Source: a virus. Taken from it: DNA of 64,000 bases. Position 1 is the stretch's first letter; each line of letters starts with the position of its first letter. A model generated the notes under the pieces. It did no database searches and was not told the DNA's origin. It was given only the letters and a program-made list of their open reading frames with translations. This document shows positions 1 through 64,000 of the stretch, in pieces. The DNA is taken from the IMG/VR virus record IMGVR_UViG_3300049846_002561, positions 1 to 64,000 of that record; one strand, given 5' to 3'. The position numbers were made by a program, and so were the translations under genes.

Positions 1-73
1 GCGAAGTTGCCCTTGCAGATACTTCAAATTAAGCACAAAGTTGATGGGCAATTTTGCAAATACCTTGTTACCT
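1..73. repeat. attC-like hairpin site 0, truncated by the window start
   Basis: Arm GCGAAGTTGCCC (1-12) pairs imperfectly with GGGCAATTTTGC (46-57), followed by GTT at 67-69. The loop GATACTTCAAATTAAGCACAAA resembles the loop of the 1122-1215 site. Confidence 0.65.
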
Positions 74-140
74 GCTGGTGCGGTTTATTTAGCAGGATTT
101 TGATTTGAAAACGAAAAGAAAATTTAAAAAGTTTTAGAGT

Positions 141-848
141 ATGAAATATATGGGAAGTAAAAATCGGATAGCAAATGAAATACTACCAATAATGTTAAAA
201 GAACGAGGGCAAAGAACTTGGGTTGAACCTTTTGTTGGCGGTGGAAATATGATTGATAAGGTGGAAGGCAAAAGAATAGGTGCAGACATTAACCACTATT
301 TAATTGATGCTTTAATTGCCATTAGAGATTGTGTGTCGGACTTGCCAAAAAACAACAAAGAATTTACTGAAGAAGATTATAAGTCTTTAAGAAAAAGTGA
401 TGATTATAAATACAAAGGTTATGCAGGATTTGCGTTTTCTTATAGTGGTAAGTGGCTTGGCGGATGGCGTAGAGATGGTAAAAACAAACGTGATTATGTA
501 AACGAAGCATATAAAAACGCAGTAAATCAAAGCCCACTATTGCAAGGTGTGAGATTAGTAAATGAAAGTTATTTGGATTTACAAGTGCCTGATAACAGCT
601 TGATTTATTGCGACCCACCTTATGAGGGAACAACCAAATATAAAGACGACTTTAATCACGTTGTTTTTTGGCAATGGTGCAGAGATATGGCAAGTAAAGG
701 ACATATCATATTTGTATCTGAATATAATGCACCTAATGATTTTGAGTGCGTTTGGCAAAAGGAAATAGTAAGTTCTTTGACCCAAGATACAGGTAGTAAG
801 AAAGCGGTGGAAAAACTTTTTAAATTTTCTCCCACAAATGTTCAATAG
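141..848 (+). CDS. DNA N6-adenine methyltransferase (Dam/D12 class), cassette 1
   Basis: N-terminal KYMGSK, SAM-binding EPFVGGG and catalytic YCDPPY. Confidence 0.9.
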   Translation: MKYMGSKNRIANEILPIMLKERGQRTWVEPFVGGGNMIDKVEGKRIGADINHYLIDALIAIRDCVSDLPKNNKEFTEEDYKSLRKSDDYKYKGYAGFAFSYSGKWLGGWRRDGKNKRDYVNEAYKNAVNQSPLLQGVRLVNESYLDLQVPDNSLIYCDPPYEGTTKYKDDFNHVVFWQWCRDMASKGHIIFVSEYNAPNDFECVWQKEIVSSLTQDTGSKKAVEKLFKFSPTNVQ

Positions 849-869
849 TAGCAGTATCGTAGCACTTGC

Positions 870-924
870 AGGTAACGACCGACAATTTGAGCCGTTTTCA
901 ATGGCTTCAAATTGTATGTTATGC
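870..924. repeat. attC-like hairpin site 1 (55 bp)
   Basis: AGGTAAC - GACCG - ACAATTTGAGCC...GGCTTCAAATTGT (one extra unpaired base) - AT - GTTATGC, lying just after the methylase stop. Confidence 0.75.
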
Positions 925-989
925 TTAGTTTTTTGAACGATTTGTCGAACTAAGAAAATTTTTACGGAATAGACATTAAAACCAATAAT

Positions 990-1121
990 ATGACAACAAT
1001 AGAAAAAGCAAAACAACTGACTAACGAAGGTCATAAAATTTTCGTAATCGAAGCTAACGCAATTTGGTATCACGACAAATTTGATGGTAAATTGAGGTGT
1101 ATTTATCTCTCAAAAAATTGA
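990..1121 (+). CDS. 43-aa hypothetical protein, cassette 2 (not in the ORF track)
   Basis: MTTIEKAKQLTNEGHKIFVIEANAIWYHDKFDGKLRCIYLSKN; A-rich leader; stop lies directly before the GCATAAC box. Confidence 0.6.
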   Translation: MTTIEKAKQLTNEGHKIFVIEANAIWYHDKFDGKLRCIYLSKN

Positions 1122-1215
1122 GCATAACGTTTTCGGGCTTGGCGAAGTGCCGCTACTCGAAACTTAAAATTTAGCACTAACTGTCCTGCGGCATTTTGCC
1201 AAACCCGTGTTATGG
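1122..1215. repeat. attC-like hairpin site 2 (94 bp)
   Basis: GCATAAC - GTTTT - arm 1134-1153 pairing 17/20 with arm 1188-1207 - T - GTTATGG. Confidence 0.8.
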
Positions 1216-1264
1216 GATAGTTTTAAAAACCTTTTAGGGTGGGCATTAAAAAACGATAAATAAA

Positions 1265-1960
1265 ATGAGAATAATAGCATTAGGAGATACACATGGCAGA
1301 ACTGATTGGAAACAAATTACTGCCAATGAAAAATTTGACAAGGTTGTTTTTATAGGCGACTATTTTGATACACATGAAGATATTTCGCCTGAACAACAAA
1401 AGGAAAACTTCAAGGATATTGTCGCTTATAAAAAAGCGAATATGGATAAGGTTGTGTTACTATTTGGCAACCACGATTTCCATTATTTAAGAAGCGTAAA
1501 TGAAACTTATAGCGGTTATCAGCAATGGCAAAAAACAGATATACAGGAATTGTTGCATCCTGCTATTGATGCAGAATTATTACAGATGTGTTTTGTTTGG
1601 CAGAATATGCTTTTTTGCCACGCTGGGGTAACGCAAACTTGGTGCGACAACAACCTTGTGCAAAAACAATTTATTGAGCAATCAATTAACGACCTTTTTA
1701 AATTTAAACCAAATTCGTTCAGATTTACAAGTGGCAGAAATCACAGCCCTTACGGAGATGATGTTGAGCAATCACCAATTTGGGTAAGACCAAACAGTTT
1801 GTTAAGGGATAGAATTGAAGGATTTGTTCAAGTAGTTGGACATACTACTCAAAACAAATTAGTGATTACCGATGATGTGATTTTGATTGATACGCTTGGA
1901 ACATCTGGGGAGTATTTAATTTGGGATAACTTTCAACTGAGCGTGGGGGAAGGTTTTTAA
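1265..1960 (+). CDS. Calcineurin-like metallophosphoesterase, cassette 3
   Basis: GDTHG, GDYFD, GNHD, HAG and GHT motifs in canonical order. Confidence 0.9.
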   Translation: MRIIALGDTHGRTDWKQITANEKFDKVVFIGDYFDTHEDISPEQQKENFKDIVAYKKANMDKVVLLFGNHDFHYLRSVNETYSGYQQWQKTDIQELLHPAIDAELLQMCFVWQNMLFCHAGVTQTWCDNNLVQKQFIEQSINDLFKFKPNSFRFTSGRNHSPYGDDVEQSPIWVRPNSLLRDRIEGFVQVVGHTTQNKLVITDDVILIDTLGTSGEYLIWDNFQLSVGEGF

Positions 1961-2009
1961 AATTTCCCATAACTACTGTATACCCGCCATACCTCAAATT
2001 CAATAAGAT

Positions 2010-2261
2010 ATGAATACAGATGTAACCAACTTTGAACATTCGAATGTAGATCTCTTCAAAAAGACGTACAATGAGATCCTCAAGACTTGCATTGAAACAA
2101 GGAAGGAAGCAGGGTTCACTCAGGAGTTCATGGCTGACTGGCTGAATACAACAAGACGATCAATCATAGACTTGGAGTCCGGAAAGATAAAAGTAGGACT
2201 TCTTCTGAACTACGCTGATAAATTGAGCATACGAGTAAAGGTGAAATTTGAAATATATTAA
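2010..2261 (+). CDS. XRE/Cro-family helix-turn-helix regulator
   Basis: RKEAGFTQEFMADWLNTTRRSIIDLESG matches the HTH_3 pattern. Confidence 0.8.
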   Translation: MNTDVTNFEHSNVDLFKKTYNEILKTCIETRKEAGFTQEFMADWLNTTRRSIIDLESGKIKVGLLLNYADKLSIRVKVKFEIY

Positions 2262-2276
2262 CATAAACAAAACAAC

Positions 2277-2873
2277 ATGAACGAATCGAATAAAATGAGT
2301 GCGGAGGAAAAAACCGAATTTGATAGAAAACAATTTAAGAAGTTAACACTTCCAGTTCTTTACAAACTCGGAGAGGGAGTGTCTGCTGTAAAATTTATAA
2401 CACCGAGTGGTACGGACTATACAGAGTATGTTGCCGACCAGCTTTATAATTCCATTGAAAGCTTTTTAATCTCCCTCCAAAAGCAGATTGAGGAGAGGGA
2501 TGAAGTTATTAAACATTACGAAAAAACCATTTTAAATCAAAGCGAAACACATTCTTCTTTATGGAAAGATTTCGACTCCTTAAAAGAAGTTATTTCACAA
2601 AAAAATAAAGAGATCGAGGATCTGAAATTTCATAAATCAGTGTATATGGCAAATAACTTTGTCCATGATTATATTGTGAATTGTGAAAAATCACAGAAAA
2701 AAATAGAAGAGCTTGATAATGAAATGGCATCGTTAAAATCCCAACTCTCACAGAAGGATGAGATGCTTGAGAGGATGGCTGATTGGCTGAGTAGGTACAA
2801 GGTGATAATGCCTGAAAGCCAAGAGGAGCAAGTAGACAAACTTTTAACCCAATACAAAAACAGTAAGAAATGA
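2277..2873 (+). CDS. Hypothetical coiled-coil protein
   Basis: 198-aa ORF rich in E/K/L heptads; A-rich leader. Confidence 0.6.
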   Translation: MNESNKMSAEEKTEFDRKQFKKLTLPVLYKLGEGVSAVKFITPSGTDYTEYVADQLYNSIESFLISLQKQIEERDEVIKHYEKTILNQSETHSSLWKDFDSLKEVISQKNKEIEDLKFHKSVYMANNFVHDYIVNCEKSQKKIEELDNEMASLKSQLSQKDEMLERMADWLSRYKVIMPESQEEQVDKLLTQYKNSKK

Positions 2874-3016
2874 TAAAAATTCAGGACGGAAAGGGCAATT
2901 TTTTGCGAGAAGAATCTATATTGGCAACAATAAAGCAATTCCTGTGTATTCATAAATGGATGCCAGTTGGATTTACTTACGAGTGTCCTAAATGTATGTC
3001 AGTAAAAAAACAGTAA
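2870..3016 (+). CDS. 48-aa hypothetical protein with possible Zn ribbon (not in the ORF track)
   Basis: MIKIQDGKGNFLREESILATIKQFLCIHKWMPVGFTYECPKCMSVKKQ; ATGA overlap with the upstream stop; CxH...CxxC. Confidence 0.55.
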   Translation: MIKIQDGKGNFLREESILATIKQFLCIHKWMPVGFTYECPKCMSVKKQ

Positions 3017-3019
3017 GAA

Positions 3020-3172
3020 ATGACCTTAAAGGATGTAGTATTTTTGATTGCCGGTGTGGCAATTCTTCTTATAGCCCTGCGGGCGATCATGTCGTCCAAC
3101 GATCAACAGGCGGAAGACCTAGGCCCACGCCCCGGCCCACCACCAGATAACGAAATAAAAGACAAGAAATGA
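3020..3172 (+). CDS. 50-aa single-pass membrane protein (not in the ORF track)
   Basis: MTLKDVVFLIAGVAILLIALRAIM followed by a Pro-rich tail; ATGA overlap with the next gene. Confidence 0.55.
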   Translation: MTLKDVVFLIAGVAILLIALRAIMSSNDQQAEDLGPRPGPPPDNEIKDKK

Positions 3173-3408
3173 AAGTAGCAAGGATAAAGGCCGGTATCTC
3201 CATCTCCGGGGACCTGGTAAATTTTGATGCACGCGCCCTCAAGCCCTCCGCCCAAAGGGTGCTCTATGCCGGTAAGATCGGGCCATACGACATTACCAAT
3301 GATCACGTAATGAGCGAGTACAGGAAGGCCCTAAAGAAAAAGCAAGACATGGGATACCACATCGTATTCCTACACAACAATGCACGTAAGCTAGTACTCA
3401 TAAGATGA
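3169..3408 (+). CDS. Hypothetical protein
   Basis: 79-aa ORF coupled by ATGA overlaps on both sides. Confidence 0.55.
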   Translation: MKVARIKAGISISGDLVNFDARALKPSAQRVLYAGKIGPYDITNDHVMSEYRKALKKKQDMGYHIVFLHNNARKLVLIR

Positions 3409-3599
3409 TAAAAGATCCAGTGACAATAACCGTCATGAACTCCTACAGCCTCAAGGACTGGTCCCGCGCCGTGGCCCTCTCCTGCATAAAGGATAACCCC
3501 GACTCCACCATGACGGAGATCTCCCAAAGGCTGGGAATAAACCCAAGAACACTACGGTCATTAACGAAAAAAAAGAATGAACGCAACAATAGAAAGTAA
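3405..3599 (+). CDS. Small HTH DNA-binding protein
   Basis: IKDNPDSTMTEISQRLGINPRTLRSL is HTH-like. Confidence 0.6.
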   Translation: MIKDPVTITVMNSYSLKDWSRAVALSCIKDNPDSTMTEISQRLGINPRTLRSLTKKKNERNNRK

Positions 3600-3762
3600 G
3601 CTGTCCTCAATAATGGACAACATCTCCAAAATAAAGGAAATCAACTCCGTAGAGTTCTTCCGCCTGGAAGCCGCCCTGGAAAAATGGAACAAAGAAAACC
3701 CATCCCCACAGTACGATAAGGCCACGGAAATAATTAGCGCGCTGAAAGCAAAAAATTGCTAA
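3577..3762 (+). CDS. Hypothetical protein
   Basis: 61-aa ORF continuing the small-gene run. Confidence 0.5.
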   Translation: MNATIESKLSSIMDNISKIKEINSVEFFRLEAALEKWNKENPSPQYDKATEIISALKAKNC

Positions 3763-3771
3763 CTTTAGGGC

Positions 3772-6678
3772 GTGGTAGAGAATCCATATTGGTTCCCGCA
3801 AGGGGGGTCCGGGGGATCCGGAAGCGTAACGTCAGCGAACTTCGTTTCACTGCAGGCAAAGGTAGACGCCGTAAGCAACGCCGTCTCCATCGTGTCCGCC
3901 GCAACTGCCTCCGTAGACGCTAGGATAGATTCCGTTTCCAACGCCGTATCCACGGAAGTCGCAAGTCGCACGAGCGCCGATAATGCCCTTAGCGCAGCGA
4001 TCGCCGCCCTGAGCAACTCCCTCTCTTTAGTACACGATGGACTAATACTCAACGAAGTGTCCGCGGACACCTCAGCAGCACCAACGAGTGCCGTAAAAAT
4101 ATACGCCACCGACGAAAATGGAATATCACGGACATTCATCGTCGATGCAGACGGAAGACGAATACAAATATCCAGAGATCAAACGCTCGTAGTCCGAAAC
4201 GGAAACGCAGGCAACATCGTGGCTGGACAAGCCGTATACCTGGCAAGCGCAACAGGTGGATTCATAAAGGTAGACCTCGCCAAGGCAGACTCCCTTTCCG
4301 CCATGGCCGCCATCGGCATAGTGCGCGATGCCGTGATCTCCGCAAATGCCTTCGGTGTTATAATAACAGAAGGTGTACTCAGCATCAATACCGCAACATA
4401 CACGGATGGCGATAAACTATACGTGGATACCTCCTCAGCAGGGGGGCTCACAAACGTAAAGCCCACATACCCAAACTACCCACAGCAAGTAGGAACGGTA
4501 ATGAACGCCGGAGTAAACGGAGGCCTGTTCGTACACATAGAGGAGGTCGATATCCTAGACAACATCTCCGCCCTAAGCAACTCTATAAGCGTACTCAACC
4601 AACAAGTGTCAGCGCTGTCAGCAAGGGTGGACGCCAACTCCGCGCAAATGGCATCGGCCAACGACGCTATAAGCAACGCCGTGTCGATCGTTTCCGTTGC
4701 CGCCGCCAATGCTCTATCAAATGTCAACGCCGTAAGCCAGGCTCTATCCGTGGAAACAGCAAGTAGGGTCTCAGCAGTCAATATAGTAAGTAATGCGGTT
4801 TCTATTGTCAGTGTAGCAGCTGCCAATGCCCTCTCCGTAGCGAACGCAGCATCGAACGCCGTGAGCGTGGAAACAGCTAACCGGATAAGTGCCGTAAATG
4901 TAGTTTCTAATTCACTGAGCGTAGAAATAGCCAACAGGATAAGTGCCGTTAACGCTGTGTCAAACGCCGTTTCCATTGTTTCTGTAGTGGCAGCTAATGC
5001 CACTAGCATTGCTAATGCCGCTAGCAATGCAGCGTCTATTGTAAGTGCGGCAGTCGTTTCTGTAAGCGCTGCCCTTGAAAGTCATATTAACACGGTTTCA
5101 AATGCCGTATCGCTAGTGTCTGTCGTCGCTGCAAACGCCCTTTCGGTGGCTAACGCGGCTTCTAACGCAGCATCGGTAGTAAGTGCCGCCCAGGCTGCCA
5201 CAAGCGCCGCCGTAACGTCAGTGAACAATAGGATATCAGCGGTAAGCACAGACCTTACGTCTTTTAAAGCCTCCCTAGACAATTTCGGAGATGTCTCCGC
5301 TACCGGAGCAACAAGCGGACAGGTACTTACCTTTATCAGTGGGCAGTGGACAGCCCAAACACCAACCGCCGGGTCTGGATCGGTAACTTCAGCGGAACTA
5401 AGCGCCGCCGTGGCCGCACTCTCCAACTCTATAAGCGTAGTGAGTGCCGCCACCGCACTTAAAAATCCAATCGTCACCGTTCAGGAAGAAGGCTCTAATG
5501 TCGCAAGTAGCCCAACAATCATTAACTTCAGGGGTCCCGGAGTAAGCGTAAAAACAAGCGCCGGCGTAGTGATCGTAAGCGTAGCAACGGGCGGAGGCGG
5601 CGGATCCGTTACCTCGGCCAACTTCGCCTCCCTACAAAGTGTAGTGCAGGCAAATAGCGCGCAGATGACATCCGCAGACAATGCGATAAGTAATGCCGTC
5701 TCCATCGTCAGCGTCGCCCAGGCCGCCACATCCGCGGCAGTGACAAGCGTAAATAACAGGGTGTCCGCAATAAGCACAGACGTTACATCTATTCATGACA
5801 CCCTTAGCGATGTTGTATCTGACCTAGCCGTTTTGTCTGTAAATGTTTCCGCGTTATCCACGCGCTTATCAGCATTATCATCTCAGGTAAATACAAATTC
5901 GGCGCAGATGACCTCCGCAGACAACGCAATAAGCAACGCCGTGAGCGTTCTGTCAGTGGTCGTTTCAAATGAGATCTCCGCCAGGACTGCCGCGAGCGCC
6001 GCGCTAGAATCTCACATCAATACCGTATCAAACGCCGTGAGCGTGCTCAGTGCCGCCTTTAGCAATCAGCTGTCTATAATATCTGTTGCCATTGACGGTT
6101 TAAGCAACAGGGTATCCGTTCTCTCCGTTAACGTTGACACGTTAAGCAATAACGTTTCCGCACTAAGCGCGGCCATTGTCGTTCTGTCAAACCAAGTGTC
6201 TGCCGCTGGAGGTTTTCAACAGAAAGTGGTTCAGGGAACTCAGTCTATATCAACTTCGGCACTCACTCAGATAAGCGGACTTAGCGTGTCTGTAGCTGCT
6301 AATGGAGCATACAAGATAGAGGCATACTTGATTTACAACGTATCTGCTATATCAGCTTCCGGATATAACCTTGCCCTCGTTGCTTCCGGATTAACTCAAC
6401 AAACGGCGAATGGAAATTGGCAATTTACCTCAGCGCAACCTGTATCAACGGGCGGAACAGCCATTGCCCTAGTAAATCAACCATTCAACGGACTTAGTGG
6501 CGCTGCCATTTCCGTAACTTCTGCCGGAACAGCTCAACTAACATTTTCAAAGCTAGAAGCCATAGTGGTCGCAAGTACAACGGGTGGAACGCTCGTTATA
6601 CAAGGAAAGACAACGGTTGCATCAAACTCCCTCTACATATACAAGGGATCCTACATTAAAGCCTTCAAAATAATTTAA
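3772..6678 (+). CDS. Ser/Ala/Val/Asn-rich repetitive fibre or adhesin-like protein, probably a virion appendage
   Basis: 968 aa; many SNAVSIVSVAAANA repeats; repeated GSVTSA linkers; beta domain with AGQAVYL...AIGIV...GDKLYV typical of phage fibre/cement modules; beta-rich C-terminal head. Confidence 0.7.
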   Translation: MVENPYWFPQGGSGGSGSVTSANFVSLQAKVDAVSNAVSIVSAATASVDARIDSVSNAVSTEVASRTSADNALSAAIAALSNSLSLVHDGLILNEVSADTSAAPTSAVKIYATDENGISRTFIVDADGRRIQISRDQTLVVRNGNAGNIVAGQAVYLASATGGFIKVDLAKADSLSAMAAIGIVRDAVISANAFGVIITEGVLSINTATYTDGDKLYVDTSSAGGLTNVKPTYPNYPQQVGTVMNAGVNGGLFVHIEEVDILDNISALSNSISVLNQQVSALSARVDANSAQMASANDAISNAVSIVSVAAANALSNVNAVSQALSVETASRVSAVNIVSNAVSIVSVAAANALSVANAASNAVSVETANRISAVNVVSNSLSVEIANRISAVNAVSNAVSIVSVVAANATSIANAASNAASIVSAAVVSVSAALESHINTVSNAVSLVSVVAANALSVANAASNAASVVSAAQAATSAAVTSVNNRISAVSTDLTSFKASLDNFGDVSATGATSGQVLTFISGQWTAQTPTAGSGSVTSAELSAAVAALSNSISVVSAATALKNPIVTVQEEGSNVASSPTIINFRGPGVSVKTSAGVVIVSVATGGGGGSVTSANFASLQSVVQANSAQMTSADNAISNAVSIVSVAQAATSAAVTSVNNRVSAISTDVTSIHDTLSDVVSDLAVLSVNVSALSTRLSALSSQVNTNSAQMTSADNAISNAVSVLSVVVSNEISARTAASAALESHINTVSNAVSVLSAAFSNQLSIISVAIDGLSNRVSVLSVNVDTLSNNVSALSAAIVVLSNQVSAAGGFQQKVVQGTQSISTSALTQISGLSVSVAANGAYKIEAYLIYNVSAISASGYNLALVASGLTQQTANGNWQFTSAQPVSTGGTAIALVNQPFNGLSGAAISVTSAGTAQLTFSKLEAIVVASTTGGTLVIQGKTTVASNSLYIYKGSYIKAFKII

Positions 6679-6710
6679 TTTGCTTGTTTAAAGTTTAGTG
6701 CCTATATTTG
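6679..6710 (+). promoter_or_regulatory. Bacteroidota sigma-70 promoter (-33/-7)
   Basis: TTTG (6679-6682), 20-nt spacer, TATATTTG (6703-6710). Confidence 0.75.
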
Positions 6711-6717
6711 TCATCAA

Positions 6718-6888
6718 ATGGCAAAAGTAGGCAAAAAAGATCTTCGCATCGTAGACCCTCCTGACGACGTTTGGAATTACGTTATTGCTAGATCTAAGAA
6801 GAGTCTTAGATCTCTACCAAATGAATTAATAATCATAATCAGAGAACATCAAGAGCAAGAATGGAAGAAAAAGAAAAGAAGCACCTGA
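6718..6888 (+). CDS. Arc/MetJ-like ribbon-helix-helix DNA-binding protein (not in the ORF track)
   Basis: MAKVGKKDLRIVDPPDDVWNYVIARSKKSLRSLPNELIIIIRE resembles the Arc LR.P......A....RS...E....I pattern. Confidence 0.6.
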   Translation: MAKVGKKDLRIVDPPDDVWNYVIARSKKSLRSLPNELIIIIREHQEQEWKKKKRST

Positions 6889-9518
6889 ACATTGAAGAGA
6901 ACATGAAGATCTCTTACTGCATCCCGGTAGAGCTCCGCGATGAGCAGATAAAAATAAACATCGGTAAAGTAAAGGAGCGACTATCTCCATCTACTGAACT
7001 GATAAAGGAGCCAATCGCATTAGTTAGCTTTGGCCCTTCTTTAAACGATACGTGGAGGGAGCTCAAGAAGTTCAATCACATCATCACCTGCTCTGGAGCG
7101 CACAAGTTCCTTCTTGACAAAGGCCTCTCCCCAAATAATTTCAAGCACTGGTATCACGCCGACCTAGATCCAAGGGAGTATAAAATAAAGATACTCGGAG
7201 AGCCAAGGCACGGCATCGAGTACCTTATCGCCTCAACAATTCACCCGAAGTATTTAGATGCCCTAAAAGGCTACGACGTTAAGCTGTGGCATATATTTGC
7301 TACCGACGATGAGGCAGAGAGGGTTCTTCCCAGAGGAGAGTGGAAGTTTACCGGTGGATCATCCGTTGGATTGAGAACGTTTACACTGGCAAGGGCACTA
7401 GGATATACCGACTTCCACGTGTTTGGAATGGATGGTAGCATGAGGCCAAATGAGACTCATACCACAGAGCACCCAAATCCACCACCTCAATCTGCGGAGA
7501 CAGAGTATAAGGGGAAGAAATATATCACTACGCCATCAATGCTCCACGTAGCCAAGGAAACCTTTAAGGAAATGGATCAGCTCCCTGACTGTAAGTTTAA
7601 GTTCTACGGAGAAGGACTCGTTCAGGATATGGCAAAGGACTACGTTCCAAATGTAAAAAGAGGCTCTAGTCTTGCTTTTGTGTCCGAGGAAACGATTTCT
7701 AAGGAGTATATTGAACTCAATAGGAAGTTACACGAGGACAACCCCTCCTACGGAATGGGAGGTAGCAAGTACGTGAATACGGTTCTTGAGCTCTCTAAAG
7801 CAAATAAGACTACTAGCATCCTTGATTATGGATGCGGAAAGGGAATGCTCGCAAAAGGACTTCCTTTCCCTATATGGGAGTATGATCCCGCCGTTCTGGG
7901 TAAAACAACGGTTCCCAAACCAGCAGATATAGTTGTGTGTACGGATGTTCTTGAGCATATAGAACAGGACAAACTGATGATCGTGCTTCAGGATTTGAAG
8001 AGGTGTGTGAAGCAGGTTGGATACTTTGTGATAAGCACAAGGAAGGCCGTGAAGACCTATGCCAATGGCGAAAATGCTCACCTCATTGTTCAGGGCAAAG
8101 ATTGGTGGGAAAAGAAACTCAAGAAGTATTTTGAAGTTGGAACAGTAATTGAAAAAGAAAAGGAATGTGAGCTTCACGTTATTGTTGGCCCAAAGAAAGA
8201 GGTTCAGCCGGAGATAACCACTATTGAAAAAGGTGGACTGAAGTTTAAGTTCTACACTCCAAATGATACTACAAGGTGGAGGGCAAACACGCTGTTCATA
8301 AAAGAGCCGACAACGATAGATTGGCTAGACTCAATAAAGCATGGGGAGGTGTTGTATGATGTTGGCGCTAACGTTGGATCTTATACCGTGTATGCCGGGG
8401 TGCGAGGGGTAAAGGTATACGCATTTGAACCGGAGGCAGAGAACTATGCCATGCTCGTGAGAAACATGAGGTTAAATGGGCTAGATCCTACAGCCTACTG
8501 CGTTGCGTGTTCTGATAAGCAGAGAACCGTTAGCCTGTCTGATTATAAGTTTGAATTTGGAATGCTCAATTTAAGTATGCCGGGCGCTGGAGGATCGTGT
8601 CATAGCTTTAATGAAAAGGAAAGCAACATTAAACAGGGATGCTTTTCGACTTGCATAGACAACATTGCGGGGAAACTGTTTTGTCTTCCAAAGCCCGATC
8701 ACATTAAAATTGACGTGGATGGAATAGAGCATTGCGTAGTGTTTGGAGCTGCGAACACCCTGAAAGATGTGAAGTCGATCATTGTGGAGATTGATCCAAA
8801 TTCAGAAAATCATAAGAAGATGATTTTAGAACTAGAAAGACTTGGGTTTTACTATGACCAAGCTCAAGTTGATAGGGCAACAAGAAAAGAAGGGAATTTC
8901 AAAGGATATGCAGAATATGTATTCAGAAAAAATGTCTTAAAGACGTCGGCTCATGTTTATCCGTTTTTTGTTTTAGATAATGTGTTTACAGAAAACTACG
9001 ATAAGATAGTTGAAGTTTCACGAAATTTAAAGTATCAATCCCTTGAAGAGGCAAGGGGCACAAAGGGATATCCAGAGAGATATGTAGCCGGCGTTGATGA
9101 AAAATCTTTTTTACTGATAAAAAACGGCATCAATCAGCTAAAAAAAGAAATCTGTGAAGAGTTCAATCTTAACGCTGAAGACTATGATACAGACCTTCTG
9201 TTCATAAACGATAAGCCAGGATACAAGATAGGAGTCCACAGAGACAGGCTAGACAAAGTAGTAACGGCTTTGATATACCTTCCTGAAAACACAAACAATA
9301 GTCATGCCGGGACGTCCATCTATAAACCAAAGAAAGAAGGATTTTCTTGCCCTGTCGGTAAACACTATGGATTTGATGATTTTGATAAGGTTGAAACTAT
9401 TGGGTACGTGCCAAACAGGGCGTTTGTATTCCTCAACACAGATCACTCCTTCCATGGCGTAGAGCCTTGTGATGTGGAAAGACATGTTTTGCTAATGAAT
9501 TTAAACAAGAAAAAATGA
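6861..9518 (+). CDS. Four-domain fusion: Maf/DUF115-like transferase + class I SAM methyltransferase + FkbM methyltransferase + 2OG-Fe(II) oxygenase
   Basis: VSFGPSL...GGSSVG...FGMDGS (Maf/MptE-like); LDYGCGKG...DVLEHI; YDVGANVG...AFEP...IKIDVDG (FkbM); HRD...FHGV...R (2OG-Fe). Confidence 0.8.
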   Translation: MEEKEKKHLNIEENMKISYCIPVELRDEQIKINIGKVKERLSPSTELIKEPIALVSFGPSLNDTWRELKKFNHIITCSGAHKFLLDKGLSPNNFKHWYHADLDPREYKIKILGEPRHGIEYLIASTIHPKYLDALKGYDVKLWHIFATDDEAERVLPRGEWKFTGGSSVGLRTFTLARALGYTDFHVFGMDGSMRPNETHTTEHPNPPPQSAETEYKGKKYITTPSMLHVAKETFKEMDQLPDCKFKFYGEGLVQDMAKDYVPNVKRGSSLAFVSEETISKEYIELNRKLHEDNPSYGMGGSKYVNTVLELSKANKTTSILDYGCGKGMLAKGLPFPIWEYDPAVLGKTTVPKPADIVVCTDVLEHIEQDKLMIVLQDLKRCVKQVGYFVISTRKAVKTYANGENAHLIVQGKDWWEKKLKKYFEVGTVIEKEKECELHVIVGPKKEVQPEITTIEKGGLKFKFYTPNDTTRWRANTLFIKEPTTIDWLDSIKHGEVLYDVGANVGSYTVYAGVRGVKVYAFEPEAENYAMLVRNMRLNGLDPTAYCVACSDKQRTVSLSDYKFEFGMLNLSMPGAGGSCHSFNEKESNIKQGCFSTCIDNIAGKLFCLPKPDHIKIDVDGIEHCVVFGAANTLKDVKSIIVEIDPNSENHKKMILELERLGFYYDQAQVDRATRKEGNFKGYAEYVFRKNVLKTSAHVYPFFVLDNVFTENYDKIVEVSRNLKYQSLEEARGTKGYPERYVAGVDEKSFLLIKNGINQLKKEICEEFNLNAEDYDTDLLFINDKPGYKIGVHRDRLDKVVTALIYLPENTNNSHAGTSIYKPKKEGFSCPVGKHYGFDDFDKVETIGYVPNRAFVFLNTDHSFHGVEPCDVERHVLLMNLNKKK

Positions 9519-10222
9519 ATACGGTATACATAGGGTACGATTACCGGGAGGCTTTAGCGTACAACGTAGCTGAGCACTCCATTAAAAGCAGATCTGTTGG
9601 TGTCAGAGTGCAAATGTTGAGGCTTCAGGATTTAAGGTCACTGATATACAGGAAAGTAGAGATGCGCGGAAATCAGATGTGGTGTCCTATAAGTGAGGCT
9701 CCCGTTGGAACAGAGTTTACGTTCAGCAGGTTCTTGATACCAAAGATGGATTCCGGGTGGTCGATATTCATGGACTGCGATATCGTGTGCGTATCAGATA
9801 TAAGGGAGCTGTTTGAGTTCATAAACGCTCCGGAAAACCAAAAGTATGCCGCCATGTGCGTAAAACACAATTATGTTCCAAAGGAAAAGATACACATGGT
9901 AGATCAGATACAGACTGTTTATGACAGGAAAAACTGGGCATCCGTAATTGCTTTTAATTGCGATCACGAGGCGCACAGAAGGCTTTCCTTTGAGGACATA
10001 AACACGTGGCCCGGAAGGGACCTGCACGCTCTTAAATGGATGAAGGACGAGGAAATAGGAGAGCTGCCCGCTGAGTGGAACCACCTTGTTGACGTGAACG
10101 ACCCTAATCCAGGCGCCAAGATACTACATTATACCCTCGGTGGGCCATGGATACCGGGGTGGCAGCCAAAAGAAAGCGATAACGCATGGATTGAAGAATA
10201 CAATAAATTTATATCTTTGTAG
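9515..10222 (+). CDS. GT-A fold glycosyltransferase (GT8-like)
   Basis: YIGYD, FTFSRF, FMDCD (DxD), RKNWAS, EWN and HYTLGGPW. Confidence 0.8.
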   Translation: MNTVYIGYDYREALAYNVAEHSIKSRSVGVRVQMLRLQDLRSLIYRKVEMRGNQMWCPISEAPVGTEFTFSRFLIPKMDSGWSIFMDCDIVCVSDIRELFEFINAPENQKYAAMCVKHNYVPKEKIHMVDQIQTVYDRKNWASVIAFNCDHEAHRRLSFEDINTWPGRDLHALKWMKDEEIGELPAEWNHLVDVNDPNPGAKILHYTLGGPWIPGWQPKESDNAWIEEYNKFISL

Positions 10223-10224
10223 TC

Positions 10225-10641
10225 ATGTCTTCAAGTCCCGGAGCTACATTCAGAGATTTCTATGCGCATAGCGCACCGTGGCCTATCCCCGACTGGTTTA
10301 CTCCAAACGGGGTGGGTCCCCGCCCCGCGGACATAACGCCCCCAGATGAGTACTTCGTATATGATCCGGATAATGCCGCAACGGCTCAGTACGGACTGTA
10401 CAAATTTTACGATCGTGATACCAACTACTGGGATGATGACGAGGCGGCCATCGAGACCGGTGAGGCCGTGCCACACGCCTTTAAGAATGAGGTGAGTGAG
10501 TACTGGGCGGCATACGACTACCGCGTGGCGGAAATAAACGTATGGCAGCGTGACTACGACAAGGAAAGATACTTTCAGTGGCGCTGGTACTACGCCGATG
10601 AGATGCTCGTGAAGAGAGAATACGGAAACATATCAAACTAA
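10225..10641 (+). CDS. Hypothetical W/Y/D-rich protein
   Basis: 138-aa ORF; TATCTTTG box at 10212-10219, 5 nt before the ATG. Confidence 0.6.
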   Translation: MSSSPGATFRDFYAHSAPWPIPDWFTPNGVGPRPADITPPDEYFVYDPDNAATAQYGLYKFYDRDTNYWDDDEAAIETGEAVPHAFKNEVSEYWAAYDYRVAEINVWQRDYDKERYFQWRWYYADEMLVKREYGNISN

Positions 10642-10654
10642 CAATAACGAAACA

Positions 10655-11401
10655 ATGACAACAGCTACAGAACAGATACCGTTGATAATTCCGGTATTCA
10701 ACCAACTGACATTTACAAAGAAACTGGTGGACTCCTTCCGGAAGTACTATCCAAAGAACAGGATATACATCCTCGACAACGGCTCTACATATCAGCCACT
10801 GAAAGACTGGCTAAAGGCCATAAACGATGGAACGGAAGAGCAAAACGTTGTTGTCTTTCATTCCCCTGAAAATGATTTTCGTGGCAACCTACGCCACTTC
10901 CTTGACGACTACATTCACGTAGGATATCCTTTCTACGCAATTTCCGATCCCGATATCGAGATCCTCGATGGGACACCTGAAGACTTCATGAGCTACTTCA
11001 TGACCGCTATCGAGGTTGGTGGATTGCATCGCGCAGGCTTTGGCCTTAAAACGGATGACATCCCAGATTACTTTGAAGATAAGGCCATGGTGGTGGGCAA
11101 TGAGGCGGAGCTCAAGAAGTCGCCAATGTGGGCAAACAAGGTGCAGGGGTGGATCGCCCCCCTTGACACTACCTTCTGTCTATACAAACGAGACAACGGA
11201 GGGTGGGCATCGCCAATGGATGGCAAAAAGTGGGGTAGCTGCGCGCGTATATTCGAGGCTAAGCACTGGGGTTGGTACATCGATCCAAACAATGTAAGTG
11301 AAGAGATGGACTTCTACTTTAAGACGTGCAATAAATTCATTCCAGGCACTCCCTCTGCCGGAGCAAACAACAATAGACCAAAGAAATATGAAAACAGTTA
11401 A
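10655..11401 (+). CDS. Glycosyltransferase family 2-like
   Basis: IIPVFN, ILDNGST and SDPD (DxD). Confidence 0.75.
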   Translation: MTTATEQIPLIIPVFNQLTFTKKLVDSFRKYYPKNRIYILDNGSTYQPLKDWLKAINDGTEEQNVVVFHSPENDFRGNLRHFLDDYIHVGYPFYAISDPDIEILDGTPEDFMSYFMTAIEVGGLHRAGFGLKTDDIPDYFEDKAMVVGNEAELKKSPMWANKVQGWIAPLDTTFCLYKRDNGGWASPMDGKKWGSCARIFEAKHWGWYIDPNNVSEEMDFYFKTCNKFIPGTPSAGANNNRPKKYENS

Positions 11402-11984
11402 CAGAATACACTACGAAGACGTGGTGAACAACGTTCTCCTTGTGGGGACACTTGATCATAATGTGTTTCAGGGGTTCCTGGAAGATTACAGAACCCTCTC
11501 CTGCTTACTTAAAGAATATAAACCAAATTCTGTATTTGAGGTTGGAACAAACGTGGGCTCTGGTATCAATGTCATGGCTGCAGCGTTGCCCCTAGCTAAG
11601 ATATACAGCCTGGATCTCGACTATGAGACCATGATGCTCAACAGTAAGCAATATCCTATCGGTCCGAACGGAGAGGATCGCGTGGGATCGGCGGCAAGAG
11701 TTCAGTACACACAGCTTCGCGGGGATAGCCTTACGTTTGATTATTCCGCATATCCATGTGAAGCGTACTACGTCGATGGAGAGCATGACTACGATCATCC
11801 GTTCAAAGAGACAAAGGAGATCCTAAAGCAAAAGCCAAAGATCGTCATTTACCATGACGCTGACATTCCAGAAGTATTTAAGGGAATCGTTGATGGCGGT
11901 GCGGAAGATGATGATTACGTTCTATTCCGCGTGGAAGGGACAAGGATCGCCTTTTACCTGCACAAGAATTTCGTGAAATGGTAG
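11388..11984 (+). CDS. Class I SAM-dependent methyltransferase (Methyltransf_24-like)
   Basis: FEVGTNVGSG, GDS, VDGEHDY and YHD; ATG at 11388 preferred over the track start at 11298. Confidence 0.75.
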   Translation: MKTVNRIHYEDVVNNVLLVGTLDHNVFQGFLEDYRTLSCLLKEYKPNSVFEVGTNVGSGINVMAAALPLAKIYSLDLDYETMMLNSKQYPIGPNGEDRVGSAARVQYTQLRGDSLTFDYSAYPCEAYYVDGEHDYDHPFKETKEILKQKPKIVIYHDADIPEVFKGIVDGGAEDDDYVLFRVEGTRIAFYLHKNFVKW

Positions 11985-12670
11985 GCATTGTAGTTATCGC
12001 CTACAATAAACCCGACTTCATACGCCTGCAGATAGAGAAAATAAGTAAGTACTGCAAGGACGTGCACGAGATCGTTATTGTAGACAACAGCACGGACAGG
12101 GAGATGTCCGCCGCTGTAAAGTATCACTCGGAGGGGCGCAAGTACATAAAAACAAACGCCTCCTCTTCCGGGGGTAGTCAGTCGCATTCCTTTGCTGCCA
12201 ACCTATCGTTCATGCGCCTATGCGGAAAGTATGATTACTTCCTGTACCTCGATCATGACTGCTTCCCTGTAATGGACTTCTCCGTTCCTGAGATATTGGG
12301 TGAAAAAATTATTGCCGGTGTGGGGCAGGTGAAGGGAGAGAAGACGTACCTGTGGCCGGGGTGCCTGATGTGGAAGGGAGAAGCCATCGCCCCAGGTTAT
12401 ATCGACTTCTCTCCAAATGAGGAGCTTGGTCTTGACACCGGCGGTAACCTATACCGAATTGTCGATCACTATGGCCGGGAAAAGGTTTTGTTTCTAAATG
12501 AGGAGCACTGCGAGAACCCGCAATTCAATAAGTCCTTCTATAACTTTTACTGCATGATAAACAATGGTATGTTCATGCACTTTGTAAATGGCAGTGTCTG
12601 GAACAAAACAGTATCCGATGACGAAAGAGTGAACTCCCTTATAAACATACTAACCGAAAAAACGAAATGA
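11978..12670 (+). CDS. Glycosyltransferase (GT2-like, GT-A fold)
   Basis: VVIAYN, IVDNS, YLDHD (DxD) and DTGG. Confidence 0.7.
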   Translation: MVGIVVIAYNKPDFIRLQIEKISKYCKDVHEIVIVDNSTDREMSAAVKYHSEGRKYIKTNASSSGGSQSHSFAANLSFMRLCGKYDYFLYLDHDCFPVMDFSVPEILGEKIIAGVGQVKGEKTYLWPGCLMWKGEAIAPGYIDFSPNEELGLDTGGNLYRIVDHYGREKVLFLNEEHCENPQFNKSFYNFYCMINNGMFMHFVNGSVWNKTVSDDERVNSLINILTEKTK

Positions 12671-15594
12671 AGTGCGCCGTAATTTTTTACCACAAGAATG
12701 CCCTGCAGATATACAGGAGAGAGTGGATAAATGACTGTATCTACACAATAAAAAATCAGACGTTCAAGAACTTTGATGTTTTTGAGCTTAACTACGGCGG
12801 ATCCGAAGATCGCTTTGGTGAGGGCGTTTTTAGTAATTACATATTCATCCAAAAGCAAATGGAGAATCACATAGAGGCCATGAACTATCTATACTCTATG
12901 TTGTTTGCTAATGGATACGACGTGGTATTTAATACCAACCTTGATGACTTTTACTCGGAGCGTAGGTTTGAGGTACAGCTTTCATACATAGAGCAGGGAT
13001 ACGACATCGTTAGCTCAGACTTCAAGTATGTGAACGAGAGGTCCGAGGCATACAAGGACATGGTGATGACTCAAAAGGGTGGTATTGCGGAAAACCTGGC
13101 AAGGAACCACAACGTTATAGCCCATCCATGTGTGGCCATGAGTAAATCCTTCTGGGACGACAACCTACACTATAAAAACATCCTCGGAAGTGAGGATCTA
13201 GACCTATGGAAGAGGGGCGTTGTTGCGGGCAAGAAGTTCTTCATTATCCCTGAGTTCCTGTTGTTCTACAGGATCCACGATACGCAGGTAACCAAGGAAT
13301 TTCGGTCAAAAAAAAAGGTTAACCTAATGGTGATCGCCACAAATAAGTACCGGCACTTTGTGGCGCCATTACTTGACTCTGCAGATAAGTACTTCCTCGA
13401 TGATTGCGACGTAGAGTATTGCGTGTTTACAGACGATATTACGGACATGGAAAAGCGCCTCAATAGGCCGTGCCACATCTTCGAGGTCAAGCATCAGCCG
13501 TGGCCATACATGACCCTCCATCGCTTCCATGTGTTTAGGAAGTACATGAACGACATGCCTACGGCGGACTACTATGCGTACATAGATGCAGACACTCTGT
13601 TTAAGGGTATTATCACCAAGGAAATACTCAGCAACGAAACGGTTGTGCAGCACTGCGGCTTTACAAATCAAAGGGGGCCATACGAGACGAACCCTATGTC
13701 AGAGAGCTTTGTTCCCCCTCAGATGGGAACCCATTACTTCGGAGGTGGATTTTGGCTATTCTCAAAGGAGCGATTCCCGCACATCGTAAACTTGGCCATA
13801 CAGATGATAGACACGGATGCCGGTAGAGGAATAATACCGGTGTGGCATGACGAAAGCGTGTTGAATAAATTAATGGTAATGTCTCCGCCGGAGAAGATAC
13901 TGCCCCCCGCATACCACTATCCTCAGTCCAGGACCGCCCATTACATAAAAAAGTGGGGTCGTAACTACGAGTGTAAAATACTGCTTCTTGACAAAAATCA
14001 CGATGAGTATCGCAAGGAAGATGAAAAGCCAGAGGTCTCAGTGTGGCTAGAGAGATATCCATTTGTTACCATGTCTAACTTCGGTAGCAACGGTCGCCTT
14101 GGGAACATGATGTTTCAGTACGCCTTCCTGATCGGATTATCAAAGAAGTACAACGTGGACATCAAAATGCCAGCGTTCAGGAACATGCCTGACACCAGAC
14201 CGGAGTCCATGGAAAACGTGCTCCCGCGTAAGGAAAGGAGCTTTCACTACACGCCTCAGTACTATGACGAGATGAACTGGCAGCGGTCGTGGGACTTCTC
14301 CGGATACTTCCAAAGCGAAAAGTACTGGTCTCACTGCCGGGAGGCGGTAATATCGGCGCTTGCCTTTAATGACGGCGATCACATGGGCGCTGTTGAGTCC
14401 ATGGGTAATGCCTTCTCCAGGGAGACGATCGCCATCCACATTCGCCGCGGAGACTACGTAAATAACAAAAACTACTATCAGCTCACGGCAAGGTACTACA
14501 TATTGGCCCTTGAGGAGAATTTCCCTAACTGGAGGGACTGTAACCTGGTATTTTTCTCAGATGACATTGAGTATGCCATGATCCACTTTGAGTGTCTCGA
14601 TAACGCATACTTCTCTGAGGGGCATAGCGAGATAGAGGACATGTTCCTAATGTCCAAGTGCGACAATCACATAATAGCCAACTCCACCTTCTCGTGGTGG
14701 GGAGCATACCTCTCAAAAAGTAAGAAGGTAGTTTGCCCGGCAAACGTCTTTGACACCAAGATGAAGGTCACGCACAATACCAAGGACTTCTATCCGGAGG
14801 GGTGGGTAAAGTTCAGTGATGAGGGTAAGAGGATAAACCTACAGAACCTTACTTTTATCATACCGGTAAAGTTTGATCACCGTGACAGGATACAGAACTT
14901 TGAGATATCTACCGCTATGATACGCGAGAATTTCGTGGCTCCGATATATGTTGGTGAGATCGCTAAGGTGGGAACATTCTTTAATAAGAACTGCGATGTA
15001 TACACGGAGTTCAAGATGCACAACTTCCACCGCACAAAGATGATCAACGACATGGTGAAGAAGATAAGCACCCCGTTCTTTGTAAACTATGACTGTGATG
15101 TTCTCCTCGCCCCCATGCAAATCATGGAGGCTGTACGTAAGCTACAACAGGGAAGTGACATGGTATCGCCATACGACTGGAGGTTCTCCAGGGTGCCTCG
15201 CGCATGGGAGCCCGCGCTCAAAAAGAACACCGATGTAGGCATATTCTCCGGTCACAGGAACTCTTTCATAGGGTTCCGTGAAGGGGACAAGGAGAGCTGG
15301 GGGGGAGCTATATTTTTCAACAAGGAATCGTTCATAAAAGGAGGAATGGAAAATGAGAACTTTATATCTTTTGGTCCTGAAGATTCGGAAAGGCTTCAGC
15401 GATTTTCTAAGCTTGGATTTTCGGTATGCAGAGTTAGGGGGCCACTCTATCACCTCGATCACTTTAAAGGAATTGATAGCGGGAAAACTCATGCGTTTTT
15501 TCAGAAAAATAAAGCCGAGTTCAAGAAAATACTCGCCCTGAGCGCTGAAGATCTTAGAAAATATGTAGATTCGTGGTCATGGTTAAAGGCTTAA
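12667..15594 (+). CDS. Four-domain glycosyltransferase: GT2 + GT6 (ABO-type) + GT11 (alpha-1,2-fucosyltransferase) + GT7-like
   Basis: GT2: NLDD...HP...EDLDLW...YRIH. GT6: IATNKY...DAD...YFGGGF...WHDESVLN. GT11: GRLGNMMFQYA, HIRRGDY, FSDD, ANSTFSWWGAYL. GT7-like: YDCD, WGG, GGMENENFISFGPED. Confidence 0.85.
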   Translation: MKCAVIFYHKNALQIYRREWINDCIYTIKNQTFKNFDVFELNYGGSEDRFGEGVFSNYIFIQKQMENHIEAMNYLYSMLFANGYDVVFNTNLDDFYSERRFEVQLSYIEQGYDIVSSDFKYVNERSEAYKDMVMTQKGGIAENLARNHNVIAHPCVAMSKSFWDDNLHYKNILGSEDLDLWKRGVVAGKKFFIIPEFLLFYRIHDTQVTKEFRSKKKVNLMVIATNKYRHFVAPLLDSADKYFLDDCDVEYCVFTDDITDMEKRLNRPCHIFEVKHQPWPYMTLHRFHVFRKYMNDMPTADYYAYIDADTLFKGIITKEILSNETVVQHCGFTNQRGPYETNPMSESFVPPQMGTHYFGGGFWLFSKERFPHIVNLAIQMIDTDAGRGIIPVWHDESVLNKLMVMSPPEKILPPAYHYPQSRTAHYIKKWGRNYECKILLLDKNHDEYRKEDEKPEVSVWLERYPFVTMSNFGSNGRLGNMMFQYAFLIGLSKKYNVDIKMPAFRNMPDTRPESMENVLPRKERSFHYTPQYYDEMNWQRSWDFSGYFQSEKYWSHCREAVISALAFNDGDHMGAVESMGNAFSRETIAIHIRRGDYVNNKNYYQLTARYYILALEENFPNWRDCNLVFFSDDIEYAMIHFECLDNAYFSEGHSEIEDMFLMSKCDNHIIANSTFSWWGAYLSKSKKVVCPANVFDTKMKVTHNTKDFYPEGWVKFSDEGKRINLQNLTFIIPVKFDHRDRIQNFEISTAMIRENFVAPIYVGEIAKVGTFFNKNCDVYTEFKMHNFHRTKMINDMVKKISTPFFVNYDCDVLLAPMQIMEAVRKLQQGSDMVSPYDWRFSRVPRAWEPALKKNTDVGIFSGHRNSFIGFREGDKESWGGAIFFNKESFIKGGMENENFISFGPEDSERLQRFSKLGFSVCRVRGPLYHLDHFKGIDSGKTHAFFQKNKAEFKKILALSAEDLRKYVDSWSWLKA

Positions 15595-15636
15595 TGGTTA
15601 TAGCATGCGTTCTTATTATCTCTGCGATCTGCATCT

Positions 15637-16389
15637 ATGGAGAAAAAAAATGATCTTGTATACATTGTAGGTGCCGGATCGCCGTGGCTGAACAACGAGC
15701 TGCGCTACTCCCTGCGAAGCGTAGATAAGTTCCTAAAGAACTACAGGAACGTATTTATATTTGGTGAGTGCCCTATATTTATCAATAGGTCGTCCGTGAT
15801 ACACGTCCCGCACCAGGATACAAGCAGAGATAAGGCAGTGAACATAAAGAATAAGCTTATGTCCGTATGTTGTCATCCCGACGTTAGCGAGGATTTTATG
15901 TTCTTTAACGACGACTATTTCCTGCTAAAGGATGTTGACGCTACCAGCTACCCATATCTGTGGAAGTGCGACCTTGATCACACCCTATCAATAAACAGGT
16001 CCCTGTACCGCCATCACGTTCAATCAACAATAAATGTACTTACAGAGAACGGCCTTCCAACAAAAAACTTTGACACCCACAAGCCGATCATATACAACAA
16101 GCAAAAACTCTGGGACGTTATATTTAAATACAACTGGGAGGGGCGCGCCGGCTATACCATGCGGTCCCTATACTGCAATACCCTCGGCATAGAGGGTGAG
16201 TATCGCCTGGACTGCAAGTTTAACGTGCCCATGCACGATGTCCGCCTGGAGCAGAAGGTTACCGGTGAGGATTGCTTTTCCATTGATGATAGGTGCATAG
16301 GAATGTTCCTCAAGCGCTTCATGGAGAGAACCTACTCGGAACCGTCACGATTTGAACGGGAGATATTACCGGTAAAGGGTACCTCGTAG
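15637..16389 (+). CDS. Stealth-family-like sugar-1-phosphate transferase
   Basis: DLVY (CR1-like), ELRYSLRSV and FNDDYF (CR2). Confidence 0.7.
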   Translation: MEKKNDLVYIVGAGSPWLNNELRYSLRSVDKFLKNYRNVFIFGECPIFINRSSVIHVPHQDTSRDKAVNIKNKLMSVCCHPDVSEDFMFFNDDYFLLKDVDATSYPYLWKCDLDHTLSINRSLYRHHVQSTINVLTENGLPTKNFDTHKPIIYNKQKLWDVIFKYNWEGRAGYTMRSLYCNTLGIEGEYRLDCKFNVPMHDVRLEQKVTGEDCFSIDDRCIGMFLKRFMERTYSEPSRFEREILPVKGTS

Positions 16390-16469
16390 CCCTTTCAAGA
16401 GAAAAGTAAGTGAGCTTTATCCTGTTACAGATAATGTCAGAGTCCCGGTGAGCGCGGGATCCGCAGTAG

Positions 16470-17030
16470 TTACATTTCGATTTCTTTGAGGTTGCCATTT
16501 GCAGTTTTCTCTTCTACCTTTATTCCCAGGGAGAAGAACACGGCATAAGCGATCCTGTGGTTGGGGATGATCAGGCTATACTCCTTGAACGAAAGGTCCT
16601 CATTGCGAATGAGTAGATGCCATACACTTGCCTTCTCCTGATCACGGAATAAAGACACCGAGTCATCGTATCTCGATACGTATACCTTTACTGGGTTGTC
16701 GGAGATTTCCTTTGGGCCTACAGCCTTGAGGAATCCAAACTCCTCGGGAATGAACGGGTCGTCGGAGAGCAGGTGTTCCACCTGGCTGTCAGAGACGATC
16801 AGTGCCTCGGCGTAGTCAAATAGCCTGAAGAGTAGGAAGTCGATCACCTTACCCGCAAAAAGGCGTTGTATGAAGTTTGGCCTCTTGAAGTCCGGGAATG
16901 AAGACTTGTCGCAGTCTATTACTACCTTATTGTCTTTATTGAGAACAACGGCGGGCCTGTTCCTGAAGCGCGTCCGTGACATTACCCCGTCGTAGGGGTA
17001 TCCTTTCGTGATGCTGTAATCTGGTTTCAT
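16470..17030 (-). CDS. Hypothetical protein
   Basis: 186-aa ORF abutting the 17031-17465 gene. Confidence 0.6.
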   Translation of the reverse strand: MKPDYSITKGYPYDGVMSRTRFRNRPAVVLNKDNKVVIDCDKSSFPDFKRPNFIQRLFAGKVIDFLLFRLFDYAEALIVSDSQVEHLLSDDPFIPEEFGFLKAVGPKEISDNPVKVYVSRYDDSVSLFRDQEKASVWHLLIRNEDLSFKEYSLIIPNHRIAYAVFFSLGIKVEEKTANGNLKEIEM

Positions 17031-17465
17031 TTAGTTTAATGGAGTTACATTTTTAAATAGGCAGTTCAACACCGCGTCGTCCCAATCGGTAAACTCATAC
17101 CCCTCTCTGAAAAATACGCACGACACGTATTCGGTTGTGGTGTTAAAGTCGGCGCGGATCATGCCTTTGTACTTTATCCTGTCCGGCATTGGCTCGTTGA
17201 TGGAGCGATCATCGAGGAGGCGCATCTCCCGGTAAAAGTTCATCATCTTTGAATTGAAAACAGAGTACGGCACGCGTAGGTATGCCACCCTGTCCACAAG
17301 ATACACGCAGGTGCGGAACACTTTATCTTTAAAGCCCTCTCTTTCGTTGTCGCACTCTCCGTAACTACGGACATCAAATAGGTTTATGGTATACGTGTTT
17401 GAGGACAGCGCCCCCAATTCGTTCATCCACTCTTCTTTTACTACGTATGGCCGGAAGGGATTCAT
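17031..17465 (-). CDS. Hypothetical protein
   Basis: 144-aa ORF with a TAATTTTA box 6 nt upstream. Confidence 0.6.
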   Translation of the reverse strand: MNPFRPYVVKEEWMNELGALSSNTYTINLFDVRSYGECDNEREGFKDKVFRTCVYLVDRVAYLRVPYSVFNSKMMNFYREMRLLDDRSINEPMPDRIKYKGMIRADFNTTTEYVSCVFFREGYEFTDWDDAVLNCLFKNVTPLN

Positions 17466-17559
17466 GATTTGTAAAATTAAAAAAAGGGACGGTACATACC
17501 AAACAGTGTTGATATCTCATAGCCCCTTCTTTTTATGCCCCCCGCTTAACGGGAAACAA

Positions 17560-17832
17560 TTACGCTACAGCAGTTGACGCTGTTGAGGTGTAGTTCGTGA
17601 AGCTCGTATCGCGAAGGTTGGCCGTCGCAAACGGGATCTCGATTCTCCTCAGAGCAGCGTTCGCGGCATCCTTAATGGTAAACACGATCAAGAACTTTGC
17701 AGTGCTTGACGGGCCATTTACGTTTGCCGGAAGATCGATTTTCTCTGCTGTGATCACATCTTCAACGGGAACCTTGATGGTTGGTTTCAAGGAGTTAGTG
17801 AAGTGGACCATTGGTTTTGAAATGCCTGACAT
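17560..17832 (-). CDS. Hypothetical protein, possibly a small structural protein
   Basis: 90-aa ORF with its own TATATTTG promoter (17869-17862) and an A-rich leader. Confidence 0.6.
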   Translation of the reverse strand: MSGISKPMVHFTNSLKPTIKVPVEDVITAEKIDLPANVNGPSSTAKFLIVFTIKDAANAALRRIEIPFATANLRDTSFTNYTSTASTAVA

Positions 17833-17882
17833 GGTGTTTTGTTTTTTGAGATTAAGATTTACAAATATACAAATTTTTAATT

Positions 17883-17908
17883 AAAAAAGCCCCGAAGGGC
17901 TCTTTTTT
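17883..17908 (-). terminator. Rho-independent terminator closing the tmRNA coding piece
   Basis: Minus strand GAGCCC-TTCG-GGGCTT followed by a T-run; A/T runs on both sides. Confidence 0.8.
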
Positions 17909-18036
17909 AGGCTGCAAGTTTTGCAGTGTGACTAGCGCCTTCCTGGAAGAGGCTGATCACCTTTGTTTTTTTGTCGTTTAGTACTTCCCGAAGATATCTC
18001 TTCTTCTCGGCTCACTGATCAAAACCGGTCGGACCC
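17884..18036 (-). ncRNA. ssrA: tmRNA coding piece (5' half of the tRNA-like domain plus tag reading frame)
   Basis: Starts GGGTCCGACCGGTTTTGA; TAAAC precedes resume codon GAC (17975); tag (A)DKKTKVISLFQEGASHTAKLAA with stop at 17909-17907. Confidence 0.85.
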
Positions 18037-18215
18037 ATGTCGGAACAGTGCTCTCAGCCAGGGCGCTTTGAACCGTTGGCCAATGGAAGATGTTCCGTTT
18101 GTTCGGCGAAGAACATTTCTTTAGTTGCCTTTCCGGCAGGACTGTCCTGCATCTCTTTGTTATCAGTCCTTCTTCAACTATCATGACAACAACCGCTTTA
18201 ATTAAGCTACGGTAG

Positions 18216-18258
18216 GGTGGATCCGGAGGGATTCGAACCCTCGTCTCAATGAACGGCG
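18216..18258 (-). ncRNA. ssrA: tmRNA acceptor piece of a circularly permuted two-piece tmRNA
   Basis: GTTCATTGA-GAC-GAGGG-TTCGAAT-CCCTC-CGGATCC-ACC; pairs with GGGTCCG to give a G3.U Ala identity pair; lies upstream of the coding piece. Confidence 0.85.
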
Positions 18259-18276
18259 ATAAAGGTAATAAAAAAA

Positions 18277-18308
18277 TTTGGTGGTTCGGAAAATAGTGCC
18301 TAATTTTG
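18277..18308 (+). promoter_or_regulatory. Bacteroidota promoter, divergent from the tmRNA
   Basis: TTTG (18277-18280), 20 nt, TAATTTTG (18301-18308). Confidence 0.7.
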
Positions 18309-18311
18309 TGT

Positions 18312-18429
18312 CAATCTTTGCTGCCGTAAACAGGAAGGAGGTTTGAAAGACATTATGCTTTTTGCTGGTAGAAAGCAAAAAAGCTAAAAACAAACCCTCT
18401 GATTTTACGGGTCAGAGGGTTTTGTTTTT
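18312..18429 (+). ncRNA. Candidate ~115-nt small RNA with intrinsic terminator
   Basis: Lies between the promoter and a strong hairpin (18386-18402 with 18412-18429); internal hairpin 18357-18384; no convincing ORF. Confidence 0.45.
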
Positions 18430-18732
18430 GTGGGCGGGACAACCATTTGCGCAAAAATTAATAAGTGTTACAAAGAGGATCGACCAAAGCACAATCATCG
18501 CCACGGAAGGAGAGAGATGAGGTCGAATCACGATGGAGTGATTAAGTTGTCTCCGACTACAGAGTTCCATTGACACCTGTAGGCACTCGAAAGTCCCCGA
18601 CAACTCAAGGATTTCGATGCAAGTGCAAGCCCCTTCTGGGTAAGGGGCCCACTATGCACTCTCAAGAGCCCCTCCAATCTAAGGATTTCGGAAAGTAGTA
18701 CATTCAAGGCGGATTTTTTTTATATTTGCATC

Positions 18733-18996
18733 GTGTCAGTTATTCGAAAGCTAAGGGCGATAGTGTCGGCATATAAAAACTACGCTTTCCCCAACGAAGA
18801 AATTGAACAGATGGCCATTGGAAGAGCAAAGATCTGCGCAAAGTGCGATCACGCAAACCCAGACCATCCATTCAAATTATTGCTTGACGATAACAGAACA
18901 AAGGACATAAAGGGGTTGGGCTGCGATATCTGTCACTGCCCAATATCAGCCAAGATAAGGCAGATATACACCGGTTGTCCGGAAAAGAAATGGTAA
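18733..18996 (+). CDS. Small Cys-rich Zn-binding phage protein
   Basis: CAKC...CDICHC...CPEKKW; TATATTTG at 18721-18728. Confidence 0.7.
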   Translation: MSVIRKLRAIVSAYKNYAFPNEEIEQMAIGRAKICAKCDHANPDHPFKLLLDDNRTKDIKGLGCDICHCPISAKIRQIYTGCPEKKW

Positions 18997-19029
18997 AAAC
19001 TTATAAACAAATTATAAACACAAAACAAA

Positions 19030-19599
19030 ATGGGAAAAAAAACAGCATCACAGATACTAAGGGACTGCGAGGAAAGAGCAAAATTCCTTGATAAGCTCGC
19101 TCAAACAGTAAACACCTTCATCTCTCCAAAAAATGGAGACCGCTTTGACTACGCGACAAAAGACTCCATCAACGATGAGGTGGTAAGTGCCATAAACAAC
19201 CTCAAGACCATCGAAGAAGAGCTCATGGGTAGACTCGGACTGAGCTACACCAACACCCCCTACACTCGCTTCGACTACATCGTGAAGTCACCGGGAAGAC
19301 AGTTCAATACTCTAACAGAGATCCAGTCATACTACTCACCACTCATTGCCAGAATGCGCATGAGCATGGAAGAGGAGAATGCCGTTGATGGCTTCATCAA
19401 TGACGGACTCGGGCAGGGAACAAATGAGGTGGTGCCACCATCCACAAACCCACGCCCCGTTGGTAGCGGAAGCCGCGAGATCACAGACAAAGCCGATGCC
19501 ATGGGCGGCACCAACTGGGCAGATGCCGAGGCAGCCATCATCGCCTCCCTGGACACCATCAACTCAGCACTAATGGGTGACATTCCAAACATCAGCTAA
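19030..19599 (+). CDS. Hypothetical protein, paralog of the next gene
   Basis: LKTIEEELMGRLGLSYTNTPY block shared with 19599-20075. Confidence 0.65.
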   Translation: MGKKTASQILRDCEERAKFLDKLAQTVNTFISPKNGDRFDYATKDSINDEVVSAINNLKTIEEELMGRLGLSYTNTPYTRFDYIVKSPGRQFNTLTEIQSYYSPLIARMRMSMEEENAVDGFINDGLGQGTNEVVPPSTNPRPVGSGSREITDKADAMGGTNWADAEAAIIASLDTINSALMGDIPNIS

Positions 19600-20075
19600 T
19601 GAAAAAGACAGTAGACCAACTACTTCTCCTGTCAAGGGAATGGCAGCTCGCCATAGACTCAATGCTCCACTCCGCCGTAGAGCAGGAAATGGATCCTACA
19701 ACCAAGGATGCCCTATTCGTAAGCGGAGCGGATGCTGTAAATGCCCTTCGATCAATAGAAGAACAGATTCATATAGCCCTTGGGTATTCATACACAAGGA
19801 GCACCTATGATCCAACTATCTCTTTCGAGAAAAGGGTAGGCCTACCGCAGATCGAGCACGCAGGAGATGTAAAAGAGTACTACATCGAAAGGATGAACGA
19901 AATACTCGACGCCATAACCGATGAGATCGCTAACGACTCATACCTCGGCGATGCCGCGCACGCAAACCAGCGATTCGAGAAAAATCCAACCCACACCTCA
20001 AAGGAAGGGGATTTTCAGACGGCTATATCTGACATCATCTCAACCCTCGAGGCAGACGTAGTAGATAACTCCTGA
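19599..20075 (+). CDS. Hypothetical protein, paralog of the previous gene
   Basis: LRSIEEQIHIALGYSYTRSTY; TAATG coupling. Confidence 0.65.
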   Translation: MKKTVDQLLLLSREWQLAIDSMLHSAVEQEMDPTTKDALFVSGADAVNALRSIEEQIHIALGYSYTRSTYDPTISFEKRVGLPQIEHAGDVKEYYIERMNEILDAITDEIANDSYLGDAAHANQRFEKNPTHTSKEGDFQTAISDIISTLEADVVDNS

Positions 20076-20104
20076 GCGGAAACGAAAATATAGAAAAGCG
20101 CAAG

Positions 20105-22441
20105 GTGGTCCGTGAGAACCACCTTGACTTTTTATTTGAGTTATATTCACAGGGAGTAGAGCTCACACTCGAGCAAAAAGCACAGCTATACGAAAGTAAG
20201 CGTATAGCCGAGAATCCAATAAAAAGAAACGAGAACGATCTACCGGACAACATCTCCGAAAAGAAACTCCTTTCCAAGGAGGCCCTTGCAATAGATCAGA
20301 ACGTTGACATCGTAACAGAGGCCGGGCCACTGGTAATAGCAGACGACGACCTAGAAGAAAGAAGGAAGAAAGGTAAGTACATATTCGAGGGAAGGAAGTT
20401 CGATATCACCAAAGACGAGTGGATGCCCAAGTCCACGATCGACCACGAGCCCGACTTTGTAAGGTGGGTGGACTCTATACTCGATATGGGATTCGAAAAC
20501 AGAGTAAACTACAGAAAAATAAACCTATACGTTCAACAGGCATATACCTGGCTAGCTCAAAAAGACACCTACCTCGACTTCCCAAATGCAGAGGAAAGGA
20601 AAGAGTTCATGCTCGAAGAAACGCGTAGGTGCGACGAAAACACGCTTTACTTCCTCAATAAATACGTTTACTACCAAGAGGGAGACGCCGACACCGGAAA
20701 GTTCAAGTACACCGCATCCCCAGCACACGAGGTAATGGCATACCTCAACGACTGCGGTTACTCAGCGTGCTACGTAAAGGGACGTCAGATAGCGGCAACA
20801 ACAACCCTCATGGCGTGCGACGTTAAAGACATGATATTCAAGAAGAACCACTTCATGAAGTTCATAACCGAAGATCAGGAAAAGGCAGAGGAGATCTTCG
20901 AAGATAAACTCAAGTACTGCTTCTCCCAGCTGCCAGACTGGATGAAGCCCGACGTACAGAACGAAAGGGACAACTACTTCAAGCTAGGTAAAAAAGAGGG
21001 TAAAGGAAACCGAAACGGAGTGAACTCCAGGATACGCGTAGTGCCGCCAAAGAAAACAGCGATCGCCGGTGGAGCGCCACAGAAAGTAAAGATAGACGAG
21101 GCCGGAAACATAGGACTTCTGACCGTAATGATCAACAATGCACGTCCAACGATGTTCATGTATGACCCCGCAACAAAATCAATGAAGATGAAGCGTCAGC
21201 TCATTTTCTGGGGGACAGGGGGCGAGATGGAAAAAGGAGGAATGGCATTCCAGGTGGAGTTCATGTCACTGCTAAAGCAATGGAAGGAGCGTAACTTCAA
21301 GTCAGGCATTATCCCTATCTTCTTTAACTGGACGTGTCGCCCGGGAGCTACGCAGGAGCTGTACGACGCTGAGAAATCCGTGGCCTACTCAAAGGAAGGG
21401 CCAGACCTCAAAAAGTCAATAATAGAGTTCCACCAATCATGGCCAAAGTCACTGGCCGATGTATTCATGACCTCAGAGAAAACACTCGTGAGCCACGAAT
21501 ACATAGAAAAGCAGATAAGCAGGATAAAAGCAGCAAACGTAAAGTTCAAGCATAAGCTCGTTGAACGAGGGTTCTTTGAGCCGATATATGACTTTACATC
21601 ACCGGCACCAGAGGCCTCCGACGTTCCATATAAGATCATAGGAGCCAACTTCGTGCCTTGTGACTCCATAGACCCAAGGGCCTCAGTGGTTATCTTCTCT
21701 CATCCAAAGAGAGGGTGGGAGCACCGCTACTTCCAGGGAACCGACCCTATATCAACAGACACCGGGCTCTCAAACTTCTCAAGCGCCGTTTGGGACAAGC
21801 ACTTCAAGACATTCGCTGCAATGCTCGACTTTAGGACAAAGGACTACAGAGCCACATTCCTTCAATCCGTACTGCTCGGGCTTTACTACGATACCAGGCC
21901 AAACCCAAGGGGTATAAAGGAACTCGTGGAGGCAAACATCGGTCAGTCTTACACCCAGTACAAGGAAAATAAAGGCTTTGGAGACTCATTGGTGCTCAAC
22001 TACGAGCTACCTCCATACCTACAAAACAAAACGACCATAAATGAAGGTATTGGCATAGACAACAAAGGAGCAAGGAATACCGTGATCGTAAATAGACTTC
22101 ACGAGCTGATTCAGGCATACGGCGACAATCTATTTATAGAGATATTCTGGGAGCAGCTAAAAACATTCGTGTGTGAGGTAACCGACGGAGGTAAAGAGTC
22201 CTGGGGGCCATCCAACAGAAAGTTCTTCCGAGATGACACCCTTTTTGGAGGAAATTATTCTTATATTTGTGCTGAGCTGTGCTACCCTGAACTAAACCCG
22301 GTAGACAACGAAACAACAAACAAAAAGACAGAAATCGTTAAGTACGAGCTGACCTACGACGAGAACTATAACCTCGTAAGAATGCCAGTGAGATACATAA
22401 ATGGAAAACGTGCAAATACTTTTCAAGCCAAAAGAAGGTAA
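20105..22441 (+). CDS. terL: Terminase large subunit
   Basis: KGRQIAATT (Walker A), KIDEAG (Walker B), WGTGG coupling motif, GTDPI nuclease, late DD; located before the portal. Confidence 0.85.
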   Translation: MVRENHLDFLFELYSQGVELTLEQKAQLYESKRIAENPIKRNENDLPDNISEKKLLSKEALAIDQNVDIVTEAGPLVIADDDLEERRKKGKYIFEGRKFDITKDEWMPKSTIDHEPDFVRWVDSILDMGFENRVNYRKINLYVQQAYTWLAQKDTYLDFPNAEERKEFMLEETRRCDENTLYFLNKYVYYQEGDADTGKFKYTASPAHEVMAYLNDCGYSACYVKGRQIAATTTLMACDVKDMIFKKNHFMKFITEDQEKAEEIFEDKLKYCFSQLPDWMKPDVQNERDNYFKLGKKEGKGNRNGVNSRIRVVPPKKTAIAGGAPQKVKIDEAGNIGLLTVMINNARPTMFMYDPATKSMKMKRQLIFWGTGGEMEKGGMAFQVEFMSLLKQWKERNFKSGIIPIFFNWTCRPGATQELYDAEKSVAYSKEGPDLKKSIIEFHQSWPKSLADVFMTSEKTLVSHEYIEKQISRIKAANVKFKHKLVERGFFEPIYDFTSPAPEASDVPYKIIGANFVPCDSIDPRASVVIFSHPKRGWEHRYFQGTDPISTDTGLSNFSSAVWDKHFKTFAAMLDFRTKDYRATFLQSVLLGLYYDTRPNPRGIKELVEANIGQSYTQYKENKGFGDSLVLNYELPPYLQNKTTINEGIGIDNKGARNTVIVNRLHELIQAYGDNLFIEIFWEQLKTFVCEVTDGGKESWGPSNRKFFRDDTLFGGNYSYICAELCYPELNPVDNETTNKKTEIVKYELTYDENYNLVRMPVRYINGKRANTFQAKRR

Positions 22442-22988
22442 GCTAAAGCAGATGTACCCTGAGCTTAACTCCAACAAGAAGTTCAAGGATCTGTCCGGGG
22501 AAGAACTTCTTTTTGTTTGGTACTATGCATGTAAGTCCAGTCCCATAGACCCTTCATTGCCAGATGCTTTAAGGGCAAATACTGCCGCCGCAGAATCAAT
22601 AAAAAGGGACAAAGCCAAAAGAGAGAAGTTCTCAAACCTAGATTTCCCCGAGCGCATAAAAGAGGCTATAGAGGAAATGGAGAAGTACAATCCAGACGTC
22701 AGGATGGTAGCTAAAAGGATCATTCAGAACAGCTTCAACATGCTCGAAAAAATGTCAAACACCTCGATCGATCAGTTTGAAACAGTTGAAGACGACGGCA
22801 AGGGGAACTCCATAAAAAAAATAGACTGGTCCGGAAGGAAACAGTTCGTTGATACCGTAGCGAAAATAGCAGACACCATGCCCGCTCTGATCGCTCAAAT
22901 GGAACAGGGATATGGCATTGTTGACGAAAAGGGAGAAAACGCATCAGAAAAAATTATTGACATATACCACTCAAGAAAAGAAGAATGA
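22401..22988 (+). CDS. Hypothetical packaging-associated protein
   Basis: 195-aa helical ORF between terL and portal. Confidence 0.6.
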   Translation: MENVQILFKPKEGKLKQMYPELNSNKKFKDLSGEELLFVWYYACKSSPIDPSLPDALRANTAAAESIKRDKAKREKFSNLDFPERIKEAIEEMEKYNPDVRMVAKRIIQNSFNMLEKMSNTSIDQFETVEDDGKGNSIKKIDWSGRKQFVDTVAKIADTMPALIAQMEQGYGIVDEKGENASEKIIDIYHSRKEE

Positions 22989-25258
22989 TATTTTTAATAG
23001 ACACCTCAGAGTCCAGGCCAGACATGCTGGAAGGATCCAAAGATGAAAAGTATCATCTTTCAATGGCAAGGTACGCCGTTGGGCAAGCAAACACCCAGAA
23101 ACACCTGGAATTTGTGTCAAACATTGAGAGGAACAGACGCTTCTACGCCGGAGATCAATGGTACCTTCAGGAAGACACCGAGACTTTTTTTAAAGACGAG
23201 AACAACCAAGAAAGGAACAGGATAAAGGTTATAAACAATACCATCCGTCCAATGGTTGAGAACTACAGGGGTAACGCCATAAGGATGCAAATAAACGCCA
23301 ACGCAAAAAGCATCTCACCACTGGCTATATCTAGAAGGCAAAAGATCCTCTCAAAGATGCTTTTCTTCACAGACATAGCAAACGAAGAAGGCAACCCATT
23401 TAAGCAAGATCTCCAAAAAAGACTGCCCATAGGTAATAGTCAATCTGAAACTGAAGACACTTTTAATAATCTTTATACCGACAGGTATGTAGAAACGATC
23501 AACGACCTTCTGTCGTTTGTTTCAGATAAAAATAAATTTCAGTCAAGGCAGGTGCGAGCAGCCGAAGACCTGGCTTTATGTGGCCTTGCGGTAATGAAAG
23601 ATTTTGAATCAGGAGGGCACCAATACTTTGACCTCGTTCCGCCAGAGCACTTTATATGGGATCGATCGTGCAAGGAAAGCGACCTTTCAGATTCTGAGTT
23701 CATGGGAGAGCTCAAGTACATGACCCTTTCTGATATAAATGAAGAGGCGCCTAATTTAACGGCGGATGAAAGGAAATCTATACAAGCGTACATCGCTTCA
23801 GGTTCAAACACAAATGCCAATGGAAGCACCCTTGAGGCCGGCGTAGAAACGAAATATACATACGGCGGAAGGTGCCCCGTTTTCTACATGGTATGGAAGG
23901 ATACAGAGAAGCATGAATATGGATACGTGAAGGATCCGTTTGGATATCCATACTTTACAAGGATAAATCACAAAGAGGACTGGGAAGATGCGCCTAAATA
24001 CACCGACAAGGACCTTATTGAAGTTGACTCCGTAAGGTCAAGGAGATTACTGAAGGGTAAACTCAAGGCCTCCGTGTACACAGACGTAATAAGATACTGC
24101 AACTTTATTCCAAGGGAAGTTCTTTTAAGCCCAACGAATGCCGACAAAGAAAAGATTCACGACGTAATACTAGAGTGGGGACTCCTTCCTTATCAGGAAA
24201 CAGAAAACCTTGATGTTAGCAACGTCAACTATCCATACAAATGCTGCACGTGGGCATACGTGGATGGACAGGTGCTATCGCCCGTTGATGACGCCATAAG
24301 CCCTCAGAGGATGATAAATAGGGTTCTATCTGTTGCCGAAAATCAAATCAATAACTCACGGGGATCGGGAACGTTCTACGACAAGTCAATGGTAGATCCG
24401 CAGGATGGAGAGGCAGAGATGCTGAGGAACATGAACCAGTCTAAACCGGTTGGAATAAACGCAAAGGGAAGGGGCATCCAAAACGCCGTTAGCCAATACG
24501 ATACAACGGTAAAGAACGGAACAATGACGCTCTTTAACATCGTTTCACTGATGTCTGACTACACCCAAAAGATGACAGGCATAAACGAGGCTATCAAAGG
24601 AGAGTCTACTGGCTCAGACCAGCTTGTGGGCGTTACCCAGCTAATGATCCAAAGGGGATCTTTAATGCAAGAACCGTTCTATAACGCGATCACGAGCCTA
24701 TACCTTCAGTGTTATCAGTCAATAGCCTCTAGGGGCGTGAAAATATATGCCGACAACGAAAGGGAACTCACCATTGCCGTTGGAGACGTGGGGGCTAAGA
24801 TTGTAAACATAACAAAAGACATGAAGCTCGAAGACTTCAGGGTCTTTGTGAAGAGAGATAATCCAGACGATGTACTCGTTCAATCAGGAAATCAAATGCT
24901 TACCTTCTTGCTACAAATGCAACTCATAAACAATGAGGACTTCGCTCTTATGTATGGAAGGTTCACCCCAGACATGATCACCGCGTCACTCAGAAAGAAA
25001 GCCCTGGAGAACAAAGAGCTAGGAAAGATGCAAGCCCAACAGGAACAGCAGCAGTCCGAAGCCGCAATGATGGAAGCTCAAAAGGCACAGGCTCAGCAAG
25101 AGATGATGTACAACGAGGCCGTGGCAAGGGACGACATCAAAGACCTACAAAACAAAAAGCACGAAGAGAGATTGCAGGCCATGAAAAATCTAGGCTCTAT
25201 TGCCAAGAACAGTCCAATGGCCCAAAGAAAAATACTGGAAGACTCAAAAAATTTGTAG
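22985..25258 (+). CDS. Portal protein
   Basis: 757 aa; FYAGDQW and INNTIRPMV (P22/crAss-like portal N-terminus), MTGINEA..G, Q-rich helical C-terminus; position. Confidence 0.8.
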   Translation: MIFLIDTSESRPDMLEGSKDEKYHLSMARYAVGQANTQKHLEFVSNIERNRRFYAGDQWYLQEDTETFFKDENNQERNRIKVINNTIRPMVENYRGNAIRMQINANAKSISPLAISRRQKILSKMLFFTDIANEEGNPFKQDLQKRLPIGNSQSETEDTFNNLYTDRYVETINDLLSFVSDKNKFQSRQVRAAEDLALCGLAVMKDFESGGHQYFDLVPPEHFIWDRSCKESDLSDSEFMGELKYMTLSDINEEAPNLTADERKSIQAYIASGSNTNANGSTLEAGVETKYTYGGRCPVFYMVWKDTEKHEYGYVKDPFGYPYFTRINHKEDWEDAPKYTDKDLIEVDSVRSRRLLKGKLKASVYTDVIRYCNFIPREVLLSPTNADKEKIHDVILEWGLLPYQETENLDVSNVNYPYKCCTWAYVDGQVLSPVDDAISPQRMINRVLSVAENQINNSRGSGTFYDKSMVDPQDGEAEMLRNMNQSKPVGINAKGRGIQNAVSQYDTTVKNGTMTLFNIVSLMSDYTQKMTGINEAIKGESTGSDQLVGVTQLMIQRGSLMQEPFYNAITSLYLQCYQSIASRGVKIYADNERELTIAVGDVGAKIVNITKDMKLEDFRVFVKRDNPDDVLVQSGNQMLTFLLQMQLINNEDFALMYGRFTPDMITASLRKKALENKELGKMQAQQEQQQSEAAMMEAQKAQAQQEMMYNEAVARDDIKDLQNKKHEERLQAMKNLGSIAKNSPMAQRKILEDSKNL

Positions 25259-25283
25259 GAAATGTCGGAAATTCATATATTTG
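25252..25283 (+). promoter_or_regulatory. Bacteroidota promoter for the scaffold/capsid genes
   Basis: TTTG (25252-25255), 20 nt, TATATTTG (25276-25283). Confidence 0.75.
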
Positions 25284-25323
25284 CGTCAGTTCTTTTTAAT
25301 TAGTCTAAATAAAAATACGAAAA

Positions 25324-26583
25324 ATGGATACAGGAAAAAAAGAAGAAGCCCCGAAAAGCAACGTCATAGACATACTTGGGGGATTAGCTGACCCAAAAGT
25401 TCTAGGAGAAGTTGTGGCATTGGAGAAGAAAAAGACGGAAGAGGGGACCGGAAATAAAAATGAGGCGCCTAATCTGGAAAACGGAAACGGTGAATCTCAA
25501 GAAGAAGGAGAGCAGGAGGGTGAAAAAACGGTAAAGAAAAACAATGCTACCGATAAAAACGAAACCTCAACAGTAAATGAGACGGAGGAAGAGGAAGGTG
25601 GCGCAAACGAAGAGGAGCAAGAGGAAGAAGAGGGGCAAGAAGAAGAAATTGAAATACCGGATAATAAGTTTGGTTTCAAGAAGAAAAAGAAAGAGGTAAA
25701 GAAAGAAATCAAAATTGAAAAATTCGACGATATCCCTTCGGTGATAAAGTCGAAATATGGCCAGGACATTAAAGATCCAAAGGTGCTGGCCAAGTTCTTT
25801 GAAAAGTCAGTAGACAAGTGGAGAGCCGATTCCCAGAACCTTGAAAAGGTTTCTAAAGAGCTTAACGAAGTGAAAGCTCAAAAGGATAACGCCATCTCTT
25901 TGTTTGAGAACATGCCTTCAGACCTGTTGGAAGCCACAAAAGCGCACTACAGGGGTGAAGACTATAAAAAGTATCTCAACCAAGGATCGCTTGATTTTAC
26001 TAAAGAGAAACACAGTACAAAAGCTCTCGTAAATCACTATTTTAAAGGTGAATTTACGGACGATGATTTTGAAGCGGAAGAGAAGTCAAAAGCTCTCATT
26101 ATCGCTGAAAAAGAGTCGATTGCTAAATATGAGGCAGAGAAGAAGGACCGAGAACAACGTGCTAAACTACATGTGGAGCAGGCTGAGAAAAAAACAAAAG
26201 CCTACGCCGCGTCAGTAAAAAGTTCCGTTGAGGCTCTAAAAAAAGACTTCCCTGATATGGCTGCAGATGTTATAGAAGACATCAATAGCACCCTTTCAAG
26301 TGGTCAACTGTTGTCCAAATTCTTCAACTCCGACGGAACGCTCAAGCCAACTGCCGCTAAAATGCTTGCGCTTGCCGAACACGGAGAGTCCTTTATTGCG
26401 CAGCTGATGGAAGTAGCGGAAAGACAAGGTGAATCCCAAGCGAATGAACGCTTTGTTGACAGGGCAAGAAAAAAACCCGTAGCAAGCAAAAAGCACGGAG
26501 CCACCGAAAAAGTACGAAAAGAAGTTGCTGAAAAGATCGAAGAACTCATACCCTCTCAGATAGTAGGGAAGAGAACGTTTTAA
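25324..26583 (+). CDS. Putative scaffolding protein
   Basis: Highly acidic disordered N-terminus, E/K-rich helices, between portal and capsid. Confidence 0.65.
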   Translation: MDTGKKEEAPKSNVIDILGGLADPKVLGEVVALEKKKTEEGTGNKNEAPNLENGNGESQEEGEQEGEKTVKKNNATDKNETSTVNETEEEEGGANEEEQEEEEGQEEEIEIPDNKFGFKKKKKEVKKEIKIEKFDDIPSVIKSKYGQDIKDPKVLAKFFEKSVDKWRADSQNLEKVSKELNEVKAQKDNAISLFENMPSDLLEATKAHYRGEDYKKYLNQGSLDFTKEKHSTKALVNHYFKGEFTDDDFEAEEKSKALIIAEKESIAKYEAEKKDREQRAKLHVEQAEKKTKAYAASVKSSVEALKKDFPDMAADVIEDINSTLSSGQLLSKFFNSDGTLKPTAAKMLALAEHGESFIAQLMEVAERQGESQANERFVDRARKKPVASKKHGATEKVRKEVAEKIEELIPSQIVGKRTF

Positions 26584-26601
26584 TCTTAAACAAAAAGCAA
26601 T

Positions 26602-27876
26602 ATGTCACAAAAAGCATACACTCCCGGGATCGGAAACAGCATCTTCGGGATGTTGACAGCAAACCCTCAGTCGTCAAACTATGGCACTGAATCAGGTTAT
26701 TCTCCAACGGAGACCAACCTTATCGCAAAGGCGATTAAAAATGCAATCTTTGACTCTGCCCCTGAGCAGTTCAACGCTTTGCGCCTCATCTTCGAAAAGC
26801 CGATGGAAGAAAAGCTCGGTCGCGAATTTGAGTACCTCGAGAAAACATTCGGACGTAGCGCCCTGGAAGCTACTGCAGGTGTAGCGGCTCAGCCAGCAGT
26901 GGTTGGTGTCCCTCAGACGCAGGTGATTCCTATGACCGCGAACTCCGTGAGCCGTATCACCCCGGACCTCATCATTGTTTACCCAAATAACGCAAAGGCT
27001 GTGATCAAGTCGATCGCCGGTCTTAACGTTACCGTTGAGTCTCAAACAAGTGACGGCCTGCCTGCGGTTTCAAATGGAGACGTGTTCTCTATTATGTCTA
27101 CCATCCAGGCAGATGGAATGGACTACTTCTCGAACTACGAGAGGATGGAGACCATCACCCGCTACAACTACATTCAGGAGTTCCTGCGCGCTCGTCGTTG
27201 GACCAGAATGGAGCTTGCCCAATTCGAGAACCTCGGCACAACCGACTACCTCGTAAAGGACAAGGCGGAGACCATCCGTCAGCTTCGCGTTGACTTGTTC
27301 AATGCGTTCTTCAACGGACAGCGCGGTGAGTTCCAAATCAGCAACAACTACGTGACAACCGCCATGGGAGGAATCTTCCCTACAATGGTTGACGCTGGTT
27401 CTGCTAACGCGAACCCAACCCTCGCCGGATTGATCCCTGTGTTCAAGTCCCTTGCCTTCAATACCAACTTCAAGGCAGAAGGTGGAACCCGTTTCATCTA
27501 CGGAACTCAGGAGATCCTTCATGAGTTGAGCGGAGTGTTCAAAGAGCCAGGCTTGCGCTATGCTCCAAACGACACCATCGCGTCCATGGACCTCAAGAAG
27601 TACAATTTCGGTGGAATGAACTTCGTTCCGGTTCCTTGTGAGCTGTTCCGCGAAGTGTCTTGCTTCCCTGCCGATTGGGCTCGCAGGATCCTCGTTCTCG
27701 ATCAGGAAACGATCTCCCCTGTAAGGATGAAAGGTATTCCTTACATGAGCGTAGGTCAAACCCTTGATCGTGGAGCCAACGGTACTCGCGAGAACTTCAA
27801 GGACTTCTACATCGAAGCAAACCTGTCACTCCAATTCCACAACCCACTTGGGTCGTTCTGGATCGACATCCAATAA
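26602..27876 (+). CDS. Major capsid protein (HK97 fold, inferred)
   Basis: 424 aa after the scaffold; strongly biased codons; RYNYIQEF, FFNGQR and MGGI blocks; followed by a terminator. Confidence 0.75.
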   Translation: MSQKAYTPGIGNSIFGMLTANPQSSNYGTESGYSPTETNLIAKAIKNAIFDSAPEQFNALRLIFEKPMEEKLGREFEYLEKTFGRSALEATAGVAAQPAVVGVPQTQVIPMTANSVSRITPDLIIVYPNNAKAVIKSIAGLNVTVESQTSDGLPAVSNGDVFSIMSTIQADGMDYFSNYERMETITRYNYIQEFLRARRWTRMELAQFENLGTTDYLVKDKAETIRQLRVDLFNAFFNGQRGEFQISNNYVTTAMGGIFPTMVDAGSANANPTLAGLIPVFKSLAFNTNFKAEGGTRFIYGTQEILHELSGVFKEPGLRYAPNDTIASMDLKKYNFGGMNFVPVPCELFREVSCFPADWARRILVLDQETISPVRMKGIPYMSVGQTLDRGANGTRENFKDFYIEANLSLQFHNPLGSFWIDIQ

Positions 27877-27883
27877 TCCAATC

Positions 27884-27916
27884 GGGGAGCAGTGACGCAA
27901 TCATTGCTCCCCTTTT
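27884..27916 (+). terminator. Intrinsic terminator after the capsid gene
   Basis: GGGGAGCAGTGA-CGCAA-TCATTGCTCCCC-TTTT. Confidence 0.85.
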
Positions 27917-27939
27917 ATTAAAACAAAAAAACACGAAAC

Positions 27940-28701
27940 ATGTCATTAGAAAAAGGATCAGAAAAACAAAAAGAGAACACAGACCTCAACACCCAGGCTC
28001 TACTGGAAATCGTAAGAGATCTACAAAAAGAGATCAAAACTCTCAAAGAAGAAAGGTCAACAAACACAGCTGGAATAGACCCATCTCTGATGGCTGAAAT
28101 TTTTGCGAAAGCAAACGTTGCAGCCGAAAAGCAAAGAACCCTTGACTTTTCAAAAGGGATAAAGGAAGAGGAGATTCCTGCGGATGACTATCTAAAAGAG
28201 GGCGTAGTTTTTTGCGCTCCGTTTACCATGTACGCCATTGCAGACGACCGCAGAAAAGGCCACGTGGTTAGGCTTCCTTACAACAAGGAGTCTATATTTT
28301 TTAAGTACCAGGGAACAAGAAAGAACGTTTCTGGTAAGCAAACCTCCCTCGCATCATTTTCTACATACACCTCATACAGCAAGAAGGAAGCTGAGTGGTT
28401 AAGAAACCACACCATGTTTAATGTCATGTTTTACGAGTCAAGCAACCAAGCTATTAGCGTAGACGTTGTGAGGGCTCAGAAACTGGCAAGGATCATGACC
28501 TCCCTGGCAGCATTTGAGATGCCAAGCATCCTTAGCAGATGTAAGGAGAATGACGTTCCTATCGGAACCGATATCGGAGTAATGAAGGCTGCCCTTGCCC
28601 AGAAGATGCTCGAAAGAGAAATGGCATCAGAAAGGACAAGTATCCAAAACCGACTTGCCGAGATCGAAAAAGAAAAGGCCCTATTGATGGGTAATCAATA
28701 A
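27940..28701 (+). CDS. Hypothetical protein (head module)
   Basis: 253-aa ORF with an A-rich leader. Confidence 0.65.
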   Translation: MSLEKGSEKQKENTDLNTQALLEIVRDLQKEIKTLKEERSTNTAGIDPSLMAEIFAKANVAAEKQRTLDFSKGIKEEEIPADDYLKEGVVFCAPFTMYAIADDRRKGHVVRLPYNKESIFFKYQGTRKNVSGKQTSLASFSTYTSYSKKEAEWLRNHTMFNVMFYESSNQAISVDVVRAQKLARIMTSLAAFEMPSILSRCKENDVPIGTDIGVMKAALAQKMLEREMASERTSIQNRLAEIEKEKALLMGNQ

Positions 28702-28718
28702 AATTGCTATATTTGTGC

Positions 28719-29483
28719 ATGCCCATTTCGGTCTTAGCATTGCACAATCAAATTCTAGCAGAGCTTGACGCTGAAGGTTCTGATCGATATACGTTTGATC
28801 AGGATACCAAGTACGCTATTAATGCAGCTCAAGACATTGTTGTGGCGCTTTTCAACGAGGCGTTTGCTCAAAATAAGTTATCCCCGGAACAGTTAAGGGA
28901 TCTTACCAAAACAAAGGTATGGCAAGCGAATCAATACTCAAGGGTTGCATTTAAAGAGTCTGAGACAGGACATTCGTTGTGGTCGGTCATAGCGGTATAT
29001 CCGAAACCCCTGTGCAATAAGGGCGTCTCGTCTTCTCCTCAAGACGACAAATCAAAGTCGTTACTGAGGAGTGATATTTCGTTCATCAGTGCAGAGCACT
29101 CAGCAAAGAGGCTTTCTCTCGAAGAGTGGAGTGACAACAAAAAGAATGCCTTCATGCCGGGAAACACCGTTCTCTCCGGTGGACTTGCGGAATACGGGTA
29201 TCTTGATTTCTCGGACTACTCATCGTCTTCATATTCTGGAAACTCAGGTGAGCCGGAACTAGAAGTGCGACCAGCGATACCCGGACAACTAGTGGCAATA
29301 TCTTATTTAAAACACCCGAATAGGATATCAACAACAAGCGACTCTATAGAATTTCCATCTTCCATGTTTCAGCTTTTTGTTGACATGGCCCTTAATACTA
29401 TTGCCGTTAAGCAGGGCGATGGAACGAACTTGTGGTCTGTTACGTCAGTAAACATTCAAAAACTTGTTAACGCATTATTGTAA
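28719..29483 (+). CDS. Putative head-tail ring/adaptor protein 1
   Basis: AINAAQD...YLKHP..I...E pattern of podovirus ring proteins; ATG 28719 follows TATATTTG. Confidence 0.55.
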   Translation: MPISVLALHNQILAELDAEGSDRYTFDQDTKYAINAAQDIVVALFNEAFAQNKLSPEQLRDLTKTKVWQANQYSRVAFKESETGHSLWSVIAVYPKPLCNKGVSSSPQDDKSKSLLRSDISFISAEHSAKRLSLEEWSDNKKNAFMPGNTVLSGGLAEYGYLDFSDYSSSSYSGNSGEPELEVRPAIPGQLVAISYLKHPNRISTTSDSIEFPSSMFQLFVDMALNTIAVKQGDGTNLWSVTSVNIQKLVNALL

Positions 29484-30196
29484 TGGATTCACTAAGGGTA
29501 CATATTGACGAAACGCTGACCACGATCAAGCAGACATTTGATGACAGGACCGTTTCCCGCGCTCAGGTAGCCTATTGCTACATTGTCGCAGCGAATGACT
29601 TGCTATCAAAGCATATCCTTAAAAGGAGATCTGGAGCGTACCTCACGGTATTTGATGATGTCCCCGTAATATCAGCTGAAGCGAGTGAAGTTAAAAACGT
29701 TGTAAAGGACAGGAAATACATCGAGCTTCCGGCAACGATATTTGATTACGATAAGGATGGAGGCATAGAGCTCGTGGCATATACCTCTGACGGAGGTCCA
29801 GGCCAGCCGCCAAGATTTACTAGGGTTCCTTTTACAAGGACTTCCGTTAGCGAGGCTTCGTGGCTTTACCTGCACCCTCAAACGACACCATCCCCAAAAA
29901 CACCATACTATTATCGCGTCGGCAATCTAGTATATTTTTTAGGGGTAGAAAAGGTGCCTCTTAGCGCAGTAGAGATTGGGTTATATGTATCTGTTGATCC
30001 ATTGACGAAGATCGATATAGACGCTCCATTTGACTTCCCTCAAGAGCTCATGCAAACACTCAAGAGGTTAGTGATAGATCTCATCAGGTATAATTGGTTC
30101 TTCCCTAAAGAGAGCGGAAAGAACGAGGGAACAGACGACTCCGGAAAAGCAGCAGTGCCAAAAGTTATTTCAGTAAACGATAGAGAAACTCAATGA
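29483..30196 (+). CDS. Putative tail ring protein 2
   Basis: YIELP, YYYRVGNLVY, DP...D..FDFP pattern; position. Confidence 0.55.
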   Translation: MDSLRVHIDETLTTIKQTFDDRTVSRAQVAYCYIVAANDLLSKHILKRRSGAYLTVFDDVPVISAEASEVKNVVKDRKYIELPATIFDYDKDGGIELVAYTSDGGPGQPPRFTRVPFTRTSVSEASWLYLHPQTTPSPKTPYYYRVGNLVYFLGVEKVPLSAVEIGLYVSVDPLTKIDIDAPFDFPQELMQTLKRLVIDLIRYNWFFPKESGKNEGTDDSGKAAVPKVISVNDRETQ

Positions 30197-30993
30197 ACAC
30201 AGGTTCGTACATAAAGCCGGAGATCATCATATCCAAAGTTGCCATAATGGTTGGAGATACTGAATTTAATTCATTGCCGCGACCGTTCTACAATTCACTC
30301 GTTCAGCAGGCATTTGAAAAATTGGCCTTGGCAACATTCTTTGATGAAAAGAGGGCTGACATAGACCTCAACGGATCACTAGTTCATGACTTGCCGAAAG
30401 ATTGCTTCAATGTGATCAACGTATACATATACAGCGGAACGTCTTGCGATATTACGAAGAGTCATAAAGTGTGGTGGAAGAGAAATTATTACACCAGGGG
30501 CAATGGGTACATTGCAAATCACAAGGGTAACAACGCTGGAGATCCATTCTTTGATAACAGCAATTCATTTCATAGATACGGTCAAGCGTTAGAGGCTAGG
30601 GGCGTTGGAATAGCGCATCAAAACCTTTTGTACTATAATTTCCAGAACGGAAACATAATGCTTAGCTCGTCTTGCCTTTCATCTGGAAACAAACTTCACA
30701 TACACTACCATGGCACCGGATGCGCCGTAGACGAAGCTCCGATCATTCCCATCTTTTTAAGGGAGGCCATGGAGGATTACGTGATAACCCAGGCTTTACT
30801 TGCGCGTATCGCCAATGATAACGGGGATGTAAGAAAGTGGCAAGCCCTTTACCAAATACACGACGCCAAGCTAAGCCACCCTTTTACCGGATCGTGGGTA
30901 CGTGCAGAGGAAGCTGTTAAATCAATGAATAGCTCTCAACGAAGTGAACTCAAAGATTACCTAAGCAAGGCTGCTTGGGCAAATGATCTTTAA
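30193..30993 (+). CDS. Putative tail ring protein 3
   Basis: DLPKD, IHYHG...PIIP...EAMEDY pattern; position. Confidence 0.55.
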   Translation: MNTGSYIKPEIIISKVAIMVGDTEFNSLPRPFYNSLVQQAFEKLALATFFDEKRADIDLNGSLVHDLPKDCFNVINVYIYSGTSCDITKSHKVWWKRNYYTRGNGYIANHKGNNAGDPFFDNSNSFHRYGQALEARGVGIAHQNLLYYNFQNGNIMLSSSCLSSGNKLHIHYHGTGCAVDEAPIIPIFLREAMEDYVITQALLARIANDNGDVRKWQALYQIHDAKLSHPFTGSWVRAEEAVKSMNSSQRSELKDYLSKAAWANDL

Positions 30994-30995
30994 TT

Positions 30996-33900
30996 ATGGC
31001 TGAAACTCAACCTATACATATAAGCACCCTTAATGTGGGTATCGATCAGGACACTAATCCTGAATTGACGGGATCTCAGACTAACGGAAAATACCTTGAC
31101 GCAAACAACATGCGCCCGGTATCAACAATAGGGTCTTCTGAGTCGCAGCAGAAGTTTCAGGGAGAGGAGATTCTTTACCCAAACAACAAGGGAGTAACTG
31201 GATACAAGTGTATCGGAACGGCAAAACTGAACGACTATATTATAGAGATATTTGCTAAAAATGGCGATCCTGGCATCATTTGCGTGAACGGAACCATTGT
31301 CCTTCAGTCTTCCTTATTTGACGCTAGGGAGGATAAGCCGTTTCAGATAAGCGTTAATGAATCGGAGATAAATCAGGAGATACTGATCACCGATTATTAC
31401 CAGGTACCTTACATTTTCAATGTAAAGGACATGGTGGATTCGCTGATTTCTGATCCAAATAAATACTTTTCAGCATTTGATCCGCTATTGTATCAGATCA
31501 ATTTACAGTCACCGCTTGATCGTCTAGAGTTCATTGAACTAGTAAACGTTGGCGGGGGCGGAGGCCTCCCTGTAGGGCAGTACGAGTATCAGATGAGGTA
31601 TGGGAACGAGGAAGGTGACAGAACGGGATGGTCCGTAGGAACTCCATTAATTCCGGTAATGCAGAACTTGTCTAACGACAGCAGATGCTATCCTTGGACA
31701 AAAACATACGGAGGGCCTCCAAACCCATCAAGCGTAACGTCGCTTGCTCCAAGGTTAAAGTTTAGGGTTACCAACATCTACAATTACGAGTTCATTGAAA
31801 TAAGAAGGATAGAGTACAACAAAGGTGCTGGAATTGATTTTGTTCCACTTGGAAAGATTGTCGCAAGAATACCGATAGAGAAACAGGAAATTTCAGTAAA
31901 AGACTACATCGATCCTTCAGATGCTAATTTGAACATTGACATTTCTCGTGCCGAAGCGTCAATTCAGTTGGCTGAGGTAAACAGAGCCAAGTCTATACAG
32001 TACTTTGACAGAAGGGCTGTTCTTTTCAACGTGGAGCTTGCCTCAAAAGAGTCTAGCCTTGAATTTGAGGAGGTGAACGGAAGAAAGGGCTTCCCGGTAA
32101 TAGATAACCTTGGATGGGAAGGACACAAAGATCCATGGAACCACGTCAACAGACGGGCTTTAATGGGCGGAGAGAAGTACGGCTGGGGCGTAAATCTATT
32201 TGATGGCGTTGGCACTTCTGGATTTGTAACGAAAATCCCTACACTCGAAAACTATGAGTATCCTAATCGAAGGGATCCGGTTCCTGCTGAGACTGAAAAC
32301 TATTCCTATCAAGGAACTGTAAGGGCAGCCAATAGCAGTATAAACACCGTTTCTAGTACCCACGAAGTTTTTGACCTAGCTGACGCGGCTGAAAAAACAG
32401 ACATCTGCAGTTTTAAAAATATACTCAAGCCAGGAAAGACAGCCGGACTTACTGGAACCAGATCTACAACGAAGGTAAAAGAAGATTGTAATGAGGATAA
32501 TGGAGAGATAGAGAATCATGGGGCCAACGTTAGTGGTGGATCCCTTGTCTCTGCAGCATATCATCCGTTCCATCCAACAAAGCAGAATGACACTGACGTT
32601 ACCGGTCACGAGTACATGGTAAACACAAAAGTTTACACTCAAGCGAACGGCACTACTTGTTCTGTAATTGAAGACAACACTTTCAGTTATAGCCCGGCTG
32701 GGTTTGCTCCAAGATACTTTGCCCATGGCATGATGATCGCTGGAGTGTCAAACTTCCCTAAATGGGCAAAGGCCTTTTCTGTCGTAAGAACAAAAGCGGC
32801 GGGAAGAGTGGTTTGCCAAGGTCTTGGATTTTATTCATTGACAAAGGCCAAGTATAAGGTAGTTGGTAACCAGGAGCTTGCTGGGAAAGAGCAGGATAAA
32901 TTTTGGTTTTACTCTCCAGACATTGAGCACGGTATAGTTCCAAGCGACACCCTCAATGACATCATTGATAATCCACAAAACTACAGGCTTCAGTTTGTTT
33001 CTCCGCTTGGATTCTTTTCTGAGGTATATTCGTTTGAAGACAGCACCGTTGCCTGTAACAGGGACCGTATTGTTGATATGATATCCTATGTAAGGATGAT
33101 CAGAGAGGAAAATGGAAGACCCATAAATCCAGGGGAGGATGCGGCAATGGGCATAAGTGACGGAGGGCACAAATACGTTACATACGATAAGTACAGAAAC
33201 ACTAATCAAAACCCAAATGTGTTTGGCAGTGATCCTAATGTTGGGAATAAGCTTTTTACCATAGACTCTGTAAAAAGGAAGTCAGAGGGAAGGGGCAATT
33301 TCCTTGAGATAAAATCTCAGCAGGGAGTGTATGGGAAAGCGAGTGTGGGAGGCGTTTCCGGAAGACACTTTGCTGATCAGGGGTTAAAGGACTTCACCGA
33401 GCCGATGTATATCATCAACATTATCCGTGAAGGAGCGAATGTTGGAACGTCAGACGTGGAGGGCTATAAGCCAACAAATCACTATCAAAAGCTTGAATCG
33501 ATAATAGGTCGATCGAACGGAGTGCTCGGACAGGATTTTGAGCTTGTAGATGAGAGGTGGGAAGATTGTATTCCTGCTCCCGCCAGCACAATGTACGGGG
33601 CGTCCACTGAAAGATATATTTACATTAAGAAGTTGGACGGTACTGTAGAGAAGTATGTCAACGTAACGTACAAGACACCAGCTCAAATTGTTGCAATTAA
33701 AAATGCTATATCCATAAACGGATCGTATACCGGCGGAGTTACCGGTATATTTACGCACTATAACATAGGATCAAAGTACAGGCGCTTTGGCGTTTCATTC
33801 AATGATCCAGACTACATTCCCCCAGTAGATTCACTTATCCTCGTGAGGTATGATAATACTGCCCCTATAAGGGTTTATGGTGGAGATACCTATGTTGGAG

Positions 33901-35477
33901 AAACCATTTTCGCTCCAATAGACTCTCAGGCAAACGCAAAAAGCGACAAGGCAGAAACTCAGTTTCCATTTGGTATTGGATTCCCTTACTTCAAGTGGAA
34001 AACCAATCCTCGTTACTACACAATAAGAGACGCTTCCGCAAATGTAAACCTGGTGCAGGACGAGCTGCAGCTACAGCTCGGGTACATCAGGCAGATGTGC
34101 GCGATGTTTACCGTTGAGTCAAGGATCGCATGTCACCTCGCTCACAATCTTGAGTACCCTAACCAGTTCTTCCCGGCAATACACTATGTCATAAGGCCTA
34201 ATCGATGGGATAACGAAAGCGGATCTGTCAATTACTCTGCCAATAAGGTGTATGATGACTACGCAGACGACTACGGCGATGAGATGACTCAATGGAAGTG
34301 GGGGGGATTCAGGTTCCTGCAACAGATAAATCCAGATTACTCGTGTGAGTTGCCTATACGATACTTCTCTAAACCCGAGTCAGGATTTGTGGAGCAGACG
34401 GAGTTTAAAACAGGCATCATGTGGTCACTGCCAAGGGCCATAAACGTTCAAAACTCTCCTGGGCTAAGAACGTTCCCTGTAAACAACTTCTTCTCCATAG
34501 ACGATAATTGTGGGGAGATAAAGTACGGTTATAATGATACGACTAGCAAAGGTGAAAACCTTTACGCGATCACTAATTCAGGTATCTGTCTACTGATCAC
34601 AAAAAAATCGATTCTATCCGACTTTAACAGTGGAGAGGTGGGATACATGGCGGCGGATGGATTTATACTTGCTCAGTATTGGTTGAATAAGCAAGTGGGA
34701 ATGAATGACGAGATGTGGAGAAGCGCCGTGTCTGCATACGTCCCTTTCCCGGGTCAGGATGGAGCGGAGCAAAGCATGAAAGCGCTCTTTTTCGCCAACA
34801 ACAGATCTGTTTATCGTTTTGCTGGAAACGAAGTGGTTGATATCGGTAAAGATGGATACTACAGAAAAGTGTATCACAACGGATTAAAGAATATCGCCAC
34901 AGGCTTTACCTCTCACGTAACGGCTGCGTATAATCAGATATTTAATGAGTACATGCTTCGTATCCATAGCTCCGAAGACAATACGTGCCTGGTATTTAGT
35001 CAAAAGAAAGGAAAGTGGATCGGCACAACAGACTTTAAATTTGAGCGCTTTACCTCAAAGGGAAATCTACTATACGGGACAAGAGATCTTGAAACGTATG
35101 AGCTCAATAAGGGATATGTCATGAATGGTGAGCCGGTAAGGGGTCGTATACTTGGCGTTTCCTCTCCGGAGCAAGTGCACGAAAAGGAGTGGATATACAT
35201 AAGTGTAAATTCTATACAGAAACCAACTCAGATCGAGTTTTACAAGGTGCTGGGGGGCGCCCCGCAATGCGTTCTAAGTCAGTCAAATCAAGGGTCCCTG
35301 TACCTCAAAAAGTACAGCGGATGGAGGCAGTTCATCCCTAGGATCTTTGCTTCCGTTTCAGCGAATAGACCTAGACTTCAGGGAAGGATGGTTATATGGC
35401 ACGTTGAGCACTATGAAGAAACAGACTTTATTGTTGTTGATGTTTCTGTTCAGTATAAGATTCTCAAATTAAAATAA
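30996..35477 (+). CDS. Tail nozzle/muzzle (stabilisation) protein
   Basis: 1493-aa beta-rich protein; N-terminal GIDQD...YLDANNMR and C-terminal RLQGR typical of P22 gp10/crAss muzzle-like proteins. Confidence 0.7.
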   Translation: MAETQPIHISTLNVGIDQDTNPELTGSQTNGKYLDANNMRPVSTIGSSESQQKFQGEEILYPNNKGVTGYKCIGTAKLNDYIIEIFAKNGDPGIICVNGTIVLQSSLFDAREDKPFQISVNESEINQEILITDYYQVPYIFNVKDMVDSLISDPNKYFSAFDPLLYQINLQSPLDRLEFIELVNVGGGGGLPVGQYEYQMRYGNEEGDRTGWSVGTPLIPVMQNLSNDSRCYPWTKTYGGPPNPSSVTSLAPRLKFRVTNIYNYEFIEIRRIEYNKGAGIDFVPLGKIVARIPIEKQEISVKDYIDPSDANLNIDISRAEASIQLAEVNRAKSIQYFDRRAVLFNVELASKESSLEFEEVNGRKGFPVIDNLGWEGHKDPWNHVNRRALMGGEKYGWGVNLFDGVGTSGFVTKIPTLENYEYPNRRDPVPAETENYSYQGTVRAANSSINTVSSTHEVFDLADAAEKTDICSFKNILKPGKTAGLTGTRSTTKVKEDCNEDNGEIENHGANVSGGSLVSAAYHPFHPTKQNDTDVTGHEYMVNTKVYTQANGTTCSVIEDNTFSYSPAGFAPRYFAHGMMIAGVSNFPKWAKAFSVVRTKAAGRVVCQGLGFYSLTKAKYKVVGNQELAGKEQDKFWFYSPDIEHGIVPSDTLNDIIDNPQNYRLQFVSPLGFFSEVYSFEDSTVACNRDRIVDMISYVRMIREENGRPINPGEDAAMGISDGGHKYVTYDKYRNTNQNPNVFGSDPNVGNKLFTIDSVKRKSEGRGNFLEIKSQQGVYGKASVGGVSGRHFADQGLKDFTEPMYIINIIREGANVGTSDVEGYKPTNHYQKLESIIGRSNGVLGQDFELVDERWEDCIPAPASTMYGASTERYIYIKKLDGTVEKYVNVTYKTPAQIVAIKNAISINGSYTGGVTGIFTHYNIGSKYRRFGVSFNDPDYIPPVDSLILVRYDNTAPIRVYGGDTYVGETIFAPIDSQANAKSDKAETQFPFGIGFPYFKWKTNPRYYTIRDASANVNLVQDELQLQLGYIRQMCAMFTVESRIACHLAHNLEYPNQFFPAIHYVIRPNRWDNESGSVNYSANKVYDDYADDYGDEMTQWKWGGFRFLQQINPDYSCELPIRYFSKPESGFVEQTEFKTGIMWSLPRAINVQNSPGLRTFPVNNFFSIDDNCGEIKYGYNDTTSKGENLYAITNSGICLLITKKSILSDFNSGEVGYMAADGFILAQYWLNKQVGMNDEMWRSAVSAYVPFPGQDGAEQSMKALFFANNRSVYRFAGNEVVDIGKDGYYRKVYHNGLKNIATGFTSHVTAAYNQIFNEYMLRIHSSEDNTCLVFSQKKGKWIGTTDFKFERFTSKGNLLYGTRDLETYELNKGYVMNGEPVRGRILGVSSPEQVHEKEWIYISVNSIQKPTQIEFYKVLGGAPQCVLSQSNQGSLYLKKYSGWRQFIPRIFASVSANRPRLQGRMVIWHVEHYEETDFIVVDVSVQYKILKLK

Positions 35478-35495
35478 TTTTATTACTTTTACGTC

Positions 35496-36221
35496 ATGGA
35501 TCCAACACAAATAGCAACCACTGCGATAAGTCTTGGTTCAGGCCTTATTCAGAACATTAAGGCAAATAAATTGAAGAAGCAGGCGGACGCCGCGATGCCT
35601 GGAAACGTTGATCCCAGCCAAGCAGCATTTTTATCGGAGCTTAATCAAAAAAGAAAAGCTATGGATACCGGCGCTGAGTTTGCTGGGGCAATGCAGAACA
35701 TTGATGCCACAAACGCGGGTACAAGGCAGGGCATTCTTTCCGCTTCAGGTGGAAACACCGGATCTGCAATACAAGGCCTTCTTGCTGCCCAAGCAGGAGC
35801 AGATGCAGCTAAAGGAAACGTTATCGCCCAAGGTCAGTCAAAGCAGTTGATGCTTAATCAAATGTATAATGACCTAAACAATCAAATTTCTGCTAGATCT
35901 TTGCAGTTGGATTTGTTGAGGTCTCAACAAAAGAGAGCTGAGTGGGCACAAAAGAAGCAAGCCGCAAACCAAAACATGATGGCCGGAATGACCGGTATAG
36001 CAGCTATTGGAGCCGGTCTTGCCGGAAAGGCAATGCCAGGCGGTATTGGCGGTGGTGGCGATATGTCGGCAATAGCTCCACAGCCGACAATTCCTTCGGA
36101 TGCGGATATGAACATGGAGGCTCCTGGGGCCGGTGCTACCGGAGAGCCTGTAGCTGGAGCGTTAGAGGGCGGAATGCCAGACGCTTCTATTCTGGAAGGG
36201 TTAGGAGGTCTAGGCGGATAA
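35496..36221 (+). CDS. Putative ejection/pilot protein
   Basis: A/G/Q/M-rich with hydrophobic ends, directly after the nozzle gene. Confidence 0.6.
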   Translation: MDPTQIATTAISLGSGLIQNIKANKLKKQADAAMPGNVDPSQAAFLSELNQKRKAMDTGAEFAGAMQNIDATNAGTRQGILSASGGNTGSAIQGLLAAQAGADAAKGNVIAQGQSKQLMLNQMYNDLNNQISARSLQLDLLRSQQKRAEWAQKKQAANQNMMAGMTGIAAIGAGLAGKAMPGGIGGGGDMSAIAPQPTIPSDADMNMEAPGAGATGEPVAGALEGGMPDASILEGLGGLGG

Positions 36222-36222
36222 A

Positions 36223-37878
36223 ATGGGACTCAACGACGCAAGCATACTGGATTCCATTTCCCCAAAGGGAGAAGATTTTAATGTAAACGATATTTCGTCT
36301 TACACTCCCTCTGACATGTCTCCTCAGCAGAAGGAGTCGTTCAACAACATGTACTCGCCATCTACGGGACCACTACCCGTTTCGACCTATTACCCGGGCA
36401 TTAATCACAACATTGGAGTTGGTACTTATTCTGGAAGCCAGATCGGAAGCGCTACCCTATTTGCCCCTGGCGGAGACCTGGTTCCGTTAGGCCTTCTTGA
36501 CGCAAGGGATCTTGCGATGAAGCAGGCCGCAATGAAAAAGGCGAAGGACCTTGAAGATTTTAATAAGCAATATCAGTCCCCCACAACAAAGCACACGGCT
36601 GTACAGAAAAGTCTTACTGACTCTTATTTTGATGGGCTTAATAAATGGATAGGCAATGCTACCCAAAAAGCTGGTGGTGATCAAGCGACTGCTATAAACA
36701 TGCTGAAGAACGACGTTGGATTTCAAAGATGGAATAAGGGCATGCAGGATCGTGCAAAGATGCAAGATCAAGGTGTTGAGATTGCAGCGCAGCTTCAGTC
36801 TGCTGAGAAGGATGAGAACTTTGTTTTAAGTCCAGAGACCAGGAATGCCATGAAGTCCTTCCTTTCCGGGGAATATGCTGGAGCAGATCCATTCAGTAAA
36901 GAGGGTACTCAGTTTACAAAGAACTTCATTTCCATGAAGGCCAATTACGACCTTGACAAGGCAGTGAATGACTCCTTGACAAAGGCCATACCTAATTTAG
37001 AGCAACTTCCACCTACATTTCAAGGAAGAGGTAAAAATGAATTAGCTACATTCCTTGAAAAAGAATACTTCACTCCAGAGCAAAAGAAATCTATTGCCCA
37101 TGACATATTCATGGAGAAGTTTCAGGGAACTGGGATTACGGAAGATCAGGTTTTAAAAAACCTTGAAGCTAAAACTGGCGAGAAAATCAAAAGACACGTT
37201 CAGCATTATGACAAGTGGTTTAAGCCGGACACTTCCGGAAATGAAACCGATTACACTAATGCAGCCCCTCAGAGTGAGACTTCATTCAATGTATCGGTTC
37301 CTTCATCAACGCCCGGACAAAAATCAAAGACACTTGAAATATACGGCGCCAATTCATTCAAGACATCTGCCGATGACGAGAAAAAGGAAATAAGCATCAC
37401 CGCCGGACCAAACACTGTTGACCTTCAGGGTAAAAAGATTCACGAAAAGGCCGGTCAGCTAAAGGGAACAGTGTCTCAGATATTTACAGGTTATTACGAT
37501 AAGGCAAGAAAAAGATGGCTCAGCCCTCAAGAAACGAAAGACTTTAAGGAGGGCAAGATGGGATCTGCAAATGACATTATCGCTAAGCCTGCAGTTATGT
37601 TCAATATAAAGAAAGAAGAGGGAGATAAAGGTCCGGGTAACGCACTTATTCTTGACGTTAACGACGTTAAAGGTAAGTACCCAAAGAAGGGTAACCAGAA
37701 AAAGAGCTTTGACGATCTTATTTCTGATTTAGAGGTTGCAACTGAAACTGAAAATAAAGAAGGACGACTTGGTACCGGATGGAAGCAGGGCTTAAAAACA
37801 GGACCTAAAACAGGTGCAAAAGGTGAATCTACGAAGACAAACAACGCTGATAATTTAAGAAAAAAGTATAATTACTGA
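36223..37878 (+). CDS. Putative internal virion (ejection) protein
   Basis: 551 aa between the pilot and giant proteins. Confidence 0.55.
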   Translation: MGLNDASILDSISPKGEDFNVNDISSYTPSDMSPQQKESFNNMYSPSTGPLPVSTYYPGINHNIGVGTYSGSQIGSATLFAPGGDLVPLGLLDARDLAMKQAAMKKAKDLEDFNKQYQSPTTKHTAVQKSLTDSYFDGLNKWIGNATQKAGGDQATAINMLKNDVGFQRWNKGMQDRAKMQDQGVEIAAQLQSAEKDENFVLSPETRNAMKSFLSGEYAGADPFSKEGTQFTKNFISMKANYDLDKAVNDSLTKAIPNLEQLPPTFQGRGKNELATFLEKEYFTPEQKKSIAHDIFMEKFQGTGITEDQVLKNLEAKTGEKIKRHVQHYDKWFKPDTSGNETDYTNAAPQSETSFNVSVPSSTPGQKSKTLEIYGANSFKTSADDEKKEISITAGPNTVDLQGKKIHEKAGQLKGTVSQIFTGYYDKARKRWLSPQETKDFKEGKMGSANDIIAKPAVMFNIKKEEGDKGPGNALILDVNDVKGKYPKKGNQKKSFDDLISDLEVATETENKEGRLGTGWKQGLKTGPKTGAKGESTKTNNADNLRKKYNY

Positions 37879-40800
37879 TGCCTGGAGACGAGAAAATACT
37901 GTCTGACGCTGATCGCGCAAGACTCGATGGAATTGTCAATAAGATGATTGAGAACAACGAAAAGGATGAAGACATCCAATTTGTTGTCAATGATTTTAAA
38001 GATAAGTATGGCTTAAAAAAAAAAGAGTCTACCACTTCTCCTTTGGCATCTACTTCAACGGATCTATCTACAAGTGCACCGTCGGTATCGGAAGGTGGCA
38101 CATCAGGATTGGCAAGTACGCCATCGGTCTCTACAGGGCCTACAATGACGATGAAGGACGGGAAACCGTTCCTGAATCTTAATCAACAGGTAACGCCCGT
38201 AGATCAGACACTGAAGGCCGCAACCACTCAGGCCGACATCACGCCAAAGAGCAACGTATACGCTCCACTTGAAAAAGTTCAGATAAAGAACGAGGATCAG
38301 GGTACCGGCATTGGAACCGCCGTGGCTAGAGGGACTGCAAGGATGGTGAACTCAGTACTGAAGTCTCCAAAATTCGTGTATGATATTTCCGTAGCTCAGC
38401 AAAACCCAATAGTAAAGGCAACCCTGGATAAGCTGAACATGGGATCTGCCGAACAGCTTGCGGGGAAGTTAGGGATATGGGACCCTACTAAAGAGATAGA
38501 CGCCGCCATACAGGCCAACGAGCAGGAAATGGCTCAAAAGTATGATCAGTCGATAAATGATTATTTCTTTGGCGAAAAGCCAGATGTCAAAAAGGGATTA
38601 TCTCTGTTAGCGAACAGGGTAGCGGAGGCTTTACCTACAACGATGGCTCTCATGATGACCGGTGCTATGTCTTCCGCTGAAGGTATTGCTGGCTCAACGA
38701 TCGCCTTTGGGGCGGAAAAGAAATCTCAACTTGACGCTAACAACCCGGACATGTCCGAGGATGATAAAACGGCAAACGCCCTAATCTCGGGGGCACTTGA
38801 AACCGTAACAGAATACTTGCCAACAAATGCGTTGGTTGGTCTCGCCGAAAGAGCGCTTATGAAAACGGGAGTAGAATCTGCTAAGAAGGTAGCGAAAGAA
38901 GGATTTAAGGCCGTCGTTGGAAAAGCGTTAAAAGAATACGGAGGAGCGTTCATGTCTGATGCTGTTGGTGAAATGGCAAATCAGTTTGGAGAAAACGTTA
39001 CTGACAAGCTTACCGGTGCAGATCCAAACAAAAATCCGTGGGACGGAGTTATGGATGCTATGTGGATTTCTTTAGGATCTACCGGAGCTATGACGGCGCC
39101 TATTGCAGCTATTGACGTTGTTAAGACAGCTTCTGGACTGAAAAAAGCAACTGAGCTGGAAAAAAACAAAGAGTCTTTGACTCAGGACCTACAGTCACCG
39201 GAGGTATCCCCAGAAACGAAGTCTATAATATCTGAGAAGATAAAGAACATAAACGACGAAGAGGCTACGCTCGCCCAACAGGAAAAGGAAAGATATGCTG
39301 CCCTCCCACAGGAAGGCAAAACTGAAGTTGACAGGTTGCTTGGTGAAATAAAGAAGGTTACCGACGTGCTTTCTGATCCCGCCGTTTCTGATGATACGAG
39401 AAAGGCCCTTCAAAAGGAAGTTGACGACTTCAATAAGCAGATAGAAGACGTCTACGACCTTTCAGAGCAGGGCATTGAAAAGGAAGACTTCATGGCTGAG
39501 TTCCAAAAGTCCCTCGCCGAGGAGCAACCAGGAACAAAAACAGAACCGGCTACTATACAGAAAGATCAGGCCGTCACAACAGATGAGCAAGCTCAGCAAT
39601 CGGCTGAACAAAAGAAGCCTGAAGCTAAAGAAGTAGAACTTCCAGGTGTAGATGTTGGTGGGGTAAAGGGCCTCCCTAGAAAAATGGTTTTTGACGAATC
39701 TGATCAGAAGTGGAAGCAGAGCGTTGGTGGAGAGCTTACAAACGTATCCGATCAAGCTCAGCAGGAAGCTCAAGGCATTTACGAAGAGGCTTTAAACAAA
39801 AAAAGGGAAGAGTTACAAAGATCAGACGTTATTTCTTCGTCAATAAACGTGGCGCCATTATTCAGTCAGAAGATAAAGAATATGGATGAAGCTAATCAAC
39901 TTCACGCCACCAGGTTTTACAAAAAATACAAGCAGGACGTTAGGGATGTAGCAAAAGAGTTTAATGTAACAATAGACGCGGAAGAGGATGGAATAGGTGG
40001 ATTTGCAGATTTAAGTGAGGCGACTACCGTTTTCAAAGTTACCGGTGACTTTAACGATATCGTAAAATTGGCAGCAGCCGTGGGGGGCTTGACACCTGAA
40101 GTTCAGGAATCTACAATAGCTTCAATGTACGTTCAGGATGGTGACAAAAACCACAATGCTGATCAGACCGAAGTGGGCATAGACAACCCAGAAGCGGCAA
40201 TAAAGGCTGCCAGAGATGCTGGATTCGAATCAACTGGTTATACGCTAGTTGGAAATAAAATTAACTTTTTAGAGATTTTTGACTATCCGGATGCGAATTT
40301 TAAAGAAAAAATCATTACCTTTATTAACAAGTATAATGAATATGGAGGCAGAATTGAATCAACAGAAAAACGAGCAGTTAGATCAGAATACATCGATCAT
40401 GTCAGAAGGGGAGAAATTTTATCAGAAATTGAAAAGTCTTCCTTACAACAACGACAGGGTGGGTCAAGGCTTCGTGACATATCACGGAAAGCCAAACAAC
40501 GAACCGACAGTTATCGGAAGTGGAAAGAAATAGATTCCACAAAAGAGGCTAAAAGATATCGTGAGCTTCGTAAAAAGCAGATAGACCTATCTGCTGAAGG
40601 TAAAAAACTATCCAAGGAAGAGAAAGCTGAAATTTCCAAGCTAGAGAAGTTTTTAGCTGAACCATTAGCTTCAATCATAGCAAGCGATAAAGAGCTATAC
40701 GAAGAAGCTAAAAAAGACATTGACGCAATAACAAACCAAGTGTCATCTATTGTAGATGATGGATTTTCTTTAAAGCCAGAGATCAAGAGGCCGTCAAGGG

Positions 40801-43800
40801 CTGCCGAGAAAGTAATTCGGTGGTATGATATTCAGCCAAACTTGTTGAATGACGGAGCTAGAGCAACTATTATCGTAAACAACGATAGTGACGCAGACTT
40901 TGTTTTCAATAGGATGACTGAAATGTACAGCGTGCCCGGAATGAGAGCTCCGGTTAACGAGAAAACGTTTTTAGGGTTTAGAAAAAGACTCTTAGAAATA
41001 AGAGCTGAAAATGGAAAGATAGTTGAAGTGCAGGTCACAACTCCGGCAGTTTATTTAGCTAAAGAGGGATTAAGTCACTTCCTTCCTGAAAACAGAAAGG
41101 CAGCAGAAGATGCATTAAAAGAGGTGCGAAAAAAGGTCGGATTCGATATTCCGGAAGGAGGAGGTCACTTCTTTTATGAGATATCAAGAGATGAAAATGT
41201 TCAGGACGAATTAAGAGACAAGGCAAACGATTTAAGTAAAAAATACTACGATCTATTCTTTAGTGAAACCTTCTCCATGAGCAAGGAGGATTTCACTAAA
41301 GAGCTTTCCGACTTCGTGAAGGCTGTAGATAGCGCGGATAAATCAGAGTGGGACCCAAGTAATAAGGGTAATGTACCTACTCCAATAAGAGAATTTATTA
41401 ACCAAAAACCAAAAACCAATGCCACTAAAAAAGGGAACATCACAGAAGGTGATCAGCAGCAACATCAAAAAAGAGATGAAAGCGGGGAAACCGCAAAAAC
41501 AAGCGATCGCGATCGCAATGTCGAAAGCGGGAAAAAGCAAGAAGAAGAAGTAACTAAAGAGGAGCCTGTTTCTAAAAAGAAAGAGGCTCCTTCTAAAGAG
41601 CTCGTAGACGAGGAAGAGGAGGCGGATAAGGAGCTGAAAGAGGATCAGGAAACCATCGATAAGATGGACAAGGACCTCGCCGCAGCAAAGGCTATAAACA
41701 AGAATGATAAGGATGCTGTAAAAAAAGCTGAGGATAAATTCAAGGGAGCCATCTACAGGGCATTTATTGCAAAGGACCAAAAGAAAATAAAGAAGACCAC
41801 CTATACTGCGTTCAGGAATGCAATGCAGCAGATAATAGGGCCAAAGCTTAATGCTAACGCAGAAGAAAGCAAAGCAAGACTGGAGCAATTAAAGGAAGTA
41901 ATAAAGCAAAGACTTTTAGGGGAAGGTTATAAGAAGATACTTCTTTCCGCTCCCGGTTTTGGTCCCGCTCAGGTAGCCGCATTGATTGACTTTACTATTG
42001 AGGCAGCAAAGAAAGCGATTGACGCCGGTTACTCGATAAAAGACGCCGCAGAGAGGGCGATAGCATTCGCTAAGGGGCAGCCAATCTATGCCAAGCTAGT
42101 TGAGAAGAAGCATCTCGACGAAAAGGAATTTGAAAGTGCTGTTAGGGATACGTTCAACCCAAAAGAAGAAAAGAAAGAAGAAAAGAAAAAGGAGGAGCCA
42201 AAGGTAGAGAAGAAAGAGGAGACAAAGGAGCGCAAGACCTCGCAGCGTGTGATGGAGTCCAATTTCGTTGATCCCGGCATAAAGGATGCCCTTGCGGAAG
42301 AGGGATTCAAGTATGTTCCTCGCGGAATAAATATGGCGCAGAGTGATGCCAGGAAAATTGTAAAGCACTTCCTTGAAAACGATAAAATAGACGACCTCAT
42401 TGAGACTGTTACCACTAACTCTGAAATGAGCAGGGTGGAGAAGAACTCAATGGCCGCTACTATATTTGAGGCGCTGAATAAGGAGATTGGTAAGACTTCT
42501 GATGAGGACACAAAAAACGAACTCAGAAAGAAGGCTGTAAAAATGCATCAATTCCTTGCCAAGAACTTAACGGAGAGTGCTCAGGATCTCAGGCTGAACG
42601 GAACGATCAATAAGTCAATAGCTGAGGGTGACCCTGATGTTGCCATTACTTTGTTGAAGGAACAAGCCCAAAAGAATATCGAGAAAAATCTCGGAACAAA
42701 GGAGCAGGACAAGAAGATTAACGATACTGTAAATTCCCTTAACAACATTGAGGAGGAAGTTTCCAGGAGAGTGAAGGAAAACCTTACTGAAGAGGTTGAG
42801 AAGGAGATTGAGAAAAGAATACTTAAAGTTGTCCCAAAGGAAACTATAGATAAGCTGAACAAGTTTTTTGATGGGTTGCTGATAAAGCCAGGCGGGAAGT
42901 TATTTGCTGACGTTACCGGACTCGGGGGACTTACCGTATTGGTGTGGAATGGAGCCGTTTCAACAGTAAAGGGCGCAGTTTATCTTGGATTAACAGCGTA
43001 CAATGGAGTTGCCAATAGTCAAATGATCAATAACGCCGTTCAGGCTGGCGTTGACTACATAAAAGAAAATCATAAGGGTGAATTTGACGAAAAGAACTTC
43101 AGGGATAAGGTAACTGAAGAAATTACAAAAGGTCTTAAAGATAACGGAATAGAGATCCGTGAAAGGAAAGAACGTAAGAAGGATCTCGAAAAGATGGTTG
43201 ATGATGTTGTCAATGAAATGAAGGAGGGGAAGAAACCAAAACCGCAATCAGAGAAAAAGACCGAGAAGAATGCCGATGTAGAAAAGGTCAAAGCAGTAAT
43301 GGAGCAAGCCATAGGAAAGCTTGAGATGTCTGATTATGCGAAAAAGAAGTTGACCGTAGACGTAATTGATCACCTTGAGAATAACGACGGTAAAATAAGT
43401 AAAAAGAAGTTCAAGGAGCTTTACGCAGAGGCTCTAGGATATGATTTTGTCACTCCTGAAATAGAGGCAGACATTAAAGCTAATTTTGAGGAAATTAAAA
43501 AAGCGACTGACCTTCAGGATAAAATAAACGACAAGCTAGACGAGGCTGTGTCTGCCGAAAATTCATATAAGGCAAAGGGCCAAAAGATGCCATCCGAAGA
43601 AAGGTCTAAGTTCATAAAAGAAATCAACGCACTCAGAAAGGAGCATAATACACAAACGCTAAAAGCCCAGAAGGCCAACGATAAGATTTCTGGACACTTT
43701 AGGGAAGGTAAAAACTTCTACAGAATGCTTGGAGCCGTACTTCAAGGAAACCTACTCACTCCAATGTCGCAGGTATTCAATATAACCGGATACCTCTATA

Positions 43801-45644
43801 CGCTTCCTGTAAGGTTTGTTGGCGGCCTCGCTGGTACGGCATTGGACTTAGTTGAGTCTGGGTTAGCTAGGACGAAACTCTTTGGTGATCGCCTTGATAA
43901 AAATCTTCAAACAAACATTTTTGCAGAGACTGCTTATGGACTGAAGTACGGAGTTGCTCCAGGAGTTCAAGAGGCTTTATTCAAACTGAAGACCGGACAG
44001 TTAAGCGAAGACACCGCACTACGTGATGTGAGTCAAAAGTTTAACGCTTTTGATTCGTTCTATGACTTCTTTTCAGGTAAACTAAAGGGCAAGGATTTTG
44101 AAACAAAAGTTACCTCTTTGTTTGAGGGAACATTTGGATTACCTGCCGAGATCATGTTCCGCCTTCTAGGTCCTGCAGACATCATGGTGAGAAAAGGCAA
44201 GGAGTATGGCCGTCTTGCCGAGCTAGCAAAGGCACAAGGCCTTGAGGGATTTGAGTTCATGCGTGAAATACTAAATCCGGCAACTGAGCTTAAAGAACAG
44301 GCGCAACAGGAATCACTTAGAGCTTCCTATCAAAATGAGAACGTTCCTACCAAGACTATTAAGTTCATGGAAAAAGGGATGGAGGACTGGATAAATAAGA
44401 TCGCCGGAGAAAAGCTTGGCTATCATCTCAATGGAATGCTTAGCCTGGCAAAGACAGCCGTTATTCCTTTTACGAAAACACCTATTAACGTGGTGAGCGA
44501 ATTGCTTCAGTACTCGTTCCCTCCTATATCATTTGCTAAAGCGCTTGTAGCTGCAAAGCACGGAGATAGAAGGGCATTTAACGTATCCATGGGAAAGGCA
44601 ATGGTTGGAGCTGGCCTGTCTTACATAGCATATCAGCTGATCATGAACGGGCTCATGACCGGGGCTCCAGATGATGAGGATAAGGACAAGGAAAAGAGAG
44701 CAATGTATGAGGGCATAGGGTATAAGAAAATGAACTACTCCGCCCTTCAGAGATTCATTGCCGGAGATCCTAATTGGAATAAGATAAAGGATAATGACAA
44801 CTGGGTTAACTACGAGAAGATGGGCCTTCCTGGCATGGTAATGGCTACGTGGGCTGCATACTACAAAGATCGCACCCCTGAAGAAATGCGTGACCAGAAC
44901 CTTGCCGGTGATATGTTTGCCGGAATACAAGCCACCCTAAAGGCTTCTTTAGAGCAATCATTCCTTAAAGGAACATCAGACGCGTTGACCTCTTTGATGA
45001 ACCCATCCGGCAAGAAGGCTCAATACTTCTACGTGAACTACCTGGGGTCCATGGCTAGTATCGTGTATCCTAATACTCTAGCTTCAATAAGTAGGTCGTC
45101 GGATCCATTAGTGAGAGACAAAAGAACAGACGAGGGCTTTACCAAAATGCTGGTAAATGACTTCAAGGTAAAGATGTTTATGGGCGATCAGCTTCCTAGC
45201 CGCGTGACTCTTTGGGGTGAAGACGCCAAAAAGGTTCCGGAAGGAACTAACCCATACGTCTACTACCTGCTTGATCCTATAAAGTCAAATTCAGTGAGCA
45301 CGAAAACATTTGGATATAAGATATTTGACTTTTGGAGGAACGTTTCGGAAAGCAATAAAGACCTGAAAAACAAGATATTACCTTCCATTCCTCAGAAGTC
45401 TTTGAGGATGAATGGACAGGACATCCCTCTTACTGATTCAGAATATAACACGTTCCAGAAGTTAGTAGGAAAGAGTCGTGCCCAGGGGGCGGAGGCATAC
45501 GTGTTATATGGTGACTTTGACACCGATGATCCGCAGACAAAGGCGGAAACCCTTCAGCGTATTTATTCGTCATCGTATTCATTGGCCAAGGATGAAATGA
45601 TAAACAACACTCCAAGGTTACAAGAAATTATGATGGCAGATTAG
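37878..45644 (+). CDS. Giant internal virion/ejection protein with an embedded RelA/SpoT-like nucleotidyltransferase domain
   Basis: 2588 aa, mostly helical; about 40720-41260 encodes [11 protein letters not shown]...D..R...GFR...EVQVTT...GH.FYE.SR. Confidence 0.7.
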
Positions 45645-45677
45645 AATGATTATAAATAATTCATATATTTGCACACA

Positions 45678-46238
45678 ATGGCTCTTCAGCTCAAAATAAA
45701 CATCGAGGAGAAGGAAAACTCCTTTGTTGTAGTTGATCTAACTGGTAAGTATAGATACGATAATTTGACGGGTTGGGGGCCAGCTACCGCCGAGGTAAAA
45801 AATATCTCGAAGGCTACTCTCTCAATATGGAAACCGGGAGCAACGCAGCCGAAAGACGTTGACGTTACTGGTGACTTCCCAAATAAAGAATGTATCGATA
45901 TTGAGATCCTTCCATATATGGCGGGCCTCACCGGAAGTGTACTTGTAAGTGGAAAATATAAAGTTAAGCTCACTGTTGAGGGGACTGACTGCAAAGGAGC
46001 CACTTACTCAAAGTCAGCGACGGTAGAAAAGGTATTCGTGAACGATGTCACTTGCTGCCTTGACAAGCTTCAAAAAAGGGTAAATAGGGATGCTTACCAA
46101 GAGAAGTTACAGCAAAACATAATCATTTTAAGTAATTTGCTTGAATCTGCAAATTACGCTATTTGCAAAGGATTAACGGAACAGGCTTCAGAAATTGTTG
46201 AGTTGCTTAAATCTCAGTGTTCATGCGTGGATTGCTGA
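45678..46238 (+). CDS. Hypothetical Cys-rich structural protein
   Basis: ATG 45678 after TATATTTG (45664-45671); beta-rich, TCC and terminal CSCVDC. Confidence 0.6.
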   Translation: MALQLKINIEEKENSFVVVDLTGKYRYDNLTGWGPATAEVKNISKATLSIWKPGATQPKDVDVTGDFPNKECIDIEILPYMAGLTGSVLVSGKYKVKLTVEGTDCKGATYSKSATVEKVFVNDVTCCLDKLQKRVNRDAYQEKLQQNIIILSNLLESANYAICKGLTEQASEIVELLKSQCSCVDC

Positions 46239-46252
46239 TAAAAATATAAACA

Positions 46253-46789
46253 ATGGCTTGTTCAAAGTGTAAATCAAATAAATGCTGCTGCCCAAAGGTG
46301 ATCACAAAGATCGGCCCTCGTGGCCCGAAAGGTCCTCCCGGCCCGAAAGGTCGTGATGGCCAGGATGGTCTCAGGGGACCGCAAGGCCCGGCATTCGTTC
46401 CCGACGTTAACTTCATCGAAAGGGAAACGTTTCAATTCATAAACGTAGGATCTCCAACGGCCAATGACTCTGACCTTATAGTGTCTGGTCTTGCCGCCGG
46501 TACCTATATGGTTTTTGTTGAGGTTGACACCATTTTCAACAGGGATACTAACGTTGCAGAAAACGGATCGATCTCTATTTTCTTGAACGGAACCCTCAAT
46601 GAGAGAAACATAAACTTTGACAACCCAGGTGTCCAGAAGAGAGGCTTTAAGCTTGTCCTTAATGCCGTTGTGGTGCTTGCCGCTCCCGGAAACATATCGG
46701 TGAACTACTCAATGACGTCGTTCCCGTTGAACCCAACCACTTCTTTCACATTCCTTAAAGGATCAATAACCACATTAAAAGTATCGTAA
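46253..46789 (+). CDS. Collagen-like fibre protein
   Basis: CSKC...CCC N-terminus, GPRGPKGPPGPKGRDGQDGLRGPQGP Gly-X-Y run, beta-sandwich-like C-terminus. Confidence 0.75.
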   Translation: MACSKCKSNKCCCPKVITKIGPRGPKGPPGPKGRDGQDGLRGPQGPAFVPDVNFIERETFQFINVGSPTANDSDLIVSGLAAGTYMVFVEVDTIFNRDTNVAENGSISIFLNGTLNERNINFDNPGVQKRGFKLVLNAVVVLAAPGNISVNYSMTSFPLNPTTSFTFLKGSITTLKVS

Positions 46790-47544
46790 TGAGCTGTAAG
46801 TCAGAATCAGAAAAACAGATGGAGGCCAAGATAGCTGAGCTATCTGATGCTGTAGAAGCCATAAACAAGAGCGCAAAGTTTTTGCTTGAGGGTCACCCTA
46901 TCTTACTCATTCAGCACGTTGACGACATCGCTCAGTTCGATTTCAATTCCGGAGAGGGTACCGGAGCGTGGTACGGGTGGGCAATGTGCACTGGAAATCA
47001 GTACACCAATCCATCAACAAAGAAAAAGATATCAACGCCAAACTTCGTTGATCGGTTCATCGTTATGGCCACTGGCAATTACGAGGTGGGTGACGTTGGC
47101 GGCGCAGATGAGGTGACACTCACTGAGGCTCAGATGCCTAGTCACAATCACACGCTTACCGATCCCGGACACGGACACTCTCTTAGTGACCCGGGTCACG
47201 ATCATGCGGTGACGGACCCAGGCCATGGTCACACGTCTGATCCGCATGCCCATAACTTTGAGGATACAAAAACTGAAGCTAACTCAGGTAGCCCATTTGC
47301 TATTCCTACATCCGGAACCGGGGCAGGCGTTCTCCTTGGAGACACTAATACCACAAAGCAGACAGACCCAGCCACCGACACTCTTCAAGATAACGTGACA
47401 GGCCTTACCGTAAATAACGCGTTTACCGGAATTGGAGTACAAGAGGCTGAAGCTGGAATCACCATTGAGTCTGCCGGTAGCGGAGAGGCTCATGAAAATA
47501 GACCTCCTTATTACGCCGCCATTTATGTAATGAAACTGTGGTAG
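46789..47544 (+). CDS. Tail fibre with collar domain and HxH metal-binding tip
   Basis: GWAMC.G...TPN...RF, VTLTEAQMPSHNH, DPGHxH repeats, HENRPPYYA. Confidence 0.8.
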   Translation: MSCKSESEKQMEAKIAELSDAVEAINKSAKFLLEGHPILLIQHVDDIAQFDFNSGEGTGAWYGWAMCTGNQYTNPSTKKKISTPNFVDRFIVMATGNYEVGDVGGADEVTLTEAQMPSHNHTLTDPGHGHSLSDPGHDHAVTDPGHGHTSDPHAHNFEDTKTEANSGSPFAIPTSGTGAGVLLGDTNTTKQTDPATDTLQDNVTGLTVNNAFTGIGVQEAEAGITIESAGSGEAHENRPPYYAAIYVMKLW

Positions 47545-47906
47545 AGCTTGAAGACATAATCTGCTCTGCTCAGGAGTGCTCAGCAAAGCTGGGCGCAAAG
47601 TACGCTCATGCCTTTAAAAACGGAGAAGACACGGATCAGCTGAAGTGGGATTTCTTGAAGTTAAACTCTTTCATAAGAACACTTTGCCGAAACCAGGTGA
47701 AGGTTGTTTACAAGAAAGAGAGATTTTTATTGAAAACAGTGCCCATCAGCTCTTTGACGAAACATAATTCTTTCCTATCTTTGAAGAACGGTTACAAGAC
47801 CGTATGTACTAGAACGGAAATAGAGCCCTGTCTTCCTGAATCTGAAATCAATCACATTGTAGAACAAGTAAAACTGTTGTGCCAAGGGTGCGACTGTAAT
47901 TTATAA
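47538..47906 (+). CDS. Hypothetical Cys-containing protein
   Basis: 122-aa ORF ending CQGCDCNL. Confidence 0.55.
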   Translation: MVELEDIICSAQECSAKLGAKYAHAFKNGEDTDQLKWDFLKLNSFIRTLCRNQVKVVYKKERFLLKTVPISSLTKHNSFLSLKNGYKTVCTRTEIEPCLPESEINHIVEQVKLLCQGCDCNL

Positions 47907-47911
47907 TAAAG

Positions 47912-48499
47912 ATGACAGCAACAACTTATACAGAGCAGAGGGATTACCTCAAGCATGCTAAAAAAGAAAGTGAATGCGGATGCGGATCCAAAAACGAAGG
48001 ATGCGGATGCGAAAAAAAATGCGATGATTGCGGATGCTGCCCTCCGGGCCTAGTGGCAATCTATGATGATCAAGGTCATCACCTCGCGTGCCTCACCCCC
48101 AACGATGCTGAGCTCTACAAGAAAAACATTGTTATCTGCCAAGACGGATATGTGAAGTTGTTTAAGGATAGCACCGGTGAGTTCCTTGGTTGCGTTAGTG
48201 AGGATTCCTATGAGAACCTCAATAACAACGTCAACAACGCATCGATTGATCCTGAAGGTCTGTCGATCATCCCTACAACAAACACAATGAGCGTGGGCGG
48301 AACCCTTCAGTTGTATCCAAGGTTCACACCTACCAACACAACCGACCAAGGCGTTACATGGTCTTCAAGCAATGCTGCCGCTGCCTCTGTTGATGCGAGC
48401 GGTTTGGTTGAGGCTCTTGGCGCCGGTACAACAACAATCACCGCCACATCTGATGCGGATGGAGCAATAGTAGCAACAAGAACAATAACAATTTCATAA
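47912..48499 (+). CDS. Cys-rich protein with C-terminal Ig-like (Big_2) domain
   Basis: CGCG...CGC..KCDDCGCC; VTWSSSN...VDASGLV.A..AGTTTITAT. Confidence 0.8.
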   Translation: MTATTYTEQRDYLKHAKKESECGCGSKNEGCGCEKKCDDCGCCPPGLVAIYDDQGHHLACLTPNDAELYKKNIVICQDGYVKLFKDSTGEFLGCVSEDSYENLNNNVNNASIDPEGLSIIPTTNTMSVGGTLQLYPRFTPTNTTDQGVTWSSSNAAAASVDASGLVEALGAGTTTITATSDADGAIVATRTITIS

Positions 48500-48500
48500 A

Positions 48501-48833
48501 ATGGATGTACAAGTAATTGCGGCGTCTAACTTGACGCCTCCATCATCGGGATATAAAACTCTCTTCATTAACACTGAAGATAGCAACATTCTGTCGTGGA
48601 TGGACAGCTCTGGAACAGTAACGCGATTCACTGAAGGTGATGCCGACTGCTGTTGCGAGATCGCAAAGGAATATGCCGATGGCATTCTTTGCGCCCTGAA
48701 TAAGGGAATGCTAAGTCCTTCGGAGTTCAAGTCACTCGTTGATGCAGGGTTCACTATCAACTCTTCGTCTACAGACGACGGCGCTGGAAACAAAACATGC
48801 ACAGTAACATTTGGATCAGTAAACGTGTCTTAA
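48501..48833 (+). CDS. Hypothetical structural protein
   Basis: 110 aa containing DCCCE. Confidence 0.55.
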   Translation: MDVQVIAASNLTPPSSGYKTLFINTEDSNILSWMDSSGTVTRFTEGDADCCCEIAKEYADGILCALNKGMLSPSEFKSLVDAGFTINSSSTDDGAGNKTCTVTFGSVNVS

Positions 48834-48837
48834 TTTT

Positions 48838-49137
48838 ATGTCCGAGTTAGGGAAAACTCTTATCTCCGTAGAAAACACAGTGAAACTGGTGGTTTTATTA
48901 TCCGGCTTATCCGGTGTTATCTGGACCATAAAAATGGACAACCAAGCCCTGCGCACAGAAGTCATGCTTGCCGTTCAGGGATATAAGGCGGCAGACGAAA
49001 AAATTGAACTAAAGATCGAGAGCTTATCCAAAAACGACGATAGGCAGGATAAAGACATTGATTTCTTGACAACAAGTTTCTTTGCCCTTAATCCCGATCA
49101 ACCAAGAATAATGAAGAGAAGATATGAAAGTAAGTGA
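48838..49137 (+). CDS. Single-TM plus coiled-coil protein, possible holin
   Basis: LVVLLSGLSGVIWTI; directly before the endolysin. Confidence 0.45.
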   Translation: MSELGKTLISVENTVKLVVLLSGLSGVIWTIKMDNQALRTEVMLAVQGYKAADEKIELKIESLSKNDDRQDKDIDFLTTSFFALNPDQPRIMKRRYESK

Positions 49138-49570
49138 ACACTTCGTAGTACAGGAATTTGTATCTCCAGAGATATTCAATACTCCTGGCATAAATCCAAA
49201 GTGGTTTGTTAGCAGATGGCAGATCAGCGTAGCGGAGGCTTTAAAGAAGTACTTCTCTGCCATTGCCGGAAAAGAGGTGTTTATAACCATAAACAACTGG
49301 CACACCGGAGGCCCTCTTCAAAATAGAGGAACGCGTCACCCAAACACCTCAACCGGAGGAACCCTTTCTCAGCACAAGCTGATGAACGGCTTTGACTTCA
49401 ATGTTTCTGGGATGACATCCGATCAGGTTTATGATCATATCATGCAAAACCAAAAGGTGTTTATGGACATGGGAATTACCACCGTTGAAGATAAAACCAT
49501 GACAAAAGGGTGGACGCATATCGATGGAAGGATAACAGAACTTGATCATTTATTTATTGTAAAGCCGTAA
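49124..49570 (+). CDS. Endolysin, peptidase M15 family
   Basis: HF...EF, RGTR, SQH......D and WTHID Zn ligands. Confidence 0.8.
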   Translation: MKVSEHFVVQEFVSPEIFNTPGINPKWFVSRWQISVAEALKKYFSAIAGKEVFITINNWHTGGPLQNRGTRHPNTSTGGTLSQHKLMNGFDFNVSGMTSDQVYDHIMQNQKVFMDMGITTVEDKTMTKGWTHIDGRITELDHLFIVKP

Positions 49571-49572
49571 TA

Positions 49573-50097
49573 ATGGGATTTCCAAGTATAGCAAATTTAT
49601 TCAAGAAGTCAGCCGAGGGAGCTACCGGAGGGATACTTAAAGGTGCCGCCGATATCATCGGTAAGTTCGTTGCCGATCCAACCGAAAAAGCCAAGGCTCT
49701 AGCTGAGCTTGAGCAAGCCAAAATAAAGCACGAAGAAGAGATGGCAAAGATCGGCGTTGACATCGAGAGGCTTGAGCTTGAGAAAGATAAGGCCTACCTT
49801 GCGGACATGGACTCTGCAAGGAAGATGCAAGCCGCTGCCCTTCAGCAGGGGGATGTATTCTCGCGTAGGTTCATCTACTACTTTACCATTGGCCTTACTC
49901 TGGCAACAATGATATACGACTTCTGCTTCTTCTTTGTAAGTTACCCGGAAAGAAATCACGACGTTGTGAATATGATCGCCGGTGTACTGAATACCGGATG
50001 CTTAGTGTCTATCATTAACTTCTTCTACGGAAGCTCAAAGAGCTCTGAGAAAAAGCAGGACATGATAGAGAGAATGAATTTTTCAAACAAATCATAA
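49573..50097 (+). CDS. Holin-like membrane protein (3TM/GTA-holin-like)
   Basis: D..SAR motif, two hydrophobic helices, FFYGSS. Confidence 0.65.
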   Translation: MGFPSIANLFKKSAEGATGGILKGAADIIGKFVADPTEKAKALAELEQAKIKHEEEMAKIGVDIERLELEKDKAYLADMDSARKMQAAALQQGDVFSRRFIYYFTIGLTLATMIYDFCFFFVSYPERNHDVVNMIAGVLNTGCLVSIINFFYGSSKSSEKKQDMIERMNFSNKS

Positions 50098-50120
50098 GAA
50101 TTAAAAAATAGCAATACGCC

Positions 50121-50927
50121 ATGCAACTATTAAAGCTCACCGTTAGGTCAAGAAATGGAAAGATCCTTCCAACTCCAGAGGAGATGATTTTTGACATCGA
50201 CAACATAAAGTCGGTTATTTTCAGAAACGGGGAGCCTTACTTCGGTTTCCTTACCTTGGCGGAAAAAGGGTCCAAGATATTGAACTCGTATACCGTTATT
50301 GAAGATCCTTATCAGATCGCTGCTCAGAGCCAGAACTTACTTGTTCTAAGGGTTGTTTCGATAAAAGGAAGGGCTATTTCTGATACCAGGATCTTTGATG
50401 CCAGAAAGATCGTTGATACAATAACCGTTGACGATGATGGTAATTCGAAATTCCTATACCAGGAGAGTGATAATCCAAACCTCATAGAGTACGTTGTTTC
50501 GGATACCCTCACTGAGATATATGATCAGAATGCTGTTACTGGCGGTCAGGCTGGTGGCGGACAGGACCTTATATCCTTTGCTGTTTCCGATGAAACAACC
50601 GGAATTGTTACCGCCAATGACCTGATAAAGACACACGCCCCGTTCGATTTCACGCTTGACGATCTCTTCGCAGGCCTTACCACTGTCATTCAAGGTGGAG
50701 CTGCCGATCCTCTTGAGGTGGACATAAAGAAGAATGGAGTTTCCATCTTTGGCACCACAAAGCTTATGATCGATCCAGGAGAGGAGACATCTCTTACTGC
50801 AGCCTCGCAGCCTAGCATTGCCACAACTTCATTCGTGAAGGGTGATGCCATCACCGTTGATGTCCTTGACGGGTCTGACAATACAGCAACGGGCCTAAAG
50901 ATATACATGAACGTAACAAGAGTGTAA
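50121..50927 (+). CDS. Hypothetical structural protein with two N-terminal repeats
   Basis: Two ~65-aa similar modules, then a beta domain (VDIKKNGVSIF...GD.ITVDV...GLK) seen in phage virion proteins. Confidence 0.6.
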   Translation: MQLLKLTVRSRNGKILPTPEEMIFDIDNIKSVIFRNGEPYFGFLTLAEKGSKILNSYTVIEDPYQIAAQSQNLLVLRVVSIKGRAISDTRIFDARKIVDTITVDDDGNSKFLYQESDNPNLIEYVVSDTLTEIYDQNAVTGGQAGGGQDLISFAVSDETTGIVTANDLIKTHAPFDFTLDDLFAGLTTVIQGGAADPLEVDIKKNGVSIFGTTKLMIDPGEETSLTAASQPSIATTSFVKGDAITVDVLDGSDNTATGLKIYMNVTRV

Positions 50928-50930
50928 TAG

Positions 50931-51716
50931 ATGGTTATAAATCCATATACGTACTCTCTGGAGGATCCGGATGCTGACCTTTACTTTAGTCAGCTTACCG
51001 GAACGGTGAGTGATCAGTTCAAGCACGATGTAAAGGTTCTTGTCCACAAGCTCAAGAAGCAGAATATGTGGAACAAGCTAGATCGCTTATGGCTTCTCGC
51101 TACAGAGAATCAACAGAACTCAACAATATCGTTGGTTAACCCGCTGTCTACACCGTTAACCGAGTATAATAACCCTACATGGACCGCTAATCAAGGTTAC
51201 ACCGGTAATAGCGGGGCTAGCTCGTATATTGATACAAATTACAACTGTAGCATAGATGGCGTTGCCTTTCAGCAGGACAGTGGTTGTTTATTCATGTACT
51301 CAAGAACAAATTTAGATGGTGTGGTTAATGATATAGGCGTTGTTACCCAATTCCCTCAAAACATAAACTGCCTTACGCTCAGGAACTCAAACTTAATGGA
51401 TCCGTATCTGAATAGTCCATCTCAAAACACTCAGATACCATGTACAGATAGTAGGGGATTCTTTGTGTGTAACAGGAACAGCCCTACGCTTATTGAAGTC
51501 TACAAGAATGGGACGCTGTTTGGGTCTACACCAGGCAACAGCACGGCTGTACCTTTCTTGAACAACTTCTTGCTTTGCATAAACTATCTAGGAAATCCAG
51601 GATTCTATTCCGACAGACAGCTTGCCGTTGCCGGATTTGGGGGTGGAGACCTTAATCAAACTCTCTTTAATGCTGCAATACAGGAATTTGCCGTAGCCAG
51701 AGGGTTCAACATATAG
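50931..51716 (+). CDS. Hypothetical virion protein, concanavalin/LamG-like
   Basis: GYTGN....YIDT, VYKNG; beta-rich. Confidence 0.55.
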   Translation: MVINPYTYSLEDPDADLYFSQLTGTVSDQFKHDVKVLVHKLKKQNMWNKLDRLWLLATENQQNSTISLVNPLSTPLTEYNNPTWTANQGYTGNSGASSYIDTNYNCSIDGVAFQQDSGCLFMYSRTNLDGVVNDIGVVTQFPQNINCLTLRNSNLMDPYLNSPSQNTQIPCTDSRGFFVCNRNSPTLIEVYKNGTLFGSTPGNSTAVPFLNNFLLCINYLGNPGFYSDRQLAVAGFGGGDLNQTLFNAAIQEFAVARGFNI

Positions 51717-51751
51717 TCGCGTTTTTACATTAAAATGATTAAATTTGTATC

Positions 51752-52069
51752 ATGCCAAAGACATCATCAATATCACTACTAGCCAATGCAATGACTGTGA
51801 CCAGAGATCCGGTTGCCGACAACATTGCTGAGGTGTACCCTAAAAGTCAAATCGTTGACGTGCAGGGCGCTTTCATGCAAAAGCCCATTAACGCTCAAGA
51901 GGGCGAGTGGCATTACAAGTACGACACCATGACCATGCTTTGCCTAAGACTCAGCAATGGTGTGGAGCAGCGCATTGAACTGCAAGAGGTGTCTAATCAG
52001 GCTACGTGGAATACAGGATTATTAACCGGTCTGCAGCAAGCTGTTGCAGACATTCAAACTTGGCTATAA
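51752..52069 (+). CDS. Hypothetical protein
   Basis: 105 aa; TAAATTTG 4 nt upstream. Confidence 0.6.
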   Translation: MPKTSSISLLANAMTVTRDPVADNIAEVYPKSQIVDVQGAFMQKPINAQEGEWHYKYDTMTMLCLRLSNGVEQRIELQEVSNQATWNTGLLTGLQQAVADIQTWL

Positions 52070-52329
52070 TGGGACAAAAAATTTGCGACGTAAGTATTCG
52101 TACCGCCGATAATGGCGTGATCATCAATTACACATTAAAAACAAAGAGGTCTGGATCGGGTCCATACGATGACTACAGCCACGACTACAAAACTGAAGTG
52201 TTTGATTGTGATGAAGAGGAAGATCTAATGGAGGCTCTTGAGCGATTCAAGTCTCTATTCATTCAATCAATGAAGGATAATTCATCCAAGATGATGATGC
52301 CTTCACTTCACGAAAAATCGGAAGAGTAA
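52069..52329 (+). CDS. Hypothetical protein
   Basis: ATG 52069 (TAATG coupling) preferred over the track start at 52006. Confidence 0.55.
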   Translation: MGQKICDVSIRTADNGVIINYTLKTKRSGSGPYDDYSHDYKTEVFDCDEEEDLMEALERFKSLFIQSMKDNSSKMMMPSLHEKSEE

Positions 52330-52337
52330 TTTTAGTT

Positions 52338-52379
52338 AAACAAAAAAGCCAGGCATTCAATATCCTGGCTTTTTTGTTT
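52338..52379. terminator. Bidirectional terminator between convergent modules
   Basis: AAACAAAAAAGCCAGG...CCTGGCTTTTTTGTTT. Confidence 0.9.
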
Positions 52380-52738
52380 TAGAAGTCTGGAAGATCGTCT
52401 TCTTTTGGTTTCTCTAAAGAGGGCTCTTTTCTATTGAGGATCACGTCCCTCATGTCTTTCTCCTCGACCGGCTCCTCGTTTAACACCTCTTCCGGAGGGG
52501 TATCCTTCATTTCCATCTCGTAGGTTACCTTGAGTTCAACGCCCATCTTACTTGACGATATGAGCTCGCATAGATCGCGAAGGGTAACCTTGTGCACCTT
52601 CGCTACACTTGCCGATACGCCTGTCATTTTTGAGATAACATCAATGCGACTTGTTTTCATCACCTTGCATATCTCATCAAACATGGCGGAGATATCCCCG
52701 TTGCTTAACGAGGATATCTTTATGTAGTTCTTTGCCAT
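52379..52738 (-). CDS. Hypothetical protein, possible HTH, with acidic tail
   Basis: DVISKMTGVSAS; ends EDDLPDF. Confidence 0.55.
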   Translation of the reverse strand: MAKNYIKISSLSNGDISAMFDEICKVMKTSRIDVISKMTGVSASVAKVHKVTLRDLCELISSSKMGVELKVTYEMEMKDTPPEEVLNEEPVEEKDMRDVILNRKEPSLEKPKEDDLPDF

Positions 52739-52747
52739 GTCTTAACC

Positions 52748-53284
52748 TTAGAATGGTAGATCGTCGTCGTCCTCTGGATATGTGCTCGCCGAAGTCTTTG
52801 TGGTGCTTTGAGACGCGTCCTGAGTAGATTGAGATGTTCCCGCAGGAGTCTCTTTCTTTGTCGTTCCTCCAAGGGAAGCATACGATACAGCGTCACCGTC
52901 AACAAACAGATCCCAGATGTGATATGAGTTTGTTTGCGAGTACGGGGTTTTGGTGTCATATCCTTGCTTGTGTTTGCGCCCCTTGTACTGAATGCCTACG
53001 TAGGCTCCGATGGCTACCTCGTCAAACTTTTTGTCAAGGACAACTCCTCCCGAAACGTCCCACTTTTCTCCAAGGGTGCCGTCATCATTGATCTTGTGAA
53101 TGGTGTGAATGACGAAGTTACCGTCTTTCCCTTTTTGCTCGCGGCTACCCATGTAATAGCCTTCCATGAAGTTGTCGGACTTCTTGTCACTCATCTTGAA
53201 GCCATTCTTTTCCGTCATCTGTGGCTTCCACTGATTTTCGTTCGATTCTGAAACCTTGTTCCAGTTCCTTTTTGTCTGTGTCAT
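52748..53284 (-). CDS. ssb: Single-stranded DNA-binding protein
   Basis: OB-fold-like core, S/T/Q linker, C-terminal DDDDLPF. Confidence 0.75.
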   Translation of the reverse strand: MTQTKRNWNKVSESNENQWKPQMTEKNGFKMSDKKSDNFMEGYYMGSREQKGKDGNFVIHTIHKINDDGTLGEKWDVSGGVVLDKKFDEVAIGAYVGIQYKGRKHKQGYDTKTPYSQTNSYHIWDLFVDGDAVSYASLGGTTKKETPAGTSQSTQDASQSTTKTSASTYPEDDDDLPF

Positions 53285-53534
53285 CTTTTCTTTTTTGTTT
53301 TTGGTTATACTTATTTGTTGCTATCTCCTCCCTTATGGAGTCAATGTATTGATATAATTGTTTGAACTCGCCTTCCCGGAGATTCATGAGGTCTCGCTTC
53401 AGCCTCCTCACAGATTCCCAGTTGTCGTTGTACTCTAAGTTAGCGGCATCCTTACTCATTTCAACAAGCCTGGAAATGACATTGTTTATGTGAGGAAGGA
53501 CCAGTCGCTTCTTAGTGATTCTTGTTGTATTCAT
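53187..53534 (-). CDS. Hypothetical protein
   Basis: 115-aa helical ORF whose 3' end overlaps ssb. Confidence 0.5.
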   Translation of the reverse strand: MNTTRITKKRLVLPHINNVISRLVEMSKDAANLEYNDNWESVRRLKRDLMNLREGEFKQLYQYIDSIREEIATNKYNQKQKRKDDTDKKELEQGFRIERKSVEATDDGKEWLQDE

Positions 53535-53814
53535 CCTCTAGATCTGCTTTTACTTTCTTTGCGTCGAAGTCACTCTTAACCACAAACTGAACCCGAGGCT
53601 CTATCCCTAATAAATCCAGCATTTTCTCGAATTGCTCTTTTGTTATTTCGCAGTTACTTGCATTCACGGAGTTTATGTATGAAGACATAAAGCTGTGGTA
53701 ATTATACTTTATGTGGTTACACACGTGCCTCAAGGGAATACTGTTCTCGGTCACTCTTTTTATTATGACCTTCTTTAACTCGTTACTACCGAGGTATGTC
53801 TTTAGTATGTTCAC
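53512..53814 (-). CDS. Hypothetical protein, possible HTH
   Basis: 100-aa ORF in the operon. Confidence 0.55.
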   Translation of the reverse strand: MNILKTYLGSNELKKVIIKRVTENSIPLRHVCNHIKYNYHSFMSSYINSVNASNCEITKEQFEKMLDLLGIEPRVQFVVKSDFDAKKVKADLEDEYNKNH

Positions 53815-54101
53815 TTTTTCGCTCCGACAATGATCACGCGGCCACTAAGCCTATCGCGTAGATCCTCATACTTTTCAGAAATAAGCATGGTGTCAGATTC
53901 AACTTCCTCGGATGGATCCTTGCCGGTCATCTTTTTCTTTGAGAATAAGACGATCAGCGTTGCGTCTCCATCGAAGTCATCCTTGGCAGTTTTATGCCAT
54001 GGGCGAAATGTCTTTATTTCGCTTACTTGAAGAACTTCCGGTACCAGTACCTTAATTCCGTTTCTGTTTGTAACTACTCTAGTTAGTTCAATGAAATCCA
54101 T
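53811..54101 (-). CDS. Hypothetical protein
   Basis: 96 aa; TATATTTG (54113-54106) 4 nt upstream. Confidence 0.6.
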   Translation of the reverse strand: MDFIELTRVVTNRNGIKVLVPEVLQVSEIKTFRPWHKTAKDDFDGDATLIVLFSKKKMTGKDPSEEVESDTMLISEKYEDLRDRLSGRVIIVGAKK

Positions 54102-54118
54102 ATCACAAATATATGGTT

Positions 54119-54532
54119 TTAACCCAAATACTCATCAATAATTTTTACAGCCTCATTGAACCCACATGCAAATACAGCCTTGTAGCCCTCCTCTTCAAGG
54201 GCTTGAAGGACCTCGTACTGCTCCTCCAGGTGCTTCCCCGCCCTCACGGCTTTACCCCCTTTCTTGAATACAGCAAAACCCTCGCGCTTCAATTCTATGA
54301 ATAGGCCGTTGTACCTTTTGTATGCCTTTCCGGTCTCATCGCTCTTTACGGATGCTTTTGCAATGAACAGGTCCGGCAACCCTCTTGACGACCTCATGCG
54401 CTTGTGCATTGCCGCAACATGAATCCTTAGTTTCATGCCGCTGGCTAGATCACATGTGAATATGGTGTTTGGATACTTTCTGCGTATGTAATCACATACG
54501 GCGAGCTGAACTTTCTCTTCTTTCTTTTGCAT
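54119..54532 (-). CDS. VRR-NUC (PD-(D/E)xK) nuclease
   Basis: E..VQ, GLPDLFI, FIELK, Q..V...L...GY. Confidence 0.85.
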   Translation of the reverse strand: MQKKEEKVQLAVCDYIRRKYPNTIFTCDLASGMKLRIHVAAMHKRMRSSRGLPDLFIAKASVKSDETGKAYKRYNGLFIELKREGFAVFKKGGKAVRAGKHLEEQYEVLQALEEEGYKAVFACGFNEAVKIIDEYLG

Positions 54533-56529
54533 TATTGTAGTTTTACTTCGTACTTATACGCTTCGTAACTCTCTACCCTTAACCTCAAGGTGTCGTCCAC
54601 CTCAATGATCGCATCGACAACCCCTCCGTTACCCCTTTTATCTACGAATTTAAGGTAAAATTTCTTTTCGGTATAGATGATGTCGTCGCTTATTTTGTCC
54701 GGGGATAGGTTTTCCATACTCGCTAACAGAGATGTTGAGAAGTACCCGTCCATGTTAGCCACTGTCTTCACCCCTCCACGACATACGGGGCCGCTATCCC
54801 TCTTCAGCTTGTCTGGCTGGCCGGATATGTGGAGCAATCCAATCACGCATACATCACCCTTCTTGGCTATCTCCTTGCAGGCACGTGTATTCTCAATGGT
54901 AGCGCGTATCTCGTCCATGCCGTATTGGTCCATTTGCGTTACGCCATCGATATACACCTCTTCGATCTTCTTTCCGGTCTTTGCTTCAATGTGCTTTATT
55001 GTGGCAATCACGTTCTCTTCATTGAAGCCGGACCCGTTAACGAACAGCAGGTTGTTGTCAAGAACTTTGTTCATTTCTTTTATGAAATCACCCATGTTGT
55101 CCTTTGATATCTGACCGGTTTTTATTGCCTGCTGTAGGTTTATTGCCATTGCCAGCAATGATAGCCTTTCGTACCACTGCATTGTTGACATCTCTCCGTT
55201 AAGGTACAGCACCGGCTTGCCATTCAGGGCGGACACAAAGGCAAGGAACTGGGAAAGCACAGACTTGAACGTTCCTCCCACGCCGATAACGCCGTAGAAG
55301 TTACCCCTCTTCTTACCACCACCCATGGCTATATCGATATTCTCAAAAGTGGTAGGGTTTCCGGATAGGTCGGAACCAATGATGCTCGCCAGGATATCCT
55401 CGGCATTCACGTAGTTCAGTTTTACGTCGTTAAGACCGTCGGCCTCCTTCTTCTTGTATAGCTCTACTGCCTCGTTCATGATCTTACCTAGGCTTTTGCC
55501 CTTGAACGATATAAAGCCCTTGGCCTGATAAAAGGCGCCGATCTTCTTCATGATATTGTATGATTCCTCGTTGGATACGCCATGGGCGTACAGCAACGAT
55601 GTCATCCTCATTATATCATCAAGCACAACGTCATCGGAGAAGTTCTGGTTGTATGCCGGAGGCATAAACTCCTTGGATCCTATGTCCTTAACCTCAACCG
55701 ATCCATGCTCGTGCACGTTGTGGTAATATGCGTTCTTTACGCACTGCGTCGTCTCTTCAACTGTAAGGTCCGTAAATTTGTTGGCGCATAGCGAAAGCGT
55801 TGTTTCCTGCACCACCCCGCACCTATTCATAGCGCATGCAAGGGCATGAACATACCGATTCCTTGACCCTTCAGCATATACCATCGTCCTATTCACCCAT
55901 GATTCGCATAGCCTGAATATCTTCTCTGAGTCCTTTGTAGACGCTACGTTCTCTAGGGCTGCTGGCTGAACATACGACTTAACCTCTCCATACCTTATGT
56001 CCACCTCAAACACGCTGCTACCTTCGTTGAGGTACATGTTTGGATCAAAGGACACGAAGCATAGCCGGCACACGTCCTTCCCACTGTCATCGATCTTCAT
56101 GCAGTACTTATCTTCAAACACCTTCTGCAGGTGCAGGAATGCTGACTTATGGTGCTCAGGTCCATTATTTACTTTCACGAGTATCTTTATCCCCTTTCCA
56201 GAAGGAGACGTGAAGGCAGCGTATACGTATGGATCCTCTTTGAACTGGCTCTTGAGCTTCATTATCACCACCTCATCGATGTTATCGATGTCTAGGATTA
56301 CCATCCCCGAATACTTGATGATCTTTGAAGCCAGCCTCTCTGAAAATGTTCCCGAGAAGGTAACTGCAGGAAGGTTCTTTTTAGCCTCCTTGTATTCCTC
56401 CTTGCTCATCCCTCTCAGAGACATTATCTTCCCAGACCACTTACCGTCCTGTATCCTCTTTAAGATCGTATCGTGAGATACATCTGCGGGAACAGTGTGC
56501 GTGGCCGTCTTAAACATTGATACCATCAT
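54532..56529 (-). CDS. Primase-helicase: BT4734/VirE-N primase + PriCT-like + DnaB/RecA-type helicase
   Basis: K..LPAVTFSG, LDID, SPSG.GIK, D.SGKDV.RLCF; GSRN; GVGGTFKS, YLNGEM, YIDG. Confidence 0.8.
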   Translation of the reverse strand: MMVSMFKTATHTVPADVSHDTILKRIQDGKWSGKIMSLRGMSKEEYKEAKKNLPAVTFSGTFSERLASKIIKYSGMVILDIDNIDEVVIMKLKSQFKEDPYVYAAFTSPSGKGIKILVKVNNGPEHHKSAFLHLQKVFEDKYCMKIDDSGKDVCRLCFVSFDPNMYLNEGSSVFEVDIRYGEVKSYVQPAALENVASTKDSEKIFRLCESWVNRTMVYAEGSRNRYVHALACAMNRCGVVQETTLSLCANKFTDLTVEETTQCVKNAYYHNVHEHGSVEVKDIGSKEFMPPAYNQNFSDDVVLDDIMRMTSLLYAHGVSNEESYNIMKKIGAFYQAKGFISFKGKSLGKIMNEAVELYKKKEADGLNDVKLNYVNAEDILASIIGSDLSGNPTTFENIDIAMGGGKKRGNFYGVIGVGGTFKSVLSQFLAFVSALNGKPVLYLNGEMSTMQWYERLSLLAMAINLQQAIKTGQISKDNMGDFIKEMNKVLDNNLLFVNGSGFNEENVIATIKHIEAKTGKKIEEVYIDGVTQMDQYGMDEIRATIENTRACKEIAKKGDVCVIGLLHISGQPDKLKRDSGPVCRGGVKTVANMDGYFSTSLLASMENLSPDKISDDIIYTEKKFYLKFVDKRGNGGVVDAIIEVDDTLRLRVESYEAYKYEVKLQ

Positions 56530-57662
56530 ACCTTAACGCTTTGCGCCAGAAAACAAAATTGATCCTCACCGACAGGCTTTATGAACACCGGAATCTTCGC
56601 ATCTGCGGAGAAGTGAATGGACATCTCATCCGCATATATGCAGGAAAGAATGTTCAGAATGTTGTCGGAGTCAAAACCTCTACTTAGAGCCTCTAGTCCG
56701 GAGTTCTTTACGGTGATCACTTCCTCTCCATCCTTTTGATAGGCGGAGTTGCTTGAGGTCATGGTCACCGTTTCATTGCCGTCAAAAGACATGGAGAACA
56801 GCTTAATAGACCCATCCTCAGAGTATAGCTTTAGCCTTTTTATGGCATTCCTGAACTCAGAGGTGTTTAGGATTATACACTCGTCCTTCTTTTTTCTGAA
56901 CAGCATCTCGCTGTCGGGGAAGGCAGTGGTCATTGATGTTGTGATGATCTCGAACTTCTCCACGGTGTCATCCGTAAAAAGTATCATCTTATCCTTTCCG
57001 TGGCAGATCACAATCTCACCGGTGTCATTGAGTAGGCTAGCGATCTTATTGGCGCTATCCTTTGGAAGGATGAAGTTATTGAACCACGCGCCTATGCTTA
57101 CCGGTGAGGTCTCCGTCCTTCCCATTGACTTTCTGTCAAGGGCGGTGAATATGATCTTATTGTTGATATTGTTGATGTTGATGCCCTGGTTGGATACGTT
57201 AGTGTCCATGTTGTCGATGAACTTCTTGGACATGCGTATGCCGGTACGAAGGTCATGCTGGTACATTATGAACTCACTCTCATCTGACAACCTCGCCATC
57301 GGCATCATCGGGTAGTCTTCGGCCTTACACCACGACGAAATGTTGTATTTACTCTTTCCGCTTTTGATCTCTATCTTATCCTCTCCCTTTAGGGTGAAGG
57401 TGAGCTCATTCTCCACTAGAAGGTCTATGGTCTTCATGAGCAGAGTTGCCGGAAGACAAAAGGAAATGTCCTCGGAACTTTTAACCTTGCAGAACATCTT
57501 TATCTGACATTGAGCGTCACCACCCACCATCTCCATCTCCTCTCCCTTTACTGTGAACTTTATGTTCTCTTGGGCGGGGATCACCGTGTTTGATGGGATG
57601 AACTTATACACCTTCTTTATCTTGTCGAGCAGGTATTCCCTGTCAAATTTTAGTTTTTTCAT
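56526..57662 (-). CDS. dnaN: DNA polymerase III beta sliding clamp homolog
   Basis: 378 aa; IP..ENI, AEDYP, ALDR, FPD and three-domain clamp length. Confidence 0.8.
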   Translation of the reverse strand: MKKLKFDREYLLDKIKKVYKFIPSNTVIPAQENIKFTVKGEEMEMVGGDAQCQIKMFCKVKSSEDISFCLPATLLMKTIDLLVENELTFTLKGEDKIEIKSGKSKYNISSWCKAEDYPMMPMARLSDESEFIMYQHDLRTGIRMSKKFIDNMDTNVSNQGININNINNKIIFTALDRKSMGRTETSPVSIGAWFNNFILPKDSANKIASLLNDTGEIVICHGKDKMILFTDDTVEKFEIITTSMTTAFPDSEMLFRKKKDECIILNTSEFRNAIKRLKLYSEDGSIKLFSMSFDGNETVTMTSSNSAYQKDGEEVITVKNSGLEALSRGFDSDNILNILSCIYADEMSIHFSADAKIPVFIKPVGEDQFCFLAQSVKV

Positions 57663-58008
57663 GTTTTACCAGTTGGTCTTTAATTTTGAAGTACAGTTGC
57701 TTTTTCCTTATCAGAAGGGATATCAGGGAGTCGTAACTCTCCCTGTAGTTGTTGAAGTCCTCATCTTCATTGATAAAAATGTCGTGATCCTTCAGGTGAG
57801 GATGATTGAACACTTTGATACGTCCTCTTTCTAGGCGCGGACGGATGACGAAATAACCCAAGTACTCCACGAGGGACCCGTTGATCGATATTGCGTACAA
57901 TATACGTCCCATAACGACGACATTCTTTCTGTTTGCGGGAGTTACTAACGTATAATCTTTCAACTCCTGGGGTTTGATCTTCCATCCCGGCGTATTGTAA
58001 TTGCTCAT
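57643..58008 (-). CDS. Hypothetical protein
   Basis: 121-aa coupled ORF. Confidence 0.55.
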   Translation of the reverse strand: MSNYNTPGWKIKPQELKDYTLVTPANRKNVVVMGRILYAISINGSLVEYLGYFVIRPRLERGRIKVFNHPHLKDHDIFINEDEDFNNYRESYDSLISLLIRKKQLYFKIKDQLVKHEKTKI

Positions 58009-59642
58009 GCTTCATTGAGATCTTTCTTTAGTAGTTTGGACATTAACATTTCAACAAAGTCATCCTTTGTCATTACCTCTTTGCCTTTATCTATTAGGGC
58101 ATTGATATCCTTTTCCTTGTCTATGATGATATCATAGATGTAGTCATCGATGCTATCCTCGCAGAAGGTATAGTGAACATTCACTGATGACTTCTGGCCA
58201 ATCCTATGCAACCTGTCTATAGCCTGATATAAGTCAGCTGGAGCGAATGGAAAGTCGGCGAATATCACGTCCTGTGCATTTGTGAGGTTTAACCCCACCC
58301 CGGCGGCGATCATGTTACCAACAAAAACATGACATCCCTCATCATTGTGGAACCGCTGAACGTTGAGGTCGCGCGTGTAAGAGTCCACCGACCCGGTGAT
58401 CTTAACGCATCGATCCCCAAAGTGACCACATATACGATCGATGGGTTCATTGTATCCAGAAAAGATAACCACCTTCTTTCCCTGCTCAATGATGTTTTCA
58501 GCAAGCTCAATGATGCCCGGCACCTTGGCGGCGCTCGTTATCTTATTGAGAGTGTGTAGGTTTCCGTTTAAGTTGGTGAGGTCCTTGCGTTCCTTGAGCT
58601 CCTTGATCACCGCATCGTATTGGTCCCTGTAATCATCGAGGCTGTACTTGTAGTTGAAGAATATCTTCTCCGGTAAGTCAAGGCAGTTTTCCTTGAGCTT
58701 GCGGATCATGAAGTTCGACATCTTTACGAATAGCTCTTGCAGGTTTTTGCCACCCGTCACGCGGGTTTTATTGCGCATGATCGTCTTCACCGTATACTCC
58801 TCGAGGAACTTCTTATAGTTGTCACCAAGGGGGTGCCTTATAAGCTTCATGTACGCAAATATGTCGTCAACCCTATTCTTGACCGGTGTTCCGGAAAGGA
58901 ACGTAATGCGAGCATTGGGGTACATGTCCATGAGCTTCTTAACCTCTTTGTATCTTTTTGAGGTGTGGTTTTTGAGCATGTGGCTCTCGTCAAGGATAAA
59001 GTGATCCACCTCGCCTGTAGATATCTCCCTGGCATAGTTACCAACTATATCGTAGTTGATGATAACGAAGCGCTCAAGGAATGCCTTTACGGTTCTTGAC
59101 TTCCGTGAGTCTAGGATGGTGAAGTATAGTTCATTGAATCCGAACTTCACAAGGTCACGCATCCAGTTCCACTTGACTGCAGCCGGGCATATTATCACCG
59201 TCCTTTTGCACTTGTGTAGTCGTGAAAGAGAAGCGGAAATAAGGGTCTTCCCAAGTCCCATGTCAAGGGCCAGAAAGTTGTACTTTTTGTAATAGCTCTC
59301 GCGGAAAGTTTCCCACTGGTGGTTGTACAGCTTGTCGTGGTACGGCAGGGTCTTAGCTACCTCATTGTCAACAAATGAAAATAGCTTTGCGTAGATTTCA
59401 TTTAGCCTACCAAAGAATGCGTTCCTTTTATCCTCCTCAAGGGGGCTCTCATTGAACGTGCGGAAGGCCAGGCGTATAAACTCATACAGCGATCGCTTTG
59501 ATGTCAGGCTTATGTCCGCTTCTATTTCCATTGTGTCGGAGTACACCGTAAACCCAAAGCACTTGGCAAGGAGTATCTCCCCCTCATGGAATAGAAGTTT
59601 TTTGAAGCGTACCTTCTCGTCTCTTATGATCTCAATGTTCAT
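58005..59642 (-). CDS. SNF2-family helicase (HARP-like)
   Basis: DMGLGKT, ICPA, LDESH, SGTP, GVGLNL, QAIDRLHRIGQ. Confidence 0.9.
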   Translation of the reverse strand: MNIEIIRDEKVRFKKLLFHEGEILLAKCFGFTVYSDTMEIEADISLTSKRSLYEFIRLAFRTFNESPLEEDKRNAFFGRLNEIYAKLFSFVDNEVAKTLPYHDKLYNHQWETFRESYYKKYNFLALDMGLGKTLISASLSRLHKCKRTVIICPAAVKWNWMRDLVKFGFNELYFTILDSRKSRTVKAFLERFVIINYDIVGNYAREISTGEVDHFILDESHMLKNHTSKRYKEVKKLMDMYPNARITFLSGTPVKNRVDDIFAYMKLIRHPLGDNYKKFLEEYTVKTIMRNKTRVTGGKNLQELFVKMSNFMIRKLKENCLDLPEKIFFNYKYSLDDYRDQYDAVIKELKERKDLTNLNGNLHTLNKITSAAKVPGIIELAENIIEQGKKVVIFSGYNEPIDRICGHFGDRCVKITGSVDSYTRDLNVQRFHNDEGCHVFVGNMIAAGVGLNLTNAQDVIFADFPFAPADLYQAIDRLHRIGQKSSVNVHYTFCEDSIDDYIYDIIIDKEKDINALIDKGKEVMTKDDFVEMLMSKLLKKDLNEA

Positions 59643-60924
59643 GGAACTTTATTTCTAGGTCGTTGTTGTCGCTTACCTTCTCCGCAATCACCTGATAGCC
59701 CTTTTTCTCAGCCTTGGAGAGAACCATCTCTAGGTTCTTTGTATCGAATAGGGAGGCGTCGTGAAGGAGTATCACCTTTAGGTTTGGATTTAAGGCCATG
59801 GACACGTCAACGCCAATGTCAAAAAGGGCGGCTGTATTCTGCTGGCCCTCCTCTAGCGGAAGTCCATTGATGAATATCTCGTCTTCCGTAAATTCAAGAC
59901 CCTCGATGGGCAGCTGTGAGCTCTTGATAATGTCCGCTCTCTTACGTTGCAGCTTCTCGATGTTGGCATCGCAGGCATTTATGGACTCCTTGCACTTGAG
60001 CATTTCCTTCTGCTGCCCGGCGAGCTTCATGACGGAGTTGTGCTTCTCGTTGTGTTTTACGGCACTCGTCATGCGGGCATTTATCTCCTCAACGTCGGGT
60101 CGCTTAGTCTTTGCCAGCCATGAGTTGCCCTTTTCGTGAGCGAAGTACTGATCCTCTGCTTTCTTTCTGAGGTCATCGATTTCCTTTTGAAGCTCTTCGA
60201 TCCTCTTCATGTGGCTGTCGGCAGCTTCCTTAGCTTCTCTGGTGCCCTTCACGATGCGATCGTAGGTCATGCTCTTTTCAGAAGCCTGCATCAACTCCGT
60301 TTGTATGGCATCTACATCAACGGGGGAAGAGTATTTCTCGATCTCATCAGGCGTTAGGCCATGGTTCTTGAGTATAGCTTCCATTTCCTCCGCTTTCTCC
60401 TTGTTTACCTTGCGGCGCACCATCTCCTCCTTTATCTCCGTCGAGCACCTGTCAATGTCAGCCTCACAACCGGTGAGCTTCTTGAGCATCTTTAGCTTGT
60501 TGTCCTTGGTGTCGTTCATCCATGAGGTAATGTCAAAGGAGAATGATCCAAGCAATGACTTCAGGAATGTGGCGGGGGCGGGGATAACACTTCCATCCTC
60601 ATTGTAGAGGACGAGCCTTCCCTTTTGATTGCCCTTGGTGAAGTGTAGGTCCATGATGTACTTCACTTGCTTGCCGGCGACAATGCCGCCGAGGACCACC
60701 TCTACCTTTGCGCGCTCCTCGCCCTTCTTTATGACTTGGGAGGGTAGTATCTTTGAGTTGAGTGGCGATACGATGGCCTGTATCAGCGATGACTTGCCGG
60801 ATCCGTTGGGGCCCACGATCTCAAATGAGCGACCCAGTATTTCCACTTCTTTCTTTGTGAAGTTCTTGAAGTTTTCAAGCTTCACGCTAAGGAACTTCAG
60901 TCCCTCCTGATTGTCATTTTCCAT
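59632..60924 (-). CDS. SMC/Rad50-like ATPase
   Basis: LENFK, GPNGSGKSS, central coiled coil, degenerate Walker B (LLHDASLFD). Confidence 0.8.
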   Translation of the reverse strand: MENDNQEGLKFLSVKLENFKNFTKKEVEILGRSFEIVGPNGSGKSSLIQAIVSPLNSKILPSQVIKKGEERAKVEVVLGGIVAGKQVKYIMDLHFTKGNQKGRLVLYNEDGSVIPAPATFLKSLLGSFSFDITSWMNDTKDNKLKMLKKLTGCEADIDRCSTEIKEEMVRRKVNKEKAEEMEAILKNHGLTPDEIEKYSSPVDVDAIQTELMQASEKSMTYDRIVKGTREAKEAADSHMKRIEELQKEIDDLRKKAEDQYFAHEKGNSWLAKTKRPDVEEINARMTSAVKHNEKHNSVMKLAGQQKEMLKCKESINACDANIEKLQRKRADIIKSSQLPIEGLEFTEDEIFINGLPLEEGQQNTAALFDIGVDVSMALNPNLKVILLHDASLFDTKNLEMVLSKAEKKGYQVIAEKVSDNNDLEIKFHEH

Positions 60925-60937
60925 GTTTCGTTTTTAG

Positions 60938-61972
60938 TTAGTTGTCGTCAGAATTTCGCCTTCTCTCTTCTCTCTCTGATTTGTATTGATCACAGAAGTC
61001 CTTTACCGGACAGAAGCGCTCACATCGCGTGGACTCCCCCGCTCTGAACTCAAGGAACATGCCACTGTACATTGGGGCATTCTGCAGCATGAACATCTCG
61101 GCTTCCTCCTTTGAGGCAAATACACGAAGGGCCCTCTTTGTGCCTTTTGTTTTTACGGCCCATTGATCAGCCTTTGCCCATCGTTCCTTGCCGGTGCAGA
61201 ATGGAAGCTCTCCGGTATCCTCTGCCTTTTTATGTAGCTCCACCCTTCTACCTATGTAATTGGCCATCTCCGTTGTTGGAACCTTCTTTACATCTATCTC
61301 CATTATCTGAGAGGGTGGGTAATCCACGCTCCTGCGCATGGCTGTACCGCTCCAGTCCCTAAAAAAGGCAACCACCACGATTCTCTTTACCGGAAATCCA
61401 AGGGCTTCAAGCATGTATGCGTATACGTTGGTTTGAGCTTCCCACTTCTGTCTCGCTTCCCTGAATGTATACATGTACGTTGAGCAGAACTTATAGTCGT
61501 AGAGGGTCTCTTCCTTCTTGTCGTACATGTCAAACGTTCCGTACAGAACGGTATCCCCGATATCCACGCGCATGGTGTGCTCCACCAGGTACCTGTCGTT
61601 GTCGGTGGGGAAGAAGAACTTAGTGGCCTTTTTTATGTATGAGGATACGCGATCCATTGCCGAGCGCTTCTCTTCGTCCTTAACCTCGGGGATCGTGCGA
61701 TCCAGCTTATCAGATACAAGCTCAAATGCCCTGCGGTACACGCCGTCCATGTTACCCCTCTCGATGACGTGGTGCAGGGCGGTACCCATTAGCATGTAAA
61801 GCCTCTCGGAAACGTCCTCCTCGTAGTGGTTTGTGCGCTTTAGCCTTATTACCCTTGGGCTTTCAATGATCTGGCTTACGCTGATATCCCCGGCAACGCG
61901 GTGGGTATCGTATTTAACGGCCTTGACGATCGTCTCAGGCAGGTTTAGTCTATTTGTTAGTACTGATGGCAT
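60938..61972 (-). CDS. Cas4-like PD-(D/E)xK exonuclease
   Basis: GTALH, E...GTFD...DYK, Q...Y, C-terminal C..FC.V..FC. Confidence 0.8.
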   Translation of the reverse strand: MPSVLTNRLNLPETIVKAVKYDTHRVAGDISVSQIIESPRVIRLKRTNHYEEDVSERLYMLMGTALHHVIERGNMDGVYRRAFELVSDKLDRTIPEVKDEEKRSAMDRVSSYIKKATKFFFPTDNDRYLVEHTMRVDIGDTVLYGTFDMYDKKEETLYDYKFCSTYMYTFREARQKWEAQTNVYAYMLEALGFPVKRIVVVAFFRDWSGTAMRRSVDYPPSQIMEIDVKKVPTTEMANYIGRRVELHKKAEDTGELPFCTGKERWAKADQWAVKTKGTKRALRVFASKEEAEMFMLQNAPMYSGMFLEFRAGESTRCERFCPVKDFCDQYKSEREERRRNSDDN

Positions 61973-62216
61973 GGTCTTCTTTTCATTAAAACCCCGTTAA
62001 AGTAGGGGCGCCTGCATTGCAGGAAGAACTTCCGAAGAAGGACAACTCCCATTTCTGGGGCGGAGTTACCGATATCCGCTACCCTCACAACGGTATGATT
62101 GGTTTACCAGACAAGGCATTTTCCAACCACTGAGGTATTTTATGCGGCCACACACGTTCACAATCCCCCACACACATTTAAAGAGATTGCGCTTTCAAGT
62201 GACTGCATAGTTGCCA

Positions 62217-62224
62217 CAAATGTA
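62217..62224 (-). promoter_or_regulatory. Bacteroidota -7 box upstream of the replication operon leader
   Basis: TACATTTG on the minus strand, with TTG about 21 nt upstream. Confidence 0.55.
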
Positions 62225-62284
62225 CGATTGTTTTCTTGCAAAAAGCAATAGTTTTACGTAAAAAAAACGATATTTAGAATCTTT

Positions 62285-62464
62285 CTAAATAGTATCGTCG
62301 CACCATATCGGCGTTAGCTCACCGACGTATGATCCGGATACGTTGAAGTCGAAGTGCTCCAGTGCCTCCTCCTCGCCTTCAAAGTTACTAACTATGCGGT
62401 CAAGGCGCGTCGGCACCCGGCGGATCAGAATCACCATTTTGCTTTTTTTCTTCTTCTTACTCAT
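62285..62464 (-). CDS. 59-aa phage hypothetical protein (not in the ORF track)
   Basis: EEALEHFDFNVSGSYVGELTPIW, a motif I recognise from phage hypothetical proteins; start overlaps the upstream stop. Confidence 0.6.
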   Translation of the reverse strand: MSKKKKKSKMVILIRRVPTRLDRIVSNFEGEEEALEHFDFNVSGSYVGELTPIWCDDTI

Positions 62465-62921
62465 TTTTTACTGTTTTAAAGTTTCTTCCTGATATTAGTT
62501 TGGCTTTCCATTCCTGCGCGTCTGGCACCTCTTCTCCGAGCTCCAGCTCCAGGAATAGGAGGACGTCGTTTATGAACTTGAGGAGTCTCTTTTTGTTCAT
62601 CCCGGATATGGACTCTGTGTACTGGGTGATCTTTCCACTCTTTGAGTTCATGACCTCGGCTTTACAGAACATGGCTTCCAATATGTACCTTGCCTTTACC
62701 TTATCCACTCCATCGTACCCTGCCTTTGTAAGGCCCTTTACCGCGCAGAACATCACCGGCCCAAAGAGGTACGCATACATGCGCATCTTCTCACTTGTCT
62801 TGGCAGTGTCTCTCAGGGATATCGTTTGGCACACTCCGTCCTTTTCCATGAGGTACCTGTACAGGTCCTCATAGTAGGGTAGCTTACCCTTTACCGGTGT
62901 TATATTGAATATAGCTTCCAT
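62457..62921 (-). CDS. Hypothetical protein, NinB-like
   Basis: Y.YLFG.V...SISGMNK.....FI..V......G..VPD pattern. Confidence 0.5.
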   Translation of the reverse strand: MEAIFNITPVKGKLPYYEDLYRYLMEKDGVCQTISLRDTAKTSEKMRMYAYLFGPVMFCAVKGLTKAGYDGVDKVKARYILEAMFCKAEVMNSKSGKITQYTESISGMNKKRLLKFINDVLLFLELELGEEVPDAQEWKAKLISGRNFKTVKNE

Positions 62922-63286
62922 TACATCCAGAAAAAGCGATCAAAGGATAGGATCATGGCTAGCGCATTTACTGTACACTCCACGATCGATATGGCGAGGA
63001 ACACGTCTGGCCGGTGCCGGTGGTAGTACATATCCGCAAAGCGACCCATAGGCCACTCTACGGCAAAGTGAATGACTGCCACCGTTAATGGCCACGCCCA
63101 CGCCAGCTGATTTATGCCCGTTATCCGCCACGATACCATGCCCATGATGAATATCATGGCCGTGTATGATAGCACGTGAACGAGCATCATTCCCGTTGAT
63201 TCATTTTTTGATCGCTGAACGGACCTTAACTGTAAAACTTGGTCGGCAATAACGTGTATCACCAGTAGGTAGATTGCTGTTTTCAT
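62921..63286 (-). CDS. DUF3307-like membrane protein
   Basis: HVIADQVLQ......K......HV..Y...HF. Confidence 0.65.
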   Translation of the reverse strand: MKTAIYLLVIHVIADQVLQLRSVQRSKNESTGMMLVHVLSYTAMIFIMGMVSWRITGINQLAWAWPLTVAVIHFAVEWPMGRFADMYYHRHRPDVFLAISIVECTVNALAMILSFDRFFWM

Positions 63287-63755
63287 GTAATTTAGATATA
63301 TGTTTTTTTGCTTTTTGGTCCAGCTGATCGTTGACGTAGTTCCTTGGCGTATCGGTATGCTGGTGTGCCTTTACGTGGTAAAAATTAATCTTTATTCCCT
63401 TGGCGTGGTCGCGCATCATGTTACTGAACAGGTTGCAGATACGCATTTGTTCTTTATGATGCTTGAGGTTGTACTTCTCTATGTTCTTCTTATCCTTTGT
63501 GAGTAGGTGTATGGCGTTCATGCAGTCGGTGTTCACGTATATGACGCTCACCTCCTCCATCCATCCGCTCTTGAATATAAGGTGGTATACGGCATTGTAG
63601 ATGGCCTTGATCTCCGCCACCAGGGCATGCTTGGTATCCCCCCTCAACATGCCGTCCCTACTGATCGTGCCCTTATCGCTCTTTATGTAAAAGGCATACG
63701 ATCCCTTGCGGTGCACCCGAGAGAAGGATGCGTCAGTCATTATTGTTACGTTCAT
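63201..63755 (-). CDS. rnhA: Ribonuclease HI
   Basis: TDAS, AE..A, TDC, HVKAH, N...D..AK; ATG 63755 preferred. Confidence 0.85.
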   Translation of the reverse strand: MNVTIMTDASFSRVHRKGSYAFYIKSDKGTISRDGMLRGDTKHALVAEIKAIYNAVYHLIFKSGWMEEVSVIYVNTDCMNAIHLLTKDKKNIEKYNLKHHKEQMRICNLFSNMMRDHAKGIKINFYHVKAHQHTDTPRNYVNDQLDQKAKKHISKLHENSNLPTGDTRYCRPSFTVKVRSAIKK

Positions 63756-63969
63756 GGTTGTTTTTTTTCTCAGAAATAGGATAAAGACCCTGAAATGTTC
63801 TGCCCTTGCTTGGTATACTTTTAGAGAAATCAAACATGTCAGACTCCATCTTTTTAAGAAGAGCTATATGTTTTCTTTGGACGTAATCAACCATCGCATC
63901 TTCCATGGAAAAATCACTGTAATCAAATCGATACCAAAACAAGATCTCACCGGATAGCCTTTCAAGCAA
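63733..63969 (-). CDS. Hypothetical protein, start uncertain
   Basis: ORF at the window edge feeding into rnhA. Confidence 0.4.
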   Translation of the reverse strand: MLERLSGEILFWYRFDYSDFSMEDAMVDYVQRKHIALLKKMESDMFDFSKSIPSKGRTFQGLYPISEKKNNHERNNND

Positions 63970-64000
63970 TCGAATGTCTTTTATTTCCTGCTCGGTTAGT

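What the first reader, a model, noticed from the sequence alone, without database searches (positions are those of the whole stretch)
1..1995. Integron-like gene-cassette array inside a phage genome
Seen: three single genes (adenine methylase, 43-aa mini-gene, metallophosphoesterase) are each separated by imperfect palindromes of the form AAC - 5 nt - arm...arm - 1 to 2 nt - GTT (1-73 partial, 870-924, 1122-1215). Sites 0 and 2 share loop sequence. The block is more AT-rich than the rest of the genome and runs off the left edge. Known: AAC...GTT-bounded hairpins between single genes are the signature of integron attC sites, which tyrosine recombinases act on as ssDNA. Inference: this phage carries a shufflable cassette array of accessory genes. 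No integrase is visible in the window, so it lies upstream or is borrowed from the host. I do not know of such a system described in Bacteroidota phages.
Basis: partly seen in the sequence, partly recalled or inferred. Interest (0 to 1): 0.88.

Follow-up and report, generated by a model that had tools for sequence, protein, structure and literature searches.

The report
Hairpin-separated gene cassette array in phage
The left end of this phage genome holds three single-gene cassettes separated by hairpin sites that belong to a widespread, integron-like gene-shuffling system of phages, which in many other phages sits next to its own recombinase gene.

Summary
Window 1-1973 holds three single-gene cassettes (Dam-type methylase, a 43-aa ORF, a metallophosphoesterase). 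They are separated by hairpins of the form TAAC, 5 nt, stem-loop-stem, 1-2 nt, GTTA.

Models built only from other phages find all three sites on the + strand and nothing else in 64 kb. Each cassette carries its own inverted ends.

The site family is widespread in phage contigs:
- 323 sites in 1.1 Mb against 19 in shuffled sequence, in arrays of up to 11.
- Cassette ends pair with each other, not across a site.
- Homology breakpoints fall at the TAAC and GTTA cores.

A 268-aa Xer/IntI-clade tyrosine recombinase lies directly downstream of the arrays. Of 52 recombinase-selected loci, 51 have sites upstream; of 74, 1 has a site downstream.

This phage has no recombinase, so its array resembles a CALIN (a cluster of integron attC sites with no integrase nearby). 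The same site family is in Polaribacter phage P12002L, where such a cluster is published (Qi 2023).

It is not a canonical integron. The recombinase lacks the IntI-specific domain, it sits at the 3' end of the array, and the hairpins rarely travel with the upstream gene.

Best reading, about 0.65: a mirror-image, integron-like recombination platform native to phages. Recombination itself is inferred, not shown.

The parts
1..70 (+). Site 0: a hairpin site of the ~88-nt class, cut at its 5' end by the contig start. Its R' core GTTA is at 66-69.
   Evidence: R2 gives 46.9 bits, E 1.5e-5, model positions 17-89, flagged 5'-cut. A contig of run X6 carries the missing left arm with TAAC plus 5 nt plus arm (loose end at place 10).
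66..876 (+). Cassette 1, running from GTTA to TAAC. It holds a D12/Dam-type N6-adenine methylase (CDS 141-848). Its own inverted ends are 67-81 with 862-876 and 117-135 with 812-830.
   Evidence: The same unit (window 60-877) is in LR745206.1 and L088; there the outer ends read nearly identical (read) while the matched stretches are 73-88% identical and the middle finds no match.
873..921 (+). Site 1: a short-class hairpin site (TAAC, 5 nt, stem, conserved loop, stem, 2 nt, GTTA).
   Evidence: R1 gives 37.6 bits, E 9e-7. DNA fold z is -4.7.
918..1128 (+). Cassette 2: a 43-aa ORF (990-1121) with no family. Its own inverted ends are 918-941 with 1105-1128.
   Evidence: It is the only GTTA/TAAC pair in the genome with at least 10 of 12 flanking bases complementary.
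1125..1212 (+). Site 2: a hairpin site of the ~88-nt class with a 20-bp stem that includes G.T pairs on the top strand. Its loop motif is shared with site 0.
   Evidence: R2 gives 64.4 bits, E 1.3e-8. Fold z is -3.5.
1209..1973 (+). Cassette 3: a calcineurin-like metallophosphoesterase (CDS 1265-1960). Its own inverted ends are 1209-1228 with 1954-1973.
   Evidence: It is 89% identical to L126/L127 from the ATG to TAAC at 1973 and not beyond.
1970..1983 (+). Array end: the last TAAC is joined to a TA-rich word with no hairpin. It matches the loose pattern that marks array ends next to the recombinase in other phages.
   Evidence: The window fits the loose pattern only, and no recombinase follows it.

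Best explanation
Window 1-1973 is a recombinase-less array of three cassettes. It belongs to a phage-borne, integron-like site-specific recombination system.

**Anatomy of a unit.** A unit is a hairpin module followed by a gene body.
- The hairpin module reads G, 4 nt, stem-loop-stem, 1-2 nt.
- The gene body starts with GTTA, 5 variable nt, then AGT, and ends with ATT, 5 variable nt, then TAAC.
- The two body ends are complementary to each other and differ from cassette to cassette.

**Proposed fold (inferred).** In a folded single strand (the gene-sense strand), TAAC pairs with GTTA and the cassette's own ends extend that stem. This gives a structure-defined site analogous to a folded attC.

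**Proposed reaction (inferred).** In many other phages, mostly large ones, a 265-277-aa Xer/IntI-clade tyrosine recombinase is encoded directly after the last cassette. It lies behind a TAAC-plus-TA-rich junction that plays the part of attI. I infer that this enzyme exchanges strands at the TAAC core, and less often at the GTTA core. That would insert, excise and swap cassettes.

**This phage.** It has no such enzyme. Its array was either assembled in an ancestor or is acted on in trans during co-infection.

**Shown and inferred.** The anatomy, the covariation, the junction positions and the gene linkage are shown. The chemistry, the single-stranded substrate and any present-day activity are inferred.
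For: 1. **Real family.** My structure scan finds 323 sites in 1.11 Mb of 121 sequences (120 loci and the window's own genome) against 19 in shuffled sequence. It hit only 55 stretches in 596 Gb of bacterial genomes, and 21 of those 55 are structured.
2. **Stems covary.** In the short class, 97.2% of cells pair, 11 of 12 inner pairs show double changes, and the covariation score is 0.587 against 0.158 in shuffles (0 of 500 reach it) and at most 0.133 when slid. The ~88-nt class gives 96.0% and 0.579 against 0.180.
3. **Cassette-own ends.** The 10 nt after GTTA of site i match the reverse complement of the 10 nt before TAAC of site i+1 at 8 or more positions in 53% of 189 pairs. The figure is 0 of 321 for the two flanks of one site and 1.5% for random pairs. 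The first 5 nt are perfect in 110 of 189 against 4 of 321.
4. **Breakpoints.** Of 237 ends of homology between loci, 97 lie within 12 nt of a site, against 11.6 expected.
5. **Window cassettes in other contexts** have boundaries at the cores. Of the 24 listed loose ends of metagenome contigs, 12 lie within 2 nt of a core (92 more were not shown).
6. **Recombinase linkage.**
   - In 16 of 16 loci it follows the last site on the same strand.
   - 20 of 44 assessable arrays end at it, and none has it inside or upstream.
   - In the reciprocal test, 51 of 52 recombinase-selected loci have a site within 3 kb upstream. The figure is 38 of 39 after removing loci that overlap the hairpin-selected set.
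   - Only 1 of 74 has a site downstream.
   - 37 of 52 carry the TAAC-plus-TA-rich junction within 200 nt of the gene start.
7. **The enzyme looks intact.** The RHR-H-Y residues align with solved Xer and IntI structures.
8. **Strand bias.** There are 362 G.T/T.G pairs against 38 A.C/C.A in 175 unique sites.
9. **Published assay.** One predicted attC of phage P12002L was recombined by IntI1 into attI1 (PMC9892861, section 3.4). P12002L carries this site family around its methylase genes.
Against: - No recombination product, circle or empty site was observed. Only assembled contigs could be laid, not reads.
- The window's genome, the 634-kb phage and, as published, P12002L have no such recombinase, so arrays persist without it.
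- 24 of 44 assessable arrays do not end at the recombinase.
- The enzyme lacks the IntI-specific domain that the integron literature ties to the single-strand pathway (PMC4792948, abstract).
- Hairpins are often unlinked to both neighbours. At long sites, homology starts at R'' in 7 cases and at R' in 10. One crossover point therefore does not explain everything.
- A strong G.U-type bias on the sense strand, and ORF starts inside the long loops, would also fit an RNA-level role.
- My site scan counts G.T as half a pair and rejects A.C, which inflates the strand bias for outer stem positions.
- The 80 recombinase-selected loci are the closest 80 of 246 relatives.
Confidence: 0.65

Rival explanations
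1. The hairpins and paired cassette ends are RNA-level elements, such as processing, stability or translational control signals on a polycistronic early transcript. Cassettes are swapped by homologous or short-homology recombination at the conserved hairpins, as proposed for the PeSL terminator/promoter motifs in the hyperplastic regions of T4-like phages. On this reading the nearby recombinase has another task, such as dimer resolution or integration.
For: - All sites are co-oriented with the genes.
- Wobble pairs favour the sense strand, 362 to 38, and some G.U positions are conserved in 43 of 47 sequences.
- Long loops hold an ATG, and the frame runs through the 3' arm into the cassette.
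- The commonest 48-nt hairpin is letter-identical in 78 of 131 pattern matches across 72 loci, which is long enough for phage annealing proteins.
- Arrays persist in phages without the recombinase.
- There is a PeSL precedent (PMC4122927 and PMC2839356; abstract or search listing only).
Against: - Homologous exchange does not explain why each cassette's two ends covary with each other.
- It does not explain why homology ends at the 4-nt cores even when the neighbouring hairpins have unrelated stems.
- It does not explain the 51-of-52 against 1-of-74 placement of the recombinase, with a precise TAAC junction.
- The window's hairpins are not followed by T-runs. Sigma-70-like promoters and terminator-like sites are at or below shuffle level in 1-2400: 7 against 8.5, and 1 against 1.4.
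- No Rfam family matches.
- The two readings are not exclusive.
Confidence: 0.22
2. Each gene is a small transposon-like element with terminal inverted repeats. A transposase supplied in trans moves it into hairpin targets.
For: Every cassette has inverted ends of 15-30 nt that begin with GTTA and end with TAAC.
Against: - The inverted ends are cassette-specific and covary, instead of being one conserved transposase-binding sequence.
- No target-site duplication is seen at the junctions.
- The window's genome has no Y1 transposase and no serine recombinase.
- The enzyme actually linked to arrays is a tyrosine recombinase.
Confidence: 0.03
3. The hairpins are ordinary intergenic terminators, or chance palindromes in AT-rich DNA, and the resemblance to attC is coincidental.
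For: The region is AT-rich, and 78 inverted pairs of 10 nt or more are found in 2.3 kb.
Against: - Independent models find exactly these three sites in 64 kb, with E from 1e-8 to 1e-5.
- The family shows covariation.
- There are no T-runs after the hairpins.
- Junctions recur at the cores in other genomes.
Confidence: 0.02

Closest known systems
Clusters of attC sites lacking an integron-integrase (CALINs) in virulent phages, in particular Polaribacter phage P12002L (Qi et al. 2023, PMC9892861)
   Same: - Both are arrays of single genes, with DNA methylases prominent, separated by AAC...GTT-bounded hairpins, with no integrase in the phage.
- P12002L carries the same site family. R1 scores its sites at 47.6 and 28.3 bits.
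- P12002L has cassette-own inverted ends of about 30 nt and an array that ends at a bare TAAC.
- One P12002L site was recombined by IntI1 (paper, section 3.4).
   Different: - The paper treats them as stray integron parts. In the parts I read (abstract, section 3.4 and passages matching my search terms; supplements closed) it does not describe a dedicated phage recombinase, the cassette-own ends or the wider family.
- I could not see its supplements, so the identity of its attC1 and attC2 with the sites I located is inferred from their position around the two methylase genes.
Bacterial integrons (intI, attI, Pc, and cassettes made of an ORF plus attC)
   Same: - Sites are defined by structure, with conserved AAC/GTT cores and free, covarying stems.
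- Each cassette's two ends are complementary.
- One mostly unknown, short ORF sits in each cassette.
- An adjacent tyrosine recombinase of the Xer/IntI clade carries a SAM_4 N-domain.
- A simple non-hairpin site lies next to the recombinase gene.
   Different: - The recombinase has 265-277 aa, lacks the IntI insertion and is below the NCBIfam cut-off (151 against 265 bits).
- It sits at the 3' end of the array in the same orientation as the genes, not upstream and divergent.
- Hairpins are rarely linked to the upstream gene (2 of 23 homology ends). They are linked more often to the downstream one, and long loops hold the downstream gene's start.
- Wobble pairs favour the sense strand, and no extrahelical bases were seen.
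- The hosts are phage genomes. In bacterial genomes the pattern is at about chance level.
PeSL (promoter-early stem-loop) motifs of T4-like phages (Arbiol 2010, PMC2839356; Comeau 2014, PMC4122927)
   Same: Both are stem-loop-containing intergenic motifs that flank small ORFs of unknown function in plastic regions of phage genomes, and both are proposed to mediate modular gene shuffling.
   Different: - PeSLs are described as composite terminator/promoter sequences that act through homologous recombination (abstract of PMC4122927).
- Here the stems vary freely, the cassette ends covary, junctions sit at 4-nt cores, and a tyrosine recombinase is linked.
Xer recombination of folded single-stranded phage DNA (CTX-phi at dif; recalled, not checked here)
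   Same: A Xer-family enzyme acts on a hairpin formed by one DNA strand.
   Different: That system uses host XerCD to integrate a whole filamentous phage. It does not involve cassette arrays or a phage-encoded enzyme.

Membership tests
Integron (sensu IntegronFinder; defining features recalled) | An integron integrase: a tyrosine recombinase with the IntI-specific additional domain. | tested here: not met
   - The window's genome has no PF00589 match at E<=1.
- The array-linked recombinase of other phages scores 151 bits against TIGR02249, whose cut-off is 265, and the match is split in two.
- Against IntI4 (2a3v) it has 29 residues where IntI4 has 77.
Integron (sensu IntegronFinder; defining features recalled) | attC sites: imperfect palindromes with R''(..AAC) and R'(GTT..) cores, paired L boxes, a variable loop and extrahelical bases. 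| tested here: inconclusive
   - The AAC/GTT cores, the unequal spacers (5 nt against 1-2 nt), the covarying stems and the variable loops (9-88 nt) are all present.
- Extrahelical bases were not seen. Conserved G.T pairs appear instead.
- The attC covariance model of IntegronFinder/HattCI is not available here.
- Qi 2023 report HattCI/Infernal hits in P12002L.
Integron (sensu IntegronFinder; defining features recalled) | A cassette is an ORF followed by its own attC; attI and the divergent intI lie at the 5' end of the array. | tested here: not met
   - At long sites, homology ends before the hairpin in 21 cases and after it in 2.
- The recombinase is at the 3' end of the array and co-oriented with it.
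CALIN (two or more attC sites with no integrase nearby) | At least two sites close together and no integron integrase. | tested here: met
   Three sites lie within 1.2 kb and there is no tyrosine recombinase in 73.5 kb. This holds only if the sites are accepted as attC-like.
Phage hairpin-cassette arrays with a Xer-like recombinase (the family defined here) | Site architecture of TAAC, 5 nt, stem-loop-stem, 1-2 nt, GTTA, on the gene-sense strand. | tested here: met
   R1 and R2 were trained without the window. They hit 873-921, 1125-1212 and 1-70, all on the + strand.
Phage hairpin-cassette arrays with a Xer-like recombinase (the family defined here) | Cassette-own complementary ends next to GTTA and TAAC. 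| tested here: met
   Inverted repeats I1, I2, I3, I16 and I18 each flank one gene.
Phage hairpin-cassette arrays with a Xer-like recombinase (the family defined here) | The array ends at TAAC plus a TA-rich word, followed by the recombinase gene. | tested here: inconclusive
   The window at 1970-1983 fits the loose pattern. An 83-aa HTH-like ORF follows rather than a recombinase.
PeSL motifs of T4-like phages | A terminator stem-loop plus an early sigma-70 promoter, conserved as sequence. | tested here: not met
   In 1-2400, promoter-like sites number 7 against 8.5 in shuffles. The hairpins are not called as terminators. The stems are not conserved as sequence.
Known RNA families (Rfam 15) | A match at the gathering score. 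| tested here: not met
   There are 0 matches in 64 kb. At E<=10 only chance-level miRNA-type hits appear.

The most novel reading that the evidence does not exclude
Phages have an integron analogue of their own, built as a mirror image of the bacterial one.

- A small Xer-family recombinase without the IntI domain captures hairpin-led cassettes at a TAAC junction just upstream of its own gene.
- It uses the folded gene-sense strand. Conserved G.T pairs, rather than extrahelical bases, choose the strand.
- Some hairpin modules also supply the start codon and a leader peptide, so recombination can make in-frame gene fusions.

Recombinase-less arrays, such as the one in this 73-kb phage, in P12002L and in a 634-kb phage, would then be satellites served in trans during co-infection. 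That would make a common cassette pool of methylases, Mom and hundreds of unknown small genes flow between unrelated phages.
Probability: 0.45. Interest if true: 0.9.

Novelty: new variant of a known kind. Interest (0 to 1): 0.8.

Why it matters
Integrons are regarded as bacterial devices, and phage genome plasticity is mostly put down to homologous or illegitimate recombination. This system would change both views in several ways.

- **A defined mechanism for phage plastic regions.** A site-specific cassette system native to phages would explain how the ORFan-rich plastic regions of large phages are built. At least 246 relatives of the recombinase are present in IMG/VR.
- **A route for anti-restriction genes.** It would explain how methylases and Mom move between unrelated phages.
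- **A test case for enzyme evolution.** It offers a natural experiment on how Xer-type enzymes came to use folded-DNA substrates without the IntI domain.
- **A source of new tools.** It could supply structure-defined recombination sites.

For this window specifically, it explains the odd AT-rich left end. It also predicts that the three genes are dispensable, exchangeable accessory genes.

Tried and rejected
**Searches that led nowhere or were rejected**
- Rfam gave nothing, either at gathering score or at E<=10.
- Circular closure of the contig is rejected. There is no terminal overlap, and the contig end does not supply the missing left arm of site 0. The array's left boundary is therefore unknown.
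- I found no close relatives of the whole phage. A gain/loss comparison between sister genomes was therefore not possible.
- A search of the window's genome for more cassette-type inverted ends found only the mini-gene pair.
- The recombinase as an ordinary cassette is rejected. The complement of its 5' flank is not found downstream of it in 12 of 12 loci.
- A simple integron polarity, with the hairpin tied to the upstream gene, is rejected.
- tRNA-like words in some loops are not called tRNAs.

**Weak or unusable evidence**
- Joints (for example 1251-1260 to 1943, and 942 to 1112) suggest other cargo between the same cassette ends. Their sides are only 19-30 nt at 90% likeness, so I use them only as a hint.
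- Parts of the window without contig cover in runs X2, X6 and X9 say nothing.

**Limits of the literature check**
- Searches found no description of a phage array with a dedicated Xer-like recombinase. This holds only for the open library that was searched.
- Supplements were closed. Those of PMC9892861 hold the coordinates and sequences of the P12002L attC sites, which bear on my identification of them.
Full report
**1. What is in the window**

The window is the first 64,000 nt of a single 73,491-nt virus contig. CheckV estimates it 100% complete, and it has no end repeats. It is a tailed phage: it has a P22-like portal, a DnaB-type helicase with a BT4734-like N-domain, a beta clamp and an SNF2 helicase.

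Bases 1-1973 hold three + strand ORFs:
- a D12 adenine methylase (141-848);
- a 43-aa ORF (990-1121);
- a calcineurin-like phosphoesterase (1265-1960).

Between them lie two complete hairpins, at 873-921 and 1125-1212. A third hairpin (1-70) is cut by the contig start. All three have the form TAAC, 5 nt, stem-loop-stem, 1-2 nt, GTTA.

The complete hairpins fold far better than shuffles, and the top strand folds better than the bottom strand. The region has GC 0.35 against about 0.45 elsewhere.

The three longest inverted repeats in 1-2300 are not the hairpins. They are pairs that each bracket one gene, starting at GTTA and ending at TAAC.

**2. The sites belong to a large family**

A 634-kb uncultured phage (LR745206.1) carries the same methylase unit. 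The match runs from window 60 to 877, that is from just before GTTA to just after TAAC. The unit's ends are nearly identical, while the matched inner stretches are 77-78% identical and the middle of the gene (window 288-602) finds no match. In that phage it sits in a run of four such hairpins whose stems are unrelated but whose loop is conserved.

It hit only 55 stretches in 596 Gb of bacterial genomes. Of those 55, 21 have a structured site, mostly on short MAG contigs.

In the 121 sequences then held (120 fetched loci and the window's own genome), a structure-only scan found 323 sites against 19 in shuffled sequence. The sites fall into length classes near 48, 79, 88, 115 and 125 nt and form arrays of up to 11.

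The stems covary strongly. Covariance models trained without the window, the 634-kb phage or P12002L recover the window's three sites and nothing else there. They report site 0 as 5'-truncated. A contig from another metagenome carries the missing left arm of site 0.

**3. The cassette rules**

- **Ends pair within a cassette.** Across 189 neighbouring site pairs, the bases after GTTA are complementary to the bases before the next TAAC. The two flanks of one site are not complementary. This is the relation that holds between R' and R'' of one integron cassette. It means pairing of the two ends of a cassette is under selection.
- **A fixed wobble.** One position in the paired ends is always G opposite T on the sense strand.
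- **Cassettes are very diverse.** There are 198 cassettes in 161 clusters, and the median ORF among the 154 clusters that have one of at least 40 aa is 91.5 aa. Of 150 representative ORFs, matches fall in only 18 Pfam families, led by DNA methylases and Mom.
- **The same cassette occurs with different hairpins on either side**, and the junctions lie exactly at the cores.
- **Homology breakpoints are eight-fold enriched at sites**.
- **Linkage of the hairpin.** At long sites, homology usually stops before the hairpin (21 against 2). It starts either before it (7) or after it (10). So the hairpin is seldom tied to the upstream gene, is sometimes tied to the downstream one, and is often independent of both.
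- **Long loops can encode the next gene's start.** They can hold an ATG whose frame runs through the 3' arm and GTTA into the cassette. One cassette is fused in frame to two different leaders.

**4. The linked enzyme**

L006 encodes a 268-aa tyrosine recombinase (PF00589, 6e-36, plus the SAM_4 N-domain) right after its array. Its position is highly regular:
- Homologues (41-80% identical) follow the last site, co-oriented, in 16 of 16 loci.
- 20 of 44 assessable arrays end at it, and it never lies inside or upstream of an array.
- In the reciprocal test I fetched loci by the recombinase alone: 246 relatives, of which the closest 80 were kept.
- Of 52 such loci with 2 kb or more upstream, 51 have a site within 3 kb upstream, and 43 have two or more.
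- The figure is 38 of 39 after removing loci that overlap the hairpin-selected set.
- Only 1 of 74 has a site downstream.

The last cassette ends with its own 3' end and TAAC. That TAAC is joined not to a hairpin but to a conserved TA-rich word 40-100 nt before the recombinase start. This is the position an attI-like site would hold.

The enzyme is in the Xer/IntI clade but below every curated cut-off: XerA-type 184 bits against 220, and integron integrase 151 against 265. Its closest solved relatives are a XerC-like protein and IntI4. Where IntI4 has 77 residues it has 29, so it lacks the IntI-specific insertion. The catalytic residues align.

**5. The window's array in this frame**

All three units fit the family (hairpin, GTTA, body, TAAC). 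The array ends at 1970-1983 with TAAC plus a word that fits the loose array-end pattern. An HTH-like ORF follows, not a recombinase.

The genome has no tyrosine or serine recombinase, no Y1 transposase and no relative of the array-linked enzyme.

The phosphoesterase cassette recurs at 89% identity in L126/L127 up to TAAC at 1973 and no further. There, and in a metagenome contig, it is followed by a hairpin site. In the run that holds 96% of the stretch, contigs branch at 66, 876, 1124/1125 and 1212/1213. These are single contigs, so they are weak taken one by one.

**6. Comparison with what is known**

Qi et al. 2023 (PMC9892861; abstract, section 3.4 and matching passages read) screened 10,705 phage genomes.
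- They found 17 clusters of attC sites without an integrase. One is in Polaribacter phage P12002L and encodes two methylases.
- IntI1 recombined one of its two predicted sites into attI1.

I find three sites of this family in P12002L, around gp55, gp54 and gp53. The cassette-own ends there are 30 nt long, and the array ends at a bare TAAC.

The window's array is a new member of a published kind.

I did not find the following in print:
- the wider system with its dedicated non-IntI recombinase;
- the 3' placement of that recombinase;
- the cassette-own ends;
- the sense-strand bias;
- the leader-carrying hairpins.

PeSL motifs (PMC4122927 abstract; PMC2839356 search listing) are the nearest phage analogue in function. 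They are described as sequence-conserved terminator/promoter units that act through homologous recombination.

**7. Mechanism and odds**

I put 0.65 on site-specific recombination by the linked recombinase. On this reading the reaction occurs at the TAAC core, and less often at the GTTA core, on a folded sense strand. The window's array would be a passive or trans-served member.

I put 0.22 on a mainly RNA-level role with homologous exchange. That reading explains the strand bias and the coding loops. It does not explain the covarying ends, the core-precise junctions or the recombinase placement. The two readings may both hold.

No recombination product was seen, so activity remains inferred.

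**8. Host**

A Bacteroidota host is plausible but not shown.
- P12002L infects Polaribacter.
- The methylase resembles those of Flavobacteriia phages, and also those of Vibrio phages.
- The helicase has a BT4734-like domain.
- An Adhaeribacter isolate assembly carries structured sites.

Noticed in passing
window 3772-6678: A 968-aa ORF rich in Ser/Ala/Val with many near-repeats of a 15-20-residue unit. Its GC is 0.50-0.53, next to the 0.35-GC array. It may be a fibre-like protein.
   Followed up: no
window 6861-9518: An 885-aa fusion of an MptE-like domain with two methyltransferase domains (Methyltransf_23 and FkbM).
   Followed up: no
G000 contig end, 72,000-73,491 (outside the window): Long G-runs and two small HTH-like ORFs. 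A further ORF is open at the contig end and would read into window frame 1 if the contig were closed. The contig end does not supply the missing arm of site 0, so the assembly is not closed there.
   Followed up: partly
L053, L047, L050, L057, L085 and other loci: long sites of 115-136 nt: The hairpin loops hold an ATG and a conserved leader peptide, whose last residues are encoded by the 3' arm. The frame continues through GTTA into the cassette. One cassette (cluster 5, in L056 and L057) is fused in frame to two different leaders.
   Followed up: partly
L072 3823-3950; also long sites in L008 and L027: The loops of some long sites contain words like the tRNA T-loop consensus. ARAGORN calls no tRNA there.
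   Followed up: partly
L072 7736-9299; L008 5309-10103: Array-bearing contigs carry tRNA clusters. L072 has 12 tRNAs plus a tmRNA. L008 has 11 predicted tRNAs, one of them with a predicted 4-base anticodon.
   Followed up: no
L172, L177, L159 (Adhaeribacter terrigena BT258 assembly): Structured sites of the family lie on three contigs of an isolate's assembly, one of them a 372-kb contig. This may be a prophage or a chromosomal array, and it hints at a Bacteroidota host.
   Followed up: partly
window 60-145 and 800-877, against L001 4005-4081 and 4760-4836: The two ends of the methylase cassette read almost identical in the window and in the 634-kb phage (read by eye), while the inner matched stretches are 77-78% identical and the middle of the gene finds no match. 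Metagenome contigs also hint at other cargo between the same ends of cassettes 2 and 3 (weak joints). The cassette ends may behave as conserved shells.
   Followed up: partly

Follow-up and report, generated by a model that had tools for sequence, protein, structure and literature searches.

The serine-rich repeat adhesins of streptococci consist of disordered Ser-X dipeptide repeats and are accompanied by a GtfA/GtfB pair of GT4 glycosyltransferases, by Gly enzymes and by SecA2/Y2. The BclA-type collagen-like fibres of the Bacillus exosporium are glycosylated, as are surface proteins of chloroviruses and mimiviruses. Flagellin is O-glycosylated by Maf enzymes, such as the Magnetospirillum Maf of solved structure (5MU5), Aeromonas Maf1 and CbMaf of Clostridium botulinum, the last of which can use Neu5Ac and Kdo donors according to the available text of PMC11339370. 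In mycobacteriophages, according to the excerpt of PMC12619734 that cites Freeman et al. 2023, capsid and tail-tube subunits accept glycans at their C-termini.

The locus described here (Table 1) lies in a window of 64,000 nucleotides, which is the whole stretch of DNA that was analysed, and belongs to an uncultured tailed phage with a genome record of 73,491 bp (73.5 kb) that is 100% complete by CheckV. Nine genes whose products are soluble, sugar-modifying enzymes devoid of membrane segments come after the fibre gene on its strand; 183 bp separate the end of the fibre from the enzyme-fusion gene, and from this gene (6861) through 15594 the genes overlap or abut. The open reading frames (ORFs) fall where the original prediction had placed them, and its description of a Ser/Ala/Val/Asn-rich fibre followed by sugar-modifying genes was borne out by the ORFs and their composition. 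Its count of seven glycosyltransferase (GT) domains is fair, two of them being borderline in Pfam, and the predicted lack of nucleotide-sugar synthesis genes agrees with Pfam, which found none when ORFs from all parts of the record were scanned. It also stated correctly that the tail-fibre genes are distant, the recognizable ones lying at 46253-47544, ~40 kb away, yet the large terminase is on the same strand only 3.7 kb downstream of the locus.

Table 1. Coordinates of genes and domains in the fibre and glycosylation locus
Feature	Position (nt)	Strand	Residues	Basis or remark
968-aa fibre	3772..6678	+		periodicity, composition
Globular knob in fibre	4171..4533	+	about 134-254	sub-threshold PF09956 match
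C-terminal TNF/C1q-like jelly-roll tip of fibre	6247..6675	+	826-968	model, fold search
56-aa ORF	6718..6888	+		between fibre and enzyme gene; overlaps enzyme gene start
885-aa four-domain enzyme	6861..9518	+		Pfam, profile searches, model
Maf-like transferase domain of 885-aa enzyme			about 1-270
MT23 methyltransferase domain of 885-aa enzyme			about 279-445
FkbM methyltransferase domain of 885-aa enzyme			about 497-663
2OG-Fe(II) oxygenase-like domain of 885-aa enzyme			about 697-880
GT8-like retaining GT-A glycosyltransferase (phrog_28018)	9515..10222	+		Pfam, profile
138-aa ORF, first gene of module 2	10225..10641	+		no family match
GT2 glycosyltransferase	10655..11401	+		Pfam 30.0 bits
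228-aa ORF, possible methyltransferase	11298..11984	+		Methyltransf_24 E 0.0084, 17.4 bits, cutoff 26.3
GT2 glycosyltransferase (phrog_2456)	11978..12670	+		Pfam 26.9 bits
975-aa four-domain glycosyltransferase	12667..15594	+		Pfam, structure matches
GT2-like domain of 975-aa protein			1-200	Pfam 23.7 bits, borderline; 20.5 scanned alone
GT6 domain of 975-aa protein			210-449	Pfam 96.4 bits
GT11 domain of 975-aa protein			466-716	Pfam 82.3 bits
GT7C/GT2-like domain of 975-aa protein			723-974	Pfam GT7C 30.5 bits; DCD at 808-810
250-aa Stealth-like protein (phrog_7999), putative sugar-1-phosphate transferase	15637..16389	+		CR2 only

The enzyme encoded directly after the fibre joins four catalytic domains in one chain. 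The originally predicted Maf-like domain is clearly present, with the MptE-like/Maf family (PF01973, MAF_flag10) matching residues 44-192 at 53.1 bits vs a Pfam cutoff of 34.6, and a profile built from 33 sequences finds the solved Maf 5MU5 at E 1.9e-7. This sequence match is confined to chain residues 264-427 of 5MU5, i.e. the central Maf domain, leaving the flanking Maf domains unmatched. An AF2 model (pLDDT 89) likewise has 5MU5 as its top Foldseek match (E 8.7e-9, 254 columns, 18% identity, rmsd 6.0, query TM score 0.38), with the archaeal MptE kinase 8sd5 at rank 20, and GPSL (58-61) together with several His/Asp residues is invariant in the alignment. Two of the three predicted methyltransferase domains were recovered by Pfam, namely Methyltransf_23 (42.2 bits) and the FkbM family Methyltransf_21 (41.4 bits); the third, a weak Methyltransf_24 match in module 2, is not counted. 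The predicted oxygenase matches 2OG-FeII_Oxy_3 (PF13640) at 21.5 bits, which is below the cutoff of 27, but the HxD...H iron triad is readable as HRD and a distal FHG; a profile of this domain finds the hydroxylase 9blq at E 0.0086, and in another locus (L022) a gene of its own encodes the 2OG domain (E 3.1e-5). At least 322 full-length homologues of the enzyme are found in the database, where they are named only 'FkbM family methyltransferase'. The adjacent GT8-like protein scores, as a single sequence, 24.2 bits vs a Pfam cutoff of 24.3, with homologues reaching 32 bits, and its 50-sequence profile contains an invariant DxD (D87, D89) and H205 and matches the GT8 domain of WbbM (6u4b) at E 2.9e-7.

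The fibre is rich in Ala (17.5%), Ser (16.7%), Val (14.0%) and Asn (8.3%) and contains three heptad coiled-coil segments, at about residues 20-95, 265-520 and 625-830, with periodicities of 3.5 and 2.33. Each segment starts with a G-rich linker and GSVTSA[NE][FL], the coil matches the designed VSALKEK trimer tag, and the model of the fibre is helical in the stalk, with globular domains. Serine and threonine make up about 25% of 14 Maf-adjacent fibres and equally of eight similar fibres whose contigs, only 14-39% complete, yielded no Maf, so the serine richness is a property of this class of coil and no mark of a partnership with Maf. From its sequence, the globular knob may be a domain like that of capsid cement (decoration) proteins, which we offer as a lead only: it aligns to positions 2-99 of the 103 in Phage_cement_2 (PF09956) at E 0.0014 and 19.4 bits (Pfam cutoff 24), and has an Atlas feature score of 0.93 to viral clusters, 19% of whose members carry PF09956, while BLASTP of the knob against one cement protein gave no match.

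The tip is the part of the fibre that is conserved beside Maf genes in other phages, and it is modelled as a beta domain with a pLDDT of about 90. The best solved fold matches of this model are TNF-like lectins, i.e. PLTL (9ib6; Z 13.2, rmsd 2.2, 121 aa), the structure of which includes the blood-group B trisaccharide, and BC2L-C-Nt (2wq4); the C-terminal domain of BclA and F-BclA each match at Z 8.5. These lectin-like matches would fit a reading in which the acceptors lie elsewhere on the virion, among its capsid, decoration or tail proteins, and the fibre is a co-transferred, lectin-tipped adhesin that might itself bind the glycan made by the enzymes; the cassettes do lie beside capsid genes in relatives, and capsid and tail-tube subunits carry the glycans in the mycobacteriophage account cited above. 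We nonetheless regard this as distinctly unlikely, given that the TNF-like fold is a generic tip of phage fibres, with hundreds of matches to the tip in a BFVD fold search, collagen-repeat fibres among them, that no sequence similarity of the fibre to the matched lectins was found, and that the enzyme gene abuts the fibre gene and not a capsid gene in most of the loci described next.

The locus consists of two mobile modules, 3772-10222 and 10225-16389, which move independently of each other. Alignment of the enzyme found 538 viral stretches, the best 79 loci of which were kept, and 40 of these have the Maf domain. An ORF with the fibre-tip domain is present in 16 of the 40 Maf loci vs none of the 39 others, the profile for this domain having been built partly from the same loci, and SAVN-rich (Ser/Ala/Val/Asn) ORFs of at least 300 aa in 23 of 40 vs 3 of 39; the loci are phylogenetically non-independent, and the counts contain duplicates of one contig (L007/L018, L012/L034) and a near-identical pair (L051/L052). 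A tip-domain fibre is lacking in 24 of the Maf loci, and 7 of the 40 have less than 1.5 kb of upstream sequence. Where the fibre is present, it ends at most 40 bp before the Maf start, or overlaps it, in 14 of 16 loci, and the GT8-like gene is a conserved partner of the MT23 domain (55 of the best 79 enzyme-seeded loci). In the reverse direction, the enzyme was found in 4 of 14 fibre-seeded loci. The carriers of module 1 have differing capsid and portal families, with the cassette placed among head or fibre genes, and the portal of the present phage occurs in none of five carrier records; conversely, neither the enzyme nor the fibre tip occurs in any of 15 records whose portal is related, five of which are at least 90% complete, the positive control for this search having returned 5 of 5. 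The data thus support a genetic tie of the fibre to the Maf-like/methyltransferase/oxygenase fusion and the GT8-like gene, in tight synteny across unrelated phages.

The second module behaves differently. Its homologues are absent from about 92 fibre or module-1 (Maf) loci, and the 79 loci seeded with module 2 contain no fibre tip, GT8-like gene, Maf domain or SAVN-rich ORF, which suggests that its target may be something else. The co-occurrence of fibre and GT genes that had been proposed as a check therefore holds for module 1, in its association with the tip and their joint absence from the portal relatives, and fails for module 2. A single 10-kb island, which by the original prediction's own account would be refuted if island and fibre assorted independently, has to be given up, as the GT2/GT6/GT11/GT7C/Stealth half, from which the 'fucosylated' glycan had been deduced, does assort in this way, and by that standard its link to the fibre fails.

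Within module 2, the catalytic motifs are intact. The GT6 domain has D307-A-D309 and W393-H-D-E396 at the places of N95-A-N97 and W189-H-D-E192 in BoGT6a, and matches BoGT6a (4ayj) at E 6.4e-30 and human ABO at about 1e-23, while its score with NCBIfam NF041524 is 142 bits, below the cutoff of 250. GT11 α-1,2-fucosyltransferases are characterized by an HxRRxD motif, which reads HIRRGDY here (591-597), with R593, G595, D596 and Y597 invariant in the homologue alignment. The four-domain architecture of the 975-aa protein is shared by only 2 of 66 database relatives. The predicted Stealth-like enzyme stands on CR2 (43.8 bits vs a Pfam cutoff of 39.4), with CR1, CR3 and CR4 giving no match at E up to 1; elsewhere its gene follows GT11/GT7C (L188) or is fused to GT11 (L178). 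At its listed start, the 228-aa ORF shares about 100 bp with the preceding gene.

The independence of module 2 from the fibre bears on the possibility of host-surface remodelling, in which the soluble GTs, above all those of module 2, would act on lipid-linked LPS, O-antigen or capsule intermediates of the host during infection and alter the cell surface, e.g. by hiding the receptor so that superinfection, or the capture of progeny by debris, is avoided, with the fibre as an ordinary neighbouring adhesin. GT11/GT6/GT7C homologues are neighbouring genes in 105 cultured-phage records, mostly of T4-like Synechococcus and Prochlorococcus phages, such genes are interpreted as modifying the cell wall or LPS in the available text of PMC12801897, and bacterial relatives of the GT6, GT11 and GT8 enzymes (BoGT6a, WbbM) make surface glycans. 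However, no initiating phosphoglycosyltransferase, flippase, polymerase, ligase or membrane segment was found in the island; the phage looks lytic, with little time to re-dress the cell, because the scanned ORFs yielded no integrase; module 2 lies within head or fibre gene blocks in other phages (L181, L188); and the tight adjacency of fibre and Maf would be left unexplained. Remodelling is in our view a serious but rather unlikely explanation. Far less probable still is DNA hypermodification, in which the transferases would decorate modified bases of the phage DNA. Phage GTs that glycosylate DNA are described in the accessible parts of PMC12801897 and PMC12619734, and Pfam identifies a Dam-type methyltransferase at 141-848, but Pfam detected no dNMP hydroxymethylase, thymidylate-synthase homologue or base-modifying gene among the scanned ORFs of the genome, the relatives of the Maf, GT6, GT8, GT11 and Stealth domains with solved structures use glycan or protein acceptors, and the linkage is to a fibre gene.

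Glycosylation of the fibre is thus the best reading for module 1, and we give about an even chance to the overall proposal that two horizontally mobile glycosylation modules have become neighbours within a single run of late-strand genes, the first being a fibre-decoration cassette. The fibre as acceptor, its position on the virion, the donor sugars and the order of the steps are as we infer them. The fibre would be a heptad coiled-coil trimer with a length of about 70 nm, which displays Ser/Thr regularly and ends in the TNF-like tip, and it would be made in the cytoplasm together with the soluble four-domain enzyme. Following the action of Maf on flagellin, the Maf-like domain would probably move a host-supplied, CMP-activated ulosonic sugar (Kdo or of the Pse/Leg type) onto Ser/Thr of the fibre; a host-supplied donor is plausible because of the donors accepted by CbMaf in the available text of PMC11339370. 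Both methyltransferase domains and the 2OG oxygenase domain would tailor the sugar or the protein, with the GT8-like enzyme adding an α-linked hexose. Module 2 would build a Gal / α1,2-Fuc / α1,3-Gal(NAc) cap resembling histo-blood-group (H/A/B) structures, possibly joined via a sugar-phosphate from the Stealth-like enzyme; in the present phage, the glycan that it extends is most likely that of the fibre or of a different virion protein, while elsewhere it acts without this fibre.

The pairing of a fibre with a Maf-type enzyme is probably the sign of an unstudied mechanism by which phage fibres are coated with sugar. A bolder version, which we consider improbable, makes the fibre, placed on the head or at the side, glycoprotein and lectin at once: the stalk would carry a methylated ulosonic-acid core, built by the virus and capped by a histo-blood-group A/B/H-like trisaccharide, and the tip would be like the bacterial lectins that bind just these fucosylated blood-group glycans. 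If so, glycan-lectin contacts could attach virions to the glycans of other virions or of infected cells, or else the virions could present an imitation of animal or host glycans that serves in adhesion or shielding, and the Maf-like/methyltransferase/GT8 cassette would be a system of protein O-glycosylation that is widespread in tailed phages and entirely unstudied.

Among the known systems, the streptococcal adhesins, to which the locus had been likened, resemble it in that the gene of a Ser-rich surface fibre has several GT genes next to it, and the GT8-like profile weakly matches 5gvv (E 4.3e-5), which we take to be the pneumococcal enzyme glycosylating PsrP. The analogy is weak, as the phage fibre folds into a heptad coiled coil and globular domains and is not a disordered Ser-X repeat, and Pfam found no GtfA/B-type GT4, Glycos_transf_1 or accessory Sec families among the window ORFs scanned. 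BclA-type fibres resemble the phage fibre in having a trimeric stalk with a C-terminal TNF/C1q-like head, but the stalk here is an α-helical coiled coil instead of collagen; chloroviruses and mimiviruses also encode multi-domain GT/methyltransferase enzymes, and the enzymes of the BclA, chlorovirus and mimivirus systems are unrelated to those described here beyond GT-A or methyltransferase folds. With the side-by-side GT11 and GT6 genes of T4-like cyanophages, module 2 shares GT6, GT11 and GT7C-like domains that are 30-36% identical, and BoGT6a, an enzyme that converts 2'-fucosyl-lactose into an A-antigen-like product, comes closest to its GT6 domain; module 2 differs in fusing four GT domains into one protein, in following a fibre cassette and in having DXD where bacterial GT6 enzymes have NXN. 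Mycobacteriophage virion glycosylation likewise relies on phage-encoded glycosyltransferases, virion proteins and host-derived sugars, but its acceptors are C-termini of capsid and tail-tube subunits, and the available portion of PMC12619734 mentions no Maf-like enzyme or dedicated coiled-coil fibre. From the Maf system, the phage locus is set apart by its phage-encoded enzyme, which has only the central domain in common, lacking the full three-domain architecture, and is joined in one chain with two methyltransferases and a 2OG oxygenase, by a phage fibre and methyltransferase domains as neighbours in place of a flagellar or flagellin context, and by the lack of nonulosonic-acid synthesis genes found nearby. 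The likeness extends to a central MAF_flag10/MptE-like domain that is homologous in sequence and fold, to a soluble cytoplasmic enzyme encoded beside a filament protein that is partly coiled coil and has Ser/Thr exposed, and to a plausible reliance on host-made activated sugar, as for CbMaf. A cultured analogue of module 1 is found in the Caulobacter phage CcrColossus, where a tail protein, a gene annotated as sialyltransferase, a homologue of the GT8-like gene (29% identity, E 2e-30), MT23 and GT9 follow one another. Synteny of fibre and enzyme genes would also be seen if their products merely served the same process.

The 968-aa fibre and the neighbouring 885-aa enzyme, a fusion of Maf-like, MT23, FkbM and 2OG oxygenase domains, form an accessory cassette that is gained and lost jointly and that moves between unrelated phage lineages. 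When viral contigs are scanned with the fibre, 14 loci are recovered, four of which (L007, L008, L009 and L012) carry a Maf/MT enzyme (45-50% identical) lying among S74-chaperone, glycine-rich or laminin-G fibre genes. Single-protein queries of viral contigs with the enzyme or the terminase returned no matches, alignments being needed, and the enzyme alignment matched at least 538 stretches. Among the best 79 loci of these 538, which include duplicates or near-duplicates and are phylogenetically non-independent, an ORF with the fibre's tip domain (its C-terminal TNF/C1q-like jelly roll) accompanies 16 of the 40 Maf-domain loci (41 by the tblastn criterion; seven of the 40 with less than 1.5 kb of upstream sequence) as against none of the 39 MT23-only loci, the tip profile having been built partly from loci in which it was counted, and a Ser/Ala/Val/Asn-rich ORF of at least 300 aa accompanies 23/40 as against 3/39. 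The tip-domain ORF overlaps the Maf start or ends at most 40 bp before it in 14 of the 16 loci. The GT8-like gene tracks the MT23 domain and not the Maf domain, being present in 23/40 Maf-domain and 34/39 MT23-only loci of the same best 79 of 538 (55 of the 79 by tblastn).

The carriers of the cassette have differing capsid and portal families (HK97-type, Phage_capsid_3 and _4, P22 and SU10 portals), and the cassette is placed in them among head, protease, terminase or fibre genes; the portal of the present phage, which has 570 database relatives, occurs in none of five carrier records. Conversely, 15 IMG/VR records with a portal 39-54% identical to it, five of them at least 90% complete, contain neither the enzyme nor the tip domain (0/15 each), with the positive control of the tip profile detected in 5/5. 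It is this linked presence in the carriers, together with the joint absence in the portal relatives, which indicates that fibre and enzyme are gained and lost together, and the co-occurrence of fibre and glycosylation genes anticipated in the original prediction is thereby borne out for the fibre and the Maf/MT enzyme.

The virus record comprises 73,491 bp and is rated 100% complete, the window covering its bases 1-64000, and its main gene blocks were assigned with PHROGs and Pfam. The island, i.e. the cassette with its GT8-like gene (module 1) and the GT genes that follow (module 2), precedes the terminase on the same strand, and its ORFs downstream of the fibre mostly overlap or abut. The 183-bp gap between the fibre and enzyme genes contains a basic 56-aa ORF that overlaps the start of the Maf/MT gene, and the stretch just before the fibre gene is filled by a run of small ORFs. 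Pfam matched the domains previously read from the island, with the third methyltransferase weak (E 0.0084), two GT calls borderline and the CR2 region alone detected in the Stealth-like protein; the 2OG oxygenase domain scores under the Pfam cutoff, its HRD...H triad being readable in the sequence. Promoter and terminator scans gave the counts found in shuffled sequence and say nothing on operon structure, and Rfam finds no RNA family anywhere in the window. An ARAGORN tmRNA* call (tag peptide DKKTKVISLFQEGASHTAKLAA), situated where genes are sparse, past the island and ahead of the terminase, and adjoined by a strong terminator-like hairpin, lacks Rfam support and is probably false. Two giant ORFs of the structural module have no Pfam or PHROG match.

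Positions of features in the window
Feature	Position	Strand	Basis
Run of small ORFs, 48-79 aa	2870-3762	+	
968-aa fibre ORF	3772-6678	+	ORF call
56-aa ORF	6718-6888		
Nine island ORFs	6861-16389		
Module 2	10225-16389		
tmRNA* call (probably false)	17816-18308	-	ARAGORN
Terminator-like hairpin	18392-18422		
Packaging, head and tail genes	about 20.1 to 52 kb	+	PHROGs/Pfam
Large terminase	20105	+	PHROGs/Pfam
P22-like portal	22985	+	PHROGs/Pfam
Giant ORF, 1493 aa	30996-35477		
Giant ORF, 2588 aa	37878-45644		
Collagen-like and tail-collar fibre genes	46253-47544	+	PHROGs/Pfam
Short collagen-repeat tail-fibre protein	46253-46789		Pfam Collagen, E 8.5e-5
Ig-domain protein and lysis genes	within about 20.1-52 kb block	+	PHROGs/Pfam
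Replication genes	52 kb onward	-	PHROGs/Pfam

The composition of the fibre (A 17.5, S 16.7, V 14.0 and N 8.3%) had suggested a likeness to the serine-rich repeat adhesins of streptococci, which is weak: those adhesins consist of a disordered Ser-X repeat, whereas the repetitive parts of the phage protein have a periodicity of 3.5 and 2.33 residues, both for hydrophobics and for Ser, a pattern characteristic of heptad coiled coils (here of the VSxLSxx type). Three coil segments are present, each starting with a Gly-rich linker and GSVTSA[NE][FL], and the sole sequence-level structure match of the coils is the designed trimerisation tag VSALKEK. Compared by sequence with solved structures, the tip gives no lectin or TNF match, only chance coil matches. 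Modelled by AF2 with 17 homologues, residues 769-968 form a helix and, after it, a confidently predicted beta jelly roll; the best solved matches of this model include the PLTL lectin of Photorhabdus (9ib6; VIA Z 13.2, rmsd 2.2 over 121 residues), from an entry family solved with blood-group B trisaccharide. BC2L-C-Nt of Burkholderia is also among the best TNF-like lectin matches, followed by Pgp3, Bdellovibrio fibre tips, C1q/TNF domains, cyanophage fibre domains and BclA (Z 8.5). Phage fibres of the viral structure library commonly end in this fold, annotated tail fibres and collagen-repeat fibres among them; what it indicates is therefore limited to a trimeric fibre tip that plausibly binds sugar. 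Residues about 134-254 form a globular insert that matches a phage cement-protein family below threshold (E 0.0014, 19.4 bits, near-full profile length), a language-model lead indicating the same family; this would fit a capsid-anchored fibre, predicted to stand at three-fold sites, which is only a lead.

The partner enzyme is related to the Maf proteins. A profile of its residues 1-460, aligned with 32 homologues, matches the Magnetospirillum Maf (5mu5, E 1.9e-7), which is also the best Foldseek match of the AF2 model of this part (pLDDT 89; E 8.7e-9), with small-molecule O-methyltransferases ranked below it as matches of the second domain. Invariant positions of the alignment include GPSL at 58-61 and several His/Asp residues. 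The 235-aa protein encoded downstream belongs to a family with an invariant DxD, the profile of which matches the GT8 domain of WbbM (E 2.9e-7), the GT8 structure 5gvv (E 4.3e-5) and, weakly, the Skp1 alpha-galactosyltransferase. The database holds 322 full-length homologues of the enzyme. Among bacteria, Alpha- and Betaproteobacteria commonly encode the MT23 domain by itself, in surroundings that give no clue (loci L118 and L131), and the bacterial Maf+MT forms adjoin phage genes; MT-then-Maf fusions occur with a GT8-like neighbour at L099, and at L104 with an S74-chaperone protein and no GT8-like match. A homologue of residues 464-881 (FkbM-MT and 2OG, 37% identity) without the Maf domain sits between the large terminase and portal genes of a circular 44.4-kb podovirus genome from a spring (MW202512.1, L097, 6416-7873).

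In the reading with the best support, to which we give roughly an even chance, module 1 would glycosylate, in the cytoplasm, the fibre that it encodes: O-glycosylation would be initiated by the Maf-like domain from a CMP-ulosonic sugar made by the host, and methylation, oxidation and the addition of an alpha-hexose would follow. No island enzyme has a membrane-type hydrophobic segment, PMC11339370 describes a Maf that can use Kdo and Neu5Ac, and the earlier remark that the phage has no nucleotide-sugar synthesis genes is upheld for the ORFs scanned across the whole genome. Two observations stand against fibre glycosylation. The tip-domain fibre is missing from 24 of the 40 Maf loci, and Ser+Thr is about 25% both in Maf-adjacent fibres and in similar fibres of Maf-less contigs, the latter being fragments, so that serine richness was rejected as a mark of partnership with Maf. 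For the oxygenase domain, which is of the P4H type, the short collagen-repeat tail-fibre protein of the same genome is a possible alternative substrate. Modification of phage DNA by the island enzymes is unlikely; no base-hydroxymethylase was found among the ORFs scanned across the genome.

The genes accompanying Maf in other phages vary. At L043 (11359-19165) the Maf gene is followed by genes for a radical-SAM/SPASM protein, a methyltransferase, a GT4 and a 778-aa double-GT2 protein with TPR, and at L029 (6796-10218) by a second MptE-like gene and a sugar C-methyltransferase-type gene; such differing sets suggest that glycan tailoring differs between phages. In the related viral contigs L008 (16220-17836) and L012 (6349-7965), the fibre genes are separated from the Maf/MT enzyme by a gene of the tryptophan-halogenase family (Pfam E 9.5e-105), and at L017 (9027-10216) S-adenosylmethionine decarboxylase and spermidine-synthase genes directly follow the fibre-Maf-GT8 cassette.

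The island had been read as one fibre-linked unit, but it falls into two independent modules, a result that corrects a tempting over-reading of gene neighbourhoods. Homologues of the module 2 genes are found in none of roughly 92 fibre- or enzyme-seeded loci. Reciprocally, a viral scan with the family of the 975-aa GT2-GT6-GT11-GT7C protein gave 578 stretches, and the best 79 loci kept from these contain no tip domain, GT8-like gene, Maf domain or Ser/Ala/Val/Asn-rich ORF (0/79). The four-domain architecture is shared by two of the 66 database relatives (55% and 51% identity), the others being GT11+GT7C, MT23+GT11, GT11+GT25+GT7C or GT10+GT11+GT2 fusions. The 51%-identical relative is encoded on a 53.8-kb contig that also has a portal 63% identical to that of the present phage. 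In three of the 79 loci the parts are arranged differently: at L188, GT2-like, GT6, GT11+GT7C and Stealth_CR2 are encoded one after another by separate genes, ahead of a podophage fibre gene, L178 has a GT11-Stealth fusion, and at L181 GT11 and GT2 stand between the portal gene and the protease/capsid genes. GT11+GT7C is present in 2 of 15 portal relatives, and of five cassette-bearing records one encodes GT11, some 50 kb away from the cassette.

The families of module 2 predict, from sequence, a Gal / Fuc-alpha1,2 / Gal(NAc)-alpha1,3 structure, i.e. an H/A/B-like epitope, the chemistry beyond GT6 following from what is generally known of these families. For the GT6 part it is supported by passages of PMC3961637. 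The nearest relatives of the GT6 domain are Bacteroides BoGT6a and the human ABO transferases; it keeps WHDE and has DXD where the bacterial form has NXN, and the GT11 domain keeps HIRRGDY. The module may lengthen the fibre glycan, although its independence from the fibre counts against a necessary link; it may instead modify another virion protein, for which its place in late or structural gene strings, here and in other phages, speaks; or it may act on host glycans.

As at least 538 viral stretches match the enzyme, the cassette is common in uncultured phages. Cultured-phage records gave no match to the island by megablast, nor to the portal or the Maf domain by tblastn. The label of one portal homologue names a Candidatus Wunengus (Brocadiaceae) MAG as its source; this is not taken as a host assignment. 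Cultured counterparts exist for both modules. Relatives of module 2 occur in T4-like cyanophages as neighbouring GT11 and GT6 genes, and Caulobacter phage CcrColossus has, in order, tail protein gp125, an annotated alpha-2,3-sialyltransferase, two unknown genes, a GT8-like homologue (29% identity, E 2e-30), an MT23 methyltransferase and a GT9, an analogue which makes the cassette directly testable in phages of this type. No description of a Maf/DUF115 enzyme tied to a phage fibre was found in titles and abstracts and in parts of PMC12801897, PMC12619734 and PMC3961637, and in the literature examined, including portions of the first two, experimental proof of phage virion glycosylation concerns mycobacteriophages only. 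If the fibre is truly glycosylated, flagellin-type O-glycosylation would be extended to viruses, and the result would be relevant to the shielding or tuning of adhesins by phages and would offer compact multi-domain enzymes (Maf-MT-MT-2OG; GT2-GT6-GT11-GT7C) for glyco-engineering.

Follow-up and report, generated by a model that had tools for sequence, protein, structure and literature searches.

A Tas1/Apk1-like RelA/SpoT-homologue synthetase domain in a mobile cassette of a giant polyvalent-type phage protein

Introduction

Tas1/Apk1 (PDB 6OX6), a type VI effector of P. aeruginosa that synthesizes (p)ppApp, carries its toxin domain at the C-terminus behind a PAAR domain. Enzymes of the Tas1 family are likewise encoded by phages. 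The Apk2 proteins, known from temperate phages of B. caccae, S. pneumoniae and M. haemolytica, are (p)ppApp synthetases fused to MuF as a capsid-associated carrier; they make only (p)ppApp and were proposed to be injected along with the DNA (PMC12226406, PMC10083569). Whether Tas1-type enzymes are indeed carried in the capsid and fired into the host is an open question for these MuF/Apk2 toxins (PMC10083569). The products also vary among Apk1 homologues, as VpEAS and AaEAS make only (p)ppGpp, and SaEAS makes both products (PMC12691689).

A similar concept was put forward by Iyer in 2017, in which a RelA/SpoT-type nucleotidyltransferase is one of several effector domains strung along a giant phage protein that was proposed to enter with the DNA. 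The reported examples came from (pro)phages of Spirochaetes and Epsilonproteobacteria and from MuF fusions, and were predicted to make (p)ppGpp-like alarmones (PMC5512222). Another group of the same fold comprises CapRel, FaRel2 and PhRel2, the tRNA-pyrophosphorylating toxSAS enzymes of host defence. The general idea of a phage-borne toxin of this type is therefore already in print (Iyer 2017; the Apk2/MuF toxins). What is new in the locus described here are the substrate-side residues, the fused partner domain and the setting; we found no paper on its cassette, and the word "polyvalent" occurs 0 times in PMC12691689, although proteins of this kind may be among the 2,959 Apk1 homologues listed with that paper.

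The giant protein and its genome context

The window, namely the whole stretch of 64,000 nucleotides that was analysed, is part of a viral record of 73,491 bp (73.5 kb; CheckV 100% complete). It encodes a polyvalent-type multidomain protein of 2588 residues, P0001 (37878..45644; this and all features below lie on the plus strand), which is collinear end to end with the 2624-residue P0002 at 68% identity. Ten relatives are named only "hypothetical protein". P0001 has no PHROG match and no Pfam family at E ≤ 0.1, the sole row being ADH_Fe_C at E 0.32; neither a MuF domain nor an LPD or other polyvalent-specific Pfam family was found in it. The N-terminal scaffold region (residues 1–~600, 37878..39677) is common to other giant phage proteins: jackhmmer linked it to P0047, P0044 and the giants of loci L006, L020, L012 and L003, and its database relatives include P0165 and P0167, the former with the Pfam domains RadC, LPD1, ART-PolyVal, LPD38 and others. 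For the C-terminal 689 residues, the nearest ESM Atlas cluster has LPD38 in 74% of its members (score 0.96), which serves as a lead only. Judged by sequence, P0001 has the traits of a polyvalent protein, being very large and bearing several unrelated effector domains that are shuffled between relatives. A Kyte-Doolittle scan of hydrophobic segments revealed no 19-residue stretch at or above 1.5, and the idea of transmembrane ejection-protein segments was therefore dropped.

The gene order of the window is terminase large subunit (20105-22441; PHROG match, 1e-10), portal (22985-25258; PHROG match, 4.3e-25), giant ORF and two downstream tail-fibre-like genes (46253..47544; PHROG matches, 1.5e-7 and 6.1e-38). 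At related loci, the large upstream ORF matches phrog_14478, a "virion structural protein" (6.7e-96 and 4.6e-41), and at L021 and L030 the terminase lies downstream of the giant gene. From this position and the polyvalent relatives, the giant protein is most likely packaged in the capsid and would exit with the DNA, as the preliminary description had supposed. Pfam searches of ten neighbouring window proteins gave no match, and jackhmmer found no link between six neighbouring window proteins and the ORFs of related loci. Searching the window proteins by tblastn against Cellulophaga phage phi19:3 and MW202828 revealed only weak portal similarity, and the synthetase domain, the portal and a 1493-residue neighbour had no tblastn match among 50,697 GenBank phage records. 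In the complete record, we found neither an HD_4 or HD domain that would mark an HD-type hydrolase immunity gene, nor a match to the tyrosine-integrase family PF00589.

The synthetase domain

Sequence searches and an AlphaFold2 (AF2) model confirmed that residues ~928–1130 of P0001 (40659..41267) form a RelA/SpoT-homologue (RSH) synthetase domain of the toxSYNTH type. In the model of the surrounding cassette (pLDDT 89, pTM 0.84), residues 289–491 align with residues 243–436 of the Tas1 chain, and the predicted structure is of the nucleotidyltransferase type, with a central mixed β-sheet framed by helices. The extent of the toxin domain is the same as in Tas1, including the two long N-terminal helices. 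Foldseek and VIA-align both ranked Tas1 on top, followed by other RSH enzymes.

The sequence searches agree with this ranking. A single-sequence search of the PDB gave Tas1 as the sole specific match (E 1.7e-4). A profile of the window cassette and 19 full-length cassette-bearing proteins again gave only Tas1 (3.3e-7), all other rows being coiled-coil proteins. Once Tas1-like relatives were included, the profile matched Tas1 at 1.1e-77, RelP at 1.7e-5, SaSAS at 5.4e-4 and RelQ at 1.8e-3; by sequence, the domain is thus closer to Tas1/Apk1 than to the (p)ppGpp synthetases, which match only distantly. PF04607 matched neither the whole of P0001 (E ≤ 1), nor the isolated segment (E ≤ 10), nor the six-frame translated genome. 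As 11 of the 31 alignment members do match PF04607, the link of the window domain to this family is transitive.

These results bear out the preliminary description in its recognition of a RelA/SpoT-like synthetase in the giant ORF from five short strings: all five strings lie at residues 969–1104 (window 40782-41189), the expected nucleotidyltransferase fold is predicted, the nearest relatives are toxic alarmone synthetases, and RelA/SpoT domains in phage polyvalent proteins, of which it spoke, are documented (PMC5512222). The check that it suggested, by HHpred or Foldseek against PF04607, gave RSH enzymes by Foldseek and no direct match to PF04607. Between P0001 and P0002, no stretch is better conserved than this domain (88% identity, compared with 68% over the whole proteins), a pattern that indicates purifying selection.

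Conserved ATP side and divergent acceptor side

Residues were counted in 83 domains of the cassette family and in 124 other domains of Tas1-like relatives. The basic helix of Syn1 type (K970, S973, K978 and R981; 40785..40820) lies on the ATP phosphate side. K970 and K978 each occur in 82 of the 83 cassette-family domains; among the 124 others, the counts are 114 and 115, respectively. The helix appears comparable to R64, K66, S70, K74 and R77 of FaRel2 (PMC11782079). Syn2 (D992-G-A-R995, 40851..40862) contributes the Mg2+ Asp and the adenine-stacking Arg, both present in 83/83 cassette domains and 121/124 others. Syn4 (E1050-V-Q1052, 41025..41033) holds the catalytic Glu and Gln (83/83), and H1097, Y1100 and R1104 of the motif H1097-F-F-Y1100-E-I-S-R1104 (41166..41189) are each found in all 83. 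R995 aligns with Tas1 chain R309 (Apk1 R330) and E1050 with E361 (Apk1 E382); Apk1 R330, E382 and the next Gln, matching R995, E1050 and Q1052, were named ATP-binding residues (PMC12691689). Altogether, K970, K978, D992, R995, G1033, E1050, Q1052, K1062, H1097, Y1100 and R1104 are present, each being conserved in 82–83 of the 83 domains, so that the catalytic residues of the ATP side are intact at the sequence level.

Syn2 reads R-A-T, which is the adenosine-kinase type R-x-T as in Tas1, not the RSH type A-V-R. According to PMC12226406, the Apk signature further comprises Syn3 G-x-N and Syn4 V-N, or Y-H in Apk2. The acceptor side of the window domain differs. Its G-loop/Syn3 (G1033-F1034-R-K1036-R-L1038, 40974..40991) reads F-R-K-R-L in the window and Y-P-K-R-L in the family, compared to Y-S-G-x-N (Y-S-G-V-N) in Tas1. 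K1036 and L1038 are kept in all 83 cassette domains, whereas 97 of the 124 Tas1-like relatives have Gly at position 1036. The position of Apk1 N370 is Leu by MAFFT, and the loop is gapped in the pairwise alignment. Similarly, Syn4 has V-T in the window and V-M or V-I in the family, lacking the Asn of Tas1/Apk1 (V-N in 91/124 relatives). Since Syn3 K-R-L and Syn4 V-T both depart from the signature, we did not file the domain as Apk1 or Apk2, and with the Tyr replaced by Phe as well, product and specificity cannot be inferred from Tas1.

The G-loop Tyr is found in 78/83 cassette domains and 119/124 others. The window domain has F1034 instead, as do four other domains of the 83; the aromatic character is thereby retained. 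The preliminary description had read this GFR in place of GYR as a sign of an altered acceptor. It pointed to the right site, but Y-to-F at this Tyr is a "well-established" means of impairing RSH enzymes (FaRel2-Y128F, PhRel2-Y143F and FaRel-Y175F; PMC11782079), so that F1034 speaks for attenuation no less than for a changed acceptor. A different acceptor site is indicated more strongly by the Syn3/Syn4 signature, which the whole family shares. In addition, the window clade is off the family consensus at about nine further well-conserved positions. In the domain tree, the clade of P0001–P0003 sits on a long branch, and Phe appears at three separate places (P0001–P0003, P0040 and P0047); as the first outgroup proved to be a cassette-like fragment and rooting failed, the tree was used only for this separate placement.

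A mobile bipartite cassette

The synthetase domain is the second half of an accessory cassette of ~530 residues (~645–1170, 39810..41387), consisting of an N-domain, a helical linker and the RSH domain. The N-domain (residues ~654–855, 39837..40442) is predicted to adopt a tandem (double) ferredoxin-like α/β fold. Neither half matched a family in Pfam, PHROGs, NCBIfam or PADLOC. The N-domain had no usable match in the ESM Atlas, and its profile reached a probability of only 0.1 against T3 SAMase by hhalign. Prediction of a complex between the two halves, run without controls, gave scores of 0.28, 0.37 and 0.01 against a mark of 0.32.

The entire cassette is kept in 33 of 58 long homologues and the second half alone in 14 more. 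Its position within the proteins varies between residues 58 and 2232. Two scaffold relatives, P0159 and P0160, match P0001 on either side but have no counterpart of residues ~527–1173, a span that includes the cassette. By these comparisons the cassette is mobile, and it has been inserted into the scaffold of giant polyvalent proteins in uncultured phages, probably of Bacteroidota. Among 30 viral loci with the cassette, 26 have a complete open frame of 2478–3931 residues; in three more the frame continues past the end of the locus, and in the last it is interrupted at 303 residues. One cassette-bearing protein, P0010, adds ART-PolyVal and DUF7178. One genomic copy was found in a Chitinophagales MAG, and the nearest cultured structural relatives of the cassette phages infect Flavobacteriia.

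Compared to Apk2, the phage protein lacks a MuF domain by Pfam, its RSH domain is internal instead of C-terminal and is fused to an N-terminal ferredoxin-like partner, neither iapK nor aph1 was recognised behind the gene, and the Syn3/Syn4 signatures differ; neither an HD domain nor a PF00589 match is found genome-wide. Nor was a partner like Tis1, the counterpart of Tas1, identified. It also departs from the polyvalent proteins of Iyer 2017 in its Tas1-like domain, its bipartite mobile cassette and its occurrence in phages with Flavobacteriia-infecting relatives.

Discussion

We propose, with evenly balanced confidence, that a pyrophosphokinase of a toxSYNTH subfamily whose nearest characterised member is Tas1/Apk1 is packaged within a giant polyvalent protein, delivered into the host and active there early in infection. 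The giant protein would leave the capsid together with the DNA. Inside the cell, the RSH domain would bind ATP as pyrophosphate donor and move the pyrophosphate onto the 3′-OH of an adenine-containing acceptor, which at a first guess would be AMP, ADP or ATP, yielding (p)ppApp and draining ATP. The outcome might be an early host takeover or an anti-defence act. Because the acceptor-stacking Tyr is Phe and the loop is basic (R-K-R), a slowed or re-targeted enzyme is expected rather than an ATP sink of Tas1 speed, which would suit a phage in whose genome no immunity gene of the hydrolase type was detected. An injected sink of Tas1 speed would starve the phage too.

Different acceptors could be envisaged. 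Transfer to tRNA or another RNA, shutting off host translation directly after ejection, seems rather unlikely. CapRel, FaRel2 and PhRel2 share with the phage domain the toxSYNTH fold, the aromatic G-loop residue and the Mg2+ Asp positions, but they resemble it far less than Tas1 does. A pseudo-Zn-finger antitoxin domain is not seen here, and those enzymes serve host defence, whereas the phage domain would serve offence. Another reading, a (p)ppGpp synthetase imitating the stringent response to reprogram host transcription and translation, was the 2017 proposal for RelA/SpoT domains of polyvalent proteins (PMC5512222), and some Apk1 homologues do make only (p)ppGpp (PMC12691689). We nevertheless consider it highly improbable here, as Syn2 is not the guanosine-kinase A-V-R, Syn3 has no S-x-H, the motif credited with guanosine recognition, I-R is missing from Syn4, and (p)ppGpp synthetases are just distant matches. 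Also improbable is an anti-defence warhead of two enzymes that enters together with the DNA. In this reading, SAM or signals derived from it would be removed by a SAM-lyase-like domain, and a pyrophosphokinase with the undescribed acceptor motif Y/F-P/R-K-R-L would cap the 3′-OH of a target other than ATP or GTP, such as the end of an RNA or a linear nucleotide used in defence signalling, thereby disarming SAM- and nucleotide-dependent immunity before phage genes are expressed.

Two further explanations concern whether the domain is active and where. In the lineage of P0001 it might be a pseudo-enzyme that binds a nucleotide or partner but catalyses no transfer, in line with Y1034F as the standard impairing substitution, some ten departures from well-conserved family positions and the long branch of the P0001–P0003 clade. 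Against this, the Mg2+- and ATP-side catalytic residues are all retained, the domain is the most conserved part relative to P0002, and Phe, which could still stack on a base, occurs in three separate lineages; we think loss of catalysis rather unlikely. It is unlikely, too, that the giant protein is not ejected but exerts its effect within the producing cell or once that cell has lysed, e.g. as a polymorphic toxin directed at neighbouring bacteria, a possibility considered for MuF toxins. Such a role would be consistent with the unsettled question of MuF toxin injection (PMC10083569) and with neighbouring window proteins having no Pfam match (ten) or jackhmmer link (six). Nevertheless, the gene lies inside a head-to-tail gene block, and the related proteins are of the polyvalent kind, carrying ART-PolyVal and LPD domains. 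The lack of an integrase match in a complete record makes a prophage-borne role in competition unlikely, and a producer-side toxin should have some immunity gene, of which a search covering the HD type found none.

Next to the temperate MuF/Apk2 phages, the cassette subfamily represents a second setting, which appears to be non-temperate and in which no hydrolase-type immunity gene was detected. If active, the domain would show how a phage can employ a toxin fold that consumes ATP and yet not abort its own infection, and RSH pyrophosphokinases might prove to have a further acceptor. Should the Phe form be inactive, the polyvalent protein would offer a natural case of a toxin fold that has been retired.

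The preliminary description had also speculated that the alarmone domain, a tmRNA and leaderless mRNAs form one takeover scheme; this gained no support, as nothing ties the tmRNA-like gene to the domain. The gene itself, of the permuted type, is probably present in the phage.

A RelA/SpoT-type synthetase domain in the giant protein

The giant ORF (P0001, 2588 residues) runs uninterrupted at 37878..45644 on the plus strand, and its source is a 73,491-bp virus contig from IMG/VR with a completeness of 100% (CheckV). The preliminary description had proposed a RelA/SpoT-like synthetase from five short strings, all of which are present at residues 969-981, 991-998, 1032-1035, 1049-1055 and 1096-1104 (window 40782-41189). 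Pfam gave no match for the whole protein (E<=1) or for residues 901-1164 (E<=10), PF04607 did not match the six-frame translation of the genome, and no family in PHROGs, NCBIfam or PADLOC matched the segment. Direct sequence comparison with solved structures revealed one meaningful match, the type VI effector and (p)ppApp synthetase Tas1, also termed Apk1 (6ox6_A), with an E-value of 1.7e-4 (query 43-225 against chain 258-431). Searching 1.84 billion representatives at E<=1e-3 yielded 192 relatives, which form two tiers. The first holds about 50 close relatives, nearly all within proteins of 1,000-4,300 residues; members of the second are more distant (E 1e-11 to 1e-4) and are either short or, like polymorphic toxins, end in the domain.

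An alignment of 31 sequences, comprising the window segment and short members of both tiers, matched Tas1 (1.1e-77), RelP/YwaC (1.7e-5), SaSAS (5.4e-4) and RelQ (1.8e-3), and 11 of its 31 members matched PF04607. The profile built from the window cassette (residues ~645-1170, including the RSH domain at ~928-1130) and 19 full-length cassette-bearing proteins had Tas1 as its sole specific match (3.3e-7), the remaining listed rows being coiled-coil proteins. Structural similarity search using Foldseek with an AlphaFold2 model of residues 901-1164 (pLDDT 93, pTM 0.87) ranked Tas1 first (E 3.3e-7, TM 0.73), followed by CapRel, Rel, SAS1, RelP and SaEAS. The proposed synthetase thus found support in the sequence matches to Tas1 and other RSH proteins and in the predicted fold, with a direct PF04607 match absent. 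The assignment of fold and family to the RelA/SpoT-type synthetases is secure, and the nearest characterised relative is clearly Tas1/Apk1.

A conserved ATP side and a distinct acceptor side

Residue counts were made over 207 domain instances: 83 of the cassette family (P0001-P0052 plus the loci, some loci and proteins duplicating one another) and 124 others of the Tas1-like tier, which include a few cassette-like fragments (P0053-P0060). HMMER chain positions are offset by 21 from the Apk1 numbering of PMC12691689, such that R309, K332, N349 and E361 of the 6ox6 chain are Apk1 R330, K353, N370 and E382 (PMC12691689). By this mapping, R995 corresponds to Apk1 R330, E1050 to E382 and Q1052 to the next Gln. 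Residues K970, K978, D992, R995, G1033, E1050, Q1052, K1062, H1097, Y1100 and R1104 are each kept in 82-83 of the 83 cassette-family instances, and the window domain has all 11.

On the acceptor side, adenosine and guanosine 3'-pyrophosphokinases are distinguished by Syn2 (R-Y-T vs A-V-R), Syn3 (G-x-N vs S-x-H) and Syn4 (Y-H vs I-R) (PMC12226406). Syn2 of the window domain reads R-A-T, of the adenosine type. Syn3 reads F-R-K-R-L, against a cassette-family consensus of Y-P-K-R-L in which the Lys and the Leu are invariant (83/83 each); the position of this Lys is held by Gly in 97 of the 124 Tas1-like-tier domains. Syn4 reads V-T, its second position being Met in 51, Ile in 27, Thr in 4 and Val in 1 of the family, compared to Asn in 91 of the 124. 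Since these Syn3 and Syn4 residues are unlike those of both Apk and RSH enzymes, the cassette family presents a third signature that matches neither.

Kurata et al. (preprint) attribute stacking on the acceptor to the Tyr of this motif and Mg2+ binding to the Asp. This Tyr is replaced by Phe in the window domain and four others of the 83 (P0002, P0003, P0040 and P0047). The same change is well established for catalytically impaired RSH enzymes, namely FaRel2-Y128F, PhRel2-Y143F and FaRel-Y175F (PMC11782079). The Phe-bearing domains occupy three separate places in a FastTree phylogeny of unreliable rooting, calculated from 70 distinct cassette domains and 25 of 93 distinct Tas1-like ones after removal of identical duplicates and rows with >30 gaps. 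Further changes relative to the family consensus mark the window clade: G991N, E1025P, P1035R, T1043A, A1049V, M1054T, G1058V, D1063E and D1093E. Even so, no stretch is better conserved between P0001 and P0002, its nearest relative, than the RSH part (88% identity vs 68% overall), which is therefore under purifying selection.

Predicted activity

Altogether, the RSH domain is best read, from its sequence and modelled fold, as a putative pyrophosphokinase that belongs to a new subfamily of toxSYNTH domains, sister to Apk1 and its MuF-fused phage relatives Apk2, and is carried in a polyvalent protein. The predicted pyrophosphate donor is almost certainly ATP, and the acceptor would most likely be an adenine nucleotide, yielding (p)ppApp, in line with the adenosine-type Syn2. 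With Syn3 and Syn4 both altered, a basic acceptor loop and Phe at the site of the stacking Tyr, the acceptor may instead be tRNA or another nucleotide, or the activity may be much reduced. Some Apk1 homologues make (p)ppGpp only (PMC12691689), so the product is not fixed by the fold. A slowed synthetase would suit a phage that cannot afford to use up its own ATP supply and that shows no hydrolase-type immunity gene. HD_4, HD and tyrosine integrase had no match in the whole 73,491-bp record; the controls matched in 10/14, 14/14 and 14/14 genomes, respectively.

RelA/SpoT domains in polyvalent proteins have been in print since 2017 (PMC5512222); fusions of a phage MuF protein with (p)ppApp synthetases of the Tas1 type were published in 2017-2025 (PMC10083569, PMC12226406). 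In the literature searched, we found neither the bipartite cassette, nor its acceptor-side signature, nor the presence of such a cassette in phages that appear non-temperate and have no HD hydrolase; the Apk1-homologue lists of PMC12691689 may include such proteins.

A bipartite cassette inserted into giant proteins of divergent phages

Among 58 retrieved relatives longer than 1000 residues, 33 align from P0001 residues ~641-658 to ~1127-1170 and 14 from ~796-936 onward only, the other 11 being Tas1-like C-terminal domains. Within its host proteins, the cassette is placed anywhere from residue 58 to 2232. Two relatives, P0160 and P0159, possess both the N-terminal 520 residues of P0001 and its residues 1174-1447, with about 70 residues or none at the site of residues ~527-1173. 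Because its position varies and these two proteins share the flanks without it, the cassette is, on sequence comparison, a discrete accessory insertion. The P0160 source contig (73,907 bp) is near in length to the record of this phage, and P0159/P0160 and P0001 form a natural pair for comparison without and with the cassette.

The AlphaFold2 model of the cassette (residues 640-1170; pLDDT 89, pTM 0.84) consists of an α/β N-domain (residues ~654-855), long helices and the RSH domain. Invariant residues of the N-domain include G707-G-F709, E714 and Q743-E744-S745, which echo the few conserved residues of SAM lyases (G56, Y58, E69, Q104, E105 and S106; PMC7877911). Foldseek with the N-domain returned dimeric α+β-barrel or ferredoxin-like proteins alone (E ~1e-2), and hhalign against the T3 SAM-lyase enzyme was null; the likeness is a lead, not a finding. 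Upstream of the cassette, the cassette-bearing giants P0004 and P0006 have a common stretch in which an HExxH-type metallopeptidase-like motif can be read; Pfam gave no family for either protein.

A pattern scan of IMG/VR located 30 cassette loci. At 26 of them the frame around the cassette is complete from stop to stop (2478-3931 residues); three frames run off the locus and one (L025) is broken at 303 residues. Window proteins had no match in the 30 loci beyond the cassette and part of the N-terminal scaffold (6 loci), except for a 975-residue glycosyltransferase-like protein with a weak match in L001 and L030. Since the window proteins are mostly unmatched, the carriers are considered divergent phages. 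Among 185,579 species genomes, a single match was found, in a Chitinophagales MAG. The copy there is shorter (L034 10184-11419 on a 240,684-bp contig; 411-residue ORF P0025, query residues 148-528), lies outside any giant gene and may be either a toxin in its own right or a remnant. None of 50,697 GenBank phage records matched. The BFVD look-alikes, labelled 'RelA/SpoT', 'Large polyvalent protein associated domain-containing protein', 'ART-PolyVal-like' and 'Tas1', are all from uncultured phages.

Genomic context of the giant gene

PHROG matches place a terminase (20105-22441) and a portal (22985-25258) before the giant ORF on the same strand, and two tail-fibre-like genes (46253-47544, plus strand) after it. 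In the eight loci inspected, ORFs of 428-595 and 207-339 residues come before the giant gene (window equivalents 551 and 241), and in five of the eight it is followed by a same-strand ORF of 164-194 residues (window equivalent 189). Six of 10 scanned neighbours in related loci matched PHROGs. Two large ORFs on the upstream side fall in phrog_14478 'virion structural protein' (6.7e-96, 4.6e-41), a further two, on the downstream side, are terminases, and one neighbour belongs to an unknown PHROG family. The sixth, a 1242-residue ORF two genes 3' of the giant gene in L004 (16076-19804, plus strand), has a DarB-like antirestriction PHROG match (1.9e-11) and may be a second large candidate anti-defence protein beside the polyvalent one. 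The phrog_14478-type protein matches 87 phage records, of Flavobacterium, Cellulophaga, Tenacibaculum and Maribacter phages. Cellulophaga phage phi19:3 has a similar gene order ending in a 1871-residue protein, labelled virion structural protein by its depositors with no basis stated.

None of the 10 window proteins between portal and tail fibres (25324-37878 and 45669-46238; one of 1493 residues) matched Pfam, and five of them are also without a PHROG match; the structural module, as judged by these searches, is very far from described families. Using jackhmmer, none of six window neighbours was linked to the related loci. The virion links of the giant gene are positional only, and we infer packaging and ejection of its product. 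Among the proteins related to the N-terminal scaffold are some with RadC, LPD1, ART-PolyVal, LPD38 and InPase-type Pfam domains, and ART-PolyVal is present in one cassette-bearing relative. Because its relatives carry such domains, P0001 is assigned by homology to the polyvalent proteins as described in PMC5512222.

A link between the phage tmRNA and the RSH domain had also been suggested, and none was found. ARAGORN predicted a tmRNA with a 22-residue tag at 17816-18308 on the minus strand. Rfam returned nothing in the window at the gathering score, and at a relaxed threshold the full tmRNA_permuted model (RF04321) at 17907-18277 on the minus strand (42.5 bits vs a cut-off of 47; E 8.2e-7); the locus is probably a permuted tmRNA-like gene. 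Elsewhere on the plus strand, an 885-residue protein (6861-9518) has two methyltransferase-like modules and a C-terminus that resembles a 'minor coat protein', and the 975-residue protein (12667-15594) has two glycosyltransferase-like modules (phrog_3317 and phrog_2644) and a third with a weak galactosyl-transferase match. Both may be DNA- or surface-modification enzymes.
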